A stretch of 64,000 bases of DNA from Naegleria gruberi (lineage: Eukaryota): NCBI GenBank assembly GCA_000004985.1, contig GG738848.1; one strand, written 5' to 3'. Below the pieces are notes generated by a model that saw only the letters and a program-made list of their open reading frames with translations, was not told where the DNA came from and ran no database searches. The translations under genes were made by a program, and so were the position numbers. Positions 1 through 64,000 of the stretch are shown here, piece by piece (within the stretch, counting starts at the first letter, position 1; each line of letters starts with the position of its first letter).

Positions 1-517
1 TTGTGGAATAAGCACATGTAAGATATCTTTGATTTGTGAACACAGGCTCAAAAAAACAAGTTCTCTTCACATTAAATTGACTTCCTCTTTCCAGATATGA
101 ACACAATGTTGGTAATACCAAATATGGATCCAATTTAAATCGATTTTCAAAATATTCCTCTCTAAAATTTGGTTGACTCCACAATTCCACTAATAATTCC
201 GCCAAACTCATTCTCTCCATTTGATGTTCATGAAAATAATGAGGCAAATGTTTGCACAAATGATCACAAATAAATAATAATTCTTCACGTAACAATTTTT
301 CATCCGATTGTTTGTATTTGTTGTAGGTTTCGTTGGTAGTAGTGCAAAATTCTGATAGATCTCCTCGATGAAGAGACATTATTTGATCAGCCAAGCCTTG
401 AAAAATCACAACAGAAGGTCCTCCTGCAATTAGAAAATATTGGTGGTGGTATTCATTTGTGTTGGAGTGATGTCCTGAATTGATATGCTTGGTTGGAAGA
501 GAATTGTTTGCACCCAT
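1..517 (-). CDS. Partial CDS (N-terminal part, runs off the window edge) of an unidentified protein. The start codon is at about 515-517 (MGANNSLPTKH...). It is not in the ORF track because no stop lies within the window
   Basis: The minus-strand frame is uninterrupted for about 172 codons from an ATG at about 517 down to position 1 (MGANNSLPTKHINSGHHSNTNEYHHQYFLIAGGPSVVIFQGLADQ...LVELWSQPNFREEYFENRFKLDPYLVL...). The MGxxxS N-terminus fits the N-myristoylation consensus. No family could be assigned by eye. Confidence 0.45.
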   Translation of the reverse strand, partial: MGANNSLPTKHINSGHHSNTNEYHHQYFLIAGGPSVVIFQGLADQIMSLHRGDLSEFCTTTNETYNKYKQSDEKLLREELLFICDHLCKHLPHYFHEHQMERMSLAELLVELWSQPNFREEYFENRFKLDPYLVLPTLCSYLERGSQFNVKRTCFFEPVFTNQRYLTCAYST

Positions 518-1400
518 TTTTTTGTAATAGATCAGCAATTACAACAGCACTACACATCATACCACCAAACAGCAATGCAAAGGTACTCACTGACAGTGAA
601 ATAGCGGTCAAAATAATTAACAACACAAATTACAAAGGTCAATTTAAGCAAATCAAAGATGAAATTACCAACCTCATCAGCACTAAAAAACTTCAAGCAT
701 CCATCGAATGGACAAAAGCTCATACAGGAATAACAGATGGAAATAACTACGCTGATAAGAAAGCCAAACAAGCCTCACGAATAGGACATCGAATTGCACC
801 CCAACATCTACTAACTCAAGGGCAATTAATTATCACCAATTCGAAAAAAGTTTGGAAAAGTAGAATCAAAGGAGTACTTAGGGAAAAGCTCTACGATCAA
901 GGAACATCCGAACTCATCAACAGAACAAATCTCAATTACCTCAAAGAACATACCACCCCAACTCACAAATACTCAATCTGGAGGCTCATGATAAATGGAC
1001 ACTTAAGAAGCCTCATAGTAGACAACCCACAATGCCCAACATGTAACAAAAACCTTGACACAGAACACCTCTTCATAGAATGCCCAGAAATGAATTCAGC
1101 AAGAAACTGGATGATTGAAGAAATCAAAAAAAATCAATCTCGAACCAGTACTAAGCACAGAGAGGACAGAAATATTAACACCAAACTCATTCCAACTGAA
1201 TATCTTTGGTATTCTGACAAAACCTATTCAAGGTATTATCAAAGAACAATGGCCCAAGATACAAGGAGGCCTCTCACTTTTTGGAGGAAGAGTACAAAAA
1301 CAATACAACAAAATCTTAAAAATTCAATAAGACGTTCCAAATGGACGAACCCGTCGGGTTCATTCGATTAATAAACGTTTAAATTTTTTTGTAATAGAAA
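493..1400 (+). mobile_element. 5'-truncated non-LTR retrotransposon (LINE) fragment: RNase H domain plus a C-terminal Cys/His motif, followed by an A-rich tail with AATAAA
   Basis: ORF 493..1371 carries an RNase H signature (VLTDSEIAVKIINN...IEWTKAHTGITDGNNYADKKAKQAS) and a downstream PQCPTCNKNLDTEHLFIECP zinc-knuckle-like motif, as seen at the 3' end of I/LOA/R1/Tad-type LINE ORF2. No RT domain is possible upstream because 1..517 is occupied by a minus-strand gene. An A/T-rich tail with aataaa follows the stop. Confidence 0.55.
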
Positions 1401-1520
1401 CTGGAATTTTATGTACTAATAAAATTAAAAAATAAATAGTTAAATATTAAACAAACGCGTCACCACCAAATCATTTGGTGAGATGATAAAAAACAATCTT
1501 GCTTTGAGTTAAAAATCAGA

Positions 1521-1594
1521 TACCGACAATGGGGCTCGAACCCACGACCCCAGGATTAGAAGTCCTGTGCTCTATCCAACTGAGCTATGACGGC
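1521..1594 (-). tRNA. tRNA-Arg (anticodon UCU), with one U:U mismatch at pair 5:68 of the acceptor stem
   Basis: The reverse complement reads GCCGTCATAGCTCAGTTGGATAGAGCACAGGACTTCTAATCCTGGGGTCGTGGGTTCGAGCCCCATTGTCGGTA. This gives a cloverleaf with the D-arm GCTC/GAGC, the anticodon loop CTTCTAA and the T-loop TTCGAGC. Confidence 0.65.
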
Positions 1595-1859
1595 TTACAT
1601 TCTCAATGAAATTTATCTTCAAATGTGGCTCTATTCGGTCTGGGAAAGGTTACTTTGGTTGCAACACTGCTTTAAATTTTCTATTGAAGTGAAACCTTTC
1701 TTAAATAAAACAACGCTCCCAACTTTATAATAAACACAACGAAAGTGGACACTAACGTAACATAATCTTTGCTTTCTTTCTCATGTGCTTAAATGCTAAC
1801 AAATTTCATCTATTCCACTGAAATTAATTGGTGATGTAGAAAGCAAACTAGATAAATTT

Positions 1860-2741
1860 TTATTCCTTTGTGGCTATAACAATAGTAACTTCATTACCCA
1901 TTGGATTATTACTTTGATAAATTTCATCAGCGTAGGTTTCCATCTTGGTTTTGAATTGTTGAACTTGTTCTTCAGAGACAGTTTGGAGAAGATTTCTGAT
2001 ATCTGGAGTTCCTACATTGAGTTCAGTGAATTCCTTTGCATTGAGAGCATGGAATGGTTGGAATTGATACCAAGAAAGACAAGTTTTGAATCCTCTAGAT
2101 AAGACACGTTCTCTCAATTGATCTCTATTGTGCAGATGGAATGGACTTCTGACAGGTGGCTTGTTATCAACCATTCCCCATTCCTTCTTGCATTCCATAA
2201 TAACTTTTGGAACAACAGTAAATTGTGGAGAGTTTGCTGGTCTTCCCCAAACTGAAAAACAGGCACGTCCTGACTTTTTCAAAACTCTTGACACCTCGGA
2301 AAGTACCTTATCAGGATTTGGAACAAGATGCAAACAATAATTAGAAAAGACAGCATCAAAAGTTTCATCTTCGAAAGGCAATTCCTCAGCAGAAGCATCC
2401 ACATAATCAATCTTTCTATTAAATGGTGCTTGAGTAAGAACTTGACATTTTTCTTCTGTTAATTTAATCATTTCCTTTGATAAATCTAAAGAAGTCAAAT
2501 GACCATCCTTGTGCATTGATGAAGCGATCAAATACGAGCCACCTCCGCCTCCACATCCTAAATCTAAAATTCTTAAAACTTTATCATTTTGCTCTCTGAT
2601 GCCCAACAAGGACACTAAAGAGTAGGCAGTAATGTTGGTGGATGGTTCTAACAATTCTTGAAATATTTTGGAAAATTCGTCCCACTTTTTCTTTAATTCC
2701 TCTGTTCCGAGAATGATTGGTTCTGTTGATTGTTGTTGCAT
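1860..2741 (-). CDS. Class I SAM-dependent methyltransferase (Methyltransf_11-like), single exon
   Basis: 293-aa ORF with the motif I glycine-rich loop LDLGCGGGGGSY, an acidic residue after beta-2 (SLDLS) and a post-motif II region (FDAVFSNYCLHLVPN) typical of small-molecule MTases. Confidence 0.7.
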   Translation of the reverse strand: MQQQSTEPIILGTEELKKKWDEFSKIFQELLEPSTNITAYSLVSLLGIREQNDKVLRILDLGCGGGGGSYLIASSMHKDGHLTSLDLSKEMIKLTEEKCQVLTQAPFNRKIDYVDASAEELPFEDETFDAVFSNYCLHLVPNPDKVLSEVSRVLKKSGRACFSVWGRPANSPQFTVVPKVIMECKKEWGMVDNKPPVRSPFHLHNRDQLRERVLSRGFKTCLSWYQFQPFHALNAKEFTELNVGTPDIRNLLQTVSEEQVQQFKTKMETYADEIYQSNNPMGNEVTIVIATKE

Positions 2742-3038
2742 TTTTTTTGTAATTGGTCTTCAGGTTTGTATCAATACAAGAGATAAATAAACTTACACCT
2801 TTTGTTTTTTTGTAATGGAAAAGAATTAATCCATGCGTAGCGGTCAATTCATTGAAACATGCCATTTTGATTGAGAATAAGTCATGGTGTTATTGCTTTT
2901 GGATATGGATTTTCAGTAGATCTATTTTGTCCGCAGGCTGTTGTTGTGAAAAAAGATAATTCGAAAATGAATGCATAGGCAGTTTTCCAAATTGTCAGAG
3001 ATTCCATCCCACCAACTTCAGGATAAACAACATCTTCA

Positions 3039-3900
3039 TCAGTACATGATTTTACACTCCTTTTCAAAGTCCAAATAGGAAATAATGTACTTGCACCACC
3101 TAGAGTTTCCTTTCAGTTTGTGCAACAAATTGTTCATTAGAAATCTTTCCATTTCTTCCACTTCCATTTTATAATAAGAAGGGTAACTTAAACTTCTCAT
3201 ATCCAAAGCAACAGCTTTGTCTAATAAATCCTCTTTGATATGGTCTGTGAAATCGGGTTTGTTGGCAAGAATTCCACATTCAATTGATTTCAATACTAGA
3301 TCCCTATCATCTTGTAATTCGGCTGATGCAAAAAACCATGCTAATCTATTGTGTTCTATTGCCAACAACATTTTTTCCTTGTTTGTGTTAATGTGAGGAA
3401 ATTCCTGGATCAGTTGAGGATAAGTGGTTATTGCAGAAAAAAATAATTCCTCATCCTTAAATTTCCCATCAATAAAATACCATATTCTCCCATTAAGCTT
3501 AAGAGCTTCCCTAATAAATTCCTTGTCAACCACAAATTTGGAACTCAATAAAACTTTTGTGTTCACTTTAGCCGTGCTTAAAATAAAATCTCTATCATTC
3601 CATAATTCTTCTAAATTCTTCTGAAAGTAATGCAATGGGTTTGTTGCTCATTTGAAGAGCAGCCAGTAAGATATCCTTATCAGTAATGAATTCTCTACGA
3701 ATGTATTTAACTGCCTTCTTATTGGCCTTAATAGCTAAAAGCATAAATTTCTTCCATTATCAAACTGTCTGGTAAATATTTTAACATGAATTTGGGCATT
3801 ACCCTCTCACGAGCAGCTTTCATTAGTGATTTTTTGTCTTTCTTCAGTCCTGGATATTTCCAAGTAGTAACAATCAAAATGCTCCTTTACTTCCTTCTTC
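3039..3900 (-). CDS. DUF4116-like repeat protein, with the reading frame interrupted upstream of 3635 (intron or frameshift/pseudogene)
   Basis: ORF 3039..3635 has repeated 'DxEfvLxAvkxNgxaLxya' units (DRDFILSTAKVNTKVL, DKEFIREALKLNGRIWYF, DRDLVLKSIECGI). A second in-phase-shifted open stretch sits upstream at 3636..3720 (MLLAIKANKKAVKYIRREFITDKDILLAALQMSNKPIALLSEEF) with the same repeat type. Confidence 0.4.
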
Positions 3901-4604
3901 ATCATCAATTCAAGGATTGTTGCATAATAGTATCAATTCGAACATTAATGCATTGAATAATAATGTATCACAAACAACATTAGGTGGGATCAGTTAATTG
4001 TTGAATCCAACTACTGTTAATTTCAATCAACAAACAAGTCATCATTTTTAGCCAATTTACTTGGTTGACTCGATGACTCCTCACATTTTCTTTTCAACAT
4101 TTTTTTGTTATTAAAAATTAATTATTATTGTAATTATTAGTTAAAATATTACAAAATGTTCAACATCAAATCAATTTCCAATAAAGTAAAAGTCTATAAT
4201 TAGTCTTTGTATTGGCTCAACCAAATATTTGAGATTAATAATCTTTAACCACAATCCAATTCTTTTTTCCCTCTCAATCCGATCTACAACCTCACCATCA
4301 TCATGTATTGTTGGTTAAGTCGTAGCGAAAACTTAAACAAAAAACCCTTAAAAAAATTAGAAAAAGGGCCACCCGATAAAAACATCATAAAAAATGTGGG
4401 TGGTATACTGCGGCTTAACTTTTTAGCTTCAGACATGATCAGGTGGACTTTGTCTTTTATTAGCATTCATATTATGATGATAAATTTGAGACTAGAAAGT
4501 TAAATTGAAAGTGGGAAAGGAAACACTTTAAAATAATTTTATTGAATAATAGTATTCGGAATGGGAGTTTCGGATTACAGTTTTGGATCTTTTTCGTTAA
4601 AAAA

Positions 4605-5537
4605 ATGATTTCACTTGGAAAGGGAGCATTGCTTTCACTCTCATTGCTTATTCTTGTTGCTGTTCAACTTGCAACTTGTCAATATGTTACTTTTACATAC
4701 AATACTGGAAATGTGGCAAACAACAATACTGTAATGGAAATTAATTTAAAGGATGGCTCTACTATTAGAAAATCTAAATTGTCAAATGCAGAAATGTACT
4801 TTCAAATTACTGGATATGCCACAAATTATAATGAAATGAAAATGTACATGCTCTTTGGTGATAGTAATGAATTGTGGACTTTTGATGCTAAAACCTTGGC
4901 AATGGAAAAGAATATTTTGGGAATTGATGCCAGTGCAATTACTGATATTCAATTTGACCAAAAAACATCAACTCTTTATGCCATTGTTCAAAACGAGAGA
5001 AATTACATTCAATCCTATAATTTCAAAACTCAACAATTGGAAATTGTCATGACTTTCAACGATACTATGGCCACTATTTTGGGTGCTTCTACCTATGACT
5101 CTAAGAATGGAATTTACTATGTTGGTGGTGCTTTTGGAAAGAATAATGCTATTGTTGGATGTGATGTTAGAAATAGAAAGATTGTTTCTCAAATTCTCTT
5201 TTTAGATGGTGACGAATTCAATGGATTGAGCTATGATGGCCACACCAACAAGTTGCATGGATTGTATACTAAGGGAAATTGTACCACCGACTGTACCTCA
5301 ATGATTAGCATTGATGGATTGACTGGAAAGAGAGAATTCTGGCAACCAAAGAATCTTCCAATTGGTATCCTTGGTCTCTATTCAAACTCTGCTTATGAAG
5401 GTTTCTACTTTTATCAAGTTATCAATAATGGACTCTACAACTTTGGAATGATCAATTTGGCCACCAAGCAAGTAGTTAGAAATTACAGAATTTATGACAA
5501 TTTCATTTATGGTGCCTTCTTTAAGGACTTGATTTAA
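4605..5537 (+). CDS. Secreted hypothetical protein (signal peptide, repetitive beta-strand-rich body)
   Basis: ORF 4542..5537. The likely ATG is at about 4605 (MISLGKGALLSLSLLILVAVQLATCQ is a signal peptide). There are N-glyc sites and YVGG/LYxxG repeat-like motifs. No family was recognised. Confidence 0.45.
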   Translation: MISLGKGALLSLSLLILVAVQLATCQYVTFTYNTGNVANNNTVMEINLKDGSTIRKSKLSNAEMYFQITGYATNYNEMKMYMLFGDSNELWTFDAKTLAMEKNILGIDASAITDIQFDQKTSTLYAIVQNERNYIQSYNFKTQQLEIVMTFNDTMATILGASTYDSKNGIYYVGGAFGKNNAIVGCDVRNRKIVSQILFLDGDEFNGLSYDGHTNKLHGLYTKGNCTTDCTSMISIDGLTGKREFWQPKNLPIGILGLYSNSAYEGFYFYQVINNGLYNFGMINLATKQVVRNYRIYDNFIYGAFFKDLI

Positions 5538-5989
5538 ACTCATTCTAAATAATTTTACTGTTATGAATGGACTTTAATGAATTTTAACATGTTTTGGAAA
5601 TAAGGAAAACGATTCTTATTGATATTAATGTGTTTACCGTTGTATAGTTCAATTTCAATCCTGATGTTACATGTTTTTGGATTACTGTAACCTTTTCGAC
5701 ATTGTTCTCAAAAGATCCCTGCCATCTTCAAGATTCGGATGGCCTTTTCACTCTTTTGCACAGTAATTTAGTCTGTTTGTAATGGATCTTTGTGTGTCAG
5801 CAAGCCTAACCGAATCCATAATTATAAAAACAAGTCCATTCAAGAAAGTCATATTTCATCTATCCCTCAACAAATTAATGAAAATTGACAGGAATGGATT
5901 GCGTAGAGTAAGATAATAACATATTTAACGCTCTCTAATCCTTCCATTACACAAAACCATCACAAGAAAAAAAACTGTCAACAACACGA

Positions 5990-8900
5990 ATGTCAAAAAT
6001 CACATCCTGTCTTTTTGCCATTCTCTTGTTGTTTATTGTAGAAGGCATTAGAGCACAATGTCCACATGCTCAGTCAGGACTTTCACTCTTCTCCTCCCTT
6101 CCACAATGGAATGTACAAGGAGCAGACCTCGTAATTTCAACACCGGTCAAGGTTGACCAAACAGCAAGCGCCGTGCTTCGTTCTATCACAATCGCTAATG
6201 GTGGTTCACTCATATTTGATGATGCTATTTTGAATTTAAATGTTGAATTTATCAAGGTTGAAAAGGGAGGTAAATTCATTGCTGGTAGCGCTGATTGTCC
6301 AATTACAAAAAAGATTACAGTTACATGCTATGGTACTAGAACTTTAGAAAATATTATTGGTAGTGATCCATATGATAATACAGCAACTGGTTATAAGGGT
6401 ATTATTGCTATGAGTGGAGCTACTCTTCAATTACATGGTGCTGTTAATCGTCCAACTTGGACTAATCTTGCCGAAACTGTTGTTAAAGGTTCTAATCGTA
6501 TCAAGACTATTGATGCTACTCAATGGAAAGTAGGTGATAAGATTGTTTTGGCTTCCACTGACTTTAGTGAAGTTGTCCAATCAAGTGCCAAACTTCCATC
6601 ATGGATGACTGGTGGTTACAAATTCCCAGACCAAAATGAAGAACGTACTATTGCATCTGTTATTGATTCTCGTACATTTACTGTTGATTTACCATTCAAC
6701 TACACTCACTGGGGTGCAGGTTATCAAAGAGCTGAAGTTGGTATCTTGAATAGAAATATTGTTTTCAGAGGTGATAATTCAAGCGCTTCTCAAGCAGGTT
6801 ATGGTGGACATTTTATGATTCGTTTGTTGGATCATTGTGAAATTAGTGGTATTGAAGTTACTGGATTTGGTCAAAAGGGTGTTATGGGAAGGTTTGTAAT
6901 TCTTGAAAGTTTTTACAATTTTAACAATTTTTTTTTACAATTTTTGTAACATATTTTTGAATAATTGATAGATATTCTGTTCACTTCCACTTGTTGGCTT
7001 ATCACTCTGAAAAGATTGGTAAGCAATTCTTTATCAAAGATTCCTCAATCCATCACTCATTCCAAAGATGTATTGTTGTCCACGATACTAATGGTTTACT
7101 TGTCAAGAATAATGTTTGTTTTGATTCATTTGGACATCAATACTTCCTGGAAGATGGGCCTGAAAATGGTAATCAATTTATTGGAAATCTCGGAATTAGA
7201 GCTCGTCCTGTTGTCAGTGGAGATCCACAACAATTAATTCCTTCAGATCATGATGTTTCTATCTTTTGGATTACTAATCCAAATAACACATATATTGGAA
7301 ATGCTGCAGTCCAAGCAAAGTTTGGCTTTTGGTACACAATGCCTGTAAATGTAAGTATTCTAAATTTGTGAAATTTTAATTATTTTAAATTTTATAAAAA
7401 TTAAATAGCCAACTGGTTTGAGTGCTTCCACTTATGGAACTACTGTCACTCCAAGAAGACTTCCATTGGGTGCTTTTATCAATAATACAGCTCACTCTTT
7501 ATTTACTGGTCTCATGGTTGATGACATGGAAAAACCTGACGGTACTACTGAATTGGCTTCTTATTCCCCACCAGTTGAAACTTGGTTCGAAGGTTTGATT
7601 GCTTACAAGAATCGTGATCGTGGTTGTTGGGCAAGAGGAGGTCCACTTGGTTTCAATAATTTCATCTTGATGGATAACAGACTTGGCTTCCTTACACCTC
7701 CAGGTCCTAATATCTTGACAAACTCATTATTTGTTGGTGAAAGTGACAATGTTGGTGAGGTTGCTAGACCTACTATTGATCTTGGTGGTCGTTCTAGACC
7801 TGGTCTTTATTCTGCTGGTGACATTATTAAGGGTCATGACACTTATGATAATGGTGGTCCTCAATACATTAAGAATGTAACCTTCCTTAATTATGTAACT
7901 AATCAATATAGAAAGGCTGGTTCCCTGGGTCAACTTATGAATGCACCATTTAAGCATCAAAGTATGAATAGATATGTAGATTTAAAGTTTGATGATGCTA
8001 CTAACAGAGTTTACATTCATGACCAATTTAATGATGCCAATAGAGGTACCACCATTTTGGATATTGATGGTTCCGTAACTGGTAGATCTCCAGGTGGTTG
8101 GATTGTTGCTAATGACACTTTATTGACTAGAAAGGGTTGCACACCAGTTCCTCTCTGGCAAGGACATAATTGTCCAGTTGCTTTGGAAGGTTATTCTCAA
8201 TTCGCTGTTGTCAACCTTAATGGAGAATTTTCTACTGAAAGTGACACTGGTTCCTATCCTGATTTGAATGTAAAGGGAAAGACAGTTGCAAGAATGTACA
8301 CTCATGATTTGACTAGAGGACTTTCTAGCTCAGTAGTTGGTGCCTTCTCATCTGATGGTTTCTTTTATTTCCACTCCAATGTACTTGTCCGTAATTTCTA
8401 TGCTGTTCGTTGGGCATTTAACATTCCTACTCCACCAGCTCTCAAATTCTCATTGGGTTCAAGTGCTAACAATGAATGGATTGTTTTCAATATTCAATAT
8501 CCAAGAACAGCCGTTTTGGATATCACTTGGTCTTCTTACAGTCAATCAGTCAGACAACCAATGAAGAAAGCCAATAATTTACAACAAATTTTGGACGATC
8601 CAACTTATTACTATTACGATTCTGCATCTGAAAATCTTTTCATCCATTTGAAGAATAGAGCTGGTAGAACAGCATTCTCTGAAAGATTCAATTTAGTTGC
8701 TTATAGTTTTGATGGTTTCAATGTTGTTGTCAATGCCACATGTGCCAATAACAAGTGTGATGTTGATGATTACAGTTTACCAAAGGATGCTGAAAAGTTT
8801 ATTAAAAAGTACAATAGAGAAGATAGATTTGCTGGTGTCATGCAACCTTGTCAAATTGCATCATCTATGACAGCTGTTAAGGGAAGTGGTATTGTTTTTG

Positions 8901-10042
8901 CTGTTTTACTTCCAAATAGAAGAACTCTTGATGTTACTGTTCACCATGATCTTTCATTGATTGCTTCAAAGATGTCTATTGGTGTTGGTGAACCTGGAAG
9001 TGAAGAAAAGTTCATTTCTCAAGTTGGTGTCAAATATTCTCCATATTCCATGTCTAGATTCTCAGTTGACTTGTCCTATGATGAAATTGCTGCATTGTTG
9101 AAGGGTAAAATCTTTATCAAACTTCACACTTTTGATTATCCAGATGGTCATTTGAGAGGTCAATTACATTGTAACCATGGTGTTAGACCAAATGGTCATG
9201 CTGCTTGTCAAGTTCCACTCAGTATTTCAGCTGCCAAGCCATGTGATCCAGTTTCTAATTCTTTCGTTTTCTACACTGATGTTGAACAATCTATCAAATC
9301 AAGTTATTCCATTTATGGTTGGTCTGATACTGTTATTGATAGAAACTTTACTGCTGCTCCAATTTGTGGTACTTCATCAATTAAAACTTCCTTATGGAAG
9401 GGTGGATTCCAAGTTTCAAAGAGTTTCAAGGCTGGAGGTCCATACAATGTGGTTGATTTGAGTGTTTACAAATATTTCGAATTCTTTGTTAGAGGACTTT
9501 CCCAAGGACAAACAACTTTGAATATTTACTTTACTGAAATTGTTAATGATGCTGCCAAAGATATTTCAAGCATGTACATTGATCCAAAGTATATTCAACA
9601 TTTCAAGATTGATGATTCCAGAACTACCAGAGTTAGAATTCCAGTTGCTGATTATCCATTCACAAACAAGACTTCACTCAATGCTGTTCAAAGAGTTGGT
9701 TTCGTTTTGAATAATCAAGCTCAAGGTACAAGAGAATTGATCTTTGATAATTTGAGATTTGTTACTGGTGAAAATGACCAGTTGGAGGATTCTGCATTCG
9801 ACACTGCTCAAATTATTTCATTTGATAAGAAGTGGGGTATTTGTAATGCTGCCAATGTTGAAAATCCAGATCTTGATCCATTGAACGTTAGATTGACTGG
9901 TTTGGAAGTTGCCGAAGCTTCTGCCATTATTCCATCCAATTCATCTGCCCCAAGAACAAGTAACGCCACTCGTGGAGGTGTTAGTTCAATGATGGTCAAT
10001 CTTCTTATTGTTTTGATGATGCTCATTACTTTCAATCTTTAA
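5990..10042 (+). CDS. CEMIP/TMEM2-like secreted protein: signal peptide, G8 domain, right-handed beta-helix (PbH1) region, C-terminal CHRD-like domain and a hydrophobic GPI-anchor-type tail. It has 3 exons: 5990..6891, 6972..7350, 7409..10042
   Basis: Three track ORFs (5990..6949, 6991..7371, 7418..10042) join in frame across GT-AG introns at gtttgt...gatag and gtaagt...aaatag, giving 3915 nt or about 1304 aa. RCIVVHDTNGLLVKNNVCFDSFGHQYFLEDGPENGNQFIGNLG matches the CEMIP/TMEM2 signature (…GHCFFTEDGPEE…). KIFIKLHTFDYPDGHLRGQLHC is a CHRD-type motif. The protein ends ...RGGVSSMMVNLLIVLMMLITFNL. Confidence 0.8.
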
Positions 10043-10408
10043 ATTGTTCCAAAACATGAAATGATTTGAATAAAAATTGTTGAAATCTGTTAAGCTCTGT
10101 CTTTGCACTTTTTGGATGTTTTTATAAGATGATAATAAGGACTTGATGTTATTTGAGGGTTAAGATTTCCTAAAGAATTTTCATTTCATCCTGGTACATT
10201 TAATATCGATGTGCACAAAACTATTAAATAAATCAATTTTGTTATTGTAAGCATTTTTTCCTTTAAATCTCTTCTTTGTCTGAAACTTTAAAGCTCCCTA
10301 AAGGTCAACAATGAAAAGAGAAGGAAAGAAATAAGATTCCTTTCTGATTTAATCTTATTCATAGTTTTAGTAGAAAATGAAATTGATCAATTATTGGTTG
10401 GATCTGGT

Positions 10409-11434
10409 TTAAATTCCACAAACAATGAGCATATCCACATATGGATAAATAAAGCTTTTGAACAAATGGTACCCATTATTAATTTCTTGATATGATACAG
10501 TTACTAGATCCAATTCATTCTTGAAGAAACACAAATACTTTTTCTTTTCATATTTGAAAAATTCCATTCTAAAGGTATACTGATTAAAGAGAAGACACCT
10601 CTCCTCGCAACAAATTAAATTTCCCTCCTCCTCAATACTTGAATCACTGAAAACATTACTCAGAGAAACGAGTAAATAATTAGATGTTGTAAAACCTCCA
10701 CTAATAGCAAGACTCAAATTTAACCAGTCCAATAGGAGATAAATTCTTCCTTCATCGTCCTGAGTCATGGCTAACACTCGATTAACTACACAATTATAAT
10801 AACCATTCCTTAATGCATTTTCCAAATTAAAGTTCTTCTTCTTTCCTCTTCCTGAAACTACTGAAATACCTTTCGGATAAGCAATGATTAATTCTTCTGC
10901 ATTCTTTCTACTCCTTTGAACAATCATTCCATCTGAAGTCTGAAACATCAAATCATCTGTTCCAATCTTTCCATCACTCACATGCACAACACCGAGACTG
11001 CAAGTCCTATTAGACGAGCATTCATTACTCGAATAATAAATCAAATCCTTCTCCCTAAATAACGAAAGCTTTCCTGGAAGATCCCCAAAACTACGAATCC
11101 ACATCACTTCACACGTTTTCTTTTTAAAATTCAACAAAAGTTTACACATCCCAGAAGCACAAAAAACAACCACTTGATCTCCATCATCATTACATAATTC
11201 CATCGCCGTTGGACGAACCAAATTCGAGACAGTTATCCGACACTTCTCCCTCAGTGTTGATAATCCATAAATTACTATGGCATTATTCTTGATGGTGAGT
11301 ATTTCTTGTTTTTTGTGGTGAATGGCAATGATCGGAAGTGCTGATAGAAGAGGTGCTGATCGTGATTGGCCCTTCGAAAGAATGGCACCTTGACGTGTTT
11401 GGAAGGGTAAGGGTCTGTGATAGAGTTGATTCAT
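10409..11434 (-). CDS. Hypothetical protein (341 aa), no recognisable domain
   Basis: Long uninterrupted ORF with coding-like composition. The 3' end is convergent with the CEMIP-like gene. Confidence 0.4.
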   Translation of the reverse strand: MNQLYHRPLPFQTRQGAILSKGQSRSAPLLSALPIIAIHHKKQEILTIKNNAIVIYGLSTLREKCRITVSNLVRPTAMELCNDDGDQVVVFCASGMCKLLLNFKKKTCEVMWIRSFGDLPGKLSLFREKDLIYYSSNECSSNRTCSLGVVHVSDGKIGTDDLMFQTSDGMIVQRSRKNAEELIIAYPKGISVVSGRGKKKNFNLENALRNGYYNCVVNRVLAMTQDDEGRIYLLLDWLNLSLAISGGFTTSNYLLVSLSNVFSDSSIEEEGNLICCEERCLLFNQYTFRMEFFKYEKKKYLCFFKNELDLVTVSYQEINNGYHLFKSFIYPYVDMLIVCGI

Positions 11435-12661
11435 TTTTTTTAATTAATTATTGGAATTTTATTTGTGGATTATTTCATATCTGTTGTAATTGTTTGGTCA
11501 ATTCATGGACAGACAGATCAGCATTTGAAATAGGCTAATAAATCTAAATTTTAATTACAAATTAAAAAATATAAATTATTAAAATTAGGTGAGTTACTGT
11601 TTTTGTATCATTACCGGAATGAAAATAACAAATTAGCAACATAGATGAATAGTAAGGTCGTTGGCAATGTTTGATTTGGTCAACTACTGTAAATTGGGTA
11701 AATCAATTATTATGAATGCAACACTTATTTCGATACAATGGTTGCATGGTTGACTGTAACACTTTCAATCCGCTTATAAACTCCTTCGGATTAGGAAGTA
11801 CAAAAATCTTGTACGATTGTCTTATACGACTTTTTAACCAATTCATCTATTCTACATTTTTGATTGAATTCAACTAATGAGACCATTTAAATTATTATCA
11901 ACTACTGTAGTTGCTGCACTTTACAGTTCGAATCGAATAGAAACAATTTCCTTGAAATTGATCGAAAATGAATGTAATAGTCATTGTATTTGATTTTCAA
12001 TGATTTGTGATCAAGCCAACTCCACTAAACACATAATTCCTTTCAATATTCCAATTCAAATCACCAAATAGAAGCCACCAATTTCAGATGAATTAATCAA
12101 ATGTTTATGGCAATGAAGGAACTTGGTAATCATCTCTCACTCGTTGGTTTTTTGAAAAACTTTTCATCGGCTAAGAGATGACAATTTTTCAACGATACCA
12201 TTTCAACTACTACCTATTCCTTACTCAATTATAAAATCTTATTCAATACATCTTCATTAATTCCGATAGCTAATACAAAGTTTTGATTGCAATGGACTTT
12301 TTCCTCTTCATCACGTTCGAACAGCGAGCTTGACTGGTGAGGAATGAAAAGGCGGATGCGACTGAAGCGCGGAGAAGTAAAAAACTTGAGGCGTTCTTTT
12401 TGTTTTTTACGAAGAGCGACTTGCTAGAAACCATTTAAAGAATCATCAAAAAGCAAACCTTTAAAAAAAAGAAACACAACAATTATCATAGCAAGCAACG
12501 ACTCTTAACGTGCTGCTCCTGTAATACTATCACCTACTAACCTAACGAATACTTGAAACAAACCGTGACGAGGCAACACGAATTTTTTTACATCAGAATT
12601 CTCTAGTGTTTGCATCCCTATCATCATATTAATAGTAATTCATCATATTTTCAATAAGAAA

Positions 12662-13201
12662 ATGGGACAAAATTCATCTTCTCACGATCGACACGAAAGT
12701 AAGAGGAAGAAACAAGCTAAAGTTGTCATGATTGGATTGGACTTTGCTGGAAAGTCATCAATAATGTACAAGATGAAGCAAAAGAAGAATCTTCCATCGA
12801 CAGTGCCTACTCTTGGGTTTAATGTTGAAGTGTTAAAGTATAAGAGAGTTGTGTTCACATTGTTTGATATTGGTGGATTATTCCTCAAGACCAAACAGTT
12901 GGCACAACATTATTTCGAGAAGAATCAAGCTGTGATTTTTGTGATTGACTCAACTGATAAGGCCAGAATGAATGATGCCAAACAAACTTTGCATTTGATC
13001 ATGGATGATCAATTGGTTTCTAATTGTAAATTATTGGTATTGGCTAACAAGCAAGATCTACCAGATGCTATGAGTGTAGATGATGTTTCGAGAGAATTAA
13101 ACTTGATGGATATCAAGCAAACTTGGTCGATTCAAGGTTCGAGTGCCAAGACAGGTATTGGATTATTGGAAGGACTTGACTGGTTATCAAAGAATGTGTA
13201 A
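12662..13201 (+). CDS. ARF-like (ARL) small GTPase with an N-myristoylation motif. Switch II reads DIGGL: Leu replaces the catalytic Gln
   Basis: MGQNSS N-terminus, then the P-loop GLDFAGKSS, TVPTLGFNVE (switch I), FDIGG (G3), LANKQDL (G4) and SSAK (G5), in a 179-aa single exon. Confidence 0.85.
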   Translation: MGQNSSSHDRHESKRKKQAKVVMIGLDFAGKSSIMYKMKQKKNLPSTVPTLGFNVEVLKYKRVVFTLFDIGGLFLKTKQLAQHYFEKNQAVIFVIDSTDKARMNDAKQTLHLIMDDQLVSNCKLLVLANKQDLPDAMSVDDVSRELNLMDIKQTWSIQGSSAKTGIGLLEGLDWLSKNV

Positions 13202-13522
13202 TTCTCTTAACAACACTCAGGTTTGATTCCTACCTGACATGCTAATTGATATTTTGAAGAAACACTTGGATGATTGTAGAGCAATATGGCTCGAAATATA
13301 TTGAAATTACTACATGTTTCTCAAGGAGCTTGGAGTTCTCTTGTGAATCACAAGTGTAGTGTATGAGTGATTAATAAAATCTAACAAAACCCAAACACTT
13401 TATTTTGCTCTTTACATTAGTAACTTCCAAAAGAGTAAGTAACTCAATTTTTGTAACAATTTAAAAGTCTTAATTTTGTAAAGACTTTACTGGTTTTATG
13501 TAAATTGGTATGAATAAATTTA

Positions 13523-14569
13523 TTATTGAAAATCAAAGATTGCACCACAATCGATTGCATCTGGATTTTCCACCTCTTGTTGGGTTTGTTGTATTGAGTT
13601 CGAATTTGGAACCCCAAGAGGCACGAAAACACTCTGCATCAACTGGACATATTGCACATAAGAAAGGGAATTCTGTAATTGTTTTGCAATGTGTTGGAAG
13701 ATCTTTGCTTGCTCTTCTTTGCTAATTCTATCTATTATTTCCATAATAATCTCTTGTTCTGAGTTGAATTCAATTGTAATTTCTTCTGACACTGACACTT
13801 TCAAATCTAATTCATTTTGTAAGGGATCTTCTCTGTCAAAAAGAGTTGGTCTTCCTGTATCTTGTATTTCATTTATATCGAAGAAGGATACACCTTTGCT
13901 CTTGGCATAATTAGAATCCGAATAATCCTTGTAACTTCCCTTTTTGAGTCTCACTGTGTTGCTGGCTTTCTCAGTCATTACATGAATGTCAAAAGTGCCA
14001 TCATCATAGGAAATCTTCCAAGCAAAGGTGGATGGTGAATTTTGTGCATTCTCCAAATCCAACATTGATGAGTAGTATTCCTTGCGAGATACTGGTTTAC
14101 AATCTTTCTTGATTACTGATTTGCCAAGAGGTGAGTAAATTAGTTGGTAAAGTGACACCTCATTCACATTTCCAAAAGTAGCAATCGCAGGTTTGTATCT
14201 GATGTTAAATATTAAAGATGGTTCGTCATTACTTTCATCTACAAAAAGACCTAACGAACAATATTGAATAAAGTCTTGTCCATGAGTCTCTGTAATATCT
14301 ATCAATTGTTTGACATCTTGTTTGGATTGACTGCACTCGAATTGAAGTGACTTCATTACAACTGGCCAAAAGATCTTCCTCTTATTCTTTTGAGTAGGGG
14401 TAGTGGAAGAACCTTCACCTTTATCTGTTGATGATCCTGTTTTGACCTTCTTGATCTCTTCCGGTTCTTCAAAGCCTATTTTCTTCTCAATAATAGAGTC
14501 ACAATCCTCTTCCTCCTTTTTAACCTTTTTGTTGCTGCGACTGGTGGTTGTTTGCTTTCTCTTTGGCAT
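13523..14569 (-). CDS. Hypothetical basic/acidic protein (348 aa), probably nuclear
   Basis: Uninterrupted ORF. The N-terminus is Lys-rich (MPKRKQTTTSRSNKKVKKEEE), which looks like an NLS. No conserved domain was recognised. Confidence 0.4.
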   Translation of the reverse strand: MPKRKQTTTSRSNKKVKKEEEDCDSIIEKKIGFEEPEEIKKVKTGSSTDKGEGSSTTPTQKNKRKIFWPVVMKSLQFECSQSKQDVKQLIDITETHGQDFIQYCSLGLFVDESNDEPSLIFNIRYKPAIATFGNVNEVSLYQLIYSPLGKSVIKKDCKPVSRKEYYSSMLDLENAQNSPSTFAWKISYDDGTFDIHVMTEKASNTVRLKKGSYKDYSDSNYAKSKGVSFFDINEIQDTGRPTLFDREDPLQNELDLKVSVSEEITIEFNSEQEIIMEIIDRISKEEQAKIFQHIAKQLQNSLSYVQYVQLMQSVFVPLGVPNSNSIQQTQQEVENPDAIDCGAIFDFQ

Positions 14570-15111
14570 GTTATTGGGTATTTTTTTTGATGTTATTTGC
14601 GTGATGACGGCTAATCATTATGAACCCAACACAAACAAATTTGCTCACAATATTTTTTGTTGGTTCAAATTTGTGGCAAGGTTACTATGGAAGCGCAGCA
14701 ACAATTTCTGTGTTTTGGTGGGCTATTTCTGATTTTGTGTTGTTGGTTGTTTTACAAAAAGGAGATTGTTATGCATGACATAATTTGGTGGAAGTGGACT
14801 ATTTCTTCTAAAAAAGATAGGTGTTATGCCACCTATCCTCCACCAGAACCTTATGGAACGAACTGAGGTATTCAAAGAATTACAAATTAAGGTGGATTCT
14901 TCACATACTGTCACTTTTATAAAAATTCTTATTATTTTTCAAATTTTTTGCATGCCCTCAAAAATGGTTCCAAACCTGAAGTTATTTTCTCTATCAATAT
15001 AATAGATAAGGAAATGATTTTTGAAGGAATGATAGTCTTATATGTCTGGATTATGTGGTTAAAATCATACAGTCAAATACCTGATATTAAGGGTAAAATT
15101 GAATATTGAGT

Positions 15112-15182
15112 TGCGTCGACCGGGAATTGAACCCGGGTCACGGCGATGGCAACGCCGTATTCTACCACTAAACCATCGACGC
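15112..15182 (-). tRNA. tRNA-Gly (anticodon GCC)
   Basis: The reverse complement reads GCGTCGATGGTTTAGTGGTAGAATACGGCGTTGCCATCGCCGTGACCCGGGTTCAATTCCCGGTCGACGCA. The acceptor pairs perfectly, the anticodon loop is TTGCCAT, and the whole is very close to canonical eukaryotic tRNA-Gly-GCC. Confidence 0.8.
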
Positions 15183-15315
15183 CTCTTGTTAAGGTATTAA
15201 GGATGCTATTATTGAACATATTTTTCAAGCGTGATAAGCCTGGAAATTATGTTTTTGTTGTCATAATTTTGATCGATTTTCGAAGCAAACCAATTCTTCC
15301 TTCACTTTAAAAAAA

Positions 15316-16707
15316 ATGAGAATACACGAAATTACATTCACAGAGCAAGGTTTGATGCACGCAGGCCTTGCCGACTGCAAACCATTCGAAAATTCAGCCA
15401 CTCTTTTCAACAATGGAATGGAAACAGCCATTCTAATATTTTCTGTTTTGGACGAAACTGCCTCTGATCAACCAAAATATATTAATCACATTTCCACCGA
15501 ATTTACACAAATTGGATTACTTCCTCCTTCAATGCTTGCTAACAAATTCATTCATGACATTCCGAATATTTCATCACGTCAACCAAGAGTTGAATATTTA
15601 CGAAGTGATGGAAAATTCAACGATGCGAAACATTTGTTTATTGCCTTCTTTTCCAAATCGTATTTTGATCAAACTAAACCGAATGATGATTTTGTAAAGA
15701 GGTTGTTTTCAAGAATTTACTGTGATATTGAACAATATCAAATTAAACATTTGATTATGGAACAATTGGTTTTACCAGATACCGAGGCACATTTTGAATG
15801 GAATAAGGTATTGAGAAATTGTGAAATGTGGAAGAGTTCACTCATGAATTACTTTTCAGAGCTTGATAATTGTTTGATTATGTGTCCAAAAGAATGTGTG
15901 TGGAATCATTATTTGAATGAGTGTAAAACTGTTTCAACTGTTATGAGTTATAATGTATTGGCCCAAAGTTATACATCCACACATTATAATTATTGTAAAC
16001 CTTATATTGGATTTGGTGTGAGAACTCCAAAAATTGTTTCATTGGTGGATTCAATTCAAGCTGATATTCAAATGTATCAGGAAATGGAAAAGGACATGCT
16101 TCAACAGTTGACTAAACCTCACCATCACGTCTTATTCAAACCAAAGGAAGGAAGAAAGGAAGGACTTGCCATCATTATTGACAAACGAGTGTGGGACATC
16201 ACAAAGGAAGGCAGTAACAAGTTGGCTCTAAACCATCCTCAAGATATGATTTTCGTAGCATGTCGACACAAGTTCACTAAGAAAACACTTCTGGTTGTGT
16301 GTACTCACTTACTTGGTGATCCAAAGCAATTAGATATCCAAACAGAACAAGCCAAAGTCCTAGCCAATCGTTCAGATATGACCAAACTAGAATGTGCATG
16401 TGAAAATGTCATTATCGGTGGTGATTTCAATGCCTCACAAGAATCTCAAGCTTATCAAGTTGTTGAGCAAGCTGGTTTCAAGAGTGCAATCAAGGAAATT
16501 CATGGAAAGGAACCTACCATCACATTCAATACTGATGCCATTCACCGATCCATTGATTACTTGTGGTACAATTGCTCTACTATCATGCCTTCAACCTGCA
16601 CAATTTTCAATCAGAAACAAATTGAAATCAAGAAGGAAGAAGCTCTTCCAAATCATCAATATGGCTCGGACCACATTCCAATATTTGCCAAATTTGTGTT
16701 GAATTAA
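15316..16707 (+). CDS. Endonuclease/exonuclease/phosphatase (EEP) family protein (CCR4/nocturnin/PDE12-like C-terminal domain)
   Basis: The C-terminal half carries EEP catalytic motifs: LLVVCTHL, IIGGDFNASQES, DYLWY, GSDHIPIFAKF. The N-terminal half was not recognised. Confidence 0.65.
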   Translation: MRIHEITFTEQGLMHAGLADCKPFENSATLFNNGMETAILIFSVLDETASDQPKYINHISTEFTQIGLLPPSMLANKFIHDIPNISSRQPRVEYLRSDGKFNDAKHLFIAFFSKSYFDQTKPNDDFVKRLFSRIYCDIEQYQIKHLIMEQLVLPDTEAHFEWNKVLRNCEMWKSSLMNYFSELDNCLIMCPKECVWNHYLNECKTVSTVMSYNVLAQSYTSTHYNYCKPYIGFGVRTPKIVSLVDSIQADIQMYQEMEKDMLQQLTKPHHHVLFKPKEGRKEGLAIIIDKRVWDITKEGSNKLALNHPQDMIFVACRHKFTKKTLLVVCTHLLGDPKQLDIQTEQAKVLANRSDMTKLECACENVIIGGDFNASQESQAYQVVEQAGFKSAIKEIHGKEPTITFNTDAIHRSIDYLWYNCSTIMPSTCTIFNQKQIEIKKEEALPNHQYGSDHIPIFAKFVLN

Positions 16708-16887
16708 ATCCTTTGTTTATTATTAAATATATAATTAATTGTATAATAATTAAAGTATTTAATAGTAATTAAGATAAAATTGAAAACATTTACGCCATCA
16801 CCAGCCGTTATATATTTTTTTAAAAAAATAAAAACAAAAAAACATCAACTTCATCAAATAGTAATAATTCAAATATTTTTATTCTTC

Positions 16888-18057
16888 CTATTGATAGGTA
16901 ATCAAATATTCAGGATAGGCTTGCTTATTATCATAGACAATAATTTCCTGTCCTCCCCATCCAGTAACACTATCAAATCCCTGCGGAGCAATCTTAATCG
17001 TCTGCATCATATTCATATTAGCATCATATGAATGACCAACAAGTACTCTCACAATGAACATTCTTCCATTATTACTATTACCAGCATATCCGAGAGAGTA
17101 GGAAGCATTGGGACTAAAGTAAATTCCATTTCCAAATTTCCCACTATTACTCACTCTTGCATCGAAACCTTCCTTGGCAATTAAATCAGCAAATTGTTGT
17201 TGAGTTCCGTGGAAGAGTTGTTTCTCATTGTGGTTGGCTTTCATGTTCTGCTTTTGAAGACTGTACCAATTCCATCGAATGTAATTTTCAATTCGTTCAA
17301 TTTTGAGAATGGTTTTACCTGTGGAGGTTGAGGAAAAGAGCTGAGAACAATGTTGAAACTCTTTGGAGGAGGTGGAAAGTGTTACTATTCGAAAGTGTGG
17401 TTTCATGAGAGGGTTTTTGGAGAGTTTGGGAGGATTTTCCCATTCCTTTGGCCATGAAGAGATGCAATTCACTTGTGTGTTGCTGGTTGAATTGGTTGCC
17501 TTGCTTTCATGTATAAATGAATAGCAATGTGAAATATCTCCAGATAGATACTTTTGACAGGAAGTAGCATCTTGGCATGTATGGAAATAGTGAAGGCAAT
17601 GCTCTTTCTGTTGGAGTTTAGTACACTTTGAATCGTATTTGCATGGATGGACGAATCTGGATCTGTGAACAGAATCAGTAATCATGGAACAGTTTGCTCC
17701 CTTCTTACATGGATGATAATACTTTTCACCATGATCAACATGATCCCTATAGTTTGTTTTGGTACATTTATCCCAATGTTTACAAGGCACCTTGTCTTTT
17801 AATTCATTAACTTTGGTTGAAGTTGATGATTTCGTTGTTTTGCTGCAGCTTGGTGATGAGGAATGGCTGGTTGTTGGTGTTGTACTTGTGGATTGGATTG
17901 TGGATTGTTGTGGTTTGACGTAATTGACAGGAAGAAATTGTGGATTAGCTCCTGTTGTCATGTATCCAACAATTTGTGGCACCGTTCCTTGAGGGATATT
18001 TTGTGGAGGTTGGGATGAAACACTTGGTGTGGGCAATGTTGGATTGTTTTGCTTCAT
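16888..18057 (-). CDS. PARP catalytic-domain protein with three tandem PBZ-type (C2H2, PAR-binding) zinc fingers. Catalytic residues are H-Y-E
   Basis: PBZ-like fingers CKHWDKCTKTNYRDHVDHGEKYYHP, CKKGANCSMITDSVHRSRFVHP and CKYDSKCTKLQQKEHCLHYFH, against the consensus C-K-Y-G-x2-C-x6-9-H-x3-5-[FY]-x-H. The ART fold reads ILKIERIENYIRWNWY...LFHGT...GIYFS...GQEIIVYD. It is single-exon and lies head-to-head with a paralogue 86 bp away. Confidence 0.75.
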   Translation of the reverse strand: MKQNNPTLPTPSVSSQPPQNIPQGTVPQIVGYMTTGANPQFLPVNYVKPQQSTIQSTSTTPTTSHSSSPSCSKTTKSSTSTKVNELKDKVPCKHWDKCTKTNYRDHVDHGEKYYHPCKKGANCSMITDSVHRSRFVHPCKYDSKCTKLQQKEHCLHYFHTCQDATSCQKYLSGDISHCYSFIHESKATNSTSNTQVNCISSWPKEWENPPKLSKNPLMKPHFRIVTLSTSSKEFQHCSQLFSSTSTGKTILKIERIENYIRWNWYSLQKQNMKANHNEKQLFHGTQQQFADLIAKEGFDARVSNSGKFGNGIYFSPNASYSLGYAGNSNNGRMFIVRVLVGHSYDANMNMMQTIKIAPQGFDSVTGWGGQEIIVYDNKQAYPEYLITYQ

Positions 18058-18143
18058 TTTTTTGATAGTGTGAATTGAGAATTTTCCATGTCAGCCTTTT
18101 CTGACAAGCGCAAAGATTAAAAAAAATATTAACAACTGACACG

Positions 18144-19310
18144 ATGCATCAGCCAAACAATCCGAATGGCACAAATAATAATAATTGGCAACAGTTTCCG
18201 CAACAGCAAATCTATTTGCATCAGCAACCACAAGGTCAAGTATTTCCGCACCAACAATTACCAATGTATTGTCAACCGTACCAAATTATTCAAATTCCTA
18301 ATGAAATGATTCAACCATCAACACAACAAGTTTCATCTCAACAAACAATGCTACCAAACGTGATGCTCAGTTCCACTTCAACTTGTCCACAAGATTTTCA
18401 CAATCAAGTACCAGAAAGAGAGGATTTTTGCACTGATTGGAGATTATGTTCTGAAACAAAAGATCAGAAACACAGATGCACCAAAAGACATTTATGTACC
18501 ATCAAGAATTGCTCCAAAACTAGTGATAAGGTTCATGTTGGCAGATTCTTGCATTATTGTAAATATGGTGAAAAGTGTCGTCACATAGATGATGATAATC
18601 ATAATCATAACTTTATTCATCCATGCAAGTATAAGGGAGATTGTAAAAAGCTTGGAGACATTATGCACAGAATTTTCTTTACCCATCCAACAATAGCTGA
18701 CAATGGCTTGTATCCAAGATCTTGGGGAAAGGTGTTGGACGATCATTGTAAATGTGTTAAGCTTTCACATAGCTCTTCAGAATTCAAAGAGGTAGAGAAA
18801 ACATTTATTCAAAGAATTAATCACAGCCATCCAACTGCTCAAGTAATCGACATTGAAAGAGTGGAAAATGCCAAGTTATGGAGAGCTTTCTCAATTAAGA
18901 AATCAGAAACCATTCACAAGAATCAAAATATCAAAGCTGAAAATCAAGTGAAAACACTCTACCATGGAGCTGAAGAAACAGCAGTCGATGCCATCACCAA
19001 AACAGGATTTGATTATAGACGATGCCAAGTTGGACATTATGGACATGGAAATTATTTTGCAGTCAATGCTAGTTATAGTCATGGTTATGCCAAGCCATCA
19101 ACTTCTGATGGTAGTAGAAGGATAATTGTTTGTAAGGTAGTTGTTGGAGAATCTCTCAGAGTAGCACAGAAGGATAATACTCTGAGAAGACCTCAGGATA
19201 AGACAACAGGTAAAATGTATGATTCAGTACAGGGAGGACCAACAGGAACTGAATATGTAGTATTCGATAACGAATCTCCATATCCTGGATATATTGTAAT
19301 TTACAAATAA
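18144..19310 (+). CDS. PARP catalytic-domain protein with tandem PBZ-type zinc fingers (paralogue of 16888..18057). Catalytic residues are H-Y-E
   Basis: PBZ-like fingers include CKYGEKCRHIDDDNHNHNFIHP and CKYKGDCKKLGDIMHRIFFTHP. The catalytic region reads VIDIERVENAKLWRAF...LYHGA...GNYFA...GTEYVVFD. Confidence 0.75.
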   Translation: MHQPNNPNGTNNNNWQQFPQQQIYLHQQPQGQVFPHQQLPMYCQPYQIIQIPNEMIQPSTQQVSSQQTMLPNVMLSSTSTCPQDFHNQVPEREDFCTDWRLCSETKDQKHRCTKRHLCTIKNCSKTSDKVHVGRFLHYCKYGEKCRHIDDDNHNHNFIHPCKYKGDCKKLGDIMHRIFFTHPTIADNGLYPRSWGKVLDDHCKCVKLSHSSSEFKEVEKTFIQRINHSHPTAQVIDIERVENAKLWRAFSIKKSETIHKNQNIKAENQVKTLYHGAEETAVDAITKTGFDYRRCQVGHYGHGNYFAVNASYSHGYAKPSTSDGSRRIIVCKVVVGESLRVAQKDNTLRRPQDKTTGKMYDSVQGGPTGTEYVVFDNESPYPGYIVIYK

Positions 19311-19527
19311 TATATACTGTCGTTGATTTTCACACAAACGCAAAACATCAATTTCTTGTCCTCCACTTGCTTAAGTACTTTCAATTAATCGAACAATTTC
19401 AGTGGAACGATTTCAACGAGTCTCTCTCATCATGCTTTTTTAATTTAATTCTCAAGTAGGAATTTTCAAAAACTCAATTTTACTGATTGAGATTGTATTT
19501 GTGCAATGAATTTTCAATTAATTAAAA

Positions 19528-19721
19528 GAGTTAGGCGGCTCCTAATCTGACGGTTTGTGCAATGTCTGATCGAAACCAAATCAAAGTGAGCAATTAAGCT
19601 CAAACCCTGATCCCTACAAAAAATTGAGTTAATAGTAGATGCAACACGTGGGCTGCTTTCAGCTATTAAACTGAAAAGAACAGATACTACACTCGATCAA
19701 AGCCAATTGGCCGAGAAAGAT
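19528..19721 (-). ncRNA. U2: U2 spliceosomal snRNA gene
   Basis: The reverse complement begins ATCTTTCTCGGCCAATTGGCTTTGATCGAGTGTAGTATCTGTTCTTTTCAGTTTAATAGCTGAAAGCAGC..., which is near-identical to the conserved U2 5' end (AUCGCUUCUCGGCCUUUUGGCUAAGAUCAAGUGUAGUAUCUGUUCUUAUCAGUUUAAUAUCUGAUA). This includes the branch-point-interacting GUAGUA, and an Sm site AATTTTTTGTAGG lies downstream. The 3' end is approximate. Confidence 0.75.
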
Positions 19722-20555
19722 GGTTTTGAGAATTGCATAAGGCACACAGTATTTATTCTGTTTGTTGGGGAGTAAAGAATGACAAAATGTTTGTGGTATT
19801 TTAATAAATTTTAATGCCTTGTTCAACTATTGATATTGAACATGTAGCGAATCTTAATTAATCATTTTTATGATGAGCAGTTCAGTCAATAATTGACTCC
19901 AAAGAAGCTGTTTGGAATATTGGAAAGAATGTGAGAAGCACCAGGTTAGATTGCCAATTAAAGTGGCCAAAATTGATAAGTAAACTTGAACTAGTGCAAA
20001 AAACAAAAAGACTACAGGGATGAGGTGCATTCATCGTGATATGGCCGTAGCCATTCATTAATGTAAACTAAGGTTTTTCAAAATGTTCAAAAATTGCAAG
20101 TTAATTCACTTTAAGAGGATTGTTAGCGATCAACTACTTTGAAATAATTAAGATAAATCATTTATTCCAATACCATTTCCAACACAATGCACCATCTGCA
20201 ATTATTGCCCTCATGGAATCCCTATTTTCAGTTTCGAATCATCAAAATCTCTTTCTCCAGCTCGACGTTATAGAATTTAAGGGAATGGGTGTAAGCTATT
20301 ACTCAATCCGTTGATTCGTATTCTTAATATTTAAAATTGTACAAATATCATTCTCTCACATGATTTTGAAGTTTCCAAGAGGATGAAATGGCACTCATTT
20401 CTTGCGCAAATTCCACAGATCAATAATTAGTGCTCACGACAGCGCTTTGGTTTCGGGTACAGAATCCACCATAAATGGCATTCACACTAACCATTATGCA
20501 TTTTCAATCACAAAAAAACAACTTTACTGTATTATTACAAATAACAAATAACAAA

Positions 20556-21194
20556 ATGGTCTACAAAATTTATGGTGCTGCTCAATCTACTTGCGTTCAA
20601 CGTGTTTTGACAACAATCAAGGAGAAAGGTTTAGAATATGAACTTGTTCCTGTTGATTTAATGAAGGGAGAACACAAGTCACCATCCTACTTGGAAAAGC
20701 ATCCATTTGGTGTCATTCCAGTCTTGGAAGATGATGGTTTCTTGATTTATGAATCTCGTGCTATCTGTCGTTATTTGGAAGCCAAGCATAAGAGCCAAGG
20801 AACTGAACTCATTCCAACAGAGCTCAAAGCTTTGGGTTTATTTGAACAAGGTGCTTCCATTGAAACTGCTTACTTTGATTCAAATGCTTCTGGTTTAGTT
20901 TTCGAAAAGTTATTTAAGGGAATGATGGGATATGGAGCTGCAGATGAAGCTCGTGTCAAACAATTGAGTGAAAAGTTAGCACTCAATTTGGATGCCTATG
21001 AAAAAGTGTTGGCTAAACAAGAATTCATTGGTGGAAATCAATTTACCTTAGCCGATTTGTATCACTTACCATATGGAAACTTGTTGTTCGCTATTGGATT
21101 GGGCAATTTATTGTTGGATCGTCCACTTGTTAAAGCTTGGTGGGAAAAGATTTCAGCAAGACCTTCATGGAAAGCTGTCACAGGACAACAATAA
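20556..21194 (+). CDS. Glutathione S-transferase (cytosolic; thioredoxin-like N-domain with an ESRAI motif), single exon
   Basis: MVYKIYGAAQSTCVQRVLTTIKEKGLEYELVPVDL...HPFGVIPVLEDDGFLIYESRAICRYL is the GST N-terminal domain. The C-terminal helical domain follows. The first ATG of the track ORF is upstream, but the conserved fold starts at M20556. Confidence 0.8.
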   Translation: MVYKIYGAAQSTCVQRVLTTIKEKGLEYELVPVDLMKGEHKSPSYLEKHPFGVIPVLEDDGFLIYESRAICRYLEAKHKSQGTELIPTELKALGLFEQGASIETAYFDSNASGLVFEKLFKGMMGYGAADEARVKQLSEKLALNLDAYEKVLAKQEFIGGNQFTLADLYHLPYGNLLFAIGLGNLLLDRPLVKAWWEKISARPSWKAVTGQQ

Positions 21195-21365
21195 ATAATA
21201 CTGTAATTCCTTCATAGAATAAATTCCACAAATGTCTCCAATCTTGAATATCAATTTTTTTATCGTTGCTCAGCAAAGTGAAAAGCTGTATTTAATTTGC
21301 CTCAATTCACTTTCATCACTTGGCCAATAGCAATTAGAATACAAACTTTAAGAAAAGAAATGCAA

Positions 21366-21437
21366 AGCAAATTGGCGCAGCGGAAGCGCGATGGGCTCAT
21401 AACCCATAGGTCCTAGGATCGAAACCTAGATTTGCTA
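21366..21437 (+). tRNA. Initiator tRNA-Met (anticodon CAU)
   Basis: AGCAAATTGGCGCAGCGGAAGCGCGATGGGCTCATAACCCATAGGTCCTAGGATCGAAACCTAGATTTGCTA. It has the A1:U72 pair, the three G:C pairs in the anticodon stem and the GATCGAAAC T-loop (A54/A60) diagnostic of eukaryotic tRNAi-Met. Confidence 0.85.
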
Positions 21438-21532
21438 TTCATTTTACAATTTTGGAATTGAAATGTTCTAAAAATATTACTAAGGTTTGTAAAACATGCA
21501 CCCTTAATGTTTACATCTAAAACTAAAGATAA

Positions 21533-21604
21533 GGGGACCAGTGGGAATCGAACCCACGGCCTCTCGCACCCAAAGCGAGAATCATACCACTAGACCATGG
21601 TCCC
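21533..21604 (-). tRNA. tRNA-Pro (anticodon UGG)
   Basis: The reverse complement reads GGGACCATGGTCTAGTGGTATGATTCTCGCTTTGGGTGCGAGAGGCCGTGGGTTCGATTCCCACTGGTCCCC. The acceptor is perfect, the anticodon loop is TTTGGGT, and it is nearly identical to metazoan tRNA-Pro-UGG. Confidence 0.85.
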
Positions 21605-22018
21605 TTTCATTTAAATTTGAATTTTTGTTGCTATCCGTAGTTTGTGGTGTAACAGATTAATTCTTCTTACTATAGTATAATAGAAAGGAATGTTTCTTCC
21701 TCTAGCCATGATCTCTGACATTAACTGTCTTTCAGATCATAAGAGATGTTTTGTTGACTTGATTTTCTTGTTTTCATTATGAGTTTTTAAAGAAAAATTA
21801 CATTTTCAAATTGAATGGACAATTATTACAATAACACAACTGTAGATACTTCATTACTTAAACAGATCTGCCTGTTACCGAGGACATTAAAGTGCAACAT
21901 TTTCCTGCAAATACTGTGCGTTGTAAACTTTTCAAATTAATACGCACGGATCTTGTCCAACACTTATAAAAGGCAGTCTCAAATTCAATCTGTTTCATCC
22001 AACAATTAAACTCAAAAA

Positions 22019-23221
22019 ATGTCTCAACAAAACAATACTGAATCATCTGCTGCTACCACTGCTGCTACTCAACCAAGCGTTCCTGCCTATAATTTGTTAG
22101 GAAGTTCTGGATTGAGAGTATTCCCATTATGTTTGGGAACCATGGGTTTCGGCCAAAATCCAATTACCAAGACTTTTGTAAGTTTGAAGAGTTTCGAATA
22201 TTTTATTAACTTGAGCTTTGTAGGGTATTGGTGGAAGTGATGAAGAAAGTGAAAAGATTCTTCTCAAGTATTTGGAAATTGGAGGAAACTTTATTGATAC
22301 GTAAGTTGAACATTTTCTATTCGAAACTCATTGAAACATAGTGCCAACTTCTATGCTATCGGAAAGAGTGAAGAATTGATTGGTAATCTCATTAAGAAAC
22401 ACAATCTCAATCGTGATGAATTGATCATTGCCACCAAATTCTCACTTCCAATGACTCAACATGCCAACGGTGGTGGAAATCACAAGAAGAATTTAATTCA
22501 ATCACTCGATGCCTCCCTCAAGAGATTGCAATTGGATTATGTTGATTTATTCTATGTCCACTTTTGGGATTTCACCGTTGATGCCAAGCAATTAATCATT
22601 TGGTTAGACGAAATTGTTAAAAGTGGTAAAGTTTTGCATGTTGCTGTTAGTGATATGCCTGCTTATCAAGTTGCCATTGCTAATACATATGCTGAAGATC
22701 ATGGATTGACTAAATTTGTTGCCTATCAAGGAAGATATTCATTGGTTGATAGAGCTTTGGAACAGGAGATTATTCCAATGACTAAATCTTTGGATCTTGG
22801 AACTGTTCCTTGGGGAGTACTTGGTGCTGGTAAATTGACTGGAAAGAAATTGAGAAATCAAGAAGAAAAATCCGAAACTGAAAGAAAGTTTGTTGAAATG
22901 AGTCAAACAGATTATGATATTCAAGATGTTGTCATTGAAATTGCAAAGGAATTGAATAGAACTCCATCACAAGTTGCCATTAATTGGATGATTTCTCAAG
23001 GAGTGTCAAGTGTCTTGATTGGACCAAGAACTTTGGAACAATTTGAAGATAACATTAAGAGTTTGGAATTTAGATTAAATCAAGAACAATTGAAGAGATT
23101 GAATCAAGTTAGTGCAAACTCTCCTTCATTGATTTTCCCTTACAATTTCATTGGACAAGATACTCAATCGGCTAGTATGTTATACTTTAATGGAAACAAG
23201 TTCTCTATCAATAAAAAATAA
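22019..23221 (+). CDS. Aldo-keto reductase (aryl-alcohol dehydrogenase / Kv-beta-like AKR), 3 exons: 22019..22177, 22224..22300, 22342..23221
   Basis: Track ORFs 22019..22240 and 22331..23221 join through a short middle exon (GIGGSDEESEKILLKYLEIGGNFIDT) via gtaagt...ttgtag and gtaagt...acatag introns, giving 1116 nt or 371 aa. AKR motifs: GTMGFG, LDYVDLFYVHFWD, IGPRT. Confidence 0.85.
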
Positions 23222-23669
23222 GGTGGATTCAATAATTTTATAACAAAGAGGCCATAAAATACAAATTTGTCACTTTCCTCTTCTAGATATGAAGATTTTT
23301 GTGTTTCGATTTTTTTGCATTTTCAAAAATGTGGATAACACAGATGCAGAGAAAGTTGTTTAACATTATGTTGAACAATGTTGATTTGTAATGATTTGTT
23401 ATCTGAATCTTATTATTTGGAGAATGGTTTTCTTTATTGGAATGTTATCTGATGAACAATTTGGGACGAAACATTATCTCTTCACAACTTGAAGAGTTTC
23501 CAACAACAAGTTTAAGAGAAAACCATTCCCATTAGATTCGACACTATCTACTCTTGGGTAATGAGTGTGTTTTTCATTGTTATTTTCATTATCTCTTGCG
23601 GTGTTTTACGTTTCGAATAAATAGTGGAATGAAAAGTGTGAATGTTTGAATCAATAACAAAAAAACAAA

Positions 23670-24855
23670 ATGAATAACAATTCAAACAAATCATTTTCTA
23701 CTAGAAGAAACTCTTCTACTTCTGTTCTCAGTTGTATTGTCTGTTTGGTATTATTCACCTTCATGATGACAATGGTTACTCCAGTTGAACTTTCCAAAGG
23801 AAACAATAAGAAACCAATGCCACCAAAGCACAATAACACTCATCCTGTTCATCCAACTCATCCAATTGCTAATCACACTCATGCCAACACTCCTGTCAAT
23901 GACAAATCTTTGATTGATAGAATTAATTCCAATCATACTCATGGATGGAAGGCAACTGAATACTCTAGATTTGATAACATGACCATTTCACAACTTAGAG
24001 ATAATCTATTTGGTCTTTCATTGATGAGCTCTGATGAAGACACTCCAAGAATGGCAAATATTGAAACAAGAGTTGATATACCAATGAATTTCGATGCAAG
24101 AACTCAATGGAAAGGATGCGTTCCAGCAATTAGAGACCAACAAACATGTGGTGCTTGTTGGGCTTTGTAAGTTTTACAATTTGATTTATTTCAACTTACA
24201 TTTTCATTTTTGTAATATTTATGATTTTAGCTCTGCAAATTATGTATTGGCTCATAGATTGTGCATTGCCACCAATGGTCAAACAAATGTTGTCCTCTCA
24301 CCAGAATATCAAGTTCAATGCGATACAATGAATAAGGCCTGTCAAGGAGGTTATTTGAAATATTCTTGGACATTTTTGGAAAATACTGGAACACCACTCG
24401 ATACTTGTATTCCGTATGCTAGTGGTGGAGGAACCTTCTCCTCTGGTACTTGCCCAACTCAATGCAAGATTGCATCCATGTCCATGAGCAAGTATAAGGC
24501 CAAAAACACTGTTTATATTTCAGGTATCAATAATATCAAGACTGCAATCATGACATATGGCAGCGTGCAAGCTGGTTTCACAGTCTACAGAGATCTCACA
24601 GGGTAAGTTGAATTTGTTTCATATATACTAATTTGTTTTTCTAGTTACAAGTCAGGTGTCTATAAACACCTTGTAAGCACAGTTCTTGGTGGACATGCTG
24701 TTGCCTTAATTGGATTTGGAGTTGAGGGAGGTTCTAATTATTGGTTAGCTGCCAATTCATGGGGTCCAAATTGGGGAATGTCTGGATATTTCAAAATTGC
24801 TCAAGGAGAAGGTGGAATTGAGAATCAAGTTTATGCTGGAGAACCTGTCTATTAA
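23670..24855 (+). CDS. Cathepsin B-like papain-family cysteine protease, 3 exons: 23670..24166, 24231..24602, 24645..24855
   Basis: QTCGACWAF (active-site Cys) is completed across intron 1 (gtaagt...ttttag). Exon 3 encodes [11 protein letters not shown]...[34 protein letters not shown] (active-site His and Asn regions), with a cathepsin-B-type occluding-loop region. Total 1080 nt. An N-terminal hydrophobic segment acts as a signal or anchor. Confidence 0.85.
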
Positions 24856-24991
24856 TTTGAACAGTTCAAAACTCCAAACATTTGACAGATCTATCGATCT
24901 TTCAGAAACAGTTTATTCTAACAAAATTATGTTGGAATTGTAAATAACAAAATAAACATTTCCATTTTGTATTCCAAAGGAGCAAAATGTC

Positions 24992-25056
24992 TAGCAAATC
25001 TAGGTTTCGATCCTAGGACCTATGAGCCCATCGCGCTTCCGCTGCGCCAATTTGCT
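24992..25056 (-). pseudogene. Initiator tRNA-Met pseudogene: an inverted duplicate of 21366..21437 with a 7-bp deletion (AACCCAT) that removes the 3' half of the anticodon arm
   Basis: The reverse complement equals the 21366 copy (AGCAAATTGGCGCAGCGGAAGCGCGATGGGCTCAT//AGGTCCTAGGATCGAAACCTAGATTTGCT) except for the deletion between the short repeats CATA/CCATA. About 15-30 bp of each flank is also similar between copies. Confidence 0.7.
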
Positions 25057-25194
25057 TTGCATTTCTTAGACGCTTCTCTTCCTTAAGAAGTATATGTAGA
25101 AATTTACAATGCCAAAAAATTGTTATGAAAGACTATTACATGTTGTTAAAATTAATGCATTAAAATACTGTTTTGAAACCAATGAAATTCACTA

Positions 25195-25994
25195 CAAATT
25201 TGCACGGGTGGCCGACGCATATCCCTTTTGGCCTGAAATCAGCACTGGGAAAACGTGGGCCAAGTTGACTTCCAGAGAAATACATAGGTACATGATACCA
25301 TATTTTCACAGTATGAGTTATCATGCTAAAAAATAATTTTGGAAAACTTTTATTAATTTTTGTATTGTTTTTGACGAGTTATAAATAAATTCCCATTTTT
25401 AGAATTTTTTAAAATTTATTAATATGGTATTATCATAATGAATACAGAAATTCATCAAATAATATGAATCAATAATATAAATTGTGTATTAATGTACTTA
25501 AATTTCAATTTTCATTAATTCATTCCAACAAATAAAAGACTAGTTATAAAATAATAATAGGTGTCAATTGACAATCGCATTAATAGATCATACTTTATTT
25601 TAAATTGATGATATTTTAACATCACCTTATAGACATGGTATGTATAATATTTTATCATTTTAGTTGGTTGATATCAGATTATCAACAAGATAGAGCTCAA
25701 CAAAACATTTTCTCCAAAATATGTTAGTGTTTTCATAAGTAAATTAAAAAAACTGACGACAAAGGTTGCTAAATAGTGTTTAGAGAATTTTCACGTATAC
25801 GAACATGTATAACGTATTGTAATAAAAAACTAGATAGGGAAAAACATTTAATTCTAAGCTAAAATTTGAAAATACTTTTATTGACCAATATTTTTCATTT
25901 TCTAAAAATAATCAGCTTGTTTGCACAGTAATTTGGGTGGCCTGAAGGAGACTTCTAAAAAAAATCGCTGGAGTCGGCCACCCGTGCAAATTTG
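25195..25994. mobile_element. MITE-like non-autonomous DNA element (about 800 bp) bounded by perfect 22-bp terminal inverted repeats CAAATTTGCACGGGTGGCCGAC
   Basis: 25195..25216 is the exact reverse complement of 25973..25994. The TIRs are GC-rich against AT-rich surroundings. The interior is AT-rich and non-coding, with no long ORF. The flanks are compatible with a short AT-rich TSD (AATT/TA), but this is ambiguous because the TIR ends are palindromic. Confidence 0.5.
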
Positions 25995-26054
25995 AATCAT
26001 TAAGAAACATAAAATTGCATAGAACAGTATTTCTTTCAACAATCCAAAAAGATG

Positions 26055-26125
26055 TAGGAAGACAGGGAATCGAACCCTGATCTTAGGAACCACAATCCCA
26101 TGTTCTACCACTGAACTATCTCCCT
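26055..26125 (-). tRNA. tRNA-His (anticodon GUG) candidate, with A73 discriminator and A1:U72
   Basis: The reverse complement reads AGGGAGATAGTTCAGTGGTAGAACATGGGATTGTGGTTCCTAAGATCAGGGTTCGATTCCCTGTCTTCCTA. It has the D-arm GTTC/GAAC, the anticodon loop TTGTGGT and a perfect T-arm CAGGG/CCCTG. An A73 discriminator is normal for eukaryotic tRNA-His, where G-1 is added post-transcriptionally. Confidence 0.55.
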
Positions 26126-26628
26126 TCTTGTTGATTTATATAAATTAATAATATTTCAAAATAGATTGTCGGTGAAGATGGTTAATTAAAAAAATAAAAA
26201 TTAATAAAAAAAATATGTAACGGCTAGTTCTTTTGTCCAATCGAACTCTACCAAGCGCTCGAATATTTTTTCACCAGCAAAATAACGCTCAACAAAAATG
26301 AAGAGAATCCCCTGCAGCTTATTTTTAAATTCTTTCGCAGCTGCCAAAAATCCAGTAAGTTCAAGAAGAAAAAAACAAGAAAATTGAAACTCTAAAGATT
26401 GGCTCAATTACATTACCAAGAAATTGTTTGCGTGCGAATAAGAGTTGGAAAAGGGTTGTAGAATTGAATCCGAGAGTGAATTATTCAATTTTACATCATC
26501 ACGAATTTTCATCTATTAATTGTCAAGAAATTAATAAGAAGAATAACATCATCGTTGGCATTAACAATCAACAAAGAGATTTTCATAGCACATCCACATC
26601 GTCATCATCATCAACTAATAACAACAAG

Positions 26629-27465
26629 ATGGAACAATCATCACATAATAGTTTACAAGCTGCCAATAGATTGGTTTGCTTTGTTGAGGGAAATATTGGA
26701 AGTGGTAAGAGTACAACTGTCAAGGAGTTACAACTCTTCAATGATAATAGTGTTTCTGAGCAACAGAAAACAGAAGAGTGGACTCTCCTCAGCAAGTACT
26801 ATGAAGGTGGTATGAAGAATGACCTCACTTTAAATTATGAACTTCAAAAACAAATTGCAAACACTTACTTTAAACATTATTTCAAGTATAGCTTCCTTCC
26901 TCATGGTGGTGTTGGTATTGGTGACTTGTTTGATGACAAGACATTACAATCCATGATGAAAAAACATGAAAAATACTTGAGAATTCACCCAAATACCAAG
27001 TTACCTGAAACCATCTCACTTCCTTCAACTAGCTCACAACCTACTCAACCATCTTCTAGTAATGTATATAATATCTTCTTTGAAGGCATCCTTTCCTCTA
27101 GTGGCGTATTTACTGTCATGGAATATAACAAGGGAATGATTAGAGAAGAAGATTATGTGGACTTGTGTAAAAATTATGATGCCCTTCAAAAAGGAGTAAC
27201 TGGTCATATGGCCTTTTATTTGAAACCAACCAATAATGTTGATGTTTGTTTGGAGAGAATCAAGGTCAGAAGAAGAGAATTCGAGAGTGTAATTGAAAAA
27301 CCATATTTGAAAACAATTGAAGAACATTATGACTGCTTTATGGACAAAGTGGCCACTAAGATTCCAGTATTTGTCATTGACAATTCAACGATGGATGCTA
27401 AGGAAACTGCTGCACTAATTTTGGATGTACTCAGTGCTGTCAGAAAAGATATTAAATACATGTAA
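26629..27465 (+). CDS. Deoxynucleoside kinase (dCK/dGK/TK2 family)
   Basis: FVEGNIGSGKST P-loop and the RIKVRRREFE lid motif (RxxxRxxE). The first in-frame ATG is at about 26629 (MEQSSHNS...). The track ORF start at 26428 is a TTG. There is a low-complexity insert (STSSQPTQPSSS). Confidence 0.7.
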   Translation: MEQSSHNSLQAANRLVCFVEGNIGSGKSTTVKELQLFNDNSVSEQQKTEEWTLLSKYYEGGMKNDLTLNYELQKQIANTYFKHYFKYSFLPHGGVGIGDLFDDKTLQSMMKKHEKYLRIHPNTKLPETISLPSTSSQPTQPSSSNVYNIFFEGILSSSGVFTVMEYNKGMIREEDYVDLCKNYDALQKGVTGHMAFYLKPTNNVDVCLERIKVRRREFESVIEKPYLKTIEEHYDCFMDKVATKIPVFVIDNSTMDAKETAALILDVLSAVRKDIKYM

Positions 27466-27576
27466 ATATTCTAACAATAATAAACTTATTTATTAAAATT
27501 CACTTAGTTGACTGGTTTAAACAAGAAGAAAATAATATCAATTCTTAATAAATAAAAAAGTTTAGTTAGGTTGATA

Positions 27577-29900
27577 CTACGAAGATAATCTGGCTATCAG
27601 CTCTGGTTTTATCTTGTTAACTTTGTTCTTGAATTCTTTGGTTTCACCATCCCTCAAAACGAAAATAATGTCCAATCCTCCATCAACGGTTTCTTCTGCT
27701 GTAATCAGGAATTTCACATCCTTCTTAGCATGCATACATCTCAAAACAAGGAATGGTTGGAGAAGAAGTGGTGAAGCATCAGTACTCAAAGCTTGAGTTG
27801 TTGACTTTTTGACACCTGTATCGATGGAAAGTTGAGGTTTCTTGGATGGTCTTGCTAAGCTGATATCTAAATTTGAGCAACTAGCAGAAGGTTTCAAAGG
27901 TTGGGTAGCTCTTGTTGGTTTGACATCTACTTTGCTTTCATCATCACTCTTGGCAGAAAGATCAGAATCAGATGACATTTCTCTTGACATTTCTTTTGAC
28001 ATTTCTCTAGACATTTCACTAACTGTAGCATTACCTGGATTAAATAATTGACTACTACTTGTAGGAAGTTTAATATCCTTCTTCTTGGATTCTACCTTGA
28101 AATGACAATCATACTGCTTGAGAATGTCAACAAGGATTCTTCCAATGATTTTGTGTAAGTTAGTAATGTGTCTATTCTTCTCGAAAAATTTATCCATTGT
28201 TAATCTATCCACCATTAATTGAGGTTGATATTGTGGACCCTTAGTCCATCTGTGTTCTCTAATTTGTTTCAAATTTGCTCTAGTCTTTGGATTTGGTTGA
28301 AGCATACCAAATATCAGTTCTTGGCATTCCATGGAAACTTCAACATCGTCTGGGTAGGTGTATCTCGAATTTTTAACGTCATCAAACATGCTATTCACAT
28401 CTGATGAACAGAATGGTAATTTGGAAGTAACGAAACAATAGAGAATAATACCAGCACTCCAAATATCAATCTTTTCACCTGAATAGACTTTTCCTTCAAT
28501 TTGTTCAGGAGAAAGATGATATAAACTACCAACTAGCTGAGTTGAAAAGAGATCCCAACCCTTTTTGAAAATTCTTGCTTGTCCAAAATCTGTAATCTTT
28601 AAATGGCCTTCATTGTCAAGTAACAAGTTTTCTAAACGTAAATCTCTGTGACAAACTCCCATTTGGTGACAATAACTTAAACCATCAATCAATTGATCAA
28701 AGTAATATCTTGCAAGATTTTCATCAAATGGTTTGTCCTTAAGGTGTTCATAAAGAGATCCACCTCCACAAAGTTCAATAACAAGATAAACATAATCATC
28801 GTCTTCTAAAACTTCGTAGAGTTGGACAACATTCTTGTGTTTGAGCATTTGCATTGATTGGATTTCTACATCCAATCTTGACATGTCACTGACATTACCC
28901 TTCTTGATGATCTTAATAGCTCTCTTGTTGTTGTAATCGTCAACGTGGTGAGCATATCTTACTACACCATAACCTCCACGTCCAAGAACGTGTGTCATTT
29001 TCCAATCACCAATAATTTTGGCATCAGTGTTTTCAAGTCTCAAAGCTTCGTATTTTGTGATAATGATTTCTCCTAGTTTGGTGAATTCGTGTTGATTTAA
29101 ATAACCATGTCCTTCAATATCATACTCTTCCATTATTCTATCCACCAATTTCTTTAATTTTTGTGCTTCATCATGTGACTCAGTGGTTGGAGAGAGTACA
29201 TCAGCAGGATGTTCTTCATCACTATCAGTATCAAATAAAAGACATTCAAGGTCAATGCCATCCTTTTGAACAGCTCTAAGAATAACCTCTAATTCTTTTC
29301 TAGATATTCTTCCACTTAGAGTGCTGTCAGACTATTGGGAGCAATAAAACAATATAATAACAAAGTAAAGCAATAATATAGATTGGAAGAGTATTAACAA
29401 GATAAATAACAAGCTATAAAACATACCAACTTGAAAAGCCAATCCAAAAATCTCTTTCTTCCTTCTTTACAGAACATTTCCTTGTGGAGAGCTGGTAATA
29501 ATTCAAAGGTAACACGATCCTTTACAAGGTCTGACATGGTATCGTGAACTCTCTTACATGAAGCTGAAGTTGGAGATTTGGCTGGAGAAGAGAAAAACTT
29601 TACAGAAAACTTCTCAGCAGATGTTGGAGAGACACTACCAGAAGCGAGTGATGAAAGGGAATGTTGGGAATCAATGGAACGATGATGAGACTCGTGAGTG
29701 TCAAGTCCTTCAGAATGACTGTTTGATCTACCAAAGAGCTTGCTAATGATGGAAGCAACATCACTTGTTGCAGAGTGGTGAGCATCTTGATGATGTTTTT
29801 CCTTGTCTTCAGTTTCCTTTTCTACTTGTTGTTTGATACGTTGCACAAACTTGTCCATTTCTGCAAATTCCTTGTAATTCAATTTTCCTTCCTTTCCCAA
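27577..29900 (-). CDS. Ser/Thr protein kinase (CAMK/AMPK-related catalytic domain) with an upstream EF-hand-like N-terminal region. 2 exons: 29427..29900 and 27577..29331 (95-bp intron)
   Basis: The kinase domain has LGRGGYGVV, AIKIIKK, HRDLRLENLLL, DFGQA and SPE. ORF 29394..29900 (MGKEGKLNYKEFAEM...RFLDWLFKL) joins in frame via gtatgt...ccaatag to SDSTLSGRISRKELEVILRAV...YDIEGHGYLNQHEFTKL, which contains EF-hand-like loops, upstream of the kinase. There is a coding 12-nt repeat (SREMSKEMSREMS) at about 27950-28030. The C-terminal KA1-like tail is tentative. Confidence 0.75.
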
Positions 29901-31198
29901 GTCAAACTATTATTAATATTATTATAAATACAAATATTATTATTATGATAACATACATGATAAAGAGTAGTAAGAGAGGAGAATGGAGAAGTGATCTCAT
30001 CATTGGTGAGAAGCAACTCGGTCAAGCTTACTTTCCCAGATTTATCTAAATATTCCGAATATAATGATGATGATGATGAACTTATGAAATATGAAACATA
30101 CCCTTATCTAATTGTTCAAAAATCTTTTTTGCGTTACTATTGCCCATTCTCAATCTATTTAACTACTATAAATTGGTGGTTTTAATAATGTTTTTGATGA
30201 TGTTGTTAATTGCTAAAATTCTATTTTCTTCTTGCTCGTAATGATGACCATGCAATTATTAATATATAATTTAAATGGTACGGGCAAAAGTAATGATTAT
30301 TGCTTGTACTACTACTATTGTTGTTGATGTTCTTGCAAGAACCTAAAAAACTAAATATGATGCAGAGCAGCAGTATTTGCAAGTGTTGTAGTTGAGTGAT
30401 TCTTCTGTTGAATTAAAATACAGACAGACAACAGAGAGAATATAAATTCTGAAGATGATGATATAACAGCAAGCTGCTAATACCGCAATTGTGCCTTCTC
30501 TTCGTTCAAAAAGAAACGAGGTGAGAGTATGGTTAATTTTTTGCAGTCGAAAAATTGTCGCTGCTGAGAACCTTCTTTCATACAAGCTGTTGCCTTGAAG
30601 AGAGAATCTGCCAAATATCGTGAAAAGATGCTTCTTGGCTTGCGACTGTGCACTAGAGTTGGCAAATGTTATTATTAATAATATTGCAGTATCAACCCCT
30701 CAATAATGTATTTGTTGCTTTTGTACACCCTCTTCCGCACCTTCTGATCTAAATGGAAATGGTGTTGTTGCTGATGGATGTATTATTTCAAGTGTTATTA
30801 ATAAGAGGTCTTGTATTGTTTGGTAGTGTTGTGTTTGAACTCTGGATGTAATAGATGATAATAATAACAATGGAAGAGTGAATTATTCGATATCGAAATC
30901 AATTATTAGGTGACGACTGAGTAGGTGATGGGTTACTCAAAGGCTCGAATAGTTGAAATAACCAAGATTAATTATTACAATGAGAGAATGTGAACTGATT
31001 TTAAACTGATCAATTGTATATTTCGTAAATGTGATGCATTGAAATATATTATCAAATATCTTAATAATATCCTCAACAGTTGCTAGTAGAGAAGATATTT
31101 GAAGAGGAATATCTTGGATGTTTTTATTCCAATTAACTTATCAAAATCTCTCAAATTTTCGGTGATCAAAATCCAATTTTTATTACTGATTCTTATCG

Positions 31199-31213
31199 CC
31201 CGCTAAATTGTTT
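31199..31213. repeat. Left terminal inverted repeat of the DNA transposon
   Basis: CCCGCTAAATTGTTT, preceded by ATCG. Confidence 0.55.
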
Positions 31214-31603
31214 CTGTTAACGTCAGCTTGAGTCTTAACGTGGAGCCATTAATAATAAATAATGAAAATTTAATGCATTAATTGACTTCGAATGATTAAC
31301 GAGGCATCATTAAAAATCATTAACAAGAAATTAATGCCAGTCTCATGACTTGTAATTTTTTTGCATTTTTGATGGCGTACTAACATTTTCACATGATGAG
31401 AAGGTTTCCCATCAAGATCAGTATTCAAAATACCAAAACGGTAGAATATGAGCCGATTCAATGAACACAAGCAGATGACACTAAAATTGAAATATAAATG
31501 AAAGAAACTAATTGGGATTTAAGAAAATTAGCACAGCCTAAGGGAGAAAAATCAAAAGCAATAAATCTCAATCTAAATGAACAAACTCTTGTTAATATTT
31601 ATT

Positions 31604-33812
31604 TTAGAGATATTGAAAAGTGTTCTTGTGTACAGTTGTATAGATTTCCTTCTTTGGAAGTGATAGTTGTACACAAGGAAGGTATTTATCAATGTCCTTC
31701 CTTTCTACCACTAATAAAGTATCTGATTTTACACTTTTTAAAGTGATTGTGTTGTAATCTTCAGAGAAAGAGTCAATCTGAAACACTCTGCCCGATTTTA
31801 TGTTGGTAATAAAATCTCTTTTTTTGGAAATAACATAATTTCCAAATATGCACTGTCCTTTGCTAAGATCTTCTCCTAAATCCAAAATATCACAAAGTTG
31901 GCACATATCAAAGTACATGATTGAATACCTTGCAGAGTTTGAGCATACGTAGGTTTTGGAAAGAGTGAAATTAAGCCCTTCACCAATGAATGCTGAATTG
32001 TGAGCTAGTGGGCCATACATTTTACAACTCTGGATTAAATCGGAAACGATGTGAAAGTTTGGTGTTGCCTTTTTCTCTCCAACAATATTTTGGTACTTGT
32101 ACAACAAATCTAATAATTGAATTTCTAAAAAATCAAGAGTTTCCAATTGAAATGAATCTGTAAGGTGATCAACTATTCTTGTTAATTCTGTAATCATCTC
32201 AACATATACAAGAATGGAAGAAATTTCGCCAATATGATTAAATATTTCCAAAAAGTAATGACAAATCATATAAACCTCAATAGCTCTTAACTTATTCATT
32301 GTTTTTCCGTTTGTGATTTTTCTTGGGTGTTTATGAAGGAATGAAGGATATTTTTGTTTGAGGAATATTTTGTCAAATTTTTCCCAATAACTTTCTGGAA
32401 TTAAGGACATGAAATCTTGAAATAATCCTTCATAAAGAACATGCATAGAATCGTAACAACATATAATTGATGGATTAGGATTCCAATCTTGTTTCAAAAT
32501 TGGTGAAATTCCTTTCATTCCTTCATAATCTTTCTTACTCATGTTTTCTTCCCAATATTCTAAACTTCTCAACTCATTTAAATTATATTTTTTTAGAAAT
32601 TTGTCATAATTTAAAGGGTATCTTGTTTGTTTTGTTGTTTCACTAACCTTACTTGTTACCCCTTTTTGTCTACATATATGACAAAAGTACGTTCCACTTT
32701 GTTTAAATAATAATACTTCAGATCTGGCGGGAAGATCACAGACAATTCTTTCTAATCTTATTTTTACAGAATTATGTGAATTGTAATAATTTAAATCATC
32801 CATCAAAATCAGGTTTTTTTGGAGCAAGAATCCAAAGAAAATTATTCGAACGCTTTCTCCTTAAATGTGGTTTCATTTCATTGAAATTGAAAGATCCTTG
32901 ATAAAAAGCATTGGTGCTATTGTTAAATGGGCAAACTGAATCAAAAAATGCAGATATTGTTTTAAGCTTTCCTTCATTAAACAGTTTTTTGTGATGTTGT
33001 TGATAAACCGATCCATGAACTCTATCTGAAACAATTCCATCCTTAATATCTTCCACTTTTTCAAAAAATTGATTATTAAAATCTTTTTCAAAGAAAATTC
33101 TTTCATCCAATTGAAATTTTAGTGGTCTCAAGAAACAATATGAGTGATTCTTCCATTCTATTTCACAATTACATTTTTTTACATTTTTGTTTCTTTCATA
33201 TTCTCCACATTTTGTACAATAATGCACCATAATTGTTTTTCTACTGATATAAAAATAATCATAAAATCCTTTCAACGTGAAATAATATGAATCTTTTTCA
33301 GAAATAGAATTAAAATCTTGAAGTGTTTCTTTAAATAATTCCAAAACAGATTCCAAACTTGATTCAGACAGTTTTGCTTTAACAGCAAACCTTAATAGTT
33401 TCCTCATTATTTTTTCCAACTTGATATCCGTTACAATTCTTTCCACGCTTTGGAATGAATGATTGCTCAATAAATCATTCTCTCCATATTTTGATGATTC
33501 ATGACTATAAAAATTTTTAAGAAACTCATATTCTTCTTGATTCTCTTGATTTTCAAATTCTCTTGATTCATCAGATTCTTCCATATCAACTTCATTGAAA
33601 CAGGAACAGCTCTGTGCTTCATAACCTCCAATTTCTTGACAAAATACCTCCACTCTATCATCATTTCTGACAGGATTATCTTTTAAAACAAAATCAGTTT
33701 CAGAATTTTTCTGAGTACTGTTTGATTGACAGAGTTTCTTACTTGCTCCTCTTAACGCATCAAACTGATACGATCTTTTCATTGTTTTTTGAATGGAGTT
33801 GGAGAAAATCAT
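31604..33812 (-). pseudogene. TNP2-like (Transposase_21; CACTA/KDZ group) transposase gene, split by a 1-nt frameshift into ORFs 32796..33812 and 31604..32827
   Basis: The N-terminal ORF has a Cys cluster (YCTKCGEYERNKNVKKCNCEIEW) and FLWILAPKKPDFD, resembling the TNP2 'LIPGPKQPGNDID' block. The C-terminal ORF has DSMHVLYEG, resembling the TNP2 'DVMHIEKN' block. The two frames overlap by about 30-60 nt at a poly-A run (ccaaaaaaacc / gatggatga). A single-base indel there fuses them into one transposase of about 740 aa. There is no GT-AG intron in the overlap. Confidence 0.5.
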
Positions 33813-33934
33813 GTTTTCAACCTTGATTGAGTTTGATAGGAGGTTTACAATTTTTTGTAAACTTTTTGTAAACTTTTGTATGACATACTAGGCCAATAAA
33901 GATTGTATCCATACAAAAATTTTAAAAAACCAAA

Positions 33935-35242
33935 ATGAAAAGAAAAAGTTCTTCAAAAGTCTCATCTTCTTCAAAATCTCCTCCTTCCAAGAAATCGAAA
34001 GATAGCGAGGAAACTAAGGAATCAACAGATCAATCCTTATATAAAAAGAAAAGGTTATCCAAAAAACAAGTGAATACTATTTTAACCTATAATGAGAAAA
34101 CATTAGAACAAGATAAAGATTCACTTGTTTCCATATTTACCTTCCTCTCAAATCAATTAGAACCCAATATTTCAATTAAATTAGGGGTTAGCTCAATATA
34201 TTTGGTCATTGAAGAATTATATAATTTATCTGGAGAAGGAATTATTGGCATACAAGGAGAGAAAAGCATTGAGAAACTAGTAAAGTCAATTTCTCAATTT
34301 GAAAATTGTGAACAAGCAGTTGTGGTTGCAAGAGACAGAATTGAAAAACAGTTATTCATTGTCAACAACCATTTTCAAGAAAGTATTGGAGAGTTAGAAG
34401 AAATAGAGGAAGGTGATTGTCTCCACATATTTAAGCGAATCAAAAATGGATATGGCTTAATTGGCAAGGGAGTTTTAATAGAAAAAAATGATACCACAGC
34501 CATTCTTAATGAAGTTGAATCTTTGTTAGAATTTGCAAAAATTGATTCCAAGGACAAAGAATTTTCTCTGAGACTTGTTAGAAAGAATAAGTCTAAGAGA
34601 GAAAAGGAAGTTCACCGACCTTCATTTCTATCCAAAAAGAGTACATTAATTACAGAATCTGATAGTGAATCCGAGCTTGAGTTTGAAAGTGAATCTGAAC
34701 ATGAACCTCATCTTGAATCAGAATCTGAGCTTGTTGAATTAGAAAAAGCCAAATCAAAGGAAAAATCTCAACATGAATTGGAAAGAGGTTCAGAATTAAC
34801 CCAACTCCTCCAGATTCCAAATTTCATTGAACATTACCAACAAGTAATTCAAGAAAACTTACAACTGAAGAAAAAGGTTGGCGAATACGAAAAAGCAAAT
34901 AAGAGTTTCAATCATGCTATTAAGCTGATCGTGGAATGCGTTGATAATCATCCAAGAGTGTTTAATTTGAATGAAACCACAATTACAATTGGTCAAGAGG
35001 CGTTCACTATTAGCCATAGGGAACGTTCTGTATTGAATAAGCTAAATGAATCAAAAAAGATTCAGTATATTGCAGATAACATTTTGAAGAAACCGTTGAA
35101 AGATGTTAATGATGACGAAAAGGAATTAATTATTGGGATAGTTATGGATATCAGAGGATTGAATGTCAATACTGATAAAGAGGAAGTGAAAAAGCTTAGA
35201 AATATATTCAGAAATATCAAGTGTAATTCTAAAAAACAATAA
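33935..35242 (+). CDS. Second ORF of the transposon (435 aa; Ser/Lys-rich N-terminus, acidic SE-repeat linker). Its function is unknown, possibly a TnpA-like accessory protein
   Basis: Uninterrupted ORF transcribed divergently from the transposase, 122 bp away. MKRKSSSKVSSSSKSPPSKKSK is NLS-like. There is an ESDSESELEFESESEHE acidic run. Confidence 0.4.
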   Translation: MKRKSSSKVSSSSKSPPSKKSKDSEETKESTDQSLYKKKRLSKKQVNTILTYNEKTLEQDKDSLVSIFTFLSNQLEPNISIKLGVSSIYLVIEELYNLSGEGIIGIQGEKSIEKLVKSISQFENCEQAVVVARDRIEKQLFIVNNHFQESIGELEEIEEGDCLHIFKRIKNGYGLIGKGVLIEKNDTTAILNEVESLLEFAKIDSKDKEFSLRLVRKNKSKREKEVHRPSFLSKKSTLITESDSESELEFESESEHEPHLESESELVELEKAKSKEKSQHELERGSELTQLLQIPNFIEHYQQVIQENLQLKKKVGEYEKANKSFNHAIKLIVECVDNHPRVFNLNETTITIGQEAFTISHRERSVLNKLNESKKIQYIADNILKKPLKDVNDDEKELIIGIVMDIRGLNVNTDKEEVKKLRNIFRNIKCNSKKQ

Positions 35243-37052
35243 CACAGCAAAACAAGCAACAACACTTTCATTGTAAATAACAAATCTATAAATAAAGCAA
35301 AAAACTTGTCAAAAAAAATATCTCTACATCACCAACCGAATTATTGTTATACATAACGTCATTATTCAGTTAGTTTTTAGTATGATTTTACTCTTGATGA
35401 TAGCACCATTATTGTTTATAATTGGAAAGTATCTGAATTATAATATATTATTTATTGAATCAATAGAATTATTGAATATTGGATTTGTAATACATTATTC
35501 AAACTATATAATTTAATCGCTATCTTTGTTATTTTGGACCAAACCAGAAAAATAGAATTTGATTAATTCAGTCCATCCCAAATCTTTGAAATTGTGTCCT
35601 TGTGCTTCGAGTTCTTTAAGATTTGATTTTAAATTAACAAGAAAGGTTCTTTTTGTAAGCATTTATTAATTTTAAATATATTCCCATCTAAATCGTAGAA
35701 TGTACTGTTTACATTCTAATAAGTAGAGGAAACAACTTAGCTTGTTCTTGAAATTGTTCTTCTCAAGTTGTTTTATGTAAGAATTTATTTATTCAAACCA
35801 TTTTAACTTTCATACTCTTCATAATTTAATTTACAATGTAACAATTTCCTATTCTAAGAATTATTAATTGAAATATTAGAACTGCAACAAATAACTTTCA
35901 TATTTGTTAAATTACAAACTGAGATTGAAAATTGGAACTTTCTGAAACAGTTGAATACAAGATTGAGTTGTTGGTTCTTTTCACATTGTTTGGTTGGAAA
36001 TTATATCAACTCAGTGGTTCCATGTATACATTATTCCAACATGAATCTGCTTCTGATTTGGATGCTTTGTTATAGTTCTTAAATTGGGTGTTGGTGTTTA
36101 TCTTGCCAGCATTTTCTACCACTAGATATTGATTCCCAACCAGCAATATTCACCATTGAGTTGAAATTATATGTAAGTTTTCGTCTAATGGAATTGGTTG
36201 ATCCAATTTAATGATTGCTAATTGTTTTAATATAGAACTCGAGATGTATCATCTACCAATGAATTTCCAGCCATCAGTTGTCCAGACCAATTGTTGAAAT
36301 AATTCCACTACTATTTGAAATGAATCTACTTCAATGATTATTATCATTCAAGTCAATAGTGATACCATTGGGAGCATTTAATTTGGAAGTATTAGCCTAA
36401 ACACTCACACCTGCTCCAATAACTAGTTGAAATGATACCACTAGTTGAAACCTTTGTGATAGAATAATTTTGGATGAAGACATCACTTCAACTATTTAAA
36501 GCAACAATTAGGAGGAAATCACCATCATCTAATTATTTAACTGATTGTGAGTTCACTATCCAATTATTCAACTGTATTGGAGTTTATTGAATTTATTTGG
36601 AGTTTAAGGTACGTTTAAAGAATTGTAATTTTTCATATTTATAACTGGTTATCAATATATCAATACTCATAGCTTATCAATTTTAAGGATTTGTGGATTG
36701 GATTAATTGAAAGTGGTGAAATCACTGAATTTTATGAGGATGATGATTATGATAAATTGATTGGACTTGTGGATATGATTGCTTGGATAAAGTGATGTGA
36801 ATAATTAATATTAATTATTAACGAGTAATGATAATAATTTAATATTAATTATTAATATTAATTATTGGCGAATTAGCATTAATAATTAATATTAATTAAT
36901 GACGTTAAAATAACGCATTAAAAGTCGATTTTCTCACGAACAAGGTTTAACGTTTTTATTAACGACTTTTCATTAATTATTAATAAAATTGACTTGATTG
37001 AATGTTAATATTTGTCATTAAAAATTAATAAAAATCATTAGCAATTAATGTA

Positions 37053-37067
37053 AAAACAATTTAGCGG
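37053..37067. repeat. Right terminal inverted repeat of the DNA transposon
   Basis: AAACAATTTAGCGGG (reverse complement of the left TIR), followed by ATCG. Confidence 0.55.
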
Positions 37068-37515
37068 GATCGCTAACACCCAAATTGAGAATAGGTATTG
37101 AAAGAACAGTTGCTAGGAATGACAATGTCGTAAGTCAAAATTGTTAAGGAAGATTTCTATATTGATAAGTTATCAAAATTGTAACATGTTAATTGGATTT
37201 GGATTCAATCAATATTACAATACAAATATATTGAAACGATAAATTTGAATCTTTTATCTCCATAATTGGGATTCAAATTACTCAATCTTTGCAAAATAAA
37301 TAGAGTGCAATAAGGAATTTAGGATCGTCCTGTGGAAAACTTGTAAATTCTTCTGTAGTTTCTTCTAACAGTTCTGGTTTCAATTGAATTAATTTGTCAA
37401 CATGATCGGAGAGCTTGACATTCTCATCAAGCATTATTGACTCGTACAATACTTTCTTAACAAGAGGGTTTTCTCCACGTTGCGCAAATTGGGCAAGTAC
37501 ATTGGAAACAGTTGT

Positions 37516-39249
37516 CTAGTTGAAAATATTCTGGATGAAACGTTTCTTGCAAAATTCAATAAACTCAACTGGATCAGGCACTGAGTAAATATGGAGAAGA
37601 ATAGTAGTAGTCTCCTCTGTGAATATGTTCGGATGATTCTGACCAAGTCTCTCCAAATCAATTGGTTCATCTCCAAATAATGTTTCAAATTCTCCCTTAA
37701 TCTCATCAAAAAAGTAGTGAGAAAAACTTTTCACAAGATCTTTAAAGAATAAATTTCTATCATCCAATTCATAAATGTTGTGTTCAAAGTTATCGAGCAT
37801 GTATCTAATAATTCCAGAGGATTGTTTCGAATAGTACCATATATCACATTTCGGTAGTTGCTCAATGTGAGCTTGAGGGAATTTGTATCCCTTTCGTCTT
37901 GTATAAATGAGGAAGGTAACAATATTTGTAAAAGCATGATATGAGAGAAAGTTAACAATGGAAAATTTCTCATATGGAATAGGATAGGAATCAAGAAACT
38001 TGGATAAATACTCTTCACCTTCAGTGGTCAATTTAGAAATAAATCCCAAATAATTGGATTTTTCAATCATGGTTGAAATAATTTGTTCCTTAGTTTGAAA
38101 ATTTTCCAAAAATTTCAAATACTCAATTGAAATCTTGATGCGTGTTTCGTTATCATAATTATGCTTTTCCAAATAGAATACATCCAAAAAGAAAGTATCT
38201 GAAATGGTATCTTTTGAATCAATTTGATACTTGATGCATAATTCTAAAATCAAATCAAAACTACTCTCGTAATAATCAAAATTGCAGAAGATGGTTGAAA
38301 TCCAGCAAAGTTTGACATTCATATTAAACGAATCAAAGAGTTTTTTCAATGTAGTCTCTAGATATTCCTTTCTTATAAGATATGGAAAGGTTTCTAACGA
38401 GATTTCTATCATTACTTCCCAATATTTTGAATAGATAGTGTTTGATTTTAAAAGATTTGTGAAGATAGTATTCTGAATCTCCTCCTGTTCACTTGGTAAT
38501 TGTTTCAAATTATAAATAATCATTTGATTTTGGAGATTATTTCCCATCAATACAGAAACAAAGCTCATTACAGTTTCTTCCTTATAATTCTTCAAGAAAT
38601 AACTCATCGATGAGAAATAGGATGTCATTGTAATGGATCCTATTGAAATAATTTGTTTTTCCATCAAGTGTTTGAATCGATTTCCAATCAGTGATGAATT
38701 ATTTGAATTTCCTAAATCACTTTCACTTCTATTCAATGAAATTCTCAATGCTGTTTTATCCTTCAACACATGAAGATCGTATGAGGTAATAGTAGAATGT
38801 AAAATAGCTTTAGCCAACACGAAGGGTGGCTCATTCTTTTGTCCTGTTGTGGATTTCAATGAACGGAGAGCTTGCAAAATAGGTTGAATCTTCTTCATGT
38901 CCCTCTCGGAGGAAAGAAGTGCTTCCTTGACTTGTATTTCTGTTAAAGTTGTCTTGACATTAAATTTAACCATTTTGTTAAACTTTTCAATGATGGTGAA
39001 AACGAGATAGTGTTGAAATAGTGTCTTCCAGAAAAATTCGTACTTGTCCAGAGAATGCCAATCTTTGCAAACACAAAGAACAGCTCCCACATCACGAATT
39101 GGTAAGTATTCCGTCACACAAAAGACATTATCTAACGACAGTTGACTCATTTTTTTGTAACACTCTATTGTATCCAGTACTCCTCCTTGTTGACAGTACT
39201 TTCGAGTATGCACACTATAAGCTTTTAATGAGTTAAGCTGGTCTATCAC
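37516..39249 (-). CDS. F-box domain protein (577 aa)
   Basis: N-terminal F-box LSLDNVFCVTEYLPIRDVGAVLCVCKDWHSL. The rest is helical and repeat-like with no named domain. Confidence 0.55.
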   Translation of the reverse strand: MIDQLNSLKAYSVHTRKYCQQGGVLDTIECYKKMSQLSLDNVFCVTEYLPIRDVGAVLCVCKDWHSLDKYEFFWKTLFQHYLVFTIIEKFNKMVKFNVKTTLTEIQVKEALLSSERDMKKIQPILQALRSLKSTTGQKNEPPFVLAKAILHSTITSYDLHVLKDKTALRISLNRSESDLGNSNNSSLIGNRFKHLMEKQIISIGSITMTSYFSSMSYFLKNYKEETVMSFVSVLMGNNLQNQMIIYNLKQLPSEQEEIQNTIFTNLLKSNTIYSKYWEVMIEISLETFPYLIRKEYLETTLKKLFDSFNMNVKLCWISTIFCNFDYYESSFDLILELCIKYQIDSKDTISDTFFLDVFYLEKHNYDNETRIKISIEYLKFLENFQTKEQIISTMIEKSNYLGFISKLTTEGEEYLSKFLDSYPIPYEKFSIVNFLSYHAFTNIVTFLIYTRRKGYKFPQAHIEQLPKCDIWYYSKQSSGIIRYMLDNFEHNIYELDDRNLFFKDLVKSFSHYFFDEIKGEFETLFGDEPIDLERLGQNHPNIFTEETTTILLHIYSVPDPVEFIEFCKKRFIQNIFN

Positions 39250-39505
39250 TTTAATTCAATCCCTGGCTTGAACCCCGACACTACTCGCCAATACCAATGA
39301 TATTAACATAGTTAAAGTGAATAAATAAAGGTGCGTAAATTTTTTTGTTACACTCTATTAATTGTAAAGAAAGCAACAAATCTCTGTAACAAGCTTAATT
39401 TCCTAACTCATATTTGGGTCATTTCTTAACAGAATATTGATAAAACATTAATTCCTATTGGATTTATTAATACAACACATAATATTAATTTTACAATAAA
39501 AAAAA

Positions 39506-42266
39506 ATGTGTCGTTGTGCTCGTACCCACGAAGATTCAACTTCCGCTCCAGTTGTTGCAGTCGATCGAGTTGTTTTGCCAAAGACTGTCAAGCCATTGAC
39601 TTATCGTTTGACTTTAAATCCCGATCTTGAGAAGTTTACCTTCACAGTGGAGGAACAAGTTGAATTAAAGTTGTTGGTGCAACCTTCGGAAATTACTAAA
39701 ATTGTTGCCAATTGCAAGGAAGTTGTTGTTCATAAAGCTTCATTGAGTGTTGGAAATACTCTATTGCCAATTACAAAGATCAGCTATGAGGAGGAGAATG
39801 ATTTTGTTAATTTTGAATTTGATCATAAAGATCAAGAATTTGCAAACTTGGAAATTGGAGATGTGATCACATTGAATATTCAATCAACAGGTGAATTGAA
39901 TGATAAATTGGTTGGATTTTATCGTAGCAAGTATTACAAGGATGGTGTTGAAAAGTATGGAGCTGTGACACAATTCGAAGCTGTCGATGCTAGAAGATGT
40001 TTTGTTTGTTGGGATGAACCTGCTTTAAAGGCAGTTTTTGAAGTTACTTTAATTGCTCCAAAAACTCATGTTGCCTTGTCCAATATGAATTGCATTGAAG
40101 AGAAGGAATATGACAATGATAAGAAGATTTGTAAATATGCTCCAACGCCAATCATGTCAACGTATTTGGTTGCCTTTGTAGTTTATGAATATGATTATGT
40201 AGAAGCTATTGCTACTGAAACTAAAAACAAGGTTCCAGTTAGAGTTTACACTCCATTGGGAAAGAAGGAACAGGGTGAATTTGCATTGGAAGTTGCTTGT
40301 AAATGCTTGGCTCTTTATGAAAAGTATTTTGATATTCCATATCCATTTGCAAAGATGGACATGGCTGGATGTCAACTCTCTGCTGGAGCTATGGAAAACA
40401 GTGGTTTGGTTTTGTACAGAGAAACAGCTCTCTATGTCGATCCAAAGAATACCAGTTCAAGTGCCAAGCAATATGTTGCTATTGTAGTAGCTCACGAATT
40501 GTCTCACCAATGGTTTGGAAATTTAGTTACTATGGAATGGTAGGTTTTATGCTAGTTGAAAGGTTTCTAATAGTTTTATGATGTTTCTAATAATTTTGAT
40601 GTGTTAATTTCGAAATATTAGGTGGCACAGCCTTTTTTTAAACGAGAGCTATGCTACGTTCATGGAATATTATGCTGTTGATCAATTGTATCCTGAATGG
40701 AATGTTTTTGAACAATTTGTTCATGATGATTTTTTCAAAGCTATGGCATTGGATGCTTTGGCTTCAAGCCATCCAGTCCATGTTCCAGTTAGAGTTGCAG
40801 CTGAAATTGATGAAATTTTCGATGCTATCAGTTATTCTAAAGGATGTTGTTGTGTAAGAATGTTAATTAATTGGTTGTCAAATGAAAGATTCAGAGAAGG
40901 TATGATTCATTACTTGAAGAAGTTCAGTTACCAAAATGCTGATACAGAGGATTTATGGGAAGCTCTCTATGAAAGAACGTCACAAAATGTAACTGAAATG
41001 ATGTACTCTTGGATTTACAAGATTGGTTTCCCAGTTGTTAGTATAACAGAGGAAATTCAACAAGATCATAAGGTACTCACTCTCAGACAAAACAGATTCT
41101 TGGAAAAGTGTGGTATCTTTGAATCAGATGACACTGTTTGGGTTATTCCTGTATCCTATTTGGTTTGTGGTGCAGATGACTCTATTACAGAATTCAGTTT
41201 GGAATTAAAGGAGAGAGAAACCAAGGTTTCCATTCCAACCTCCTCCAAGTGGATCAAATTCAACAAGAATCAAACAGCGTTCTTTAGATTGAATTATCAA
41301 AGTGATTCCTACTATTCCAGCTTAGTTGAACCTATCAAGAGTAAGATTTTATCTCCAATCGACAGAATGTCCATCATTGAAGATGCTTGCACTCTTTCCA
41401 AGGCTGGTCTAGTTCCAACTGAAAGAGTATTCGTTCTCTTCTCTGCCTATGCAAATGAAGATAATTTTACAGTAATTTCCAGTCTTGCTACCTGCTTTGG
41501 TACCTTGTATAATATTTACAAGCACGAGGAGCAAATTATTGAAAAATTCAAAAAGCTTGCTGTTTCAATCTTCTCTGGTATTGCTGCCAAGTTGGGTTGG
41601 ATACCAAAACCAAACGAAAGTCACTTGGATAGCATGGCTAGACCAATTGTTTTGGGTGCACTTGTAAAGTATGGCGATAAGGCCGCCATTGAAAAGGCAA
41701 CTCAATTATTTGATGATTTCAGAAAGGACAATAATCTTGTCATTCCTGATTTGAGACCTGTTATATATAGTGCTGTTATTAGATATGGAAATGAGGAAAG
41801 ATTCAATCAATGTTTGGAAATTTTCCAAAAGACTGAACTCTTCGAGGAAAAGAATAGAATTTTGAGAGCTCTTGGTCTCGCTCAAGATGAAAAATTAATT
41901 TCCAAGAGTCTTACCATGGCAATTGATGACTCTGTCAGATCACAAGATGTCATGTACGTGCTCGCTGGTGTTTCCTCCAATCCAAAGGCAACAACAATGG
42001 CATGGAAATTTTTATTCGAAAACTTTGCAATTATCAAGCAAAAGTTTGAAGGTTGTTTCCTTCCTGGAAGAATTGTCAAATTGTTGACTGAAAGTGTTAC
42101 CAATGCAGATGATGTTCAAACCATTAGAGAAACTTTGGACAAGGTTAAATTCAAATCCATTGAGAGATCAGTTGACCAATGCGTGGAATCTATTGAAATC
42201 AATAGCAAGTGGCTCCAACGTTCTAAGAATTCTGTCTTGGAATGGTTGTCAAACAATGTAGAATAA
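39506..42266 (+). CDS. M1-family aminopeptidase (puromycin-sensitive aminopeptidase / aminopeptidase N-like), 2 exons: 39506..40539 and 40622..42266
   Basis: GAMEN exopeptidase motif (GAMENSGLV) and zinc-binding HELSHQWFGNLVTMEWW...LNESYA (HExxH-18-E) spanning an 82-bp gtaggt...attag intron. Total 2679 nt or 892 aa. The C-terminal ERAP1-like helical domain is present. Confidence 0.9.
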
Positions 42267-42530
42267 ACAATTTAATACAATAGATATTTCGCAATTGAAA
42301 AATTACAAATCTCCTCCATAGCTCTATTGATGTTACCTCAGTGAATGTCCTTATTATGAACCCCTGTTAAGATGTAATAATTCAACCCAGCCATGCCTTA
42401 GTACTCTCATTTAATTGATTCAATCTTCCTCCTGAACTGCTCAAGCATTTTCATTACCGCGGAGAATCAACGGAGTTCAAAAACCTTCTTTCCATCTCCA
42501 TGAAAAATTTATTTTTGAATTTAAAAAAAA

Positions 42531-44083
42531 ATGCAACAAACAAAAATCTTGAGCATTGCAGCCTTTTTGCTCGTCGTTCTTGCTGCTCTCTCTGTCGATG
42601 CCGGCATTTTGACTAGAACCAAATACAAGGGTTCTTTGAATCATAAATTATTACAACGTGATGCTAACCTTTTCAAGCGAACATTTGATGTCGATCAATG
42701 GATGACACAAAGATTGGACCATTTTGACCCACAAAATACCGAGACTTTCCAACAACGATTCTGGGTTAATGATACCATGTGGCAAGGAAAGAATGTTTTT
42801 ATTATTATTGGTGGTGAGGGACCAGCCAGTTCAAAGTATTTGACTGGACATTTTGTTATTAATGAATATGGAAAGAAGCACGGAGCTTTGCTTGCTGCTT
42901 TGGAACATCGTTTCTATGGTGAATCTGTTCCACGTAAATCACTTGCTACTGACAATTTGAGATATCTCACTTCCGAACAAGCATTGCAAGATTTGGTTGA
43001 ATTCCGTAGTTTGTTGGTCAAGAAATATAGAATGGATGAAGCTAATGTCAAATTTGTCTGCTTTGGAGGTAGTTATTCTGGTAATTTGTCTGCCTGGTTG
43101 AAGGCCAAGTATCCACATTTGGTAAGTTTAGATTAATGTGTTGCATTTATTCATATTTTTAAATATTTATGTGAAATCTAATTAATGAAAACGAACAGTT
43201 CGTTGGTGCTATTGCTTCAAGTGGTCCAGTCGAAGCTAAACTTGAATTCAATGAATATATGATGACTGTCGCTAATAGTATTGGTCCAAAATGTACTGAT
43301 AGAGTTAGAAAGGCCAATGATTTGATTGAACAATTGATTGCTACTCCTGCTGGTAGACAACGTGTTGCTTCCATGTTCAATGTCTGTAATCCAGAAAGCA
43401 TGACCAACAATGATGATATTGCATTGCTCTTCTCTAGTCTCTCTGATGGTGTCTGTGAAGTCGTTCAATACAATTTGGATAATAATGGAGCTCAAGGATT
43501 CAATGTTACATCAATGTGTGCCATTATTGAATCAAGTGATGATGCTTTGGAAGGTTTTGCCAATTGGGTCAAGACTTGGAATTCCTACAGTCAATCATCA
43601 TGTACTCAAAACTTGTACAGTGATTTCATCAAGCAAATGCAAGATGTTAGACCATGGCCTGCAAATGAAAATGCTGCTGGTCGTTCTTGGACATATCAAA
43701 CTTGTGTTGAATTTGGTTATTATCAAAATGCTGTTGGTCCAAAGCAACCATTCTCCCCAAGAATTACTTTGGAATGGTTCGTTCAACAATGTTCTCAAAT
43801 CTTTGGTATTAATGGAATGAAGCCAGATATTGACTTTACTAACAATATGTATGGTTCTAAGAATATTCAAACTACCAACACTGTTTTCAGTACTGGTTCT
43901 GTTGATCCATGGTCTGTTCTTGCTGTTGCTCAACCAACTAGAAATATTGCTCAAAATTATGTTTATCACATGCAAGGTACTGCTCACTGTGCTGATTTGT
44001 ATTCTAGCTCACCAAAGGATTTACCAACTCTTACTAATACCAGAGTTCAAACTCAAAAGTTGTTGGATCAATGGTTGGCATAA
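42531..44083 (+). CDS. S28-family serine carboxypeptidase (lysosomal Pro-X carboxypeptidase / DPP7-like), 2 exons: 42531..43121 and 43199..44083
   Basis: Signal peptide, then S28 blocks: FQQRFWVND, IIGGEGP, LEHRFYGESVP, and the catalytic-Ser motif GGSYSGNLSAWLKAKYPHL | VGAIASSGPV joined across a 77-bp gtaagt...aacag intron. Total 1476 nt or 491 aa. Confidence 0.85.
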
Positions 44084-44416
44084 ATAAATTATTATTGATA
44101 TCCAATTTCAATATATTTCGTGCAAAACATTCAAATCAAAAAACGAGATGAAAATCAAAGCTTTTTAAACATTTCAAACCCCTCACATTGGTGATTGTTA
44201 AGTTCTGACTGGAAGTTGAACTGAAGCCTAGTAACAAACCTTTAGAATAAATCGTGAATGCCTACTAATTGTATAGTTGGACTTAATATGTCGGAATGAG
44301 TGTGAAATGATGTAAAATTCTCACTAAGCCTGTTATCGAGTGCTACAGAAATTTATTAAGACCAAAAATTGCATATTATTTTTTGATGTTACCATGCTCC
44401 TTCGTGAAAATAATAC

Positions 44417-45847
44417 TCACTTCACATTGAGACAACAAGTAGTTTTACAAATACCCCTTATCTCTACCCTAATAGTTGAAATATCACTCTTAACTTCTTT
44501 AATTTCATAATTCATAATGTTACTCTCACTTTTAATATTATGGATATCAGTTTGCATGTTATCAATATCAGTTTTCATATTGCTAATATCATTCTTCATA
44601 CTTTTGATATCAGTCTTCACCTTAGTAATATCAGTCTTCATACTATCCACGTTATTATTAATTTTTTTGATATCATTCTTCATATTGTTGATATCTGTCT
44701 TCATATTGTTGATATCTGTCTTCATATTGTTGATGTCAGTCCTCACAGTGTTGATATCATTCTTCATATTGTGGACATCATTCTTAATATTATTAATATC
44801 GGACTTCATGCTATCAATATTAGTATTAAATTCAGACTTGGTCATGATTTCGTTTCGTATTTTCCTTAGTTCCTCCATAACATCTGCTAGGGACAAATTA
44901 CCACTTTTCACTTGTTCTCCCATTTTTTTCTTGTTAGAAACCTCAGCAACACCATCAGTTAATTTCTCTCCCTCAAGAATGATTTCCATCTCTGATTCAG
45001 CTAGAATGATTTCATCGGAAGCATTGTTATTGTCTTCATTCATTGAATGAGCAATAGAAGTATTCAGCTCTGTTTCTTCCATTACCATAACTTCATTGAT
45101 GTTTTCTTGATTAATAATATCGGGAGTTTCTTCCATTACATTAATTTGATTATTATCATCAGATGTGATAGGAGGATTTCTAATCTCTGGTTCTTCGTTC
45201 AGGTCAAACATAATTACATTTTGGGTATTAAGAGTAAAGCTATTAATATTAGCATTATTCTCCATCTCTGATTCAGTTAGAATAATTTCATCGGAAGCTT
45301 TGATATCCTCTTCTTTCTTGGAATGGGTGTTGGAATTAAGAGTGCTGCTATTCATACTTGATTCAGTTCTAGACTTTGATTTCTTAGAACGAGGCTTCTT
45401 TGTTGATTTGGCTTTCCTTGGAGCAACCATTTCAACAAAATCCTTCATCATTTGCAATAGTTCTTTCTCTCCAGAAAGGTGGGTGATTTCATGGAGAAAG
45501 TTGTACTTTAACTTGCTCTCATCATTCAATGGCTTGAGGAAATTACGAAATTCAGTCTTATCAATGTGATGGAAACTAAAATCATCCAACATGCTACAAA
45601 TAACATTCAAGAATGCCTCCTTGCTTCTCAATAAAACCCAAACTCCATTAGATTTCAATAAGAAGATAGGATGGTTCTTGTTCGCTAAATTATTCATGAA
45701 TTTTTCGAGTGGAAACTCGTTGAAATCATAACCCTTAACCAACACTCTGATTAGAGCAGGTGGAATGAAATCTCCAGTATCTCTATCTTTACTAACAAGA
45801 GTTTTGATAATGAGTTTCTTATCTTTATCAGAAGGCTGTGAATGCAT
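44417..45847 (-). CDS. Hypothetical protein with a C-terminal array of heptad (7-aa) coiled-coil repeats (xDIxNMK)n
   Basis: 476-aa ORF. The C-terminal third is NDINTVRTDINNMKTDINNMKTDINNMKNDIKKINNNVDSMKTDITKVKTDIKSMKNDISNMKTDIDNMQTDIHNIKSE, encoded by 21-nt tandem DNA repeats. Internal duplicated acidic segments are present (DEIILTESEME / DEIILAESEME). Confidence 0.5.
   Translation of the reverse strand: MHSQPSDKDKKLIIKTLVSKDRDTGDFIPPALIRVLVKGYDFNEFPLEKFMNNLANKNHPIFLLKSNGVWVLLRSKEAFLNVICSMLDDFSFHHIDKTEFRNFLKPLNDESKLKYNFLHEITHLSGEKELLQMMKDFVEMVAPRKAKSTKKPRSKKSKSRTESSMNSSTLNSNTHSKKEEDIKASDEIILTESEMENNANINSFTLNTQNVIMFDLNEEPEIRNPPITSDDNNQINVMEETPDIINQENINEVMVMEETELNTSIAHSMNEDNNNASDEIILAESEMEIILEGEKLTDGVAEVSNKKKMGEQVKSGNLSLADVMEELRKIRNEIMTKSEFNTNIDSMKSDINNIKNDVHNMKNDINTVRTDINNMKTDINNMKTDINNMKNDIKKINNNVDSMKTDITKVKTDIKSMKNDISNMKTDIDNMQTDIHNIKSESNIMNYEIKEVKSDISTIRVEIRGICKTTCCLNVK
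44530..44835. repeat. Tandem array of a 21-bp unit (about 14 copies, e.g. ttcatattgttgatatctgtc), coding. It encodes heptad repeats on the minus strand
   Basis: Direct near-identical 21-mers are visible, with three exact consecutive copies at about 44690-44752. They stay in frame with ORF 44417..45847. Confidence 0.7.
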
Positions 45848-46294
45848 TTTTTTTTGAGAGAAGTTTAAGCGCCTTCTTTTCAGTGTTCTTTTCCGTTCTT
45901 ACTTGACTTGAATACAGGTGGTTGTTCAGTAGATTGAAATCCTTCAAGTTGATGAAGAGTGATGAATACATCAAGAATGGTATTAAGAAAGAGTAACCTT
46001 AACACCTTGTGGATTAATAACAATGTTAACCAACTTCTTTTCTTCAATATGCTTAGTAGAAAATAATACTGAATATTGGAAGAAGTTAACCATTTCGAAG
46101 CTTAATGAAACAATTCAATTGAGAAGGAAATCTGTGACTCAAATGAAATAATTGAAAAATAAAATGCAACTCCCAAAAATTGAGGTTTTCGAGATATCGG
46201 ATATAGATCGATTCTGTGTTTCATCCTTCATTTTGTATCTCGATCAAGCATATATTGGTAAAAAATCCATCAAAAAATTTATGTCATGGTTTCT

Positions 46295-46852
46295 CTAAAA
46301 CAACAATAATTGTTTCATTTCACTTATGTATTTGGATCCTTTATCACTAATTTCATTGTCAGAAATATTAAGTGATGTTAATTGTTTCATTTCACTTATG
46401 AATTTGGCTCCTTCATCACCAATTTCATTGTTATATATATCAAGTGATATCAATTGTTTCATTTCACTTATGAATTTGGCACCTTCATCACTAATTCGAT
46501 TTACACTAATATTAAGTGATGTTAATTGTTTCATTTCACTTATGTATTTAGCTCCCTCATCACTAATTTGATTGTAATAAATATCAAGTGATGTTAATTG
46601 TTTCATTTCACGTATTAATTTGAGTTGGTCTAAAGAGTCAAACAAATTTCCAGAAACTTTAAGATTAACAATACTATTCATGATTATCAACTTGAGTAAA
46701 TACAGCGAATTTGACACCTGACACATTTTCCAATGACTTGTGACTCTTACAGCTGCAGATTTAACACTTTCAGCAACTGCAAATGATAAATCTCCAGCAC
46801 TATATCTTGCCTCAGTCAATGAAAAGAATGATTTACGAAACAAGCTTGTCAT
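46295..46852 (-). CDS. Leucine-rich repeat protein (RNI-like 24-aa LRRs). It is possibly one exon of a larger gene
   Basis: Repeats EMKQLTSLxIxxNxISDEGAKxIS occur four or more times. They are encoded by 72-bp tandem DNA repeats at about 46316..46612. The adjacent ORF 46833..47015 may be an upstream exon. Confidence 0.55.
   Translation of the reverse strand: MTSLFRKSFFSLTEARYSAGDLSFAVAESVKSAAVRVTSHWKMCQVSNSLYLLKLIIMNSIVNLKVSGNLFDSLDQLKLIREMKQLTSLDIYYNQISDEGAKYISEMKQLTSLNISVNRISDEGAKFISEMKQLISLDIYNNEIGDEGAKFISEMKQLTSLNISDNEISDKGSKYISEMKQLLLF
46316..46612. repeat. Four tandem copies of a 72-bp unit (coding, LRR units)
   Basis: catttcacttatg(t/a)atttgg(a/c)(t/a)cc(t/c)t(t/c)atcac(t/c)aatt...gtgatgttaattgttt recurs with about 90% identity. 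Confidence 0.65.
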
Positions 46853-47527
46853 TCCTTCCTTTTCTCACAATCGAATAAAACTTATTTCTCAAAGCATCTG
46901 ATTTCTTTCTAAGCATCGATTGACCACGTTTAGCACTATTCAAACGATTCTCCATTAATTGTAAGGTCATTCTATTCGGAACAACAGCCAATCTATTATT
47001 AATAGTAGCAGACATTTTTTTCTGTTTTGAATTTCATCTCTTTGAATTTTTGTGAATTTAAAGTTTGGCATGTATAATTCAAAATTCTCTAAAATTTAGC
47101 AACAACTCTTTCGATCAACTTGCTGAGGTGCGCCACCAATGCACAAAACTTCCAAATTAACTGGACTTGAGCAAGAATGGCAATTCAGAAAAAGATGCCT
47201 CAATTGAAAGAACCAACTCTTTTGAAATTAGCTATTAAAGTTATCCATCCTTTAGATGATTGGAGTTATCACTGCAAATCTGAGAGAATTCATCAATAAA
47301 GTACTCGAACAAGGTCCTTGTATTTTATCCTAATTATTCCTTTTTATGTTCATCACTATAATAAATTATTGGATATTCTATATGCAACACAAGAAGGGGA
47401 AGTTTTATTTACAGAGAGGCATATTGTCTTGTGAGTTAATTACATTGTTTAGAGTGGGAGAGATCACTAATTGAAGTGACATATAAAGTTTGTTCAATAC
47501 TCATTGACCAACCAATAATAATCATAT

Positions 47528-47815
47528 TTAGAATGGACTGCCAGTCAAATAAAACTTGACACCAGCAACAGCACCTGCAATAGTAACACCAACTGCAACC
47601 CCAACTGGTCCACCAATGGCACCAGTTGCAGCTGCAGCTTGCATTGTAGAAACGGCACTTCCTGCAGCTACACCACCACCTGAAGCAATTGCAGTTGTGC
47701 TCATCCAAGCAGCTGCCCAAGAACCAGCAGCAATGCCAGCTTTAGTAAAACCAAACCAAGAAACGGCTTGAGTAAATCCAAGGTATGTTAATGTTCCTGC
47801 AGCAATGGAGGTCAT
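47528..47815 (-). CDS. IFI6/IFI27 (ISG12, Ifi-6-16) family small Gly/Ala-rich membrane protein
   Basis: AGIAAGSWAAAWMSTTAIASGGGVAAGSAVSTMQAAAATG matches the Ifi-6-16 core (…AGIAAGSIAAKMMSAAAIANGGGVAAGSLVATLQS…). 95 aa, two predicted TM helices. Confidence 0.65.
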   Translation of the reverse strand: MTSIAAGTLTYLGFTQAVSWFGFTKAGIAAGSWAAAWMSTTAIASGGGVAAGSAVSTMQAAAATGAIGGPVGVAVGVTIAGAVAGVKFYLTGSPF

Positions 47816-48244
47816 ATTATCAATTTTTTTTTAAATTAATATTTGAGAGATGTGTGTACTGTGTAGTTTAAAGGATTTTCAGATGTGGATATTTTTGGAA
47901 AGGGTTGGGAATTCTCAACCTTGGGTTGGGAAGTGTGATATTGATTGACACAATGCATAGAGATTTTAAAATCAACGATAATGAAAGAAGCGCCAATCAG
48001 TTTACAAGAGTGCACTGTATCATTTTCTGTGATGGAGGAGCAAGTGTTTCTGTTCTAGCTCACCAAAGAATTTACCTTGACTCTTGCCATAGTTCAAATT
48101 GTTTCAAATCAATCTTTACAAGAAGTCGTAGTACAACATGTTTGTTGTAATCCGTGCGGAAGCACTAACCAAGTAGATGTCTCTATTTTGCAAGGATTCT
48201 TGTTTGCAGAATAGATCATTCAAAAAAACACAAACAAATTCACC

Positions 48245-49016
48245 ATGCCTGTGTCCTCATCAGAAGAAGAAAAGCAAAATATCATTGCCAAGTGGGAAGA
48301 AGTTTTCAAAGTTGGATCTTCCATGACAAGCAAGGAAGCAATTCAAGAAAACAATCTCGGAAAGGAAGGCAATTTCGAATATTGTCACACCAAGCAGAAT
48401 GTTGATGTTTATGCATTAAAGACAGAGCATTCAACTATTGTAAGAGGTGATATTGTTGTTGAAGGAGCTAAAGCTGAAGAATTTTTGGCACATTTCGGAT
48501 CAGTTGACTTGGCAGAGAAAGTTAAATTTGATAGCACAACAAAGAGAATTGAAATTGTTGAGCAGTGGACTGATGAAAGTGATGGTTCTGCATGGAGAGT
48601 TCAATACTTTGTAATTTCAGTTGGAGGTATGTATTTTCATTGCTAATTTTCCAAAAAAATGATTAGCTCTTGTTTCTGATAGAGATTTCCTCTATGTTTT
48701 GAGAATTTTCAAGAAGGATAACATCACCTACTTTTTAACTACCAGTATTGATGGCTTGTACACACCACCTTCAACATTCCAACCTCAAAATAAGGCAGTG
48801 AGAGGAACTAATCTATTTGTATGCCAAAGATACGAAACTCTTGAGAATGGAGATTTGCACATTAGTTATGCCAATCAAGTTTCACCAAATGGGTGGATTC
48901 CAATAAGCATTGTCAATGCAAATATCTATCCTGTTCCTCTTTCATTGGCTAAGATTGCAGATTCATTAAAGAAGAAAACTAAAGTTCCATCCAACTCTCC
49001 ATCCCTCAAAAAGTAA
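48245..49016 (+). CDS. START / Bet v1-like lipid-binding domain protein, 2 exons: 48245..48626 and 48667..49016 (the 40-bp intron is tentative)
   Basis: Track ORFs 48245..48646 and 48699..49016 join in frame via gtatgt...attag, giving 732 nt or 243 aa. The layout is START-like: ...WRVQYFVISVG|ALVSDRDFLYVLRIFKK...SIVNANIYPVP. Confidence 0.45.
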
Positions 49017-49034
49017 ATTTCTTTTTCTTTATAT

Positions 49035-49855
49035 TTACATGGATACATAAAGCACAATTAGCAGAACGATAATGAGCACTAGAATCGAAGTCATGTCCCA
49101 TACTGATTTACCAGAATTAGATTCCACACTTGTTTCAGAGGCCTTGACATGAACGATTTTTTCCTCTTGTTCCTTAATGGTTTTCTTGGCCAAGTCAACC
49201 ATGTCAGGGAATAATTTAACAAAGTTGTGATTTTTCAAATTAACTTCGCAACTCATAAGGGCCAATTTCTTCTTTTCCTCTGGTGTTGTTGACATACTTC
49301 CATAAGTTGAGTCATTTTCCAAAAAGAAACTCAAAAATCCTTTCAATATCGAATCAAGATTCCACAATGGATTCCAACTTTCCTTATGAAAATTAGTATT
49401 ACTCATACAAATTGGTGTATTGGTTTTAAATCTTCCATTTGGTGTTATCATTTCAACCCCAGGAGGCTAATTATTTTCAATTCATAATGATCAATTATTA
49501 CTATGTAAAACTCATACCTTGTAAGGATAATCAGGAGGAAAGACTTTTTCCCGATAATATTATTAAATAAATAATAATTAATTGATTAATATATAATTAA
49601 ATACCTACCAATTTTTCCATGATAAATTCCTCCTTTATAAGGATCATACGGAAGTGAATGAATAACAAAATGCCATTCAAATATATTATTCTCCAGAGGA
49701 CAACATTCAATGTGTTCCATCGGATTCTTCTTGATCAGTTGCAATTCCTTCTTTAATCGGGTCTAAAGATAATCAAAAGATAATATTACATTCCGATATG
49801 AAAAAATCATCATCAAAACATGTGTTTGAAAAAAACGTACGGTTGCTACGTTCAT
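49035..49855 (-). CDS. UBE2J: Ubiquitin-conjugating enzyme E2 J (Ubc6/UBE2J-like, tail-anchored), 4 exons: 49841..49855, 49609..49762, 49518..49543, 49035..49466
   Basis: The assembled protein is MNVAT|TRLKKELQLIKKNPMEHIECCPLENNIFEWHFVIHSLPYDPYKGGIYHGKI|VFPPDYPYK|PPGVEMITPNGRFKTNTPICMS (active-site Cys)...WNPLWNLDSILKGFLSFF...C-terminal TM helix (ILVLIIVLLIVLYV). The introns are 78, 65 and 51 bp, all GT-AG. Total 627 nt. Only the last exon is in the ORF track. Confidence 0.8.
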
Positions 49856-50029
49856 TGTAGGGTTGTTCTATTTTTTTCTAATTTTAAACAAATCTAATTT
49901 TTAATGTTTATCTTCTAATTGGTTTACAAACAAGTATTACAACATGTTATTAGTTACTTTGAAACAATTTTCATACGGCCTGATACAATTTCTTTATTAT
50001 CCTTGTGATTGAACTTGGCAGAATAAGAA

Positions 50030-51010
50030 ATGATTACAAAAATCATCGAGTTCGCTACTCAGATCAAAAAAATGACAAAACTCAAATCAAGCACCCACTC
50101 GCTCGATCGTCTACTATCCACCGTGCCATCAGAGATGCTCTACGAAATATTTGCCAATTTACCCTTCGTAGAATTGCTAAACATTTTTACATTGAATAGG
50201 GAGATTTATAATTTATTGATGGAGAGCGAATACTTTTTCGAGAAATTATGTAGAATTTATTGTAAATTAAATGATATTACGGAAAGTGAGTACGGAAAGG
50301 CTGTTGAGAGTGTAAAGGAAAGAAAAGATTTTAAGAATTTATATTTTTCTGTCATGCGCGAGTTGATTTCATGTTTTGGATATAAGTGGGATACTGAATA
50401 TCAGTATTACAAAGTTGCCAACAAGTTTGAATTGACATCCAACACTTTTAAAACAATCGAAAAACCTTCTCATGGTGATTTTTATACTGTGAAATCGGTC
50501 AGATTGTTGAAACCTGGCAGATATTACAAGTGGAAGATTAAATTGGATAACTATCATCCTGGAATTGTTTCAAATTCATTCAAAATCATGATTGGAATTG
50601 AATCTCTCAATTTCTTCCCTTTCAATGATCAACATAGTGGAGATGTCATTGGCTGGCAATCAGAATCAAAGGGAATAGCTTTAATTACTGGAACCAAAGA
50701 AATTATCCATGCAGGCTGTGGCGACAAACACAAAACTTTCAAGGTAGAACAAAACTTTGAAACTGGCGATATCATTCAAATAGAATTTGATTTAACAAAT
50801 GTTCCAAATGTTATCCCTCTCCAACATACTACAGAAAGATATTCTGATATAGAGGATGATGTAAAATATATGGGATCAGTGAGGTTTAGTCTAATTAGAG
50901 ACAAAACAACTCAAGAATTGAGACCTTGGTATCCATTCGGTGATGTGAGATTTGCTCCCTTCGTTCCAGCAGTTAGTGTAAACAGTGGACAAACTATTTC
51001 ATTTGTTTAA
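50030..51010 (+). CDS. F-box protein with a C-terminal SPRY/B30.2-like domain
   Basis: F-box VPSEMLYEIFANLPFVELLNIFTLNREIYNLL. The C-terminal approximately 180 aa is beta-sandwich-like (YYKWKIKLDNYHPG...IGWQSESKG...GDIIQIEFDL). The true ATG may be M at about 50071. Confidence 0.5.
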   Translation: MITKIIEFATQIKKMTKLKSSTHSLDRLLSTVPSEMLYEIFANLPFVELLNIFTLNREIYNLLMESEYFFEKLCRIYCKLNDITESEYGKAVESVKERKDFKNLYFSVMRELISCFGYKWDTEYQYYKVANKFELTSNTFKTIEKPSHGDFYTVKSVRLLKPGRYYKWKIKLDNYHPGIVSNSFKIMIGIESLNFFPFNDQHSGDVIGWQSESKGIALITGTKEIIHAGCGDKHKTFKVEQNFETGDIIQIEFDLTNVPNVIPLQHTTERYSDIEDDVKYMGSVRFSLIRDKTTQELRPWYPFGDVRFAPFVPAVSVNSGQTISFV

Positions 51011-51158
51011 CATAAATTTTGATGCACTCAATATCTCAAAGCTTTTATCCAACAAACGATCTAAAAAAGACCATCTATCCATTCAAGAAAATAACCAAAT
51101 CCATACTAATTGAAAAGATCAACAAACTTTACAAAATCTTAAAACTAAAAATAAAAAA

Positions 51159-53006
51159 ATGCAACAACAAACTGATAAAGAATCACAATGGATGATTTCA
51201 GTTACGACTCAAAGTGGTGGACAAGGAGAGGTTGAAGACATTCCAAGGATGAATCACCATGATGATGAACTAATGAACGATTCGGAAATAATGCTTGATA
51301 CTCATATATTGTCTGATTATTCCAAACTGAATGTAAATATTGAATATATCGACGAGTTGATGAATGGTTTGATAAAGAGTCACGGATTGAATGGCTTTGA
51401 TGAATTGAATCGATATCCAATGGATCAAATTCTCTTACGGGTAAGTAATTCTTTCCGATTATTGATTGTCATCTTGATAAGAAAGTTGAAACTCTAATAA
51501 TGGACGGTTATTGTTCGGAAGCCTTGAAAGTAAGCAAAGAATTGATACCCTCCATCGATGATAATAAGGAATTAATTGCCAAGTTTAATATTGTGCAAGT
51601 AAGTTGTTTCATATGAAAATAAAACTAACAAAGCCTTCGAATATTTCAATTTAACTAATTTTATTATAACTCGATTTAATTGGTTGTTGATTATCAAGTT
51701 GAGAGAGATGATATTAGGATGTACCATTGATGATTATTGTCAACAATTAAAGTGTATTGAATTTTGTAATTCAACCATTCCAGCCGATAAGACTCTGGAA
51801 ACCTCACCCGACCATGCCTTACTAATTGACACGTTGATGCTCTTGTTAAGGCAGAAAGATTGTGAATTTCAAAAGATGGAACAATTGGAAAGGGCTAGAA
51901 TTGAATTGTGGAAGGATTTTAAACGATATTGGAGTGTTGCAAAGATATTTAAGGATTCTGATTTGGAAATTGGAATGAAATACCTAATTATCAATCATAA
52001 TATTTATCATATCATGAATGGAGTGGAATCAAAGTTTCCAGAGATTGAGCAATTGTTACTTCCTGAGAAGGATGATGCTGTGTACAATCCCAAGCAGAAC
52101 AACCAGCAACGATTTGTTCTTGACTTGTGTCAAAAGTTGTGTCTCACAAGAGAGGAATCTATGAGTGCTCTGTATCATGCCCAGTCTGATATCAAGTTGG
52201 CAATTAGGAACGAATCCTCTCGGTTTCAATTGAATAAGAATTTATTCCTCAAACTCTTGGAAGAATATGTTGTTGTGAGAGGATTTGCGAACCAGAAGGA
52301 AGAAACAAAGATAATGAATTCTACTGTAAGGCAAATGATACAAGAATCGAGATTTGATGAATTAATAGAATATATCAATTCTGTGGATTCTACGATACTC
52401 CAAGAATATTCTCTGATTGATTATAGAATTTGTGAATGCTTATTTTATGATGCATTCATGAAGGGTAATGATTCGAATGCTCTTTCAATTGTTACACAAA
52501 AGATGATGCCATACAGAATGCAAAACTCCAAAATTGAGGAAGATTTCAATTGTGTTGTTTCATTGTTGGCCTTTGATAAGGACTCATCTGTATTCAATAC
52601 GAATGATCATGTACAGACTGTTATCAGAAAACTCGATTCTAACAAATCCGTTTTGGAAAAGTCGATACTGGAGATTCTATGTGTCTCTAGAGCAAGTAAT
52701 ACGAAACTTGTTCAAATATTGAAATATCTAATGAAGAATCATGAGATTAAGTATCAATTCGATACAGCAGAATCTGAACTATTGGACTATCTTAAACTGA
52801 AAAAGCTGTATCATCAATCCTATACCGAGTTTAGAGGGGAAACACCAGTTAAGGAAGAACCCTCATCCAATATCTCAAAACAGGATCAAGACATTCAATT
52901 ATTATACGATATTTTACAATTAACCAAAGATAGAGCGATTGAATTATTGAAACAATTCAAAACAGTTGATGCAGTGATTCAATCCTTTTTCAATGAAGAA
53001 GAATAA
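51159..53006 (+). CDS. Hypothetical protein with an N-terminal LisH/CTLH-like helical region and a C-terminal UBA/CUE-like motif. 3 exons: 51159..51440, 51482..51598, 51699..53006
   Basis: Track ORFs 51159..51497 and 51684..53006 are linked by a 39-codon exon (KVETLIMDGYCSEALKVSKELIPSIDDNKELIAKFNIVQ) through gtaagt introns of 41 and 100 bp. Total 1707 nt. The C-terminus reads DIQLLYDILQLTKDRAIELLKQFKTVDAVIQSFF. Domain calls are tentative. Confidence 0.4.
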
Positions 53007-53104
53007 CCCATAATTCAATAACAAGTGTGAGCGTCCATTACCATCTATTAGTTTGTTTGGTTATGTGAAATGTTCGGCAACTCTCAATCACAAATCAATA
53101 AAAA

Positions 53105-53648
53105 ATGTCGTCAACAAGGATAACTAAAAAGCAGCTAATTGACAGAGAATATGAGAAGGAGTCCTTTGCAGTTAAATCCCTACAGATGAAACAACATTTA
53201 GTTTTTGATACATCAACGGATCCTGCCCACGTATTTTGTCAATGTTTCGGAGCAGAGAAACCTAAAGAGTTTAGGTAGGATTAATTTTCAATAATAATTT
53301 AAATAATCCTGATAAATTAATAACATTCGGAATAGATTTTGGAAAGATTTCATCAATGATAAGGTAGATGAAAAACCAAGATTTTATACAGATACTTCCG
53401 ATCGGTTATGTGTAATGGTTTCAATTGACCATGATAAGATGCCAACTGCAATTGACCTAGTCTATTTCTTTATCAATAATGGAACCAATAAGAATTACAA
53501 ATTTGAAAAATACATTGTAGATGATCCAAAAGTTGGTCGAGCTCTAGGATTCAAAATCAGAGATCAAGTTTTCATTCTCAGAGTTACAAAACCTGCTGAT
53601 GTTTCGTCTTCAGGTTCAACAATTGCTACATCAGTGAATGGGAAATGA
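53105..53648 (+). CDS. Hypothetical small protein (160 aa), 2 exons: 53105..53274 and 53336..53648
   Basis: ATG at 53105 (MSSTRITKKQLIDREYEKESFAVKSLQ...AEKPKEFR) joins via ag|gtagga...aatag|a to ORF 53415..53648 (…RFWKDFINDKVDEKPRFYTDTSDRLCVMVSIDHDKMP...). Total 483 nt. No family was recognised. Confidence 0.4.
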
Positions 53649-54497
53649 TGAAAATGTATCACATTCTATTGAAATTATACTGAAAAAAACTGAAATTTAT
53701 GTACATATTAATTCTTTTTGAAAATTGTGAGATTTTTGTAAACTGTACAAAGAGAAAATACAATTAAAATTCATCATTTTTGGAAAATCAACATCAAACA
53801 CTCAATAATAACTACTCCTATCATCCAAATAATCCATTCTATGGCGCACAATGTCCTCCCTTATAGAGAAACTTGAATTGTGAGTAGAGTTTCTTTCTAC
53901 ATTTTTCCTTCAATAGTTTAAACTCACTCTTCTGCTTGTATTTTCCCAAATAACTATCCTCAGGTGGCCTCGGCCGTTTATTCATGCCCATAATATGTGT
54001 TTGCAACATTTTTTCTTATTAAAAGTAAACAGGTAAAGATAATTCATTGACCATTCTCATTCGTGTATGAATTGAGGAATTTTCCAAATGAATTTTGAGC
54101 GACAAAAAAAATGAATAAAATAATAATGGGCAAACCACATTTGACGCGATTTTAGTTGAGTTTTCAAAGGAGTGTTGATGATTCTTTTGTAGATAGAACA
54201 ATTACTGATGAAACAATTTATTTTCATTCTTTAGAATGTTCCCTTGGCTGTCTTAGGATAATGTGCAGATTGTTCGCTTCTGATTACAAGTTAGATCTAC
54301 TAGATTAGTATTCTTTTGTGTGGATATTTTGCATGATGCAGATTCTGCTCAATTTTACTAATTGATATGGAAGATAGCAAACCTATTTACCTCTCTTTCT
54401 ACTTTAAGAATATTACTTTACTTATAATTTGCTATCATTCCTCATTAACTCAATCAGGGAATGTTTCAATTTCGTTTCGCTTCTCACACAAATTAAA

Positions 54498-54755
54498 ATG
54501 TCAGAAGAACACAATAAGAAGGGTTTCTTTGCCTCCATCACTGATCGTTTCAAAACCACAATGGGATCAGCTCCAAGTACTGAAGAATATGCCAACGATA
54601 ATCAAGATCAAATCTCAAAGGAAAATCCACCAACAATGAAAGATAGAGAGAAATTGGGAGGTGATTTAGTCGAAAGAGTCTATCCAAATACGTTGGGTAA
54701 TATGAGTGGAGATCATGCTGGAAGTGATATTCCTAGAAAGGGAACTGCCTTGTAA
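54498..54755 (+). CDS. Small hydrophilic protein (85 aa), unknown function
   Basis: ATG at 54498 (MSEEHNKKGFFASITDRFKTTMGSAPSTEEYANDNQDQISKENPP...). Highly polar, no TM segment, no recognised domain. Confidence 0.3.
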   Translation: MSEEHNKKGFFASITDRFKTTMGSAPSTEEYANDNQDQISKENPPTMKDREKLGGDLVERVYPNTLGNMSGDHAGSDIPRKGTAL

Positions 54756-55054
54756 GACATGATTTAATAAAACTTTTTAAGGATTGATCATTGAATAATT
54801 AAATATTATTAATATTTAAGCTTGCTTTAACAATCGGAATTCTTTCATTGAATCATATCTTAATTGTTACAAATCAAAAGTAATTATTTGTTTTTTAAAC
54901 CTTCATCATTGAGTTAATTTCGAGAATGAATATTCAACCAAGCCTAACCAATTAATTGTAACCAAGCAATTAAAATAATTTTTTTTTAATTTAAAAAAAA
55001 TACATCACAGCACCTTTCTGTGTTTTTCATCACAACAAGAAGAAGAAAATCAAC

Positions 55055-55549
55055 ATGTCTGTTTTCGTTGGAAATTTGTCCTTCCAAACTAAATGGTGGT
55101 CATTGAAGGATCACTTTAAACAAATTGGAGAAGTTGTTCACGTTGATATTTTCACTGTAGCTGGTAAGCCACACTTGTCTAGTGGATGTGGACTTGTTCA
55201 ATTCAAAAATCCAGAAGATGTTACAGCTGCCTTGAAGTTGGACAATACTGAATTGGATGGAAGAGTCATCAGAGTTAAACTTGATGAAAAATCAGCAAAA
55301 GGACGTCAAGTTTTTGTTGGTAATTTGAACTTCCGTACCACATCCCAAACTTTGAAGGAAGCCTTTGAACCATTCGGTGAAGTTGAAAAGGCTATTATTG
55401 CTCGTGATCAAAAGCAACCAAATCGTTCTTTGGGTCATGGTATTGTTCGTTTCGCTTCTGCTGAAGCAGCTCAAAAGGCTGTTGCTGAATTGAATAACAA
55501 GGAAGTTGATGGAAGAGTTGTTCTCGTCAAGTTGGATGAAATGTGTTAA
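55055..55549 (+). CDS. RNA-binding protein with two RRM domains (164 aa)
   Basis: Two RNP-2/RNP-1 pairs: VFVGNLSFQTKW...CGLVQF and VFVGNLNFRTTSQTL...GHGIVRFAS. Confidence 0.8.
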   Translation: MSVFVGNLSFQTKWWSLKDHFKQIGEVVHVDIFTVAGKPHLSSGCGLVQFKNPEDVTAALKLDNTELDGRVIRVKLDEKSAKGRQVFVGNLNFRTTSQTLKEAFEPFGEVEKAIIARDQKQPNRSLGHGIVRFASAEAAQKAVAELNNKEVDGRVVLVKLDEMC

Positions 55550-55796
55550 AATTATTATTGGACAACTTAGCGATTAGAAAATATTGGTGACAATTTCTTG
55601 ATTTCGAGAGCTTGTATTCTGAACATTATGAAATTTCAGATTTTACCACCAACAATATCAACTATGTGAATGTATTGACAGATCATTGTTTCATTATTTC
55701 GGATTTGATACGCTACAACCAATCTTTAAAAGAATAAACATTATTTTATATTATAATTTTACAATTCGATAAATATTTTAATACAGATTTCTACAA

Positions 55797-57131
55797 TTAT
55801 TGTTCTTCTGGTTGTGGTGGCTTCTTATTCCAGTCGAACTTTTCTCCAGAAATTCTTTCGTGGATAGAGACAATATCTTCAGCACATGATTCATAGTGAG
55901 TAGTAGCATCATAAGACTTTGAAATAAAGACACCATCATTCTTACCATCATCCAATGGAGCAAAAGTATCAAGAATGTAAACAAACTTTTCTTCGATTGG
56001 ATTCAAAATGTCAAGAACAACCTTAACTTCAGCCTCTGGATTTTCAGTTTCAACAGTAGTAGAAACGATAGCAATATACTTTCCGTTTGGAGCAACGTGG
56101 TGAGTGAATGATGTCACACAACAATAAATATCATGCTTACGACCAGTTGATTTTTGTGGGAAGATAATTTGGACAGACTTGGCATCACCAGTACTCTTAA
56201 CTGGATGGGAAAGGATACAAATTACACGAATAACTTTACCAGTCTTACGGACCTTATCTTGGAAGTAGCTTGGATCACCAACAACCATCTTGGCCTTGGC
56301 AACTTGACCTTCAGATTCAACACCAATGACACGTCCACTTTCATCATAGAGAACCTTATCAACTGGCTTGTCTAACATATAAGTACCACCATAAACAGCA
56401 CACAAACGAGCAAAAACTTGTGGTAATTCACCCAAACCATACATTGGATAAACGTATGGTGATTTTCCGTACATGTTAAGTGATTCTTCATAGAGCTTCA
56501 TTCTTTCAATGACTTGAATAGCTGGAACAGTAGTCATATATGAATCGTCAGTGTACAATGCAACAGCATGTCCCAAAAAGTCAGTAGTATCATCAGAAAC
56601 ACCAAAATACTTAAAGACCTTATCAATAGAATCCTTTGAACAGTCAAATCCTTGATGAGTCTTTGGATTGGTTTGTTCATAGTCATACAAGTAAGATAAA
56701 AGCTTCTTGGCCTTCAACTTTTCAAAGAATCCCAACAAATTACTCTTGGCAACTTCAGTTGGAGTGACTGGAACCTTTTCAATAGCACCCTTGTGATAGA
56801 CAAAACTTCCTTCAACCAAAGCAAATTCCATATTATAACGAGTAACGCCAGTCATTCTGAGGATCTTGACGAGCTTACCGTTAGCCATCAAGAATTTTGG
56901 AATCAAGTCAATGTTATAATCTCTACTTCTACCAAGACTTGTTGGTGGTTTGACGTCCTTTCCTCTAAACTTTTCATACATTTGTTCCAAGTTGAGAGAG
57001 GCAGATTCACCACCATAATAATTGTTACGATCCATGTGGAGAACCTTCTTGCCTGACACAGACAACAAGCCAGAAATAACGCACTCGGTTAAACCTGTAC
57101 CAAGAACAATAACGTCGTATTCTTCATTCAT
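55797..57131 (-). CDS. GDI: Rab GDP-dissociation inhibitor (GDI)
   Basis: MNEEYDVIVLGTGLTECVISGLLSVSGKKVLHMDRNNYYGG...: the Rab-binding platform and FAD/NAD-like fold are conserved throughout the 444 aa. The real ATG is 26 codons inside the track ORF (57131). Confidence 0.9.
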   Translation of the reverse strand: MNEEYDVIVLGTGLTECVISGLLSVSGKKVLHMDRNNYYGGESASLNLEQMYEKFRGKDVKPPTSLGRSRDYNIDLIPKFLMANGKLVKILRMTGVTRYNMEFALVEGSFVYHKGAIEKVPVTPTEVAKSNLLGFFEKLKAKKLLSYLYDYEQTNPKTHQGFDCSKDSIDKVFKYFGVSDDTTDFLGHAVALYTDDSYMTTVPAIQVIERMKLYEESLNMYGKSPYVYPMYGLGELPQVFARLCAVYGGTYMLDKPVDKVLYDESGRVIGVESEGQVAKAKMVVGDPSYFQDKVRKTGKVIRVICILSHPVKSTGDAKSVQIIFPQKSTGRKHDIYCCVTSFTHHVAPNGKYIAIVSTTVETENPEAEVKVVLDILNPIEEKFVYILDTFAPLDDGKNDGVFISKSYDATTHYESCAEDIVSIHERISGEKFDWNKKPPQPEEQ

Positions 57132-57567
57132 TTTTTTAGATTTTTTAAATTTTGAAAATATAAATTTATTAATAAAAATATAAACGTTGTGATGATGATG
57201 AAAATTCATTCTCCGATCAATGTGCTTTGATCATGATAGAGGAGGTTTGCTTATGGATTGACATTGAGAATTGATGATTGGTCTTTTCACAACATAGTGA
57301 TGGATGGTGGTATTGTTATGGGTTTTTACTTGGGAAGTTGGGTTAAAGCTGGTTGATATATGCCACGTGATGAAGGCGAGAAGATCTTTTGTAAAGTAAT
57401 GTTGGATTCAACAACAATCTCTTAGTTCAATGGTTGGGAGAACATGAATGGAATGATTGAGGAGATGAAATTTCAAAAGATTTCCAAGTTTATTATTCAC
57501 ATATTTACGGAATGGTCAAATAGTCCAAAGAGTATTACTATTACATTGAGTTAATGATACAGGTTTT

Positions 57568-59289
57568 TTACAATTCAGAGAAAGCTTGATCCATGACAGC
57601 TAAAGCAAATTCAACATCAGCCTTGGTAATATTCATAGGTGGCTTAATTCTGAAAACATTTCCGTACAATCCACCCTTACCCAACAACAAACCTAATTCC
57701 TTACTTCTTTCGAAAACTTTGGCAGTTTCTTCCTTAGCTGGTTCCAAAGTGGTTCTATCCTTGACGAGTTCCATACCTAACATTAAACCCTTTCCTCTAA
57801 CATCACCAATGATTGGATACTTTTGTTGGAGTTTCTTCATTCCTTCCAATAAGAGATTACCCATTTCCAATGAATTTTTTTGTAAACCTTCCTTGTCAAT
57901 GACACGAAGGACAGCACGACCAATGGCAGATGAAACTGGATTACCACCATAAGTATTGAAGTGAATCTGTGAGTGTGGTGAAATTAACAATTACAAATAT
58001 GTGAAAATGCACATAAGATATAGAGTGTGAAATAATGTTAAAAAAGAAAACAATCAAATCAAACATACCTTTGAAGCAACAGTCTTGGCAATTTCTGGAG
58101 TAGTAACAACAGCAGCCAATGGAGCACCATTACCAATACCTTTAGCCATTGAAACAATATCAGGCATAACTCCTTCAGCTTCAAATCCCCAGTAATGAGT
58201 ACCAGTTCTACCAAAACCAGTTTGAACTTCATCAGCAATGCAAACACCACCATGCTTTCTGACAGTTTCGTATACCTTCTTCAAATATCCCTTTGGCATT
58301 TCAACACTGCCACCAACACCTTGAATAGGTTCACTGATCCAACCAGCAACAACACCTGGAGTACATTGTTCGATAACATTTTGGACATCCCAATGGTACT
58401 TATCGGCAGCCTTTGGATCATCACTACGGAATGGACCACGGTAGAGATTTGGAGCCAAAACGTGCTTGATACCATCACCTTGTGAAACTGGGAATTTCCA
58501 AGTTGACAATGAGGTAACACCCATAGTACCATAAGACATACCATGGTAACAGTTACGCAAAGCCAAGATGTCTGTATTCTTGGTGTAGAGTCTAGCCATC
58601 AACAAGGCCAAATCGTTTGCTTCACTACCAGAGTTTACAAAGTAAGTGACCTTCAAATTGCCAGGCATCTTGTCAGCCAATTCCTTACCAAACTCAGCAA
58701 TTTGTGGATTGTAATAAATATTAGTAATGTGCATTAACTTTTTCATTTGTTCAGTACCAGCCTTGACAATTTCATCATGACAATGTCCAACAGAAATTGT
58801 AACTGGATTAATTTGATGTCATCACGAAATTAAGAATTTAATCAAATTTTTGCATTTTTTGCAATCATCAAAAATTAATGATGAATTTTCCAATATTTGA
58901 TCAAATTGATCAAAATATTAAAAGGAATGATTAGGAATTGTAATTATTATTAAACAATTGAATGATGATTACTTACCAATACCACCGAAAAAGTCCAAAT
59001 ATCTCTTTCCCTTATCATCAAAGACATATTGCTTCTTTCCTTCAACAATCATGATTGGTTTTTGATAATAAGTCAAGAGACCAGGTGTGAGGTAGGTCTT
59101 TCTCAATCTTTCAACTTCTTCAAAGGAAGGACCAGTATATGGTTGTGGCTTGTGATCACATGGTGGAAGAGTTGGTGCCAAATTGACATTGCTTTGAGTG
59201 CTAAATGATCTACTGCTACTAGTGGTAGTGGCAGAGTTGATCAATCTCAAGCTAGCTTTAGATTTTTTACAAACGTTTCTGGATAACAT
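57568..59289 (-). CDS. AGXT2: Class III (PLP-dependent) aminotransferase, alanine-glyoxylate aminotransferase 2 (AGXT2)-like, mitochondrial. 3 exons: about 58977..59289, 58069..58802, 57568..57966
   Basis: N-terminal presequence, then ...YLDFFGGI|[13 protein letters not shown]...[11 protein letters not shown]...[14 protein letters not shown]...[21 protein letters not shown]...|[16 protein letters not shown].... It joins across introns of about 174 and 102 bp (gtaagt/ccag, gtatgt/cacag). Total 1446 nt or 481 aa. The catalytic Lys sits in SMAKGIGNG. Confidence 0.85.
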
Positions 59290-59663
59290 TTTCTTTTGGA
59301 TTGATGTGTAGTTGTTTTTTTAAAGTGAAATAATAATAGGCACAAATACTGCAAGCTGTTTGCTGCTGTTGGAGAACTTGCATTTCACACACAACTGTTT
59401 CTGCATGACGAGTGTTGCGTCAACCTGAGAGATTGATGATGGGTCGGTTTTTGTAAACTGTAGTGCAAAAAGCAAGCAAGGCTTTAAAAGGCCATCTTGT
59501 AAAGGAGAGATTTGTGATTGCGATCTTCATGAACCATTCTAGATTCGTAGATCATTAGGTTTTTTTACTGTAGTGTGGAAATGTGGTGGTATGATCTCCA
59601 GATTAACTGTGATCGGAACTGTATGATGATCGCAATGTTCCAACAATTTGATCTCCATATTCA

Positions 59664-60659
59664 TTAATTAGATACTAAATGTTGATCTACAAGTTCGTAT
59701 TCAATATCGTCATCATATTCATCTTCGTCATTAGTTCCATCAAAATCATTTTCCTCATCAGAGCCACTGCTATCCAAGTCATCTTCAATCGTGTGAATGA
59801 AATGAAATGCATTGGGGAGAGATGCTATCAAAAGGTTCAAAACTGTGCTAGTAGAAAACATTTTGTAAATGTTCTTTCCAACCTTTGATTCAGTAATTCC
59901 AATAATTTCCTTAAATTTCTTAACTGCTACAGGTTTTGGATAGTTTTGTTCATTCACTAGTTCGATAGCTTCTCCATTGTGAAAAGCCATAAGATTGTGG
60001 GAATGATAGCTAATCTCACAACACTTTATCAATACATTGTCAATATAAAATTGACAATCCTTAGTTTCATTTGTGAGAGAAACAGAAACTCCACTAGCAA
60101 ACAATGTTGGCGAATGATAACTCACTCTATTTAGCAAGTATTTCCAAATAGCTTTCCTGTAAGGCTCTCGATATTGATTGACAATTTTCCTCCAATCCTC
60201 TAGTTTCGAATCTCTAATTTGCTTTACTTCAATCAATTTTGAAACATTCGACAGTTTGGTGCTAAAAACATTAATTCTATTCCTATTTTCACGAAATACA
60301 ATACTCGATTCTTCTCTCTTGATTAATAAATCCAACTCTCGGTTCAATCTGTATTCAATAAATAATTCATGATGATTCAAAACCTCTCGGAATGCAGAGC
60401 ATGTTGATATGAAAGAGAATCCATCTTTAATATGCAAAAGATAGTCAATTATTAATGATACTATTTCTTTTGGAAGATCATTGAGTAATATTGTAGGATT
60501 ATAGATTGTAGAATTATCTTCGTCATCATTGGTTATCGGAACTGATTTGTCGAGTGCAAAATCAAACTCTTCTGGTCGAAATCTCTTCATTTTTTTCAAA
60601 TGGTCAATTACAAGATAATTATCGGAATTGATGACGACCTCATCATAATTAATTTTCAA
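59664..60659 (-). CDS. F-box-like hypothetical protein (331 aa) with an acidic C-terminus
   Basis: LNDLPKEIVSLIIDYLLHIKDGFSFISTCSAFREVL is an F-box-like motif. The C-terminus is a D/E-rich tail. Confidence 0.45.
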   Translation of the reverse strand: MKINYDEVVINSDNYLVIDHLKKMKRFRPEEFDFALDKSVPITNDDEDNSTIYNPTILLNDLPKEIVSLIIDYLLHIKDGFSFISTCSAFREVLNHHELFIEYRLNRELDLLIKREESSIVFRENRNRINVFSTKLSNVSKLIEVKQIRDSKLEDWRKIVNQYREPYRKAIWKYLLNRVSYHSPTLFASGVSVSLTNETKDCQFYIDNVLIKCCEISYHSHNLMAFHNGEAIELVNEQNYPKPVAVKKFKEIIGITESKVGKNIYKMFSTSTVLNLLIASLPNAFHFIHTIEDDLDSSGSDEENDFDGTNDEDEYDDDIEYELVDQHLVSN

Positions 60660-61064
60660 TAATATTGAATATTGTCAATATTCCTTAATCTAATTCTCTA
60701 TTTTTTTAACTATTTTAAAAATTACAATTGAATCACTTCTTTACCAACATATATTATATATATGGGTGCCATTAAAGTGCTATTAAACCACAACAACAGT
60801 ATACCGTCTCATAAGGAGCTTAATATCATGAAAGTGGTGGTCAGAAAATATACTGCAGTGCACACTATTTTTTATTGTGCACTCTCGCAACAAAAATCCT
60901 TGCTTAAAAAAAAACATCCTCCCACCATGTAAATCTCTTAATGATTTTTTTCATTGTTCAAAATTTCTCCTCATCAAATTGCAAAACTCTGTGCGGGCAT
61001 CACAATAAATGGTTGATTTCTTGGAAGATGTGATGATTAATGAACGGAAATAAAATAGCAGAAA

Positions 61065-62344
61065 ATGATTGGAGAAAAGACCATGAAGGCAATGATTATT
61101 GAGGATTATTGCGATAGTCCTGATTTTAAATGTGTTGATATGGAAATTCCTCACAAATTGGAAAAGAATGAAGTGTTGGTGAGAATGGAAGCTGCCTCAG
61201 TTAATCCAATTGATTATAAGGTTTGTTATTTGCCTATAATTAATGATTTTAATGCTGAAACGCTTTCCATCCTTAATAACCTATCAAGATGAGAAATGGT
61301 AAAATGAAAATGATGAAACGTTTGACCTTTCCAGCAGTACTAGGACGTGATGGGTCAGGAGTAGTAGAAAAGATTGGTAGTTCTGTAAAGAACTTCAAGG
61401 TTGGAGATTCTGTTGCAGGTTTCTTTGCTAAAAATCATGGTACCTATGCTGAGTATGCAGTTTTTGAGGAGGATGAAATTGTGACCTATCCAAAAGATGT
61501 CATGACTCCTGAAGAAGCAAGCGCCTTCCCATTAGTTGGATGTACAGTTCTGGAAATGATGAGAAAACATCCACTTGTTGGTGAAGTTTTGGATAGAGAA
61601 GCAGAGAGTTCATTCAAAACTAACGTAATTTCTGAACCAAGAAAAGATGTGAAGAACTTAAAGGTGTTGGTTGTGGGCGCTAGTGGTGGAACTGGACAAG
61701 TTGCCTGTATTATAGCCAAGCAATTCCTTTCTAGATATTTTAATGTTAAGGTTTATGCAGTTTGTTCGGAGAAGAATGCAGAGCTAGTTAGAAAAGTTGG
61801 TGCAGATGTTGTAATTGACTATAACAAGACTTCAGCCAAAGCAGGTGCTCACACAACCCATTCCAAAGGAGGTTTGGCAGATAGTATGAAGAGTATTTGT
61901 CAAGTTATTAGAGATGAGCATCATGACGATTATGTTGATTTGGTTCTCGATTGTGTCGGTGGATATTACTACTACAATGATGTGCATCAACATTTTGATT
62001 GTAGAAGGGCAGAGAATGGAGTTGTTTACTCTACTATTTCAGCACCAAATCCAAATGATTATGAACTAACATTTGGATCTCTTTTAAATATGGGAAGTTA
62101 TATTGCTACGAACAAATTGAGATCATTATCATCATCCTCACCATCATTCTATCAAATCTTTGTAAAGAAGAATACTAGAGATTTGCATTTATTGATGAAT
62201 AACATTGTAACGAGAGAAAATGCTCACAAGAATTTACCACTTTTACAATATCCATTGAGTAATTTAAAAGAAGCTCATTTGCAAATGGAATCACAGAGAA
62301 CTGTTGGCAAGATTATTCTGAATATTGCCAAGAGAATGAAATAA
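61065..62344 (+). CDS. Medium-chain dehydrogenase/reductase (zinc-binding alcohol dehydrogenase / quinone oxidoreductase-like), 2 exons: 61065..61220 and 61289..62344
   Basis: …VLVRMEAASVNPIDYK|MRNGKMKM...FPAVLGRDGSGVV...VGDSV joins across a 68-bp gtttgt...atcaag intron. The Rossmann GxGxxG is LVVGASGGTGQVACIIAK. Total 1212 nt. The real ATG is possibly M at about 61083 (MKAMIIED). Confidence 0.8.
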
Positions 62345-62387
62345 TTGAACTTTAGTGCAAATTCGAATTGTAAATTAGAAATAAAAA

Positions 62388-63095
62388 ATGTCTCAACAAT
62401 GGAACCTTTCACATTTGCCTCTTGAAACTTTACACCTGATCGGAAAGTTTTCACAAGATTCTGAAGAATATTGGTATAATTTATCCCTCGTCAATAAACA
62501 ATTCACAGCATTACATATACAATATTCAGTTTCAAGAAGTTTGAAAAAATTGAATTTACAAATGAGGAGTCTTTTGGCAAATGCTGAGGTTTCTGATTAT
62601 GATAAAGAAATTACAATTTCACAAATTGGTAATCTTGAAAAGGAATGCGCTGAAATTCACTCAATGAATTTACTGAATATGGAACAGAGTGATTACATTA
62701 ACTTTTTGAAAATATGTTATCCTGAGTGTGAAATTTTGAAAGAAACTGGAAGAAAGATTGTAGTGGATGAGCGTTCAAAGGAACATGTCGAATCACTATT
62801 GAACAACTCTATTCGAATGATCATCAAACCGAGTGAATACTATGAGTATATGAACTATTCATTCTATTTTAGAAGTGAAAAGTTTACAGCAAGTGGAAAC
62901 TCATTTACTTGTGGAAAGATCTTTGCCAAATGTTATGGACGTTCATTTATGGATCTAGCTCAAATTAATAGAGATCTTTCGTTTACACAGACCGAAACAA
63001 GTGCTGATAGAATAATGTATTGTAATACTAATGGAGTAGGATTAACTATAGAACTCAATTTAATTCTTGCTATTGAAAAAGAAGGAATCCAATAA
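62388..63095 (+). CDS. Hypothetical protein with an N-terminal F-box-like motif (235 aa)
   Basis: LSHLPLETLHLIGKFSQDSEEYWYNLSLVNKQFTAL, with no other recognisable domain. Confidence 0.4.
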   Translation: MSQQWNLSHLPLETLHLIGKFSQDSEEYWYNLSLVNKQFTALHIQYSVSRSLKKLNLQMRSLLANAEVSDYDKEITISQIGNLEKECAEIHSMNLLNMEQSDYINFLKICYPECEILKETGRKIVVDERSKEHVESLLNNSIRMIIKPSEYYEYMNYSFYFRSEKFTASGNSFTCGKIFAKCYGRSFMDLAQINRDLSFTQTETSADRIMYCNTNGVGLTIELNLILAIEKEGIQ

Positions 63096-63117
63096 AGAAC
63101 AAGTTTCGAATTTATTA

Positions 63118-63990
63118 TTAACAAGTACAACTATCTACATTATTAGTATTGGATGGTGCAGGAGTTGGAGGTGTTACCACACTTCCGCCGCCGCCATTCA
63201 TCTCAATATCAGTCGTATATCCCTTAATCCATGAAGTATAACTTGTAACATTCATAGAAACACCAACATTTGCACCATTTCCACATGTTGAGCTGCCATG
63301 ACTTATAATACCAACCAAGACTGGAGTGGTTGCTCCTGAAGGAGTATAAAACACTGGACTACCACCATCTCCAGAACACAAATCAATATTTTGAGAATTG
63401 GGTCCACTGACACACATTTGAGTTGGTGCTGAAATTGAAAGTTGTTTCTGAGTGCAAGTTGAAGCACTTTGGAGAGTCAATTGAGCTTTTTGAAGCGTAT
63501 TAGTATTGGATGTTGTTGAAGAAGTAGCTCCCCATCCAGCAACTGTCAATGGTGATTGATTGGCGACAGTATTTCCTTCCAATGCAAATCTCTTAACTTT
63601 GGTTGCTTGTGTGGTGATTGGAAAATCTTGAGAAACTTGAACCAAAGCAATATCATTTTCAATGGTGTAAACACTGAAATTTGGATGAGCAACAACTTGT
63701 GAAACAGTTCTCACAATGCATCTTCCAGTTGTGTCTTTGTAACAATTATTATTTGATGTGCCAGCAAAAATTATTAATTTGGAAAGGTCAATTCCTTTAA
63801 CACAATGAGCAGCTGTCAAGAACCATCTTGAATTGATAATTGAACCTCCACAGAAGTGTGAAGGAACTGAATTTGAATCTGTTTGATATTGAATGGAGAC
63901 AACACCTGGAATTTCATTCTCACTTGCAGTTGAGCCACCAGACAGTTGGATAGCACAATGAATATAAGTAGTGGTCAAAAGAATGACCAA
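63118..63990 (-). CDS. Secreted trypsin-like (S1 family) serine protease with a Thr/Pro-rich, Cys-containing C-terminal extension
   Basis: Signal peptide, then IPGVVSIQ...FCGGSIINSRWFLTAAHC (His), DIALVQ (Asp) and CSGDGGSPV (Ser motif variant of GDSGGP). The start codon is 10 nt from the window end. Confidence 0.8.
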   Translation of the reverse strand: MVILLTTTYIHCAIQLSGGSTASENEIPGVVSIQYQTDSNSVPSHFCGGSIINSRWFLTAAHCVKGIDLSKLIIFAGTSNNNCYKDTTGRCIVRTVSQVVAHPNFSVYTIENDIALVQVSQDFPITTQATKVKRFALEGNTVANQSPLTVAGWGATSSTTSNTNTLQKAQLTLQSASTCTQKQLSISAPTQMCVSGPNSQNIDLCSGDGGSPVFYTPSGATTPVLVGIISHGSSTCGNGANVGVSMNVTSYTSWIKGYTTDIEMNGGGGSVVTPPTPAPSNTNNVDSCTC

Positions 63991-64000
63991 TAAAAGTGTG

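Follow-up and report, generated by a model that had tools for sequence, protein, structure and literature searches.

A CEMIP/TMEM2-like β-helix protein of Naegleria gruberi with CHRD and CBM-like domains and a putative GPI-attachment signal

The 64,000-nucleotide stretch of DNA analysed here (the window) contains a real Naegleria gruberi gene that is mis-annotated in public databases and whose product is most likely a surface-tethered protein that degrades or remodels a polysaccharide other than hyaluronan, both the catalysis and the substrate being what we infer. The best explanation of the findings, to which we assign a probability of about 0.6, is a secreted, probably GPI-tethered protein of the outer face of the cell, in which a β-helix is combined with a CHRD domain and a CBM-like domain and which would cleave or remodel this non-hyaluronan polysaccharide.

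The gene consists of three exons on the + strand, which are joined in frame via two GT..AG introns to encode a protein of 1304 aa. The first-pass annotation had reassembled three open reading frames into one protein of about 1300 aa, and the spliced frame was indeed open (3915 nt after intron removal, 1304 codons), with both quoted motifs present, GHQYFLEDGPENGNQF in exon 2 and HTFDYPDGHLRGQLHC in exon 3. The features of the gene and its product are as follows.

5990, + strand: start codon ATG
5990..6891, + strand: exon 1, encoding aa 1-300 plus 2 nt; holds the signal peptide and the G8 domain
5990-6055, + strand: signal peptide, aa 1-22; cleavage likely after IRA22, judged by inspection
6113-6472, + strand: G8 domain (PF10162), aa 42-161; E 9.9e-23, 80.8 bits against a cutoff of 22.9
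6800..7507, + strand: CEMIP_beta-hel (PF24606), aa 271-460; E 9e-63; spans both introns
6892..6971, + strand: predicted intron 1, 80 nt, GTTTGT...AG
6972..7350, + strand: exon 2, with the core β-helix motifs GRYSVHFH, SIHHSFQRCIVVHDTNG, GHQYFLEDGPENGN and FWITNPNN
7351..7408, + strand: predicted intron 2, 58 nt, GTAAGT...AG
7409..10042, + strand: exon 3, encoding aa 428-1304 plus the stop codon
8369..8677, + strand: CEMIP domain X-like region (CEMIP_X, PF24605), aa 748-850; 21.4 bits against a cutoff of 27.6
8882..9166, + strand: CHRD domain (PF07452), aa 919-1013; Pfam match aa 920-1013, 22.4 bits in the full protein, cutoff 24.1
9260..9763, + strand: CBM-like β-sandwich, aa 1045-1212; without a Pfam family
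9800..9988, + strand: low-confidence linker, about aa 1225-1287, in which small and polar residues abound; PDLDPLNVRL motif; candidate ω-site S1278 (ω+2 A1280), by inspection
9989..10042, + strand: C-terminal hydrophobic tail MMVNLLIVLMMLITFNL, aa 1288-1304, and stop codon; putative GPI-attachment signal
10040-10042, + strand: stop codon

Domain architecture and relation to CEMIP and TMEM2

Domain matches on the spliced protein were far above chance. The CEMIP-type parallel β-helix of the ectodomain was matched both by sequence (PF24606) and by overall fold, and the CEMIP/TMEM2-like G8 β-helix that had been proposed for this protein was borne out by Pfam, by alignment with TMEM2 and by fold. 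The next-best neighbours in the fold comparison were polysaccharide depolymerases, lyases and epimerases; β-helices of the CEMIP/TMEM2 type are a typical feature of enzymes that degrade polysaccharides (PMC10206443). The domain X-like region, which scored below the cutoff in the N. gruberi protein, aligned to TMEM2 and was matched by CEMIP_X in 13/15 relatives. Twenty-two polar or aromatic residues of the helix were invariant across amoebal, bacterial and animal members. The N. gruberi protein has kept every acidic and histidine residue of the β-helix that is invariant in the family, including a His/Glu/Asp cluster formed by H305, H307, H338, H356, E361, E365 and D393. This family-invariant list was used in place of a check on conservation of "catalytic acidic residues", which was dropped because neither CEMIP nor TMEM2 has established catalytic residues (PMC10206443).

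The vertebrate TMEM2 (CEMIP2) ectodomain (PDB 8c6i) has the same core of G8, parallel β-helix and domain X, the motifs GRYxVHFH, SIHHSFxRC, GHxxFLEDGxE and FWIxxPNN in common with the N. gruberi protein, and a cell-surface display that is predicted for the latter. The two differ in that TMEM2 carries ~167 extra residues, GG/lectin-like domain 1, at the position between aa 164 and 167 of the N. gruberi protein, where alignment indicated no counterpart of TMEM2 residues 166-332, and in that the C-terminal GG/lectin-like domain 2 is replaced by the CHRD and CBM-like domains. A Pfam scan likewise gave no match to GG/lectin-like domains (PF15711) in the protein, PF15711 being listed for animal matches only. 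By alignment and scan, then, both GG/lectin-like domains of animal CEMIP/TMEM2 are absent. The substitutions known to abolish CEMIP/TMEM2 activity are all in GG/lectin-like domain 1. TMEM2 loops 627-662 and 733-756, reported to obstruct the mid-helix face (PMC10206443), appeared from the HMMER alignment to be roughly halved in the N. gruberi protein, and the N-terminal type II transmembrane helix of TMEM2 contrasts with the C-terminal GPI-type signal of the latter.

Vertebrate CEMIP (KIAA1199/HYBID), a secreted protein with an N-terminal signal peptide, belongs to the same β-helix family but has two GG domains (PF15711) and a Mucin2_WxxW region and is without a CHRD or CBM-like domain. Bacterial G8/CEMIP_beta-hel proteins (~800-900 aa) resemble the N. 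gruberi protein in the G8 and β-helix core (33-35% identity) and in having no GG domains, whereas they end after the β-helix region and cover ~50% of the amoebal sequence. In a rough neighbour-joining tree they formed a clade apart from the amoebal proteins. Gene neighbourhoods of two bacterial homologues (P0031 and P0044) contained no polysaccharide locus and gave no clue to substrate; both genes stand alone, one of them adjoining an IS element, an integrase and a Kiwa defence system. As judged from sequence, the architecture of the N. gruberi protein defines a family common to heterolobosean and amoebozoan amoebae, and it was also seen in additional 50%-identity cluster representatives. No literature on microbial or protist CEMIP-like proteins was found.

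The CHRD domain claimed by the first-pass annotation is real at the level of the family and borderline in the N. gruberi sequence alone, its score rising to 23.9 bits (cutoff 24.1) when the C-terminal fragment was scanned by itself. CHRD was matched in 11 of 16 sequences (this fragment and 15 relatives), with a best E value of 5.3e-9. Scores of 27-34 bits were obtained in relatives, and a phmmer search with the CHRD region retrieved proteins verified to carry several CHRD domains, at E values of about 1e-27 to 1e-28. The domain is homologous to PF07452 and to proteins with 4-12 CHRD repeats, but differs from the CHRD domains of chordin and of bacterial multi-CHRD proteins in being a single copy within a CEMIP-type protein.

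An additional domain, absent from the earlier annotation, was noted C-terminal of CHRD. Its predicted β-jelly-roll fold was superimposable on a CBM, the nearest known structures being CBM8 of the Dictyostelium discoideum GH9 endoglucanase (7t7z) and also CBM30, CBM11, CBM22 and CBM29. Identity with CBM8, whose binding residues are W572, W574 and Y600 (PMC9079177), was only 17%, with no link by sequence profile. Pfam gave no match on aa 1029-1224, and a 14-sequence family profile of the domain compared with PDB sequences gave no CBM and only spurious DnaA matches at E ~0.04-0.1, so that the assignment comes from fold alone. By modelled fold this last domain is CBM-like and a putative carbohydrate-binding module.

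Proposed function

The protein would be secreted, and a GPI anchor would probably hold it on the outside of the plasma membrane. From its N-terminus, it would consist of a right-handed β-helix ectodomain of ~870 aa homologous to vertebrate TMEM2/CEMIP, with the G8 region as part of the helix and both animal insertions missing, followed by the single CHRD domain, the CBM-like β-jelly-roll, a short polar linker and the GPI-type C-terminal signal. Docking on a polysaccharide would be the task of the CBM-like module and perhaps of the CHRD domain too; the concave face of the β-helix, the helix that houses the invariant His/Glu/Asp cluster, would then cleave or remodel this polysaccharide at the surface of the cell. 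Hyaluronan is probably not what the protein acts on; a polysaccharide of β-glucan type, or another one of microbial, biofilm or cyst-wall origin, is likelier. A non-hyaluronan substrate, as had been suggested at first pass, is a reasonable idea, and hyaluronan, the substrate of CEMIP, is to our knowledge not known from Naegleria. Paralogues that end right after PDPDPLGIRKL would be soluble secreted versions, paralleling CEMIP as the anchored protein parallels membrane-bound TMEM2.

Evidence for enzymatic activity is confined to animal members of the family and is disputed even for TMEM2; both the question of whether TMEM2 and CEMIP are themselves enzymes and the position of the active site are contested (PMC10206443, PMC10276149, PMC10474455). 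Thus, the purified human TMEM2 ectodomain (sTMEM2) did not degrade hyaluronan and had no assignable active site (PMC10206443; PMC10276149), and one proposal is that human TMEM2 acts as a regulator and not as an enzyme (PMC10276149). These reports, together with the CBM-like module and putative membrane tether of the N. gruberi protein, are consistent with a lectin or adhesin of the cell surface that has no catalytic activity and whose β-helix, CHRD and CBM-like modules only bind glycans, on prey bacteria, the substratum or the cyst wall, and thereby serve in adhesion or recognition. We nevertheless consider such a role somewhat unlikely. The helix core is densely set with His, Glu, Asp and Arg residues that are invariant in bacteria, amoebae and animals, a pattern seen more typically in catalytic or metal sites than in binding scaffolds, the structural neighbours are mostly depolymerases, lyases or epimerases, CBM-like modules are usually attached to enzymes (PMC9079177), and intrinsic TMEM2 activity was reported by another group, in a study in which no catalytic residues were found (PMC10474455).

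On the preferred reading of a polysaccharide-degrading or remodelling protein, Naegleria has a small family of putative glycan-degrading proteins, surface-anchored and secreted, that may act in biofilm feeding, encystment or excystment, and the findings suggest a CEMIP/TMEM2 core that is older than hyaluronan or at any rate not tied to it. Tentatively, the amoebal proteins may be a GG-less, CBM-bearing form of CEMIP/TMEM2 that is a true surface glycanase on a non-hyaluronan polysaccharide (prey or biofilm exopolysaccharide, or cyst-wall glucan), the GG-less, CBM-bearing arrangement being typical of real glycanases. If so, they could locate the CEMIP/TMEM2 active site and help to settle whether the β-helix itself is catalytic. 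Since the amoebal homologues have kept all family-invariant polar residues of the β-helix, lost the lectin-like domains and acquired a module that is CBM-like, they would offer a simpler system for tests of catalysis and active site, and a possible tractable model because the lectin-like insertions are missing from them and the loops that cover the helix face are shorter.

Protein termini and putative GPI anchoring

Two strongly hydrophobic 17-residue windows, and no others, were present in the protein, one at aa 4-20 (mean hydropathy 2.46) within the signal peptide and one at aa 1288-1304 (mean Kyte-Doolittle hydropathy 2.30), with no charge after the latter; hydropathy indicated no internal transmembrane segment. 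At the N-terminus, relatives share a layout of signal peptide followed by (Q)CPH. At the C-terminus, S1278 and A1280 are followed by a 7-residue polar spacer (TRGGVSS) and the tail. Comparable tails were present in 7/15 relatives. Hydrophobic C-terminal tails were seen in relatives from Naegleria lovaniensis, Willaertia, Balamuthia, Planoprotostelium and EukProt; five Naegleria paralogues were tail-less and ended in ...PDPDPLGIRKL/NL. The GPI-anchor-type C-terminus proposed previously therefore agrees, on inspection, with the standard rules and recurs in relatives; the C-terminus is shaped like a GPI-attachment signal, and the anchor itself is putative. Evidence of GPI-anchored proteins has been reported from the Naegleria pangenome (PMC9928731), and the GPI transamidase is described as conserved across all eukaryotes (PMC9098846). 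A Naegleria-specific report of the transamidase was not found in the literature.

A protein with no GPI anchor is unlikely on this evidence, whether the hydrophobic tail were to serve as a C-terminal transmembrane anchor or were removed or irrelevant and the protein secreted. The GPI call comes from sequence rules, a tail of 17 residues is barely membrane-spanning in length, and several paralogues are evidently soluble. Against this, the protein terminates with the tail and has neither cytoplasmic nor charged residues beyond it, small residues at plausible ω and ω+2 positions plus the polar spacer precede it, and relatives belonging to two eukaryotic supergroups have the same layout although their tail sequences are not conserved, as is usual for GPI signals.

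Gene model and public annotation

The public model of this gene, NAEGRDRAFT_56847 (1557 aa), merges it with an upstream gene and drops 32 conserved residues, both of which we consider to have been done wrongly. It is extremely improbable that this deposited fusion is correct, with a single gene that includes the upstream ORF and has a longer first intron, as the upstream ORF comes with a separate signal peptide and ends at a stop codon of its own (5535-5537), the fusion requires an "intron" of ~530 nt versus 58-80 nt for the other two and throws away the ATG and signal peptide of the CEMIP/TMEM2-like gene, all relatives have a signal peptide then CPH at the N-terminus, no counterpart of the upstream gene lies beside the N. 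lovaniensis relative, and the lost residues (YSVHFH...SFQR) include Y302, H305, H307 and R333, which are invariant in a 21-sequence family alignment (TMEM2 not among them) and lie in YxVHFH and SIHHSFxRC motifs that are identical in the alignment to TMEM2 8c6i.

With intron 1 removed, the motif MGRYSVHFH, found across the family, is regained; it aligns with MGRYPVHFH in TMEM2, and its GRYSVHFH part is conserved in TMEM2 and all relatives. On sequence grounds, the three-exon model of the first-pass annotation appears better than NAEGRDRAFT_56847, and correction of the public model is needed. Neither NAEGRDRAFT_56847 nor its paralogues were found to be mentioned in the literature. No further copies of the gene were found in the whole window, and a Pfam scan of the two flanking ORFs gave no matches. 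The N. lovaniensis relative contains more introns and has different neighbours, observations that are neutral with regard to the splice sites of the N. gruberi gene.

Gene structure and correction of the public model

The window is AT-rich (G+C approximately 32–37%), and introns of its genes are short, with GT..AG borders. Three ORFs, all on one strand, which the first-pass annotation had reassembled into a protein of about 1300 aa, were joined through two such introns into an uninterrupted open frame of 3915 nt that encodes 1304 aa and contains both of the motifs cited in that annotation. Removal of intron 1 restores ...GVMGRYSVHFHLL..., which in the HMMER alignment pairs position by position with MGRYPVHFH of human TMEM2. 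No further copy of the gene was present within the window.

Features of the gene and its surroundings (window coordinates)
5990-6891, + strand: exon 1 (DNA reading)
6892-6971, + strand: intron 1, 80 nt, GTTTGT...AG
6972-7350, + strand: exon 2 (DNA reading)
7351-7408, + strand: intron 2, 58 nt, GTAAGT...AG
7409-10042, + strand: exon 3 (DNA reading)
4605-5537, + strand: upstream gene, ATG at 4605, stop at 5535-5537, about 310 aa, own signal peptide MISLGKGALLSLSLLILVAVQLATCQ
4542-7067: region of the faulty public model NAEGRDRAFT_56847 (P0001 among the relatives found by protein search), with the upstream secreted-protein gene fused in
10409-11434, - strand: downstream convergent ORF, 341 aa

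The top database match was Naegleria gruberi NAEGRDRAFT_56847, a 1557-aa 'hypothetical / G8 domain-containing protein', and its 97% identity to the window protein reflects two differences between gene models rather than sequence divergence. In the first, the upstream ORF is spliced onto residue 18 of the window protein, a fusion that requires an 'intron' of about 530 nt and loses the upstream stop together with the ATG and signal peptide of the window gene. In the second, an over-extended intron 1 leaves out 32 residues, YSVHFHLLAYHSEKIGKQFFIKDSSIHHSFQR (YSVHFH...SFQR), among them Y302, H305, H307 and R333, all invariant in an alignment of 21 family members. Since the upstream ORF has its own stop and signal peptide, the skipped stretch includes invariant residues and, in all relatives, an N-terminal signal peptide leads into (Q)CPH, the three-exon model is preferred; NAEGRDRAFT_56847 is a mis-prediction, and its annotation is hereby corrected. 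No mention of this protein or its paralogues was found in the literature searched. Pfam scans of the upstream gene and of the downstream ORF gave no match, and a counterpart of the upstream gene was absent beside the N. lovaniensis relative.

The G8/β-helix core

The first 870 residues constitute an ectodomain of the TMEM2/CEMIP type. The G8/CEMIP-like region recognized in the first-pass annotation was evident from Pfam matches to G8 (aa 42-161, 9.9e-23) and CEMIP_beta-hel (aa 271-460, 9e-63), while CEMIP_X scored 21.4 bits, below the cutoff of 27.6. In the HMMER alignment to the TMEM2 ectodomain (PDB 8c6i), query residues 50-164 corresponded to chain residues 54-165 and query residues 167-849 to chain residues 333-1058. 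Chain residues 166-332, the 167 residues of GG/lectin-like domain 1 in TMEM2, are thus missing from the window protein. The C-terminal lectin-like domain 2 is likewise absent, and PF15711, which covers these domains, was recorded in the search hit list for animal matches only. Segments matching TMEM2 loops 627-662 and 733-756, which are reported to block the mid-helix face in sTMEM2 (PMC10206443), appear from the aligned sequences to be about half as long in the window protein, chain numbers being converted to UniProt numbers by an offset of +82 inferred from the construct description in that paper.

Residues invariant in the 21-sequence alignment (8 amoebal, 8 bacterial or metagenomic and 5 animal proteins) were, in addition to the four named above, E217, H240, E249, R255, Q295, H338, H356, E361, E365, D393, W400, N406, N453, H456, W501, N541, Y573 and D645, and the window protein keeps every one of them. 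The TMEM2 substitutions reported to abolish activity (R265C, D273N and D286N) all lie within lectin-like domain 1, the active site could not be assigned in the TMEM2 structure, and purified sTMEM2 did not degrade hyaluronan (PMC10206443). Human TMEM2 was argued to be non-catalytic by Sato et al. (PMC10276149), whereas intrinsic activity was claimed by Narita et al. (PMC10474455), in whose report no named catalytic residues were found. Conservation of catalytic residues therefore has no reference set against which to be scored.

C-terminal modules and hydrophobic tail

The CHRD domain proposed in the first-pass annotation was borderline in the window protein alone (22.4 bits at full length, 23.9 bits when its C-terminal fragment was scanned, cutoff 24.1) and gained its support at the family level. 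Thus, 11 of 16 sequences (the C-terminal fragment of the window protein and 15 amoebal relatives) matched CHRD at E ≤ 0.01, the best at 5.3e-9, and other family representatives scored 27–34 bits, above the cutoff. An exhaustive phmmer search with aa 860-1270 as query covered 1.84 billion cluster representatives and gave 374 matches, many of which aligned in several stretches to query positions of about 55-160; those sampled, including P0128 (E 6.4e-28, 12 CHRD repeats) and P0129, proved on Pfam checking to carry 4–12 CHRD repeats. Judged from these sequence comparisons, the domain is real.

A β-sandwich overlooked in the first-pass annotation follows CHRD (aa 1045-1212), with E1118, D1162, D1207, TRVRIP and DNxRF conserved in the family. 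Because neither Pfam nor a profile search of the PDB gave a sequence link, it is named CBM-like by its predicted fold, which resembles that of Dictyostelium discoideum CBM8, and not as a CBM8 member. DdCBM8 binds cellulose as well as soluble β-glycans, glucomannan among them (PMC9079177).

Beyond a low-confidence linker, the protein ends in ...SAPRTSNATRGGVSS-MMVNLLIVLMMLITFNL. Strongly hydrophobic windows were confined to the signal peptide, as initially annotated, and the final 17 residues (mean hydropathy 2.30), which form the very end with no charged or cytoplasmic residues beyond. A 7-residue polar spacer precedes this tail, and small residues fit ω/ω+2 at S1278/A1280 by inspection, in keeping with the GPI-anchor-type C-terminus originally suggested; attachment is putative. 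General support comes from the literature, in which the GPI transamidase is described as conserved among eukaryotes as a whole (PMC9098846) and evidence of GPI-anchored proteins is mentioned for the Naegleria pangenome (PMC9928731). Comparable tails, unrelated in sequence, recur in N. lovaniensis (P0002, P0005), Willaertia (P0004), Balamuthia (P0014), Planoprotostelium (P0015) and EukProt entries P0012 and P0016. Five Naegleria paralogues (P0006, P0007, P0009, P0010, P0011) end without a tail at a conserved ...NPDPDPLGIRKL/NL (PDPDPLGIRKL/NL); the window protein has PDLDPLNVRL at the corresponding position and continues into linker and tail. The family thus looks like a set of anchored and soluble forms, by analogy with TMEM2 and CEMIP.

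Relatives and probable function

Naegleria, Willaertia, Balamuthia, Planoprotostelium and protist or metagenome entries supplied the full-length relatives (35–55% identity over >90% of the protein). With bacterial proteins, which measure about 800–900 aa, only the G8 and β-helix half is shared, while the region shared with animal CEMIP and TMEM2 extends to domain X. Animal, bacterial and amoebal clades separated in a rough neighbour-joining tree of 702 well-aligned columns, too crude to distinguish vertical descent from gene transfer. Among the matches listed, N. gruberi had at least three family genes and N. lovaniensis at least six, Willaertia was also represented and no Naegleria fowleri protein appeared, which may reflect real absence from this pathogen or a database gap. 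In the gene neighbourhoods of bacterial homologues (L001 8001-13285, L002), one G8/CEMIP_beta-hel gene has fragments of an IS240-type transposase on one side and, on the other, a phage-type integrase and then a Kiwa (KwaA/KwaB) defence pair, which suggests a mobile island; these neighbourhoods gave no clue to substrate. In Planoprotostelium fungivorum, P0018 (2218 aa, annotated 'DNA ligase 4-like') carries G8 and CEMIP_beta-hel alongside DNA ligase domains and is probably another fused gene model.

The architecture can safely be given as signal peptide, G8/β-helix/domain-X core of TMEM2 type lacking GG domains, CHRD, CBM-like domain, linker and GPI-type signal. From sequence and predicted fold, the protein is most likely a surface-tethered one that cleaves or remodels a polysaccharide other than hyaluronan, since its fold neighbours are depolymerases, a His/Glu/Asp cluster is invariant across three kingdom-level groups and glycan-active enzymes usually come with a CBM-like module. 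The leading alternative, a non-catalytic glycan-binding adhesin, is kept alive by the dispute over TMEM2 catalysis. For that contested mechanism, the window protein offers a simpler model.

The gene with its G8 and CEMIP domains (mis-modelled) and precomputed CHRD matches for some relatives are already public, and no description of protist or bacterial CEMIP-like proteins was found in the literature searched. What is new is the combination of missing GG domains, CHRD, CBM-like domain and GPI-type tail, and its conservation spans two supergroups of amoebae. The Balamuthia mandrillaris relative P0014, with the full CHRD and CBM-like architecture, bears the NCBI name 'hyaluronoglucosaminidase', presumably transferred from vertebrate CEMIP/TMEM2.

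Follow-up and report, generated by a model that had tools for sequence, protein, structure and literature searches.

Proteins that carry PBZ-type zinc fingers and a PARP domain on one polypeptide have been described in Dictyostelium discoideum, Entamoeba histolytica, Capsaspora owczarzaki and Branchiostoma (PMC4245714, section 3.4; PMC4030884; both cite Ahel et al., 2008 for such fusions). Other proteins come close to this reader-writer architecture: in human PARP12, and also in PARP7 and PARP13, N-terminal tandem zinc fingers precede a C-terminal ADP-ribosyltransferase (ART) domain, while bdelloid rotifers (Adineta vaga, Rotaria) join repeats that have been called PBZ to an eraser, PARG (PMC4245714). 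PBZ fingers follow the consensus [K/R]xxCx[F/Y]GxxCxbbxxxxHxxx[F/Y]xH (PMC4030884), and in APLF the residues Y381, Y386 and R387 contact poly(ADP-ribose) (PAR) (PMC6264785). As for the catalytic domain, the clade 3 enzymes (PARP7, 10, 12, 14 and 15) have lost the Glu of the H-Y-E triad, which is replaced by I, L, V, M, T or S, and have a Pro two residues earlier; only one clade 3 member kept the Glu in the 2010 survey of the family (PMC2964712). The two Naegleria gruberi genes studied here, A and B, lie in a 64,000-nucleotide window of contig GG738848.1 (Table 1) and share with the published PBZ-PARPs the combination of PBZ-type fingers and PARP domain in a single protein. We consider them, on balance, to be linked, anciently duplicated reader-writer PARPs in which a PBZ-like finger array is fused to an H-Y-E ART. 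The original prediction had set such a fusion apart on the grounds that in animals PBZ is not fused to PARP; this argument falls, the host being a heterolobosean amoeba and no animal, and fusions from amphioxus (Branchiostoma) and protists being already published.

Table 1. Features of the A/B locus, in positions of the 64,000-nucleotide window
Feature	Position	Strand	Description
Gene A	16888..18057	-	NAEGRDRAFT_62784, XP_002682164, UniProt D2V174; single uninterrupted ORF, 389 aa plus stop
Gene A PARP/ART domain	16891..17403	-	aa ~219-389; Pfam PF00644, triad register with PARP12/PARP15/PARP1
Gene A triad	H283 17209-17211, Y313 17119-17121, E371 16945-16947	-	
Gene A four tandem PBZ-like CCHH fingers	17509..17784	-	aa 92-183; pattern scan, family alignment, single-finger profile matching APLF PBZ
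Spacer between start codons	18058..18143	.	86 bp; presumed bidirectional promoter and 5'UTRs
Palindrome GTCAGccttttCTGAC	18090..18105	.	present; chance-level, not conserved as a palindrome
Gene B	18144..19310	+	NAEGRDRAFT_30263, XP_002682002, UniProt D2V175; ORF of 388 aa plus stop
Gene B four tandem PBZ-like CCHH fingers	18429..18686	+	aa 96-181; pattern scan, family alignment, AlphaFold2
Gene B PARP/ART domain	18750..19307	+	aa ~203-388; Pfam PF00644, phmmer, Foldseek, triad register
Gene B triad	H274 18963-18965, Y304 19053-19055, E370 19251-19253	+	

Both ORFs are intact and lie exactly where a divergent pair had been predicted. The translation of gene A is identical to the 389-aa NCBI protein, and the NCBI model of gene B has 215 aa, starts at Met174 inside finger 4 and covers 55% of the ORF. 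Orthologues of B align across the entire finger region; the public model is truncated and the fingers are thereby hidden. A and B are real genes rather than chance ORFs, and both have orthologues in N. lovaniensis, N. fowleri and Willaertia magna (42-59% identity for gene A). They are paralogues of each other (BLASTP, 32% identity over 378 columns, E = 3e-46), with a common layout in which a disordered, low-complexity N-terminus is followed by four contiguous CCHH fingers and, at the C-terminus, by the PARP domain. Neither is among the six N. gruberi PARPs of the 2010 survey (PMC2964712). Two of these, 72525 and 80603, are similarly short proteins with a C-terminal PARP domain, an H-Y-E triad and no recognised N-terminal domain, but they are other genes: an identity of A and B with these "unplaced" PARPs (Citarelli 2010) was considered and rejected, the locus tags being 62784 and 30263 and the supplement sequences different. 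The genes were not found in one supplement of Perina 2014, nor their identifiers in the literature searched, and no published PBZ-PARP from Heterolobosea was found.

Only N. gruberi has the two genes head to head. The A and B paralogues of N. lovaniensis and N. fowleri are separated by three genes, finger-bearing PolyA_pol-type and EEP genes lie between them and the whole is contained within 9 kb; those of Willaertia are found on separate contigs. According to a rough tree, the A/B duplication appears to be older than the Naegleria/Willaertia split. The claim that the pair had "duplicated and diverged in place" around a shared promoter is contradicted by the synteny in these three organisms and by the tree. 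B is divergently paired with another gene in the sister species, namely an EEP that carries PBZ-like fingers, and co-regulation of A and B from one spacer is hence not conserved. We therefore regard as very improbable that the spacer and its palindrome form a dedicated shared element that co-regulates A and B. Such an element could be suspected because the divergent genes are so close, the exact pattern of the palindrome occurs a single time in the 64 kb, and the first ~37 nt of the spacer, with a TGTCA that overlaps the left arm of the palindrome, are similar to the spacer 5' of the B orthologue in N. lovaniensis and N. fowleri. The right arm, however, is not conserved in the sister species, and more than half of comparable sequences contain an equivalent inverted repeat (5-bp arms, loop of 3-10 nt): 52% of the 86-bp windows sampled here and 56% of spacer shuffles. 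The predicted palindrome is hence present but does not exceed chance, and as a meaningful element it is rejected by the shuffles, by window sampling and by the missing conservation.

The PARP catalytic fold was correctly predicted: Pfam PF00644 matches both proteins above its gathering cut-off of 26.7 (A, 72 bits, E = 6e-20; B, 82.7 bits, E = 3e-23), and the predicted fold of B is PARP12/15-like. The AlphaFold2 model, built for B alone, has a pLDDT above 90 over aa 200-388; with this model Foldseek retrieves PARP12 and PARP15 at E ~2e-18 (target TM 0.84-0.88), and the wider group of PARP12, 15, 14, 10 and tankyrase at E 1e-16 to 2e-18 (target TM 0.73-0.88). In a phmmer search of the PDB, the best match of B is PARP12 (2pqf, E = 9e-21), then PARP15 and PARP14, tankyrase, PARP10 and PARP4, PARP1 being missing from the matches at E ≤ 0.01. 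In alignments and model, the complete H-Y-E triad and the NAD+ contacts are in register with PARP1: the residues aligned with PARP1 H862, G863, Y896, S904 and Y907 are identical in both A and B, and the triad Glu stands immediately before a [YI][IV]V[YF]D strand, in ungapped register with PARP12 Ile, PARP15 Leu and PARP1 E988. The ungapped register was anchored on YPEY and complemented by aligning a verified fragment of PARP1 with an HMM, MAFFT having misplaced gaps there. The claimed triad, including its Glu, is thus upheld in sequence and HMM register; the quoted motifs are also present (GIYF/GNYF, QEIIVYD, TEYVVFD), except that HGT is found in A only (LFHGT), B having LYHGA. The ART domain is apparently active, and its putative products could be either poly or mono.

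If A and B were mono-ADP-ribosyltransferases despite their H-Y-E triad, there would be no self-propagating PAR loop, and the fingers would at most read PAR made by other PARPs. We give this reading a substantial chance, although one that falls short of even. It is suggested by overall sequence and fold similarity, for which the mono-ART group PARP12/15/14/10 ranks first, by the absence of PARP1 from the phmmer matches, by the lack of a helical or regulatory domain (the Pfam search of A and B returned no WGR, WWE or regulatory-domain match), and by a Tyr in both proteins (ASYS, against VSKS in PARP1) at the position of PARP1 K903, which contacts the acceptor. Tankyrases nevertheless make polymer without a helical domain, which counts against it. 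The residues that distinguish clade 3 also argue the other way: the Glu is kept in A-type and B-type orthologues while it is gone from almost all clade 3 enzymes, and A, B and most orthologues combine this Glu with a Gly at -2 instead of the clade 3 Pro (PMC2964712). Neither mark of the clade 3 mono-ARTs is thus found in A or B, even if the overall similarity is still highest to clade 3. PARP12 illustrates the difference, since its catalytic domain, at a TM of ~0.85, is the nearest solved structure to A and B, yet it is an H-Y-I mono-ART.

"Three or more" fingers had been predicted per protein, and there are indeed four in each. Between successive ligands, the spacings are x5/x10/x5, x5/x7/x5, x5/x7/x5 and x5/x9/x5 in A, and x5/x7/x5, x4/x7/x5, x5/x7/x5 and x5/x7/x5 in B, so that C-x5-C-x7-H-x5-H is exact in five of the eight fingers; an H-x-C linker connects the units and x6 also occurs in orthologue fingers. 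This corresponds to the PBZ ligand spacing, C-x5-C-x6/7-H-x5-H, and agrees with the published consensus (PMC4030884). The zinc-ligand positions (16/16) are invariant in a family alignment of nine orthologues and paralogues that share only 34-54% identity, the AlphaFold2 model of B has a pLDDT of 85-92 over the fingers, and the motif CKYGEKC...HNHNFIH is present as quoted; we infer that the CCHH fingers bind zinc. Outside the ligands, the PBZ consensus is preserved unevenly: Hxxx[F/Y]xH is found in 7/8 fingers, Cx[F/Y] in 3/8, the full CxYG in 1/8 and the [K/R]xxC lead-in in none. In alignment with the tandem PBZ fingers of APLF (2kqb, 2kuo), the four zinc ligands, CxYG, Hxxx[F/Y]xH and, in orthologue fingers, an (N)-P-x-H turn correspond; the APLF fingers differ by an x6 central spacing, by their number (two fingers and a linker) and by a conserved Tyr/Tyr/Arg set. 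Of the equivalents of Y381, Y386 and R387, the first Tyr is found in three of the eight fingers, the second Tyr and the Arg in none (Lys in five), and no finger of A or B has the full set. Because these PAR contacts are mostly missing, PAR is at this point a putative ligand of the fingers.

The assignment of the fingers to the PBZ family rests on custom profiles because the Pfam PBZ model does not match them. PF10283, whose failure the original prediction had itself named as refuting, matched neither A nor B, whether as whole proteins or as finger segments alone, nor ten relatives, nor any heterolobosean orthologue, even at E ≤ 1-10, and it reached 20.9 bits (cut-off 22.7) in a related environmental protein (P0129); a phmmer search of the PDB with the finger region of B gave only noise. 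When a profile built from 25 single fingers was searched against 177,635 PDB sequences, APLF PBZ (2kqb/2kuo) was the top and sole significant match (E = 0.004), and both APLF fingers align to the profile over all four ligands. A four-finger profile searched against 1.84 billion representatives gave 342 matches, which makes the family no smaller than 342 clusters (50% identity), and a Pfam scan covering 143 of these matches found PF10283 PBZ in 41 (best E = 2e-43), a microbial-type PARG in 27, PARP in 17, EEP (Angel/CCR4-like) in 7, WWE in 2 and NADAR in 1; no classical C2H2 family was among the 25 most frequent families listed for each scan. PARG proteins of A. vaga and Rotaria were matched by the four-finger profile at 9e-24 and 5e-17, and in one rotifer PARG protein a Pfam-validated PBZ unit has the C-x5-C-x7-H-x5-H spacing of the Naegleria fingers. 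These rotifer proteins resemble A and B in their C-x5-C-x6/7-H-x5-H arrays, some units of which are Pfam PBZ, but they are much longer (1,900-2,300 aa), their fingers are often spaced where those of A and B are strictly contiguous, and the partner is an eraser and not a writer. A modelled finger superposes on CHFR PBZ at 1.8 Å over 26 columns, with a non-significant E-value. Because the profile finds APLF PBZ and the Pfam-called rotifer arrays, the fingers are, at the profile level, divergent PBZ-like (zf-CCHH) fingers: the predicted PBZ type is retained as homology to APLF and rotifer PBZ, and lost as a Pfam PF10283 assignment. In this large family of tandem fingers, partnered with PARP, PARG, EEP and nucleotidyltransferase domains, the Pfam PBZ model thus flags just 29% of the scanned members.

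Alternatively, the finger arrays might bind single-stranded nucleic acid, such as A-rich RNA or RNA/DNA ends, and not PAR, in which case A and B would be nucleic-acid-targeted ADP-ribosyltransferases, functionally nearer to the CCCH-finger proteins PARP12, PARP7 and PARP13. Several observations are in line with this hypothesis: the PARP12-like catalytic domain, the scarcity of PAR-contact residues, a weak best Foldseek match of the finger model to Nab2 Zn fingers 5-7 on polyadenosine RNA, and a report that PBZ comes structurally nearest to ssRNA-binding C3H1 tandem fingers (PMC4030884). Like arrays are moreover joined to nucleotidyltransferase heads of the PolyA_pol type (Gefionella P0131, P0153 and the N. 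lovaniensis gene) and to the Angel/CCR4-like EEPs found in the scan, and genes of both kinds are those that sit between the PARP genes of N. lovaniensis and N. fowleri. Such faint finger matches as Pfam gives are of the CCCH type as well (PF00642, Nab2 type), but they are half-finger matches far under the cut-offs, and the ligands are CCHH with C-x5-C-x7-H-x5-H spacing, not CCCH with C-x7/8-C-x4/5-C-x3-H. PARP12 differs from A and B in the same way, having CCCH RNA-binding fingers and a WWE domain where these have CCHH fingers with PBZ spacing and no WWE. Since PBZ is in addition the only significant link in the structural database, and the commonest finger partners are PAR enzymes (PARG and PARP, with WWE and NADAR too), we hold nucleic-acid binding to be rather unlikely. 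A more elaborate version is a long shot: x7-spaced CCHH arrays would be a module for A-rich RNA or nucleic-acid ends in co-located end-modifying enzymes (a pair of ARTs that keep the Glu, a nucleotidyltransferase of PolyA_pol type and a phosphoesterase like Angel/CCR4), the N. gruberi pair being the ART half of an ADP-ribosylation and processing system for RNA or for DNA ends.

Under the reader-writer hypothesis that we favour, the finger array would hold the enzyme on a polymer of adenine nucleotides, most likely PAR, made by PARP1-type enzymes of Naegleria or by the A or B protein itself. The catalytic domain would then modify neighbouring targets, or itself, with ADP-ribose from NAD+, and the outcome would be a reader-writer of ADP-ribose signalling, as in the PBZ-PARPs of Dictyostelium and Entamoeba. 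The ligand of the fingers and any role in DNA damage are conjectural parts of this scheme.

A and B genuinely enlarge the known set of protist fusions of PBZ and PARP, though in an unsurprising way, and current understanding is not overturned by the pair. Compared with the published PBZ-PARPs, as these are described, there are three differences: (i), the four contiguous fingers are too divergent for the Pfam PBZ model; (ii), the catalytic domain is PARP12/15-like and is accompanied by no Pfam WGR or regulatory-domain match; (iii), the lineage is Heterolobosea. What is new here is the unannotated fingers, the truncated NCBI model of gene B and the Glu-retaining PARP12/15-like domain. If the fingers bind PAR, Heterolobosea would join Amoebozoa, Filasterea and some animals among the groups in which a PBZ reader is fused to a PARP writer. 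With a PARP12/15-like domain that keeps the catalytic Glu, A and B could in turn show the mono-ART clade as it was before it lost polymerase chemistry.

Genes A (NAEGRDRAFT_62784) and B (NAEGRDRAFT_30263) are divergent, intact ORFs across an 86-bp spacer, placed exactly as in the original prediction, and they are paralogous (32% identity over 378 columns, E 3e-46, BLASTP). The gene A product is identical to Naegleria gruberi XP_002682164 (UniProt D2V174) and the last 215 residues of the gene B product to XP_002682002 (D2V175), so that the source is no animal but a heterolobosean amoeba. The NCBI/JGI model of gene B is 215 aa long and starts at Met174, within the fourth finger, and so omits the N-terminus and hides the fingers (5' part, window 18144-18665). 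Judging from the sequences, the 388-aa ORF is the better model, as its entire finger region can be aligned with orthologues in N. lovaniensis, N. fowleri, Willaertia magna and environmental assemblies. Neither gene is named in any paper of the literature searched, and both are absent from the six N. gruberi PARPs (58866, 71853, 72525, 80022, 80603, 81181) of Citarelli et al., 2010 (PMC2964712 supplement).

Features of the window and of the related loci (L001, N. lovaniensis; L002, N. fowleri)
Feature	Coordinates	Strand	Remark
Arf-family GTPase	window 12662-13201		
Finger-less Angel/CCR4-like endonuclease/exonuclease/phosphatase (EEP) gene	window 15316-16707	+	463-aa ORF; PDB matches
Gene A	window 16888-18057	minus	intact ORF, 389 aa
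A/B spacer			86 bp, between the divergent ORFs
Palindrome	window 18090-18105		within A/B spacer
Gene B	window 18144-19310	plus	intact ORF, 388 aa
Glutathione S-transferase (GST)	window 20475-21194		
Aldo/keto reductase	window 22331-23221		
Deoxynucleoside kinase	window 26428-27465		
Protein kinase	window 27577-29148		
A-to-B PARP interval, N. lovaniensis	L001 2373-11455		
A-to-B PARP interval, N. fowleri	L002 2862-11350		

The predicted catalytic domain is borne out in both proteins: Pfam PARP (PF00644) matches A and B well over threshold, and the closest solved protein is PARP12 (E 9e-21), followed by PARP15, PARP14, tankyrases, PARP10 and PARP4, PARP1 not being reached at E<=0.01 in this search. 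In an AlphaFold2 model of the gene B protein (input alignment of 41 sequences), residues 1-76 fall below pLDDT 50 while the predicted ART domain exceeds 90, and Foldseek matches the model to PARP12 and PARP15 (E ~2e-18, target-normalised TM 0.84-0.88). The H-Y-E triad is likewise upheld by sequence and predicted fold: against a PARP1 fragment verified identical to PDB PARP1 chains, H862, G863, Y896, S904 and Y907 align with the same residues in both A and B. The motifs quoted in the prediction are present, except that B carries LYHGA in place of HGT. At the third triad position a misplaced MAFFT gap was resolved by fixing the register, without gaps, on the conserved YPEY motif; E371 (A) and E370 (B) then align with Ile of PARP12 and Leu of human PARP15; through the family HMM the same residues align with E988, the catalytic Glu of PARP1. 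According to Citarelli et al. (PMC2964712), the triad Glu survives in just one member of clade 3, and in most members a Pro stands two positions ahead of it, whereas A and B retain the Glu and are without that Pro; they look like Glu-retaining relatives of the PARP12/14/15 group. The Glu is not universal in the A/B family, since a ten-finger gene A homologue from a JGI metagenome (P0011) has His at this position (…AEKHTIVYEN…; YPEY-anchored register). Separately, the N. lovaniensis A-type protein (P0010) carries an N-terminal extension, …REVIHLLHTQFPHVNESTIQTLLEQSNYEKDQVLTVLQNM (aa ~25-60), absent from N. gruberi A; it has no Pfam match and, on reading, resembles a ubiquitin-binding helix bundle of the CUE/UBA type.

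Three or more fingers had been predicted per protein, and A and B have four each; these follow one another directly, repeat every 22 residues, are joined by an H-x-C linker and are mostly spaced C-x5-C-x7-H-x5-H. All 16 ligand positions are invariant across nine family members of only 34-54% identity, and the array is predicted at a mean pLDDT of 83, the fingers reaching 85-92 in the model of the gene B protein. By the refuting condition that the prediction had set itself, their assignment to PBZ fails: the Pfam PBZ model (PF10283) matched neither A, B, isolated finger segments nor ten relatives, however permissive the E-value, and the fingers drew from Pfam only faint matches to halves of CCCH models. 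Custom profiles do link them to PBZ. A profile of 25 single fingers found the APLF PBZ region (2kqb, 2kuo) as its top and sole significant PDB match (E 0.004; next match, E 0.44); both APLF fingers align with it at each of the four ligands, one residue being deleted. A four-finger profile found 342 proteins at E<=1e-3 among 1.84 billion representatives; of the 143 scanned with Pfam, PF10283 is present in 41 (best E 2e-43), microbial-type PARG in 27, PARP in 17, EEP in 7 and, more rarely, a PolyA_pol head in 2, WWE in 2 and NADAR in 1. The 25 families listed as most frequent in each scan include no classical C2H2 family. These matches include PARG proteins of Adineta vaga and Rotaria whose repeats have been described as PBZ (Perina et al., 2014, PMC4245714), and one unit of the A. 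vaga protein that Pfam validates, CRYGNDCRNKNDPDHRAKFSH, shares the x5/x7/x5 spacing of most A and B fingers, as does the PBZ consensus [K/R]xxCx[F/Y]GxxCxbbxxxxHxxx[F/Y]xH (PMC4030884). On these three independent lines (PDB profile, large-library profile, published consensus), we class the A and B fingers as divergent PBZ-like. Tandem C-x5-C-x6/7-H-x5-H arrays of up to 16 fingers form a large family, seen in the scanned library matches P0129-P0271 and spread over Heterolobosea, bdelloid rotifers, Gefionella (a malawimonad) and numerous metagenome contigs, with partners including PARG_cat_microb, PARP, EEP, PolyA_pol, NADAR, WWE, RING, UFD1 and a protein kinase.

The relatives speak against duplication in place, head to head. 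N. lovaniensis and N. fowleri share the order A-type PARP (-), finger-less Angel/CCR4-like EEP (+), PolyA_pol-type (+), second EEP (-), B-type PARP (+), zf-UBP/SIR2, so that three genes separate the paralogues; SIR2 is NAD+-dependent. The second EEP has PBZ-like fingers in both species (six in N. lovaniensis P0136) and the N. lovaniensis PolyA_pol-type gene at least five, giving four finger-bearing genes in ~9 kb in that species. Both intervening finger genes are absent from the N. gruberi window, which retains only the finger-less EEP (best PDB matches ANGEL2, E 1e-8, and CCR4) beside the pair. Its N. lovaniensis orthologue adjoins the A-type PARP (L001 4361-5956), and an Exo_endo_phos gene, matched by position alone, does so in N. 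fowleri (L002 5142-6098), both oriented differently relative to A than in N. gruberi. Synteny ends directly downstream of B (GST versus zf-UBP/SIR2). Willaertia has its A-type and B-type genes on separate contigs, and a neighbour-joining tree (without support values) sets an A clade apart from a B clade, each with a Willaertia sequence; together with the sister gene orders, this indicates that the duplication appears old and the direct head-to-head layout specific to N. gruberi. About 7 kb downstream of the B-type PARP of Willaertia magna stands a gene for a glutamine-dependent NAD+ synthase (L003 18352-20633), probably by coincidence. The predicted spacer palindrome exists but is unremarkable: a comparable inverted repeat occurs in over half of 86-bp windows, and the sister species do not conserve the palindrome's right arm. 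The opening ~37 nt of the spacer (window 18058-18094: T-run, GTGAATTG, TGTCA) align with L001 9920-9956 and L002 9893-9930, the spacer beside the start codon of the finger-bearing EEP gene, and not with the A gene's spacer in the sister species, which points to an orthologous region upstream of B and to a rearrangement breakpoint that may lie very near a start codon.

The original observation is thus confirmed and its interpretation supported in part: PARP fold and H-Y-E triad are supported, but the fusion is not novel, PBZ-PARP proteins being already on record from Dictyostelium, Entamoeba, Capsaspora and Branchiostoma (PMC4245714 section 3.4; PMC4030884). What is new is (i), a heterolobosean family in which PBZ-like arrays of 4 to 10 fingers are fused to a PARP12/15-like domain that keeps the Glu; (ii), unannotated fingers that are invisible to Pfam; and (iii), the truncated gene model for B. 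We infer that the A and B fingers may read PAR. Compared with APLF, where Y381, Y386 and R387 reportedly contact PAR (PMC6264785), the contact residues are poorly retained: the first Tyr has an equivalent in three of the eight fingers and the second in none, the R387 position is never Arg (Lys in five of eight), and an acidic DDD loop occurs in B finger 3. Binding of nucleic acid is a serious rival, given that the closest structural relatives reported for PBZ are CCCH tandem fingers that bind ssRNA (PMC4030884) and that RNA-type enzymes are also fused to such arrays; the partners across the wider family are nevertheless mostly PARG and PARP, WWE and NADAR occurring as well. That the fingers direct the co-located enzyme set to RNA or nucleic-acid ends, with no PAR reading at all, seems to us improbable. 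Weighed together, the partner domains across this wider family favour ADP-ribose as the finger ligand.

Follow-up and report, generated by a model that had tools for sequence, protein, structure and literature searches.

A two-gene DNA transposon of the CMC/CMCT clade with a lesioned transposase gene in Naegleria gruberi

Introduction

Within a 64-kb stretch of the Naegleria gruberi genome (hereafter the window), two overlapping reading frames resembling the halves of a transposase, and a divergent third frame, are enclosed by short inverted repeats. The locus raises the question of whether these parts constitute a mobile element, to which group of transposons it belongs and whether its split transposase gene could still function. 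We conclude that positions 31199–37068 are very probably a single class II (cut-and-paste) DNA transposon with two genes, that it comes from a lineage within the CMC/CMCT clade (CACTA-Mirage-Chapaev-Transib/RAG1-like DDE) restricted to Naegleria, and that its transposase gene carries a lesion. The clade is taken as defined by Yuan and Wessler (2011) and Kojima (2025; PMC12730594), comprising CACTA/EnSpm, Mirage, Chapaev and Transib, with Transposase_21.

Element boundaries and termini

The element extends over 5,870 bp (~5.9 kb) and is flanked at each end by ATCG. Its outer parts are as follows.

31195–31198: left flank ATCG, candidate 4-bp target-site duplication, read from the sequence as a direct repeat of 37069–37072
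31199–31213, + strand: terminal inverted repeat (TIR) at the transposase-proximal end, CCCGCTAAATTGTTT, exact inverted match
31214–31345: subterminal region on the transposase side, with TTAACG at 31217, 31235 and 31296 and CATTAAT/ATTAATG motifs (motif counts)
36787–37053: subterminal region beyond ORF2, with TTAACG at 36818, 36947 and 36959, CGTTAA at 36903 and an AT-rich 47-bp tandem at 36800–36898
37054–37068, − strand: TIR at the end beyond ORF2, exact inverted match of 15 bp
37069–37072: right flank ATCG, read from the sequence

The sequence CCCGCTAAATTGTTT occurs exactly twice in the window, at these two sites, and the 4-bp flank match has a chance probability of 1/256. The exact 15-bp inverted repeat with external ATCG, reported in the preliminary description, is thus confirmed together with its left end; the right TIR starts one base later than was given, at 37054 rather than 37053, and the right ATCG, at 37069–37072, takes the end of the feature to 37072 instead of 37071. 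The termini are indeed non-CACTA and read CCCGC...GCGGG. Seven of the ten TTAACG occurrences in the window lie inside the element, six of them within ~250 bp of an end, and CATTAAT/ATTAATG motifs are likewise clustered near the ends, in agreement with the subterminal arrays noted earlier. These motifs are putative binding sites for the transposase or the ORF2 protein. No further copy or fragment of the element was found in the 64-kb window.

Sister elements in Naegleria lovaniensis

N. lovaniensis carries at least 15 near-identical copies from two related two-gene elements. Family 1 is represented by 13 copies with both ends, 97.7–100% identical to the reference copy, and by one with the right end only (L008), while family 2 has two copies; all copies of both families lie at different loci, and two internally deleted derivatives occur at three and two sites, respectively. 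Terminal CCCGC(T/A) is common to the window element, family 1 (CCCGCTACTCGC...GAGAAGCGGG) and family 2 (CCCGCACCCC...AAGAAGCGGG), and is probably also present in L004, where a candidate left end alone was found. TTAACG/TTGACG motifs fill the subterminal regions of these elements too, and the order of divergent ORF2, short spacer and transposase is constant in every family. The N. lovaniensis insertion sites lie ~21–34 bp upstream of host start codons. Since the N. lovaniensis copies have like termini and motifs, the boundaries are confirmed and the family is mobile; support from other copies therefore comes from relatives with common termini, and these, with the TIRs and flanks, bear out the earlier view of a structurally intact-looking DNA transposon.

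It is scarcely credible that the inverted match is coincidental and that the genes, instead of forming a mobile unit, are domesticated residents of the host genome. Such a reading would suit the single copy of this exact family seen in N. gruberi and the annotation of both transposase halves as ordinary predicted proteins, but the inverted repeat has a chance expectation of only ~0.16 matches even with two mismatches allowed, the transposase gene is disrupted, and the terminal hexamer and subterminal motifs bound the multicopy N. lovaniensis relatives at exactly equivalent positions.

Some of these elements may have been listed before. Table 3 of Liechti et al. (2018; PMC6125883) gives 38 RepeatModeler hits, totalling 69,762 bp, for N. 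lovaniensis 'CMC-EnSpm' repeats, and these are probably the sister elements, as ~12 copies of 5.9 kb give a similar total. That study provides an automatic class label alone, without termini, duplications, gene content, target preference or anything on N. gruberi. In view of this listing, the proposal that the lineage is undescribed is uncertain.

Gene content and the transposase

The internal features are listed below, where P0001 denotes an intact homologue.

31604–32809, − strand: transposase C-terminal part (ORF 31604–32827, 407 aa), matching P0001 residues 355–751 at 44% identity (tblastn)
32796–33812, − strand: transposase N-terminal part, 338-aa ORF, identical to XP_002682167.1 (NAEGRDRAFT_46017)
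32802–32820, − strand: lesion site, with a GATTTTGAT junction (32802–32810) and an A7 run (32814–32820; T7 on the + strand)
33813–33934: 122-bp spacer between the two start codons of the divergent genes, holding an 11-bp tandem, TTTTTGTAAAC x2.4
33935–35242, + strand: ORF2, 435 aa, intact, divergent from the transposase (ORF list)
35243–36786: internal sequence of ~1.5 kb without an ORF of at least 50 aa and without an Rfam match

This layout, with frames of 338 and 407 aa on the − strand and a divergent one of 435 aa on the + strand, is as previously described. Both transposase halves are already annotated in N. gruberi NEG-M as 'predicted protein', with XP_002682166.1 covering a portion of the C-terminal part.

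The N-terminal part is 42% identical to P0001 over residues 107–344 (tblastn) and carries a zinc-ribbon-like cysteine cluster, CxxC...CxC in the window copy and CxxC...CxxC in homologues, and the first catalytic Asp, in AFFDSVCPF. The C-terminal part contains CDLPARS, a C(2)C motif, the D..MH block, H(3)D and the catalytic Glu (FIGEGLN). The motif blocks spotted earlier proved to be truly conserved: FLWILAPKKP is strand β3 of the RNase H core, CDLPARS the site of the second catalytic Asp and DSMHVLYEG the invariant D..MH block. In the family alignment, D301, D380, C398, C401, D475, H478 and E630 (P0001 numbering) are invariant and N604, H606 and H610 nearly so, and all are kept in the window protein except H610, which is Asp in the Naegleria sequences. 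The second zinc motif of the Naegleria transposase is H(3)D, not H(3-4)H, and the spacing from H-x3-(H/D) to Glu is 20 residues. For the AF2 model of P0001 (pLDDT 80, pTM 0.79), the top 12 PDB matches were all RAG1, BbRAGL or HzTransib, with E values from 4e-8 to 5e-4.

Classification

A Pfam search with the window transposase halves yielded no direct match. The transposase profile search gave 968 matches, and among 50 aligned members 46 matched Transposase_21 (TNP2), 44 DUF1258 and 13 DUF4218, while none of the 50 matched the KDZ Pfam models. Two close relatives gave weak direct matches to Transposase_21, namely P0003 (E 0.006) and P0152 (recorded as 'weak'). At the sequence level, the link between the window transposase and TNP2 is transitive, running through profile relatives that carry Transposase_21. 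We place the element in the CMC/CMCT clade, and not in KDZ, because the profile reaches Transposase_21 proteins and because RAG1, RAG-like and Transib structures are the only ones that the P0001 model matches.

The earlier label, TNP2/CACTA-KDZ-like, is retained as regards a TNP2-type CMC-clade DDE transposase and abandoned as regards KDZ affinity. Membership of the KDZ group (Kyakuja-Dileera-Zisupton) is very unlikely, since the resemblance is a general one, in the large size and DDE type of the transposase and in its cysteine clusters, and is set against 46 Transposase_21 and no KDZ matches, 13 matches to DUF4218, a C-terminal domain typical of TNP2 proteins, and a fold matching RAG1 and Transib. 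Moreover, the duplications here, of 2 or 4 bp, differ from the 8 bp of Zisupton. They also differ from the 7 bp of the two Kyakuja families characterised by Kojima (2025; PMC12730594).

The lesion in the transposase gene

The two transposase ORFs show a net offset of +1 nt. Alignments to P0001 (tblastn) stop at 32811 and resume at 32809, skipping residues 345–354, and these ten residues are kept, without length variation, in all five homologues compared, which derive from at least four families and include P0003, from a second N. gruberi family, and P0007. Their consensus is P-x-x-[D/E/I]-x-I-x-[L/I]-x-[L/M]-[K/Q]-[I/V]-[L/M/I]-M-[D/N]-D-L (5/5), and the missing residues form the N-terminal half of helix 346–366 (α1, catalytic core), where pLDDT exceeds 90 in the P0001 model. 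At the GATTTTGAT junction the upstream frame reads D-F-D, matching the P-x-x-D of the homologues, and the downstream frame reads I-L-M, matching K-I-L-M-D-D-L. On grounds of parsimony, the most likely cause is a single 29-bp deletion between two GATTTTGAT repeats.

The gene had been described as split only by a 1-nt frameshift, for which programmed or transcriptional slippage was considered. The A7 run does adjoin the frame change, but the latter accompanies the loss of ten conserved α1 residues and a 29-bp deletion fits best; the frame change is an inactivation, not slippage, and the window copy is unable to make a full transposase. The alternative would be that a single base was added to an A6 run, by insertion or through a sequencing error, in a lineage that naturally has a ten-residue-shorter loop, with function regained by reversion, transcriptional slippage or +1 frameshifting. 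We consider this improbable, although the A7 run lies exactly at the frame change, the catalytic residues are all intact and removal of one A produces an uninterrupted 735-aa ORF, colinear with P0001 end to end. The ten residues are kept by all five homologues, of which P0007 is the most similar locally around the lesion, and the restored protein would be short of ~2.5 turns of core helix α1 and of the Pro that is conserved in K-P. The upstream frame still matches the homologues for four codons past the A run (P-D-F-D versus P-N-H-D), which would then be coincidence, and two events are required as against one for the deletion. Furthermore, the frame change needed is +1, whereas slipping by −1 on the A run would run into stop codons, and the N. 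gruberi assembly is Sanger-based, a kind of data in which A7 length errors are uncommon.

Apart from the lesion, the TIRs are identical, ORF2 and all catalytic residues are preserved and neither half contains stop codons. Because all but the lesion is intact, insertion and inactivation are judged to be evolutionarily young.

ORF2 and the intergenic spacer

The 122-bp spacer, equivalent to one of 171 bp in the N. lovaniensis elements, is a putative bidirectional promoter. The ORF2 protein is basic at the N-terminus, contains an acidic tract of Ser and Glu and a long predicted helix, and has a small folded domain at the C-terminus; it shows weak colinear homology to its counterparts in families 1 and 2 of N. 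lovaniensis (BLASTP E 5e-6 and 2e-5 in a four-sequence set). It had no match in Pfam or among 5.8 billion proteins, and a fold search with its AF2 model (pLDDT 42 overall, 72–87 over residues ~360–430) also returned none. ORF2 is a fast-evolving accessory protein. The suggested En/Spm-like two-gene layout is not supported, as the genes are divergent and homologues of ORF2 were detected in Naegleria elements only. The region equivalent to 35243–36786 is not conserved as coding between families 1 and 2.

Target-site duplication

Perfect 2-bp duplications are present at 12 of 15 N. lovaniensis insertions, and in the exceptions (L007, L010 and L011) the duplicated dinucleotide is separated from the transposase-proximal terminus by 1–2 additional nucleotides. 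ATCG does abut both ends of the window copy, as first reported, but a 4-bp duplication is not established as a rule for the lineage because the relatives, with transposases 42% identical, duplicate 2 bp.

Possibly, though we do not favour it, the true duplication of the window copy is also 2 bp, the other two ATCG bases at the transposase-proximal end being donor-flank nucleotides left by imprecise end cleavage. Extra nucleotides at that end explain all three N. lovaniensis exceptions, and the window copy, read in transposase orientation (...GCGAT|element|CGATAAG), has CG and then AT at the same end. However, this reading depends on the extra bases happening to be identical (chance 1/16) to the dinucleotide upstream of the left duplication, a coincidence that a plain 4-bp duplication does not require, and duplication length does differ among lineages of the clade, from 2 to 5 bp (PMC12730594).

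Proposed mechanism

By analogy with RAG1/Transib and CACTA elements, a transposase of ~735–750 aa would recognise the CCCGC...GCGGG termini, and either it or the ORF2 protein may bind the TTAACG/TTGACG subterminal repeats. The RNase H-fold D-D-E site, with its C(2)C/H(3)D zinc module, would cut the ends, and the excised element would insert at a short staggered cut, generating 2 bp in the relatives and an apparent 4 bp in the window copy. In the window copy, the lesion at 32802–32820 shifts the frame by +1 and removes the ten conserved residues of helix α1.

Comparison with known systems

The element shares with the CMC/CMCT clade a D-D-E transposase in which C(2)C and a further zinc motif that contains His lie between the second Asp and the Glu, a RAG1/Transib-like fold, a duplication within the 2–5 bp range, subterminal short repeats and transitive Transposase_21/DUF4218 homology. 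It differs in its H(3)D motif, in the absence of a direct Pfam match, in its divergently transcribed accessory gene without a homologue outside Naegleria elements, and in its 5'-CCCGC...GCGGG-3' ends, the clade usually having 5'-CA(CTA)...TG-3' (PMC12730594).

Like maize En/Spm, the element encodes two proteins, one TNP2-type, and carries subterminal short repeat arrays at both ends. En/Spm has CACTA termini and 3-bp duplications, and it produces TnpA and TnpD by alternative splicing of one transcription unit, none of which applies to the Naegleria element.

Within CMC, Mirage and Chapaev are the 2-bp and 4-bp duplication groups, respectively, so that the N. lovaniensis relatives resemble Mirage and the window copy Chapaev; distant homologues also match DUF1258, a Caenorhabditis family. 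The termini of the Naegleria element are unlike those of either group.

Transib elements have CACAGTG-like heptamer ends and 5-bp duplications. The Naegleria transposase has ~10% sequence identity to RAG1/Transib, and the element lacks a RAG2-like partner. Nevertheless, RAG1/Transib structures (PDB 6CIK, 6B40, 6PQX and others) were the only significant structural matches, over ~440–690 alignment columns, and the H-to-Glu spacing of RAG1 is 20 residues, as in the Naegleria transposase.

Boundaries and layout of the window element

The feature in the window is a genuine transposon with well-defined ends that was inactivated recently, and it belongs to a Naegleria-specific lineage of the CMC (CACTA-Mirage-Chapaev-Transib/RAG1-like DDE transposase) clade. 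It is delimited by a 15-bp terminal inverted repeat (TIR), CCCGCTAAATTGTTT, which occurs exactly twice in the window, the chance expectation for a match with at most two mismatches being 0.16. The preliminary description had recognised the inverted repeat and its ATCG flanks correctly and had placed the right-hand copy one base short.

Features of the window element, positions in the window
31195-31198 and 37069-37072: ATCG flanks adjoining both element ends, read from the sequence
31199-31213, plus strand: TIR
37054-37068, minus strand: second occurrence of the TIR, exact match
31604-32827, minus strand: transposase C-terminal ORF, 407 aa, overlapping the 338-aa ORF in another frame
32796-33812, minus strand: transposase N-terminal ORF, 338 aa
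33935-35242, plus strand: ORF2, 435 aa, divergent, with its start codon 122 bp from that of the 338-aa ORF

The motif TTAACG occurs ten times in the 64 kb, seven times within the element, and for six of these the nearer end is no more than about 250 bp away; CATTAAT/ATTAATG is clustered in the same regions. The approximately 1.5 kb extending from ORF2 to the far subterminal region yielded neither an ORF of at least 50 aa nor an Rfam match, no Rfam family was detected anywhere in the element, and no third conserved gene was found in the 1.5-2 kb or so beyond ORF2; the corresponding stretch shows no coding conservation between the two N. lovaniensis families described below. No further copy or fragment of the element is present within the 64-kb window. 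The reconstructed empty site would read ...TTCTTATCGCTAACAC... and, since no long ORF spans it, the insertion was intergenic or intronic and not exonic.

Elsewhere in the window, a tRNA-Met(CAT) gene is located at 21366-21437, within the region 21355-21458, of which an inverted copy (87.5% identity) occurs 3.6 kb away at 24971-25067. With 7 nt missing from its anticodon region, this copy escapes tRNA calling and is likely to be a tRNA pseudogene. A tRNA-Pro(TGG) gene lies on the minus strand at 21533-21604. Tandem DNA repeats are found at 44490-44832, 44976-45325 and 46307-46622, with periods of about 72-84 bp and one pair about 275 bp apart, and most of them fall inside long minus-strand ORFs (44417-45847 and 46295-46852), suggesting that these encode repeat-containing proteins.

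The transposase gene and its lesion

The 338-aa half corresponds exactly to N. gruberi XP_002682167.1 (NAEGRDRAFT_46017) and the distal 312 aa of the 407-aa half constitute XP_002682166.1 (NAEGRDRAFT_62791), both encoded on the same 712,659-bp scaffold and annotated as unrelated 'predicted proteins'. For the window, the result is mainly clarifying, in that these two neighbouring proteins are seen as halves of one dead transposase. The fused protein gave only two matches in a word-seeded protein search, the better of which, P0001, is an intact 751-aa N. lovaniensis homologue that is colinear with it over 91% of the query at 41-42% identity and provides the residue numbering used here. Many N. 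lovaniensis loci encode P0001 or a near-identical protein, seven sequences together making up a single cluster at 90% identity. One copy of the window element's own family was detected in the N. gruberi proteome. A metagenome scan with the 15-bp TIR yielded 120 loci, none of them showing further DNA or protein similarity to the element, and they were rejected as chance matches. This transposase lineage has two or more additional, separate families in N. gruberi; P0003 (XP_002668619.1) is an apparently intact protein of 690 aa encoded on a 12,976-bp contig, and P0008, P0169 and P0170 are C-terminal fragments of one family from three scaffolds.

When the window was searched with P0001 by tblastn, one matching segment ended at 32811 (residue 344) and the match resumed one frame on, with residue 355 at 32809, corresponding to a net +1 frame shift and ten residues missing relative to P0001. 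Five homologues, which represent no fewer than four families and include P0003 and P0007, the latter being the most similar in local sequence around the lesion, do not differ in length at this site, and all five conform to ...P-x-x-[D/E/I]-x-I-x-[L/I]-x-[L/M]-[K/Q]-[I/V]-[L/M/I]-M-[D/N]-D-L. The window reads A-P-K-K-P-D-F-D-G-stop in the upstream frame and (L-L-Q-K-N)-L-I-L-M-D-D-L in the downstream frame. The nine bases at 32802-32810, GATTTTGAT, encode D-F-D in the former, resembling P-N-H-D and similar sequences of the homologues, and I-L-M in the latter, matching their K-I-L-M. If this sequence had once been present twice as a 9-bp direct repeat, a deletion between the copies, one starting from codon position 1 and the other from codon position 3 nine codons on, would leave the observed junction and, because the repeat distance would be 29 nt (30 minus 1), a single event would produce both the ten lost codons and the +1 shift.

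Alternatively, an A6-to-A7 insertion could have occurred in a protein with a naturally shorter loop, but two separate events would then be needed, the conserved Pro would be lost and the P-D-F-D match would be coincidental. In the P0001 model, core helix alpha1 begins with the residues missing from the window copy, which make up its initial 2.5 turns. Given this loss, and the costs of the A6-to-A7 explanation, we read the window transposase as inactivated. Programmed or transcriptional slippage at the A run, which the preliminary description had entertained on the basis of a frame change of 1 nt only, is unlikely, as ten conserved alpha1 residues are gone and a -1 slip on the run leads into stop codons. 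The element thus presents overlapping ORFs offset by +1, not the uninterrupted transposase ORF with a complete core that autonomy requires.

Sister elements in N. lovaniensis

Related elements were located mostly in N. lovaniensis, where they constitute two families. Family 1 elements are 5.89 kb long and are represented by 13 copies with both ends, and one more with the right end only, with 97.7-100% identity to the reference copy. Family 1 has also given rise to two derivatives with internal deletions, found at three and two sites, which show that mobilisation continued, presumably in trans. The family 2 element is 7.1 kb, encodes a transposase of 786 aa and occurs in two copies that are 100% identical across their shared 7,060 bp. 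The N. lovaniensis copies are young, numerous and, apparently, intact. The order divergent ORF2, short spacer, transposase is common to both families, to L004 (a locus in assembly GCA_050043615.1) and to the window element; in the two families and L004 the distance from the transposase to one element end is at most about 110-190 bp.

Termini of the Naegleria elements
Window element: CCCGCTAAATTG...CAATTTAGCGGG (CCCGCT...AGCGGG)
Family 1: CCCGCTACTCGC...GAGAAGCGGG
Family 2: CCCGCACCCC...AAGAAGCGGG
L004, candidate left end: CCCGCACAG...

Although the DNA of these families cannot otherwise be aligned outside the transposase gene, they keep the terminal CCCGC(T/A), and TTAACG/CGTTAA/TTGACG motifs fill the subterminal regions of all of them. 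The boundaries assigned to the window element had been made to depend on the existence of other copies or an empty site, and support from copies was obtained from the sister families and not from copies of the same family; the sister families likewise occupy several loci, as expected of mobile elements.

A family 2 right end lacking the TIR was considered and rejected, the end at locus L005 being interrupted by a nested 422-bp MITE and the true end being ...AAGAAGCGGG. This MITE-like insertion (L005:12509-12930) carries inverted ends TATGGCGGCGC...GCGCCGCCATA with CGTCAA/TTGACG motifs, and the other family 2 copy, L006, reads CGTTAAAAT at the same position. At locus L003, the contig end is palindromic (12410-18837): a pair of genes, one for an nSTAND-type ATPase and one for a short-chain dehydrogenase, recurs there in inverted order, and a second element end lies after it at 18800-18837. 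The arrangement could be a true inverted duplication bounded by two elements or an assembly artefact.

Target-site duplication and insertion preference

The window copy exhibits a clean 4-bp direct repeat at its one insertion. Perfect 2-bp target-site duplications (TSDs) flank 12 of 15 N. lovaniensis copies (10/13 for family 1 and 2/2 for family 2), with the dinucleotides AA, TG, GA, TT, TC, AT, AA, TA, then TT and AT. The three exceptions fit a 2-bp TSD if one or two extra bases precede the flank at the transposase-proximal terminus.

Extra bases, followed by the dinucleotide
L007: C, GA
L010: A, TC
L011: TA, TT

In transposase orientation the window junctions read ...GCGAT (element) CGATAAG, and the TSD is probably the 4-bp CGAT, a reading that rests on a single insertion. 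It could also be AT, with two extra bases, CG, at the transposase-proximal end, but this needs a coincidence, and the 4-bp reading is favoured because it needs none. A duplication of 4 bp rather than 3 bp, as originally proposed, stands for the window copy and does not extend so far to a rule for the lineage, since the relatives show 2 bp. The extra bases at L007, L010 and L011, and possibly those at 31195-31198 in the window, may be donor-flank bases carried over by imprecise cleavage at that end.

The most interesting by-product of the analysis lies in the insertion sites of the N. lovaniensis relatives and not in the window copy. For 14 insertions (L001-L003, L005-L012 and L133-L135) the flank beyond the transposase-proximal end was inspected, and in 12 of them a run of at least five A starts at +10 to +16 past that end, the background frequency being 2.3% (binomial P about 1e-18). 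For half of the insertions (7/14) an annotated host start codon in the same orientation follows 21-34 bp downstream, and an A-run just before the ATG is found in about half of N. lovaniensis genes (27/56). Together, the position of the A-run, the distance to the start codon and the genic A-runs suggest position- and orientation-specific insertion just upstream of gene starts in N. lovaniensis. The window copy is without this pattern, since its A5 run is found at +18 and about 1.3 kb separates it from the start of the closest ORF of at least 40 aa that opens with ATG.

The accessory gene ORF2

ORF2 of the window element is intact and, in BLASTP comparisons within a four-sequence set, is weakly similar to and colinear with ORF2 of the other elements, its N-terminal third matching family 1 (E 5e-6) and its C-terminal third family 2 (E 2e-5). 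The ORF2 proteins of N. lovaniensis and L004 match one another at E 1e-18 to 1e-33. No Pfam domain was detected, no homologue was found among 5.8 billion proteins and a profile search recovered N. lovaniensis ORF2 proteins only. The AlphaFold (AF2) model is poor (pLDDT 42), with a small C-terminal domain alone predicted with confidence, and a fold search with it gave no match and was uninformative. By analogy with TnpA of En/Spm, ORF2 may bind the subterminal repeats.

Clade assignment of the transposase

Neither window half matches a Pfam family at E<=1 and P0001 has no direct match to Transposase_21 (TNP2), which is matched weakly by close relatives, namely P0003 (E 0.006) and the homologue P0152. 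A Naegleria protein profile searched against 1.84 billion representatives yielded 968 matches at E<=1e-3, 258 of them at E<=1e-10. Among 50 aligned members, Transposase_21 was found in 46 (at a threshold of E 0.01, many also above the gathering score), DUF1258 in 44, DUF4218 in 13 and a KDZ (Kyakuja-Dileera-Zisupton) Pfam family in none. The homology of the window protein to Transposase_21 is thus transitive, though consistent.

In the 50 sequences, columns D301, D380, C398, C401, D475, H478 and E630 (P0001 numbering) are invariant and N604, H606 and H610 nearly so. The window protein retains all of these conserved residues save for H-x3-D in place of H606-x3-H610, as in the Naegleria sequences. 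The alignment thereby shows the signature D-D-C(2)C-H(3-4)H-E, with the Naegleria variant H-x3-D, that has been described for EnSpm, Mirage, Chapaev, Transib, Plavaka and RAG1 (Kojima, PMC12730594).

The AF2 model of P0001 (pLDDT 80, pTM 0.79) exhibits the RNase H order, with beta1 at 293-303 (ending near D301), beta2, beta3 at 335-340, alpha1 at 346-366 and beta4 at 371-379 followed by D380. The best 12 PDB matches of this model in Foldseek are all RAG1, amphioxus RAG-like (BbRAGL) or Helicoverpa Transib (HzTransib) structures (E 4e-8 to 5e-4, probability 0.99-1.00), and the next follows at E 0.08; a profile search against PDB sequences produced zinc-ribbon noise only. The window element is therefore a member of the CMC/CMCT clade and works like that clade. 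TNP2 affinity, one part of the label first applied to it, is supported by profile family, signature and the RAG1/Transib fold; KDZ affinity, the other, finds no support, given the absence of KDZ matches among the 50 members and TSDs of 2 or 4 bp.

Significance

The N. lovaniensis genome paper lists RepeatModeler 'CMC-EnSpm' repeats totalling 69,762 bp (PMC6125883, Table 3), which is equivalent to about twelve 5.9-kb copies, and the sister elements probably carry this class label already; our literature search found no description of their termini, genes or targets. The observations can be combined, tentatively and with less than even confidence, into a distinct and formally undescribed CMC/RAG1-like group that recognises CCCGC in place of CA..TG termini, inserts in N. 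lovaniensis with strong specificity of position and orientation (about 21-34 bp ahead of host start codons, the transposase pointing the same way as the host gene), differs in stagger between sister families (2 versus 4 bp) and leaves one or two donor-flank bases at one end of some copies. If true, this would be an example from nature of a RAG1-like transposase that directs its integration to start sites. Through the Naegleria lineage, whose termini are atypical and whose accessory gene is its own, the RAG1/Transib/CACTA-type clade reaches into the Heterolobosea. The N. lovaniensis copies strikingly prefer the 25 bp or so ahead of start codons. Being intact and having clear target rules, they would be suited to experiments on end and target choice by RAG1-like transposases and are candidate raw material for Naegleria genetic tools.

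Comparison with known transposon groups

Elements of the CMC/CMCT clade terminate in 5'-CA..TG-3' 'in most cases', that is, in most lineages but not all (PMC12730594), whereas CCCGC(T/A) is present in the window element, in both N. lovaniensis families and at the candidate end of L004. The TSD range of 2-5 bp for the clade accommodates both the window copy (4 bp) and the N. lovaniensis copies (2 bp, in 12/15). CACTA/En-Spm elements sensu stricto combine CACTA termini with a 3-bp TSD, in contrast to CCCGC with 4 or 2 bp here. In addition, a single transcription unit yields both their TnpA-like and their TnpD-like product, whereas the window element, as judged from its ORFs, carries two divergent genes, each with a start codon of its own and the two start codons separated by 122 bp, so that the En/Spm-type two-gene layout first suggested is not supported. 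KDZ elements differ in generating long duplications of 7-8 bp, compared with 2 or 4 bp in Naegleria. Duplications of 2 bp are characteristic of Mirage and of 4 bp of Chapaev, and the N. lovaniensis and window elements recall these two groups respectively, the likeness being one of duplication length.
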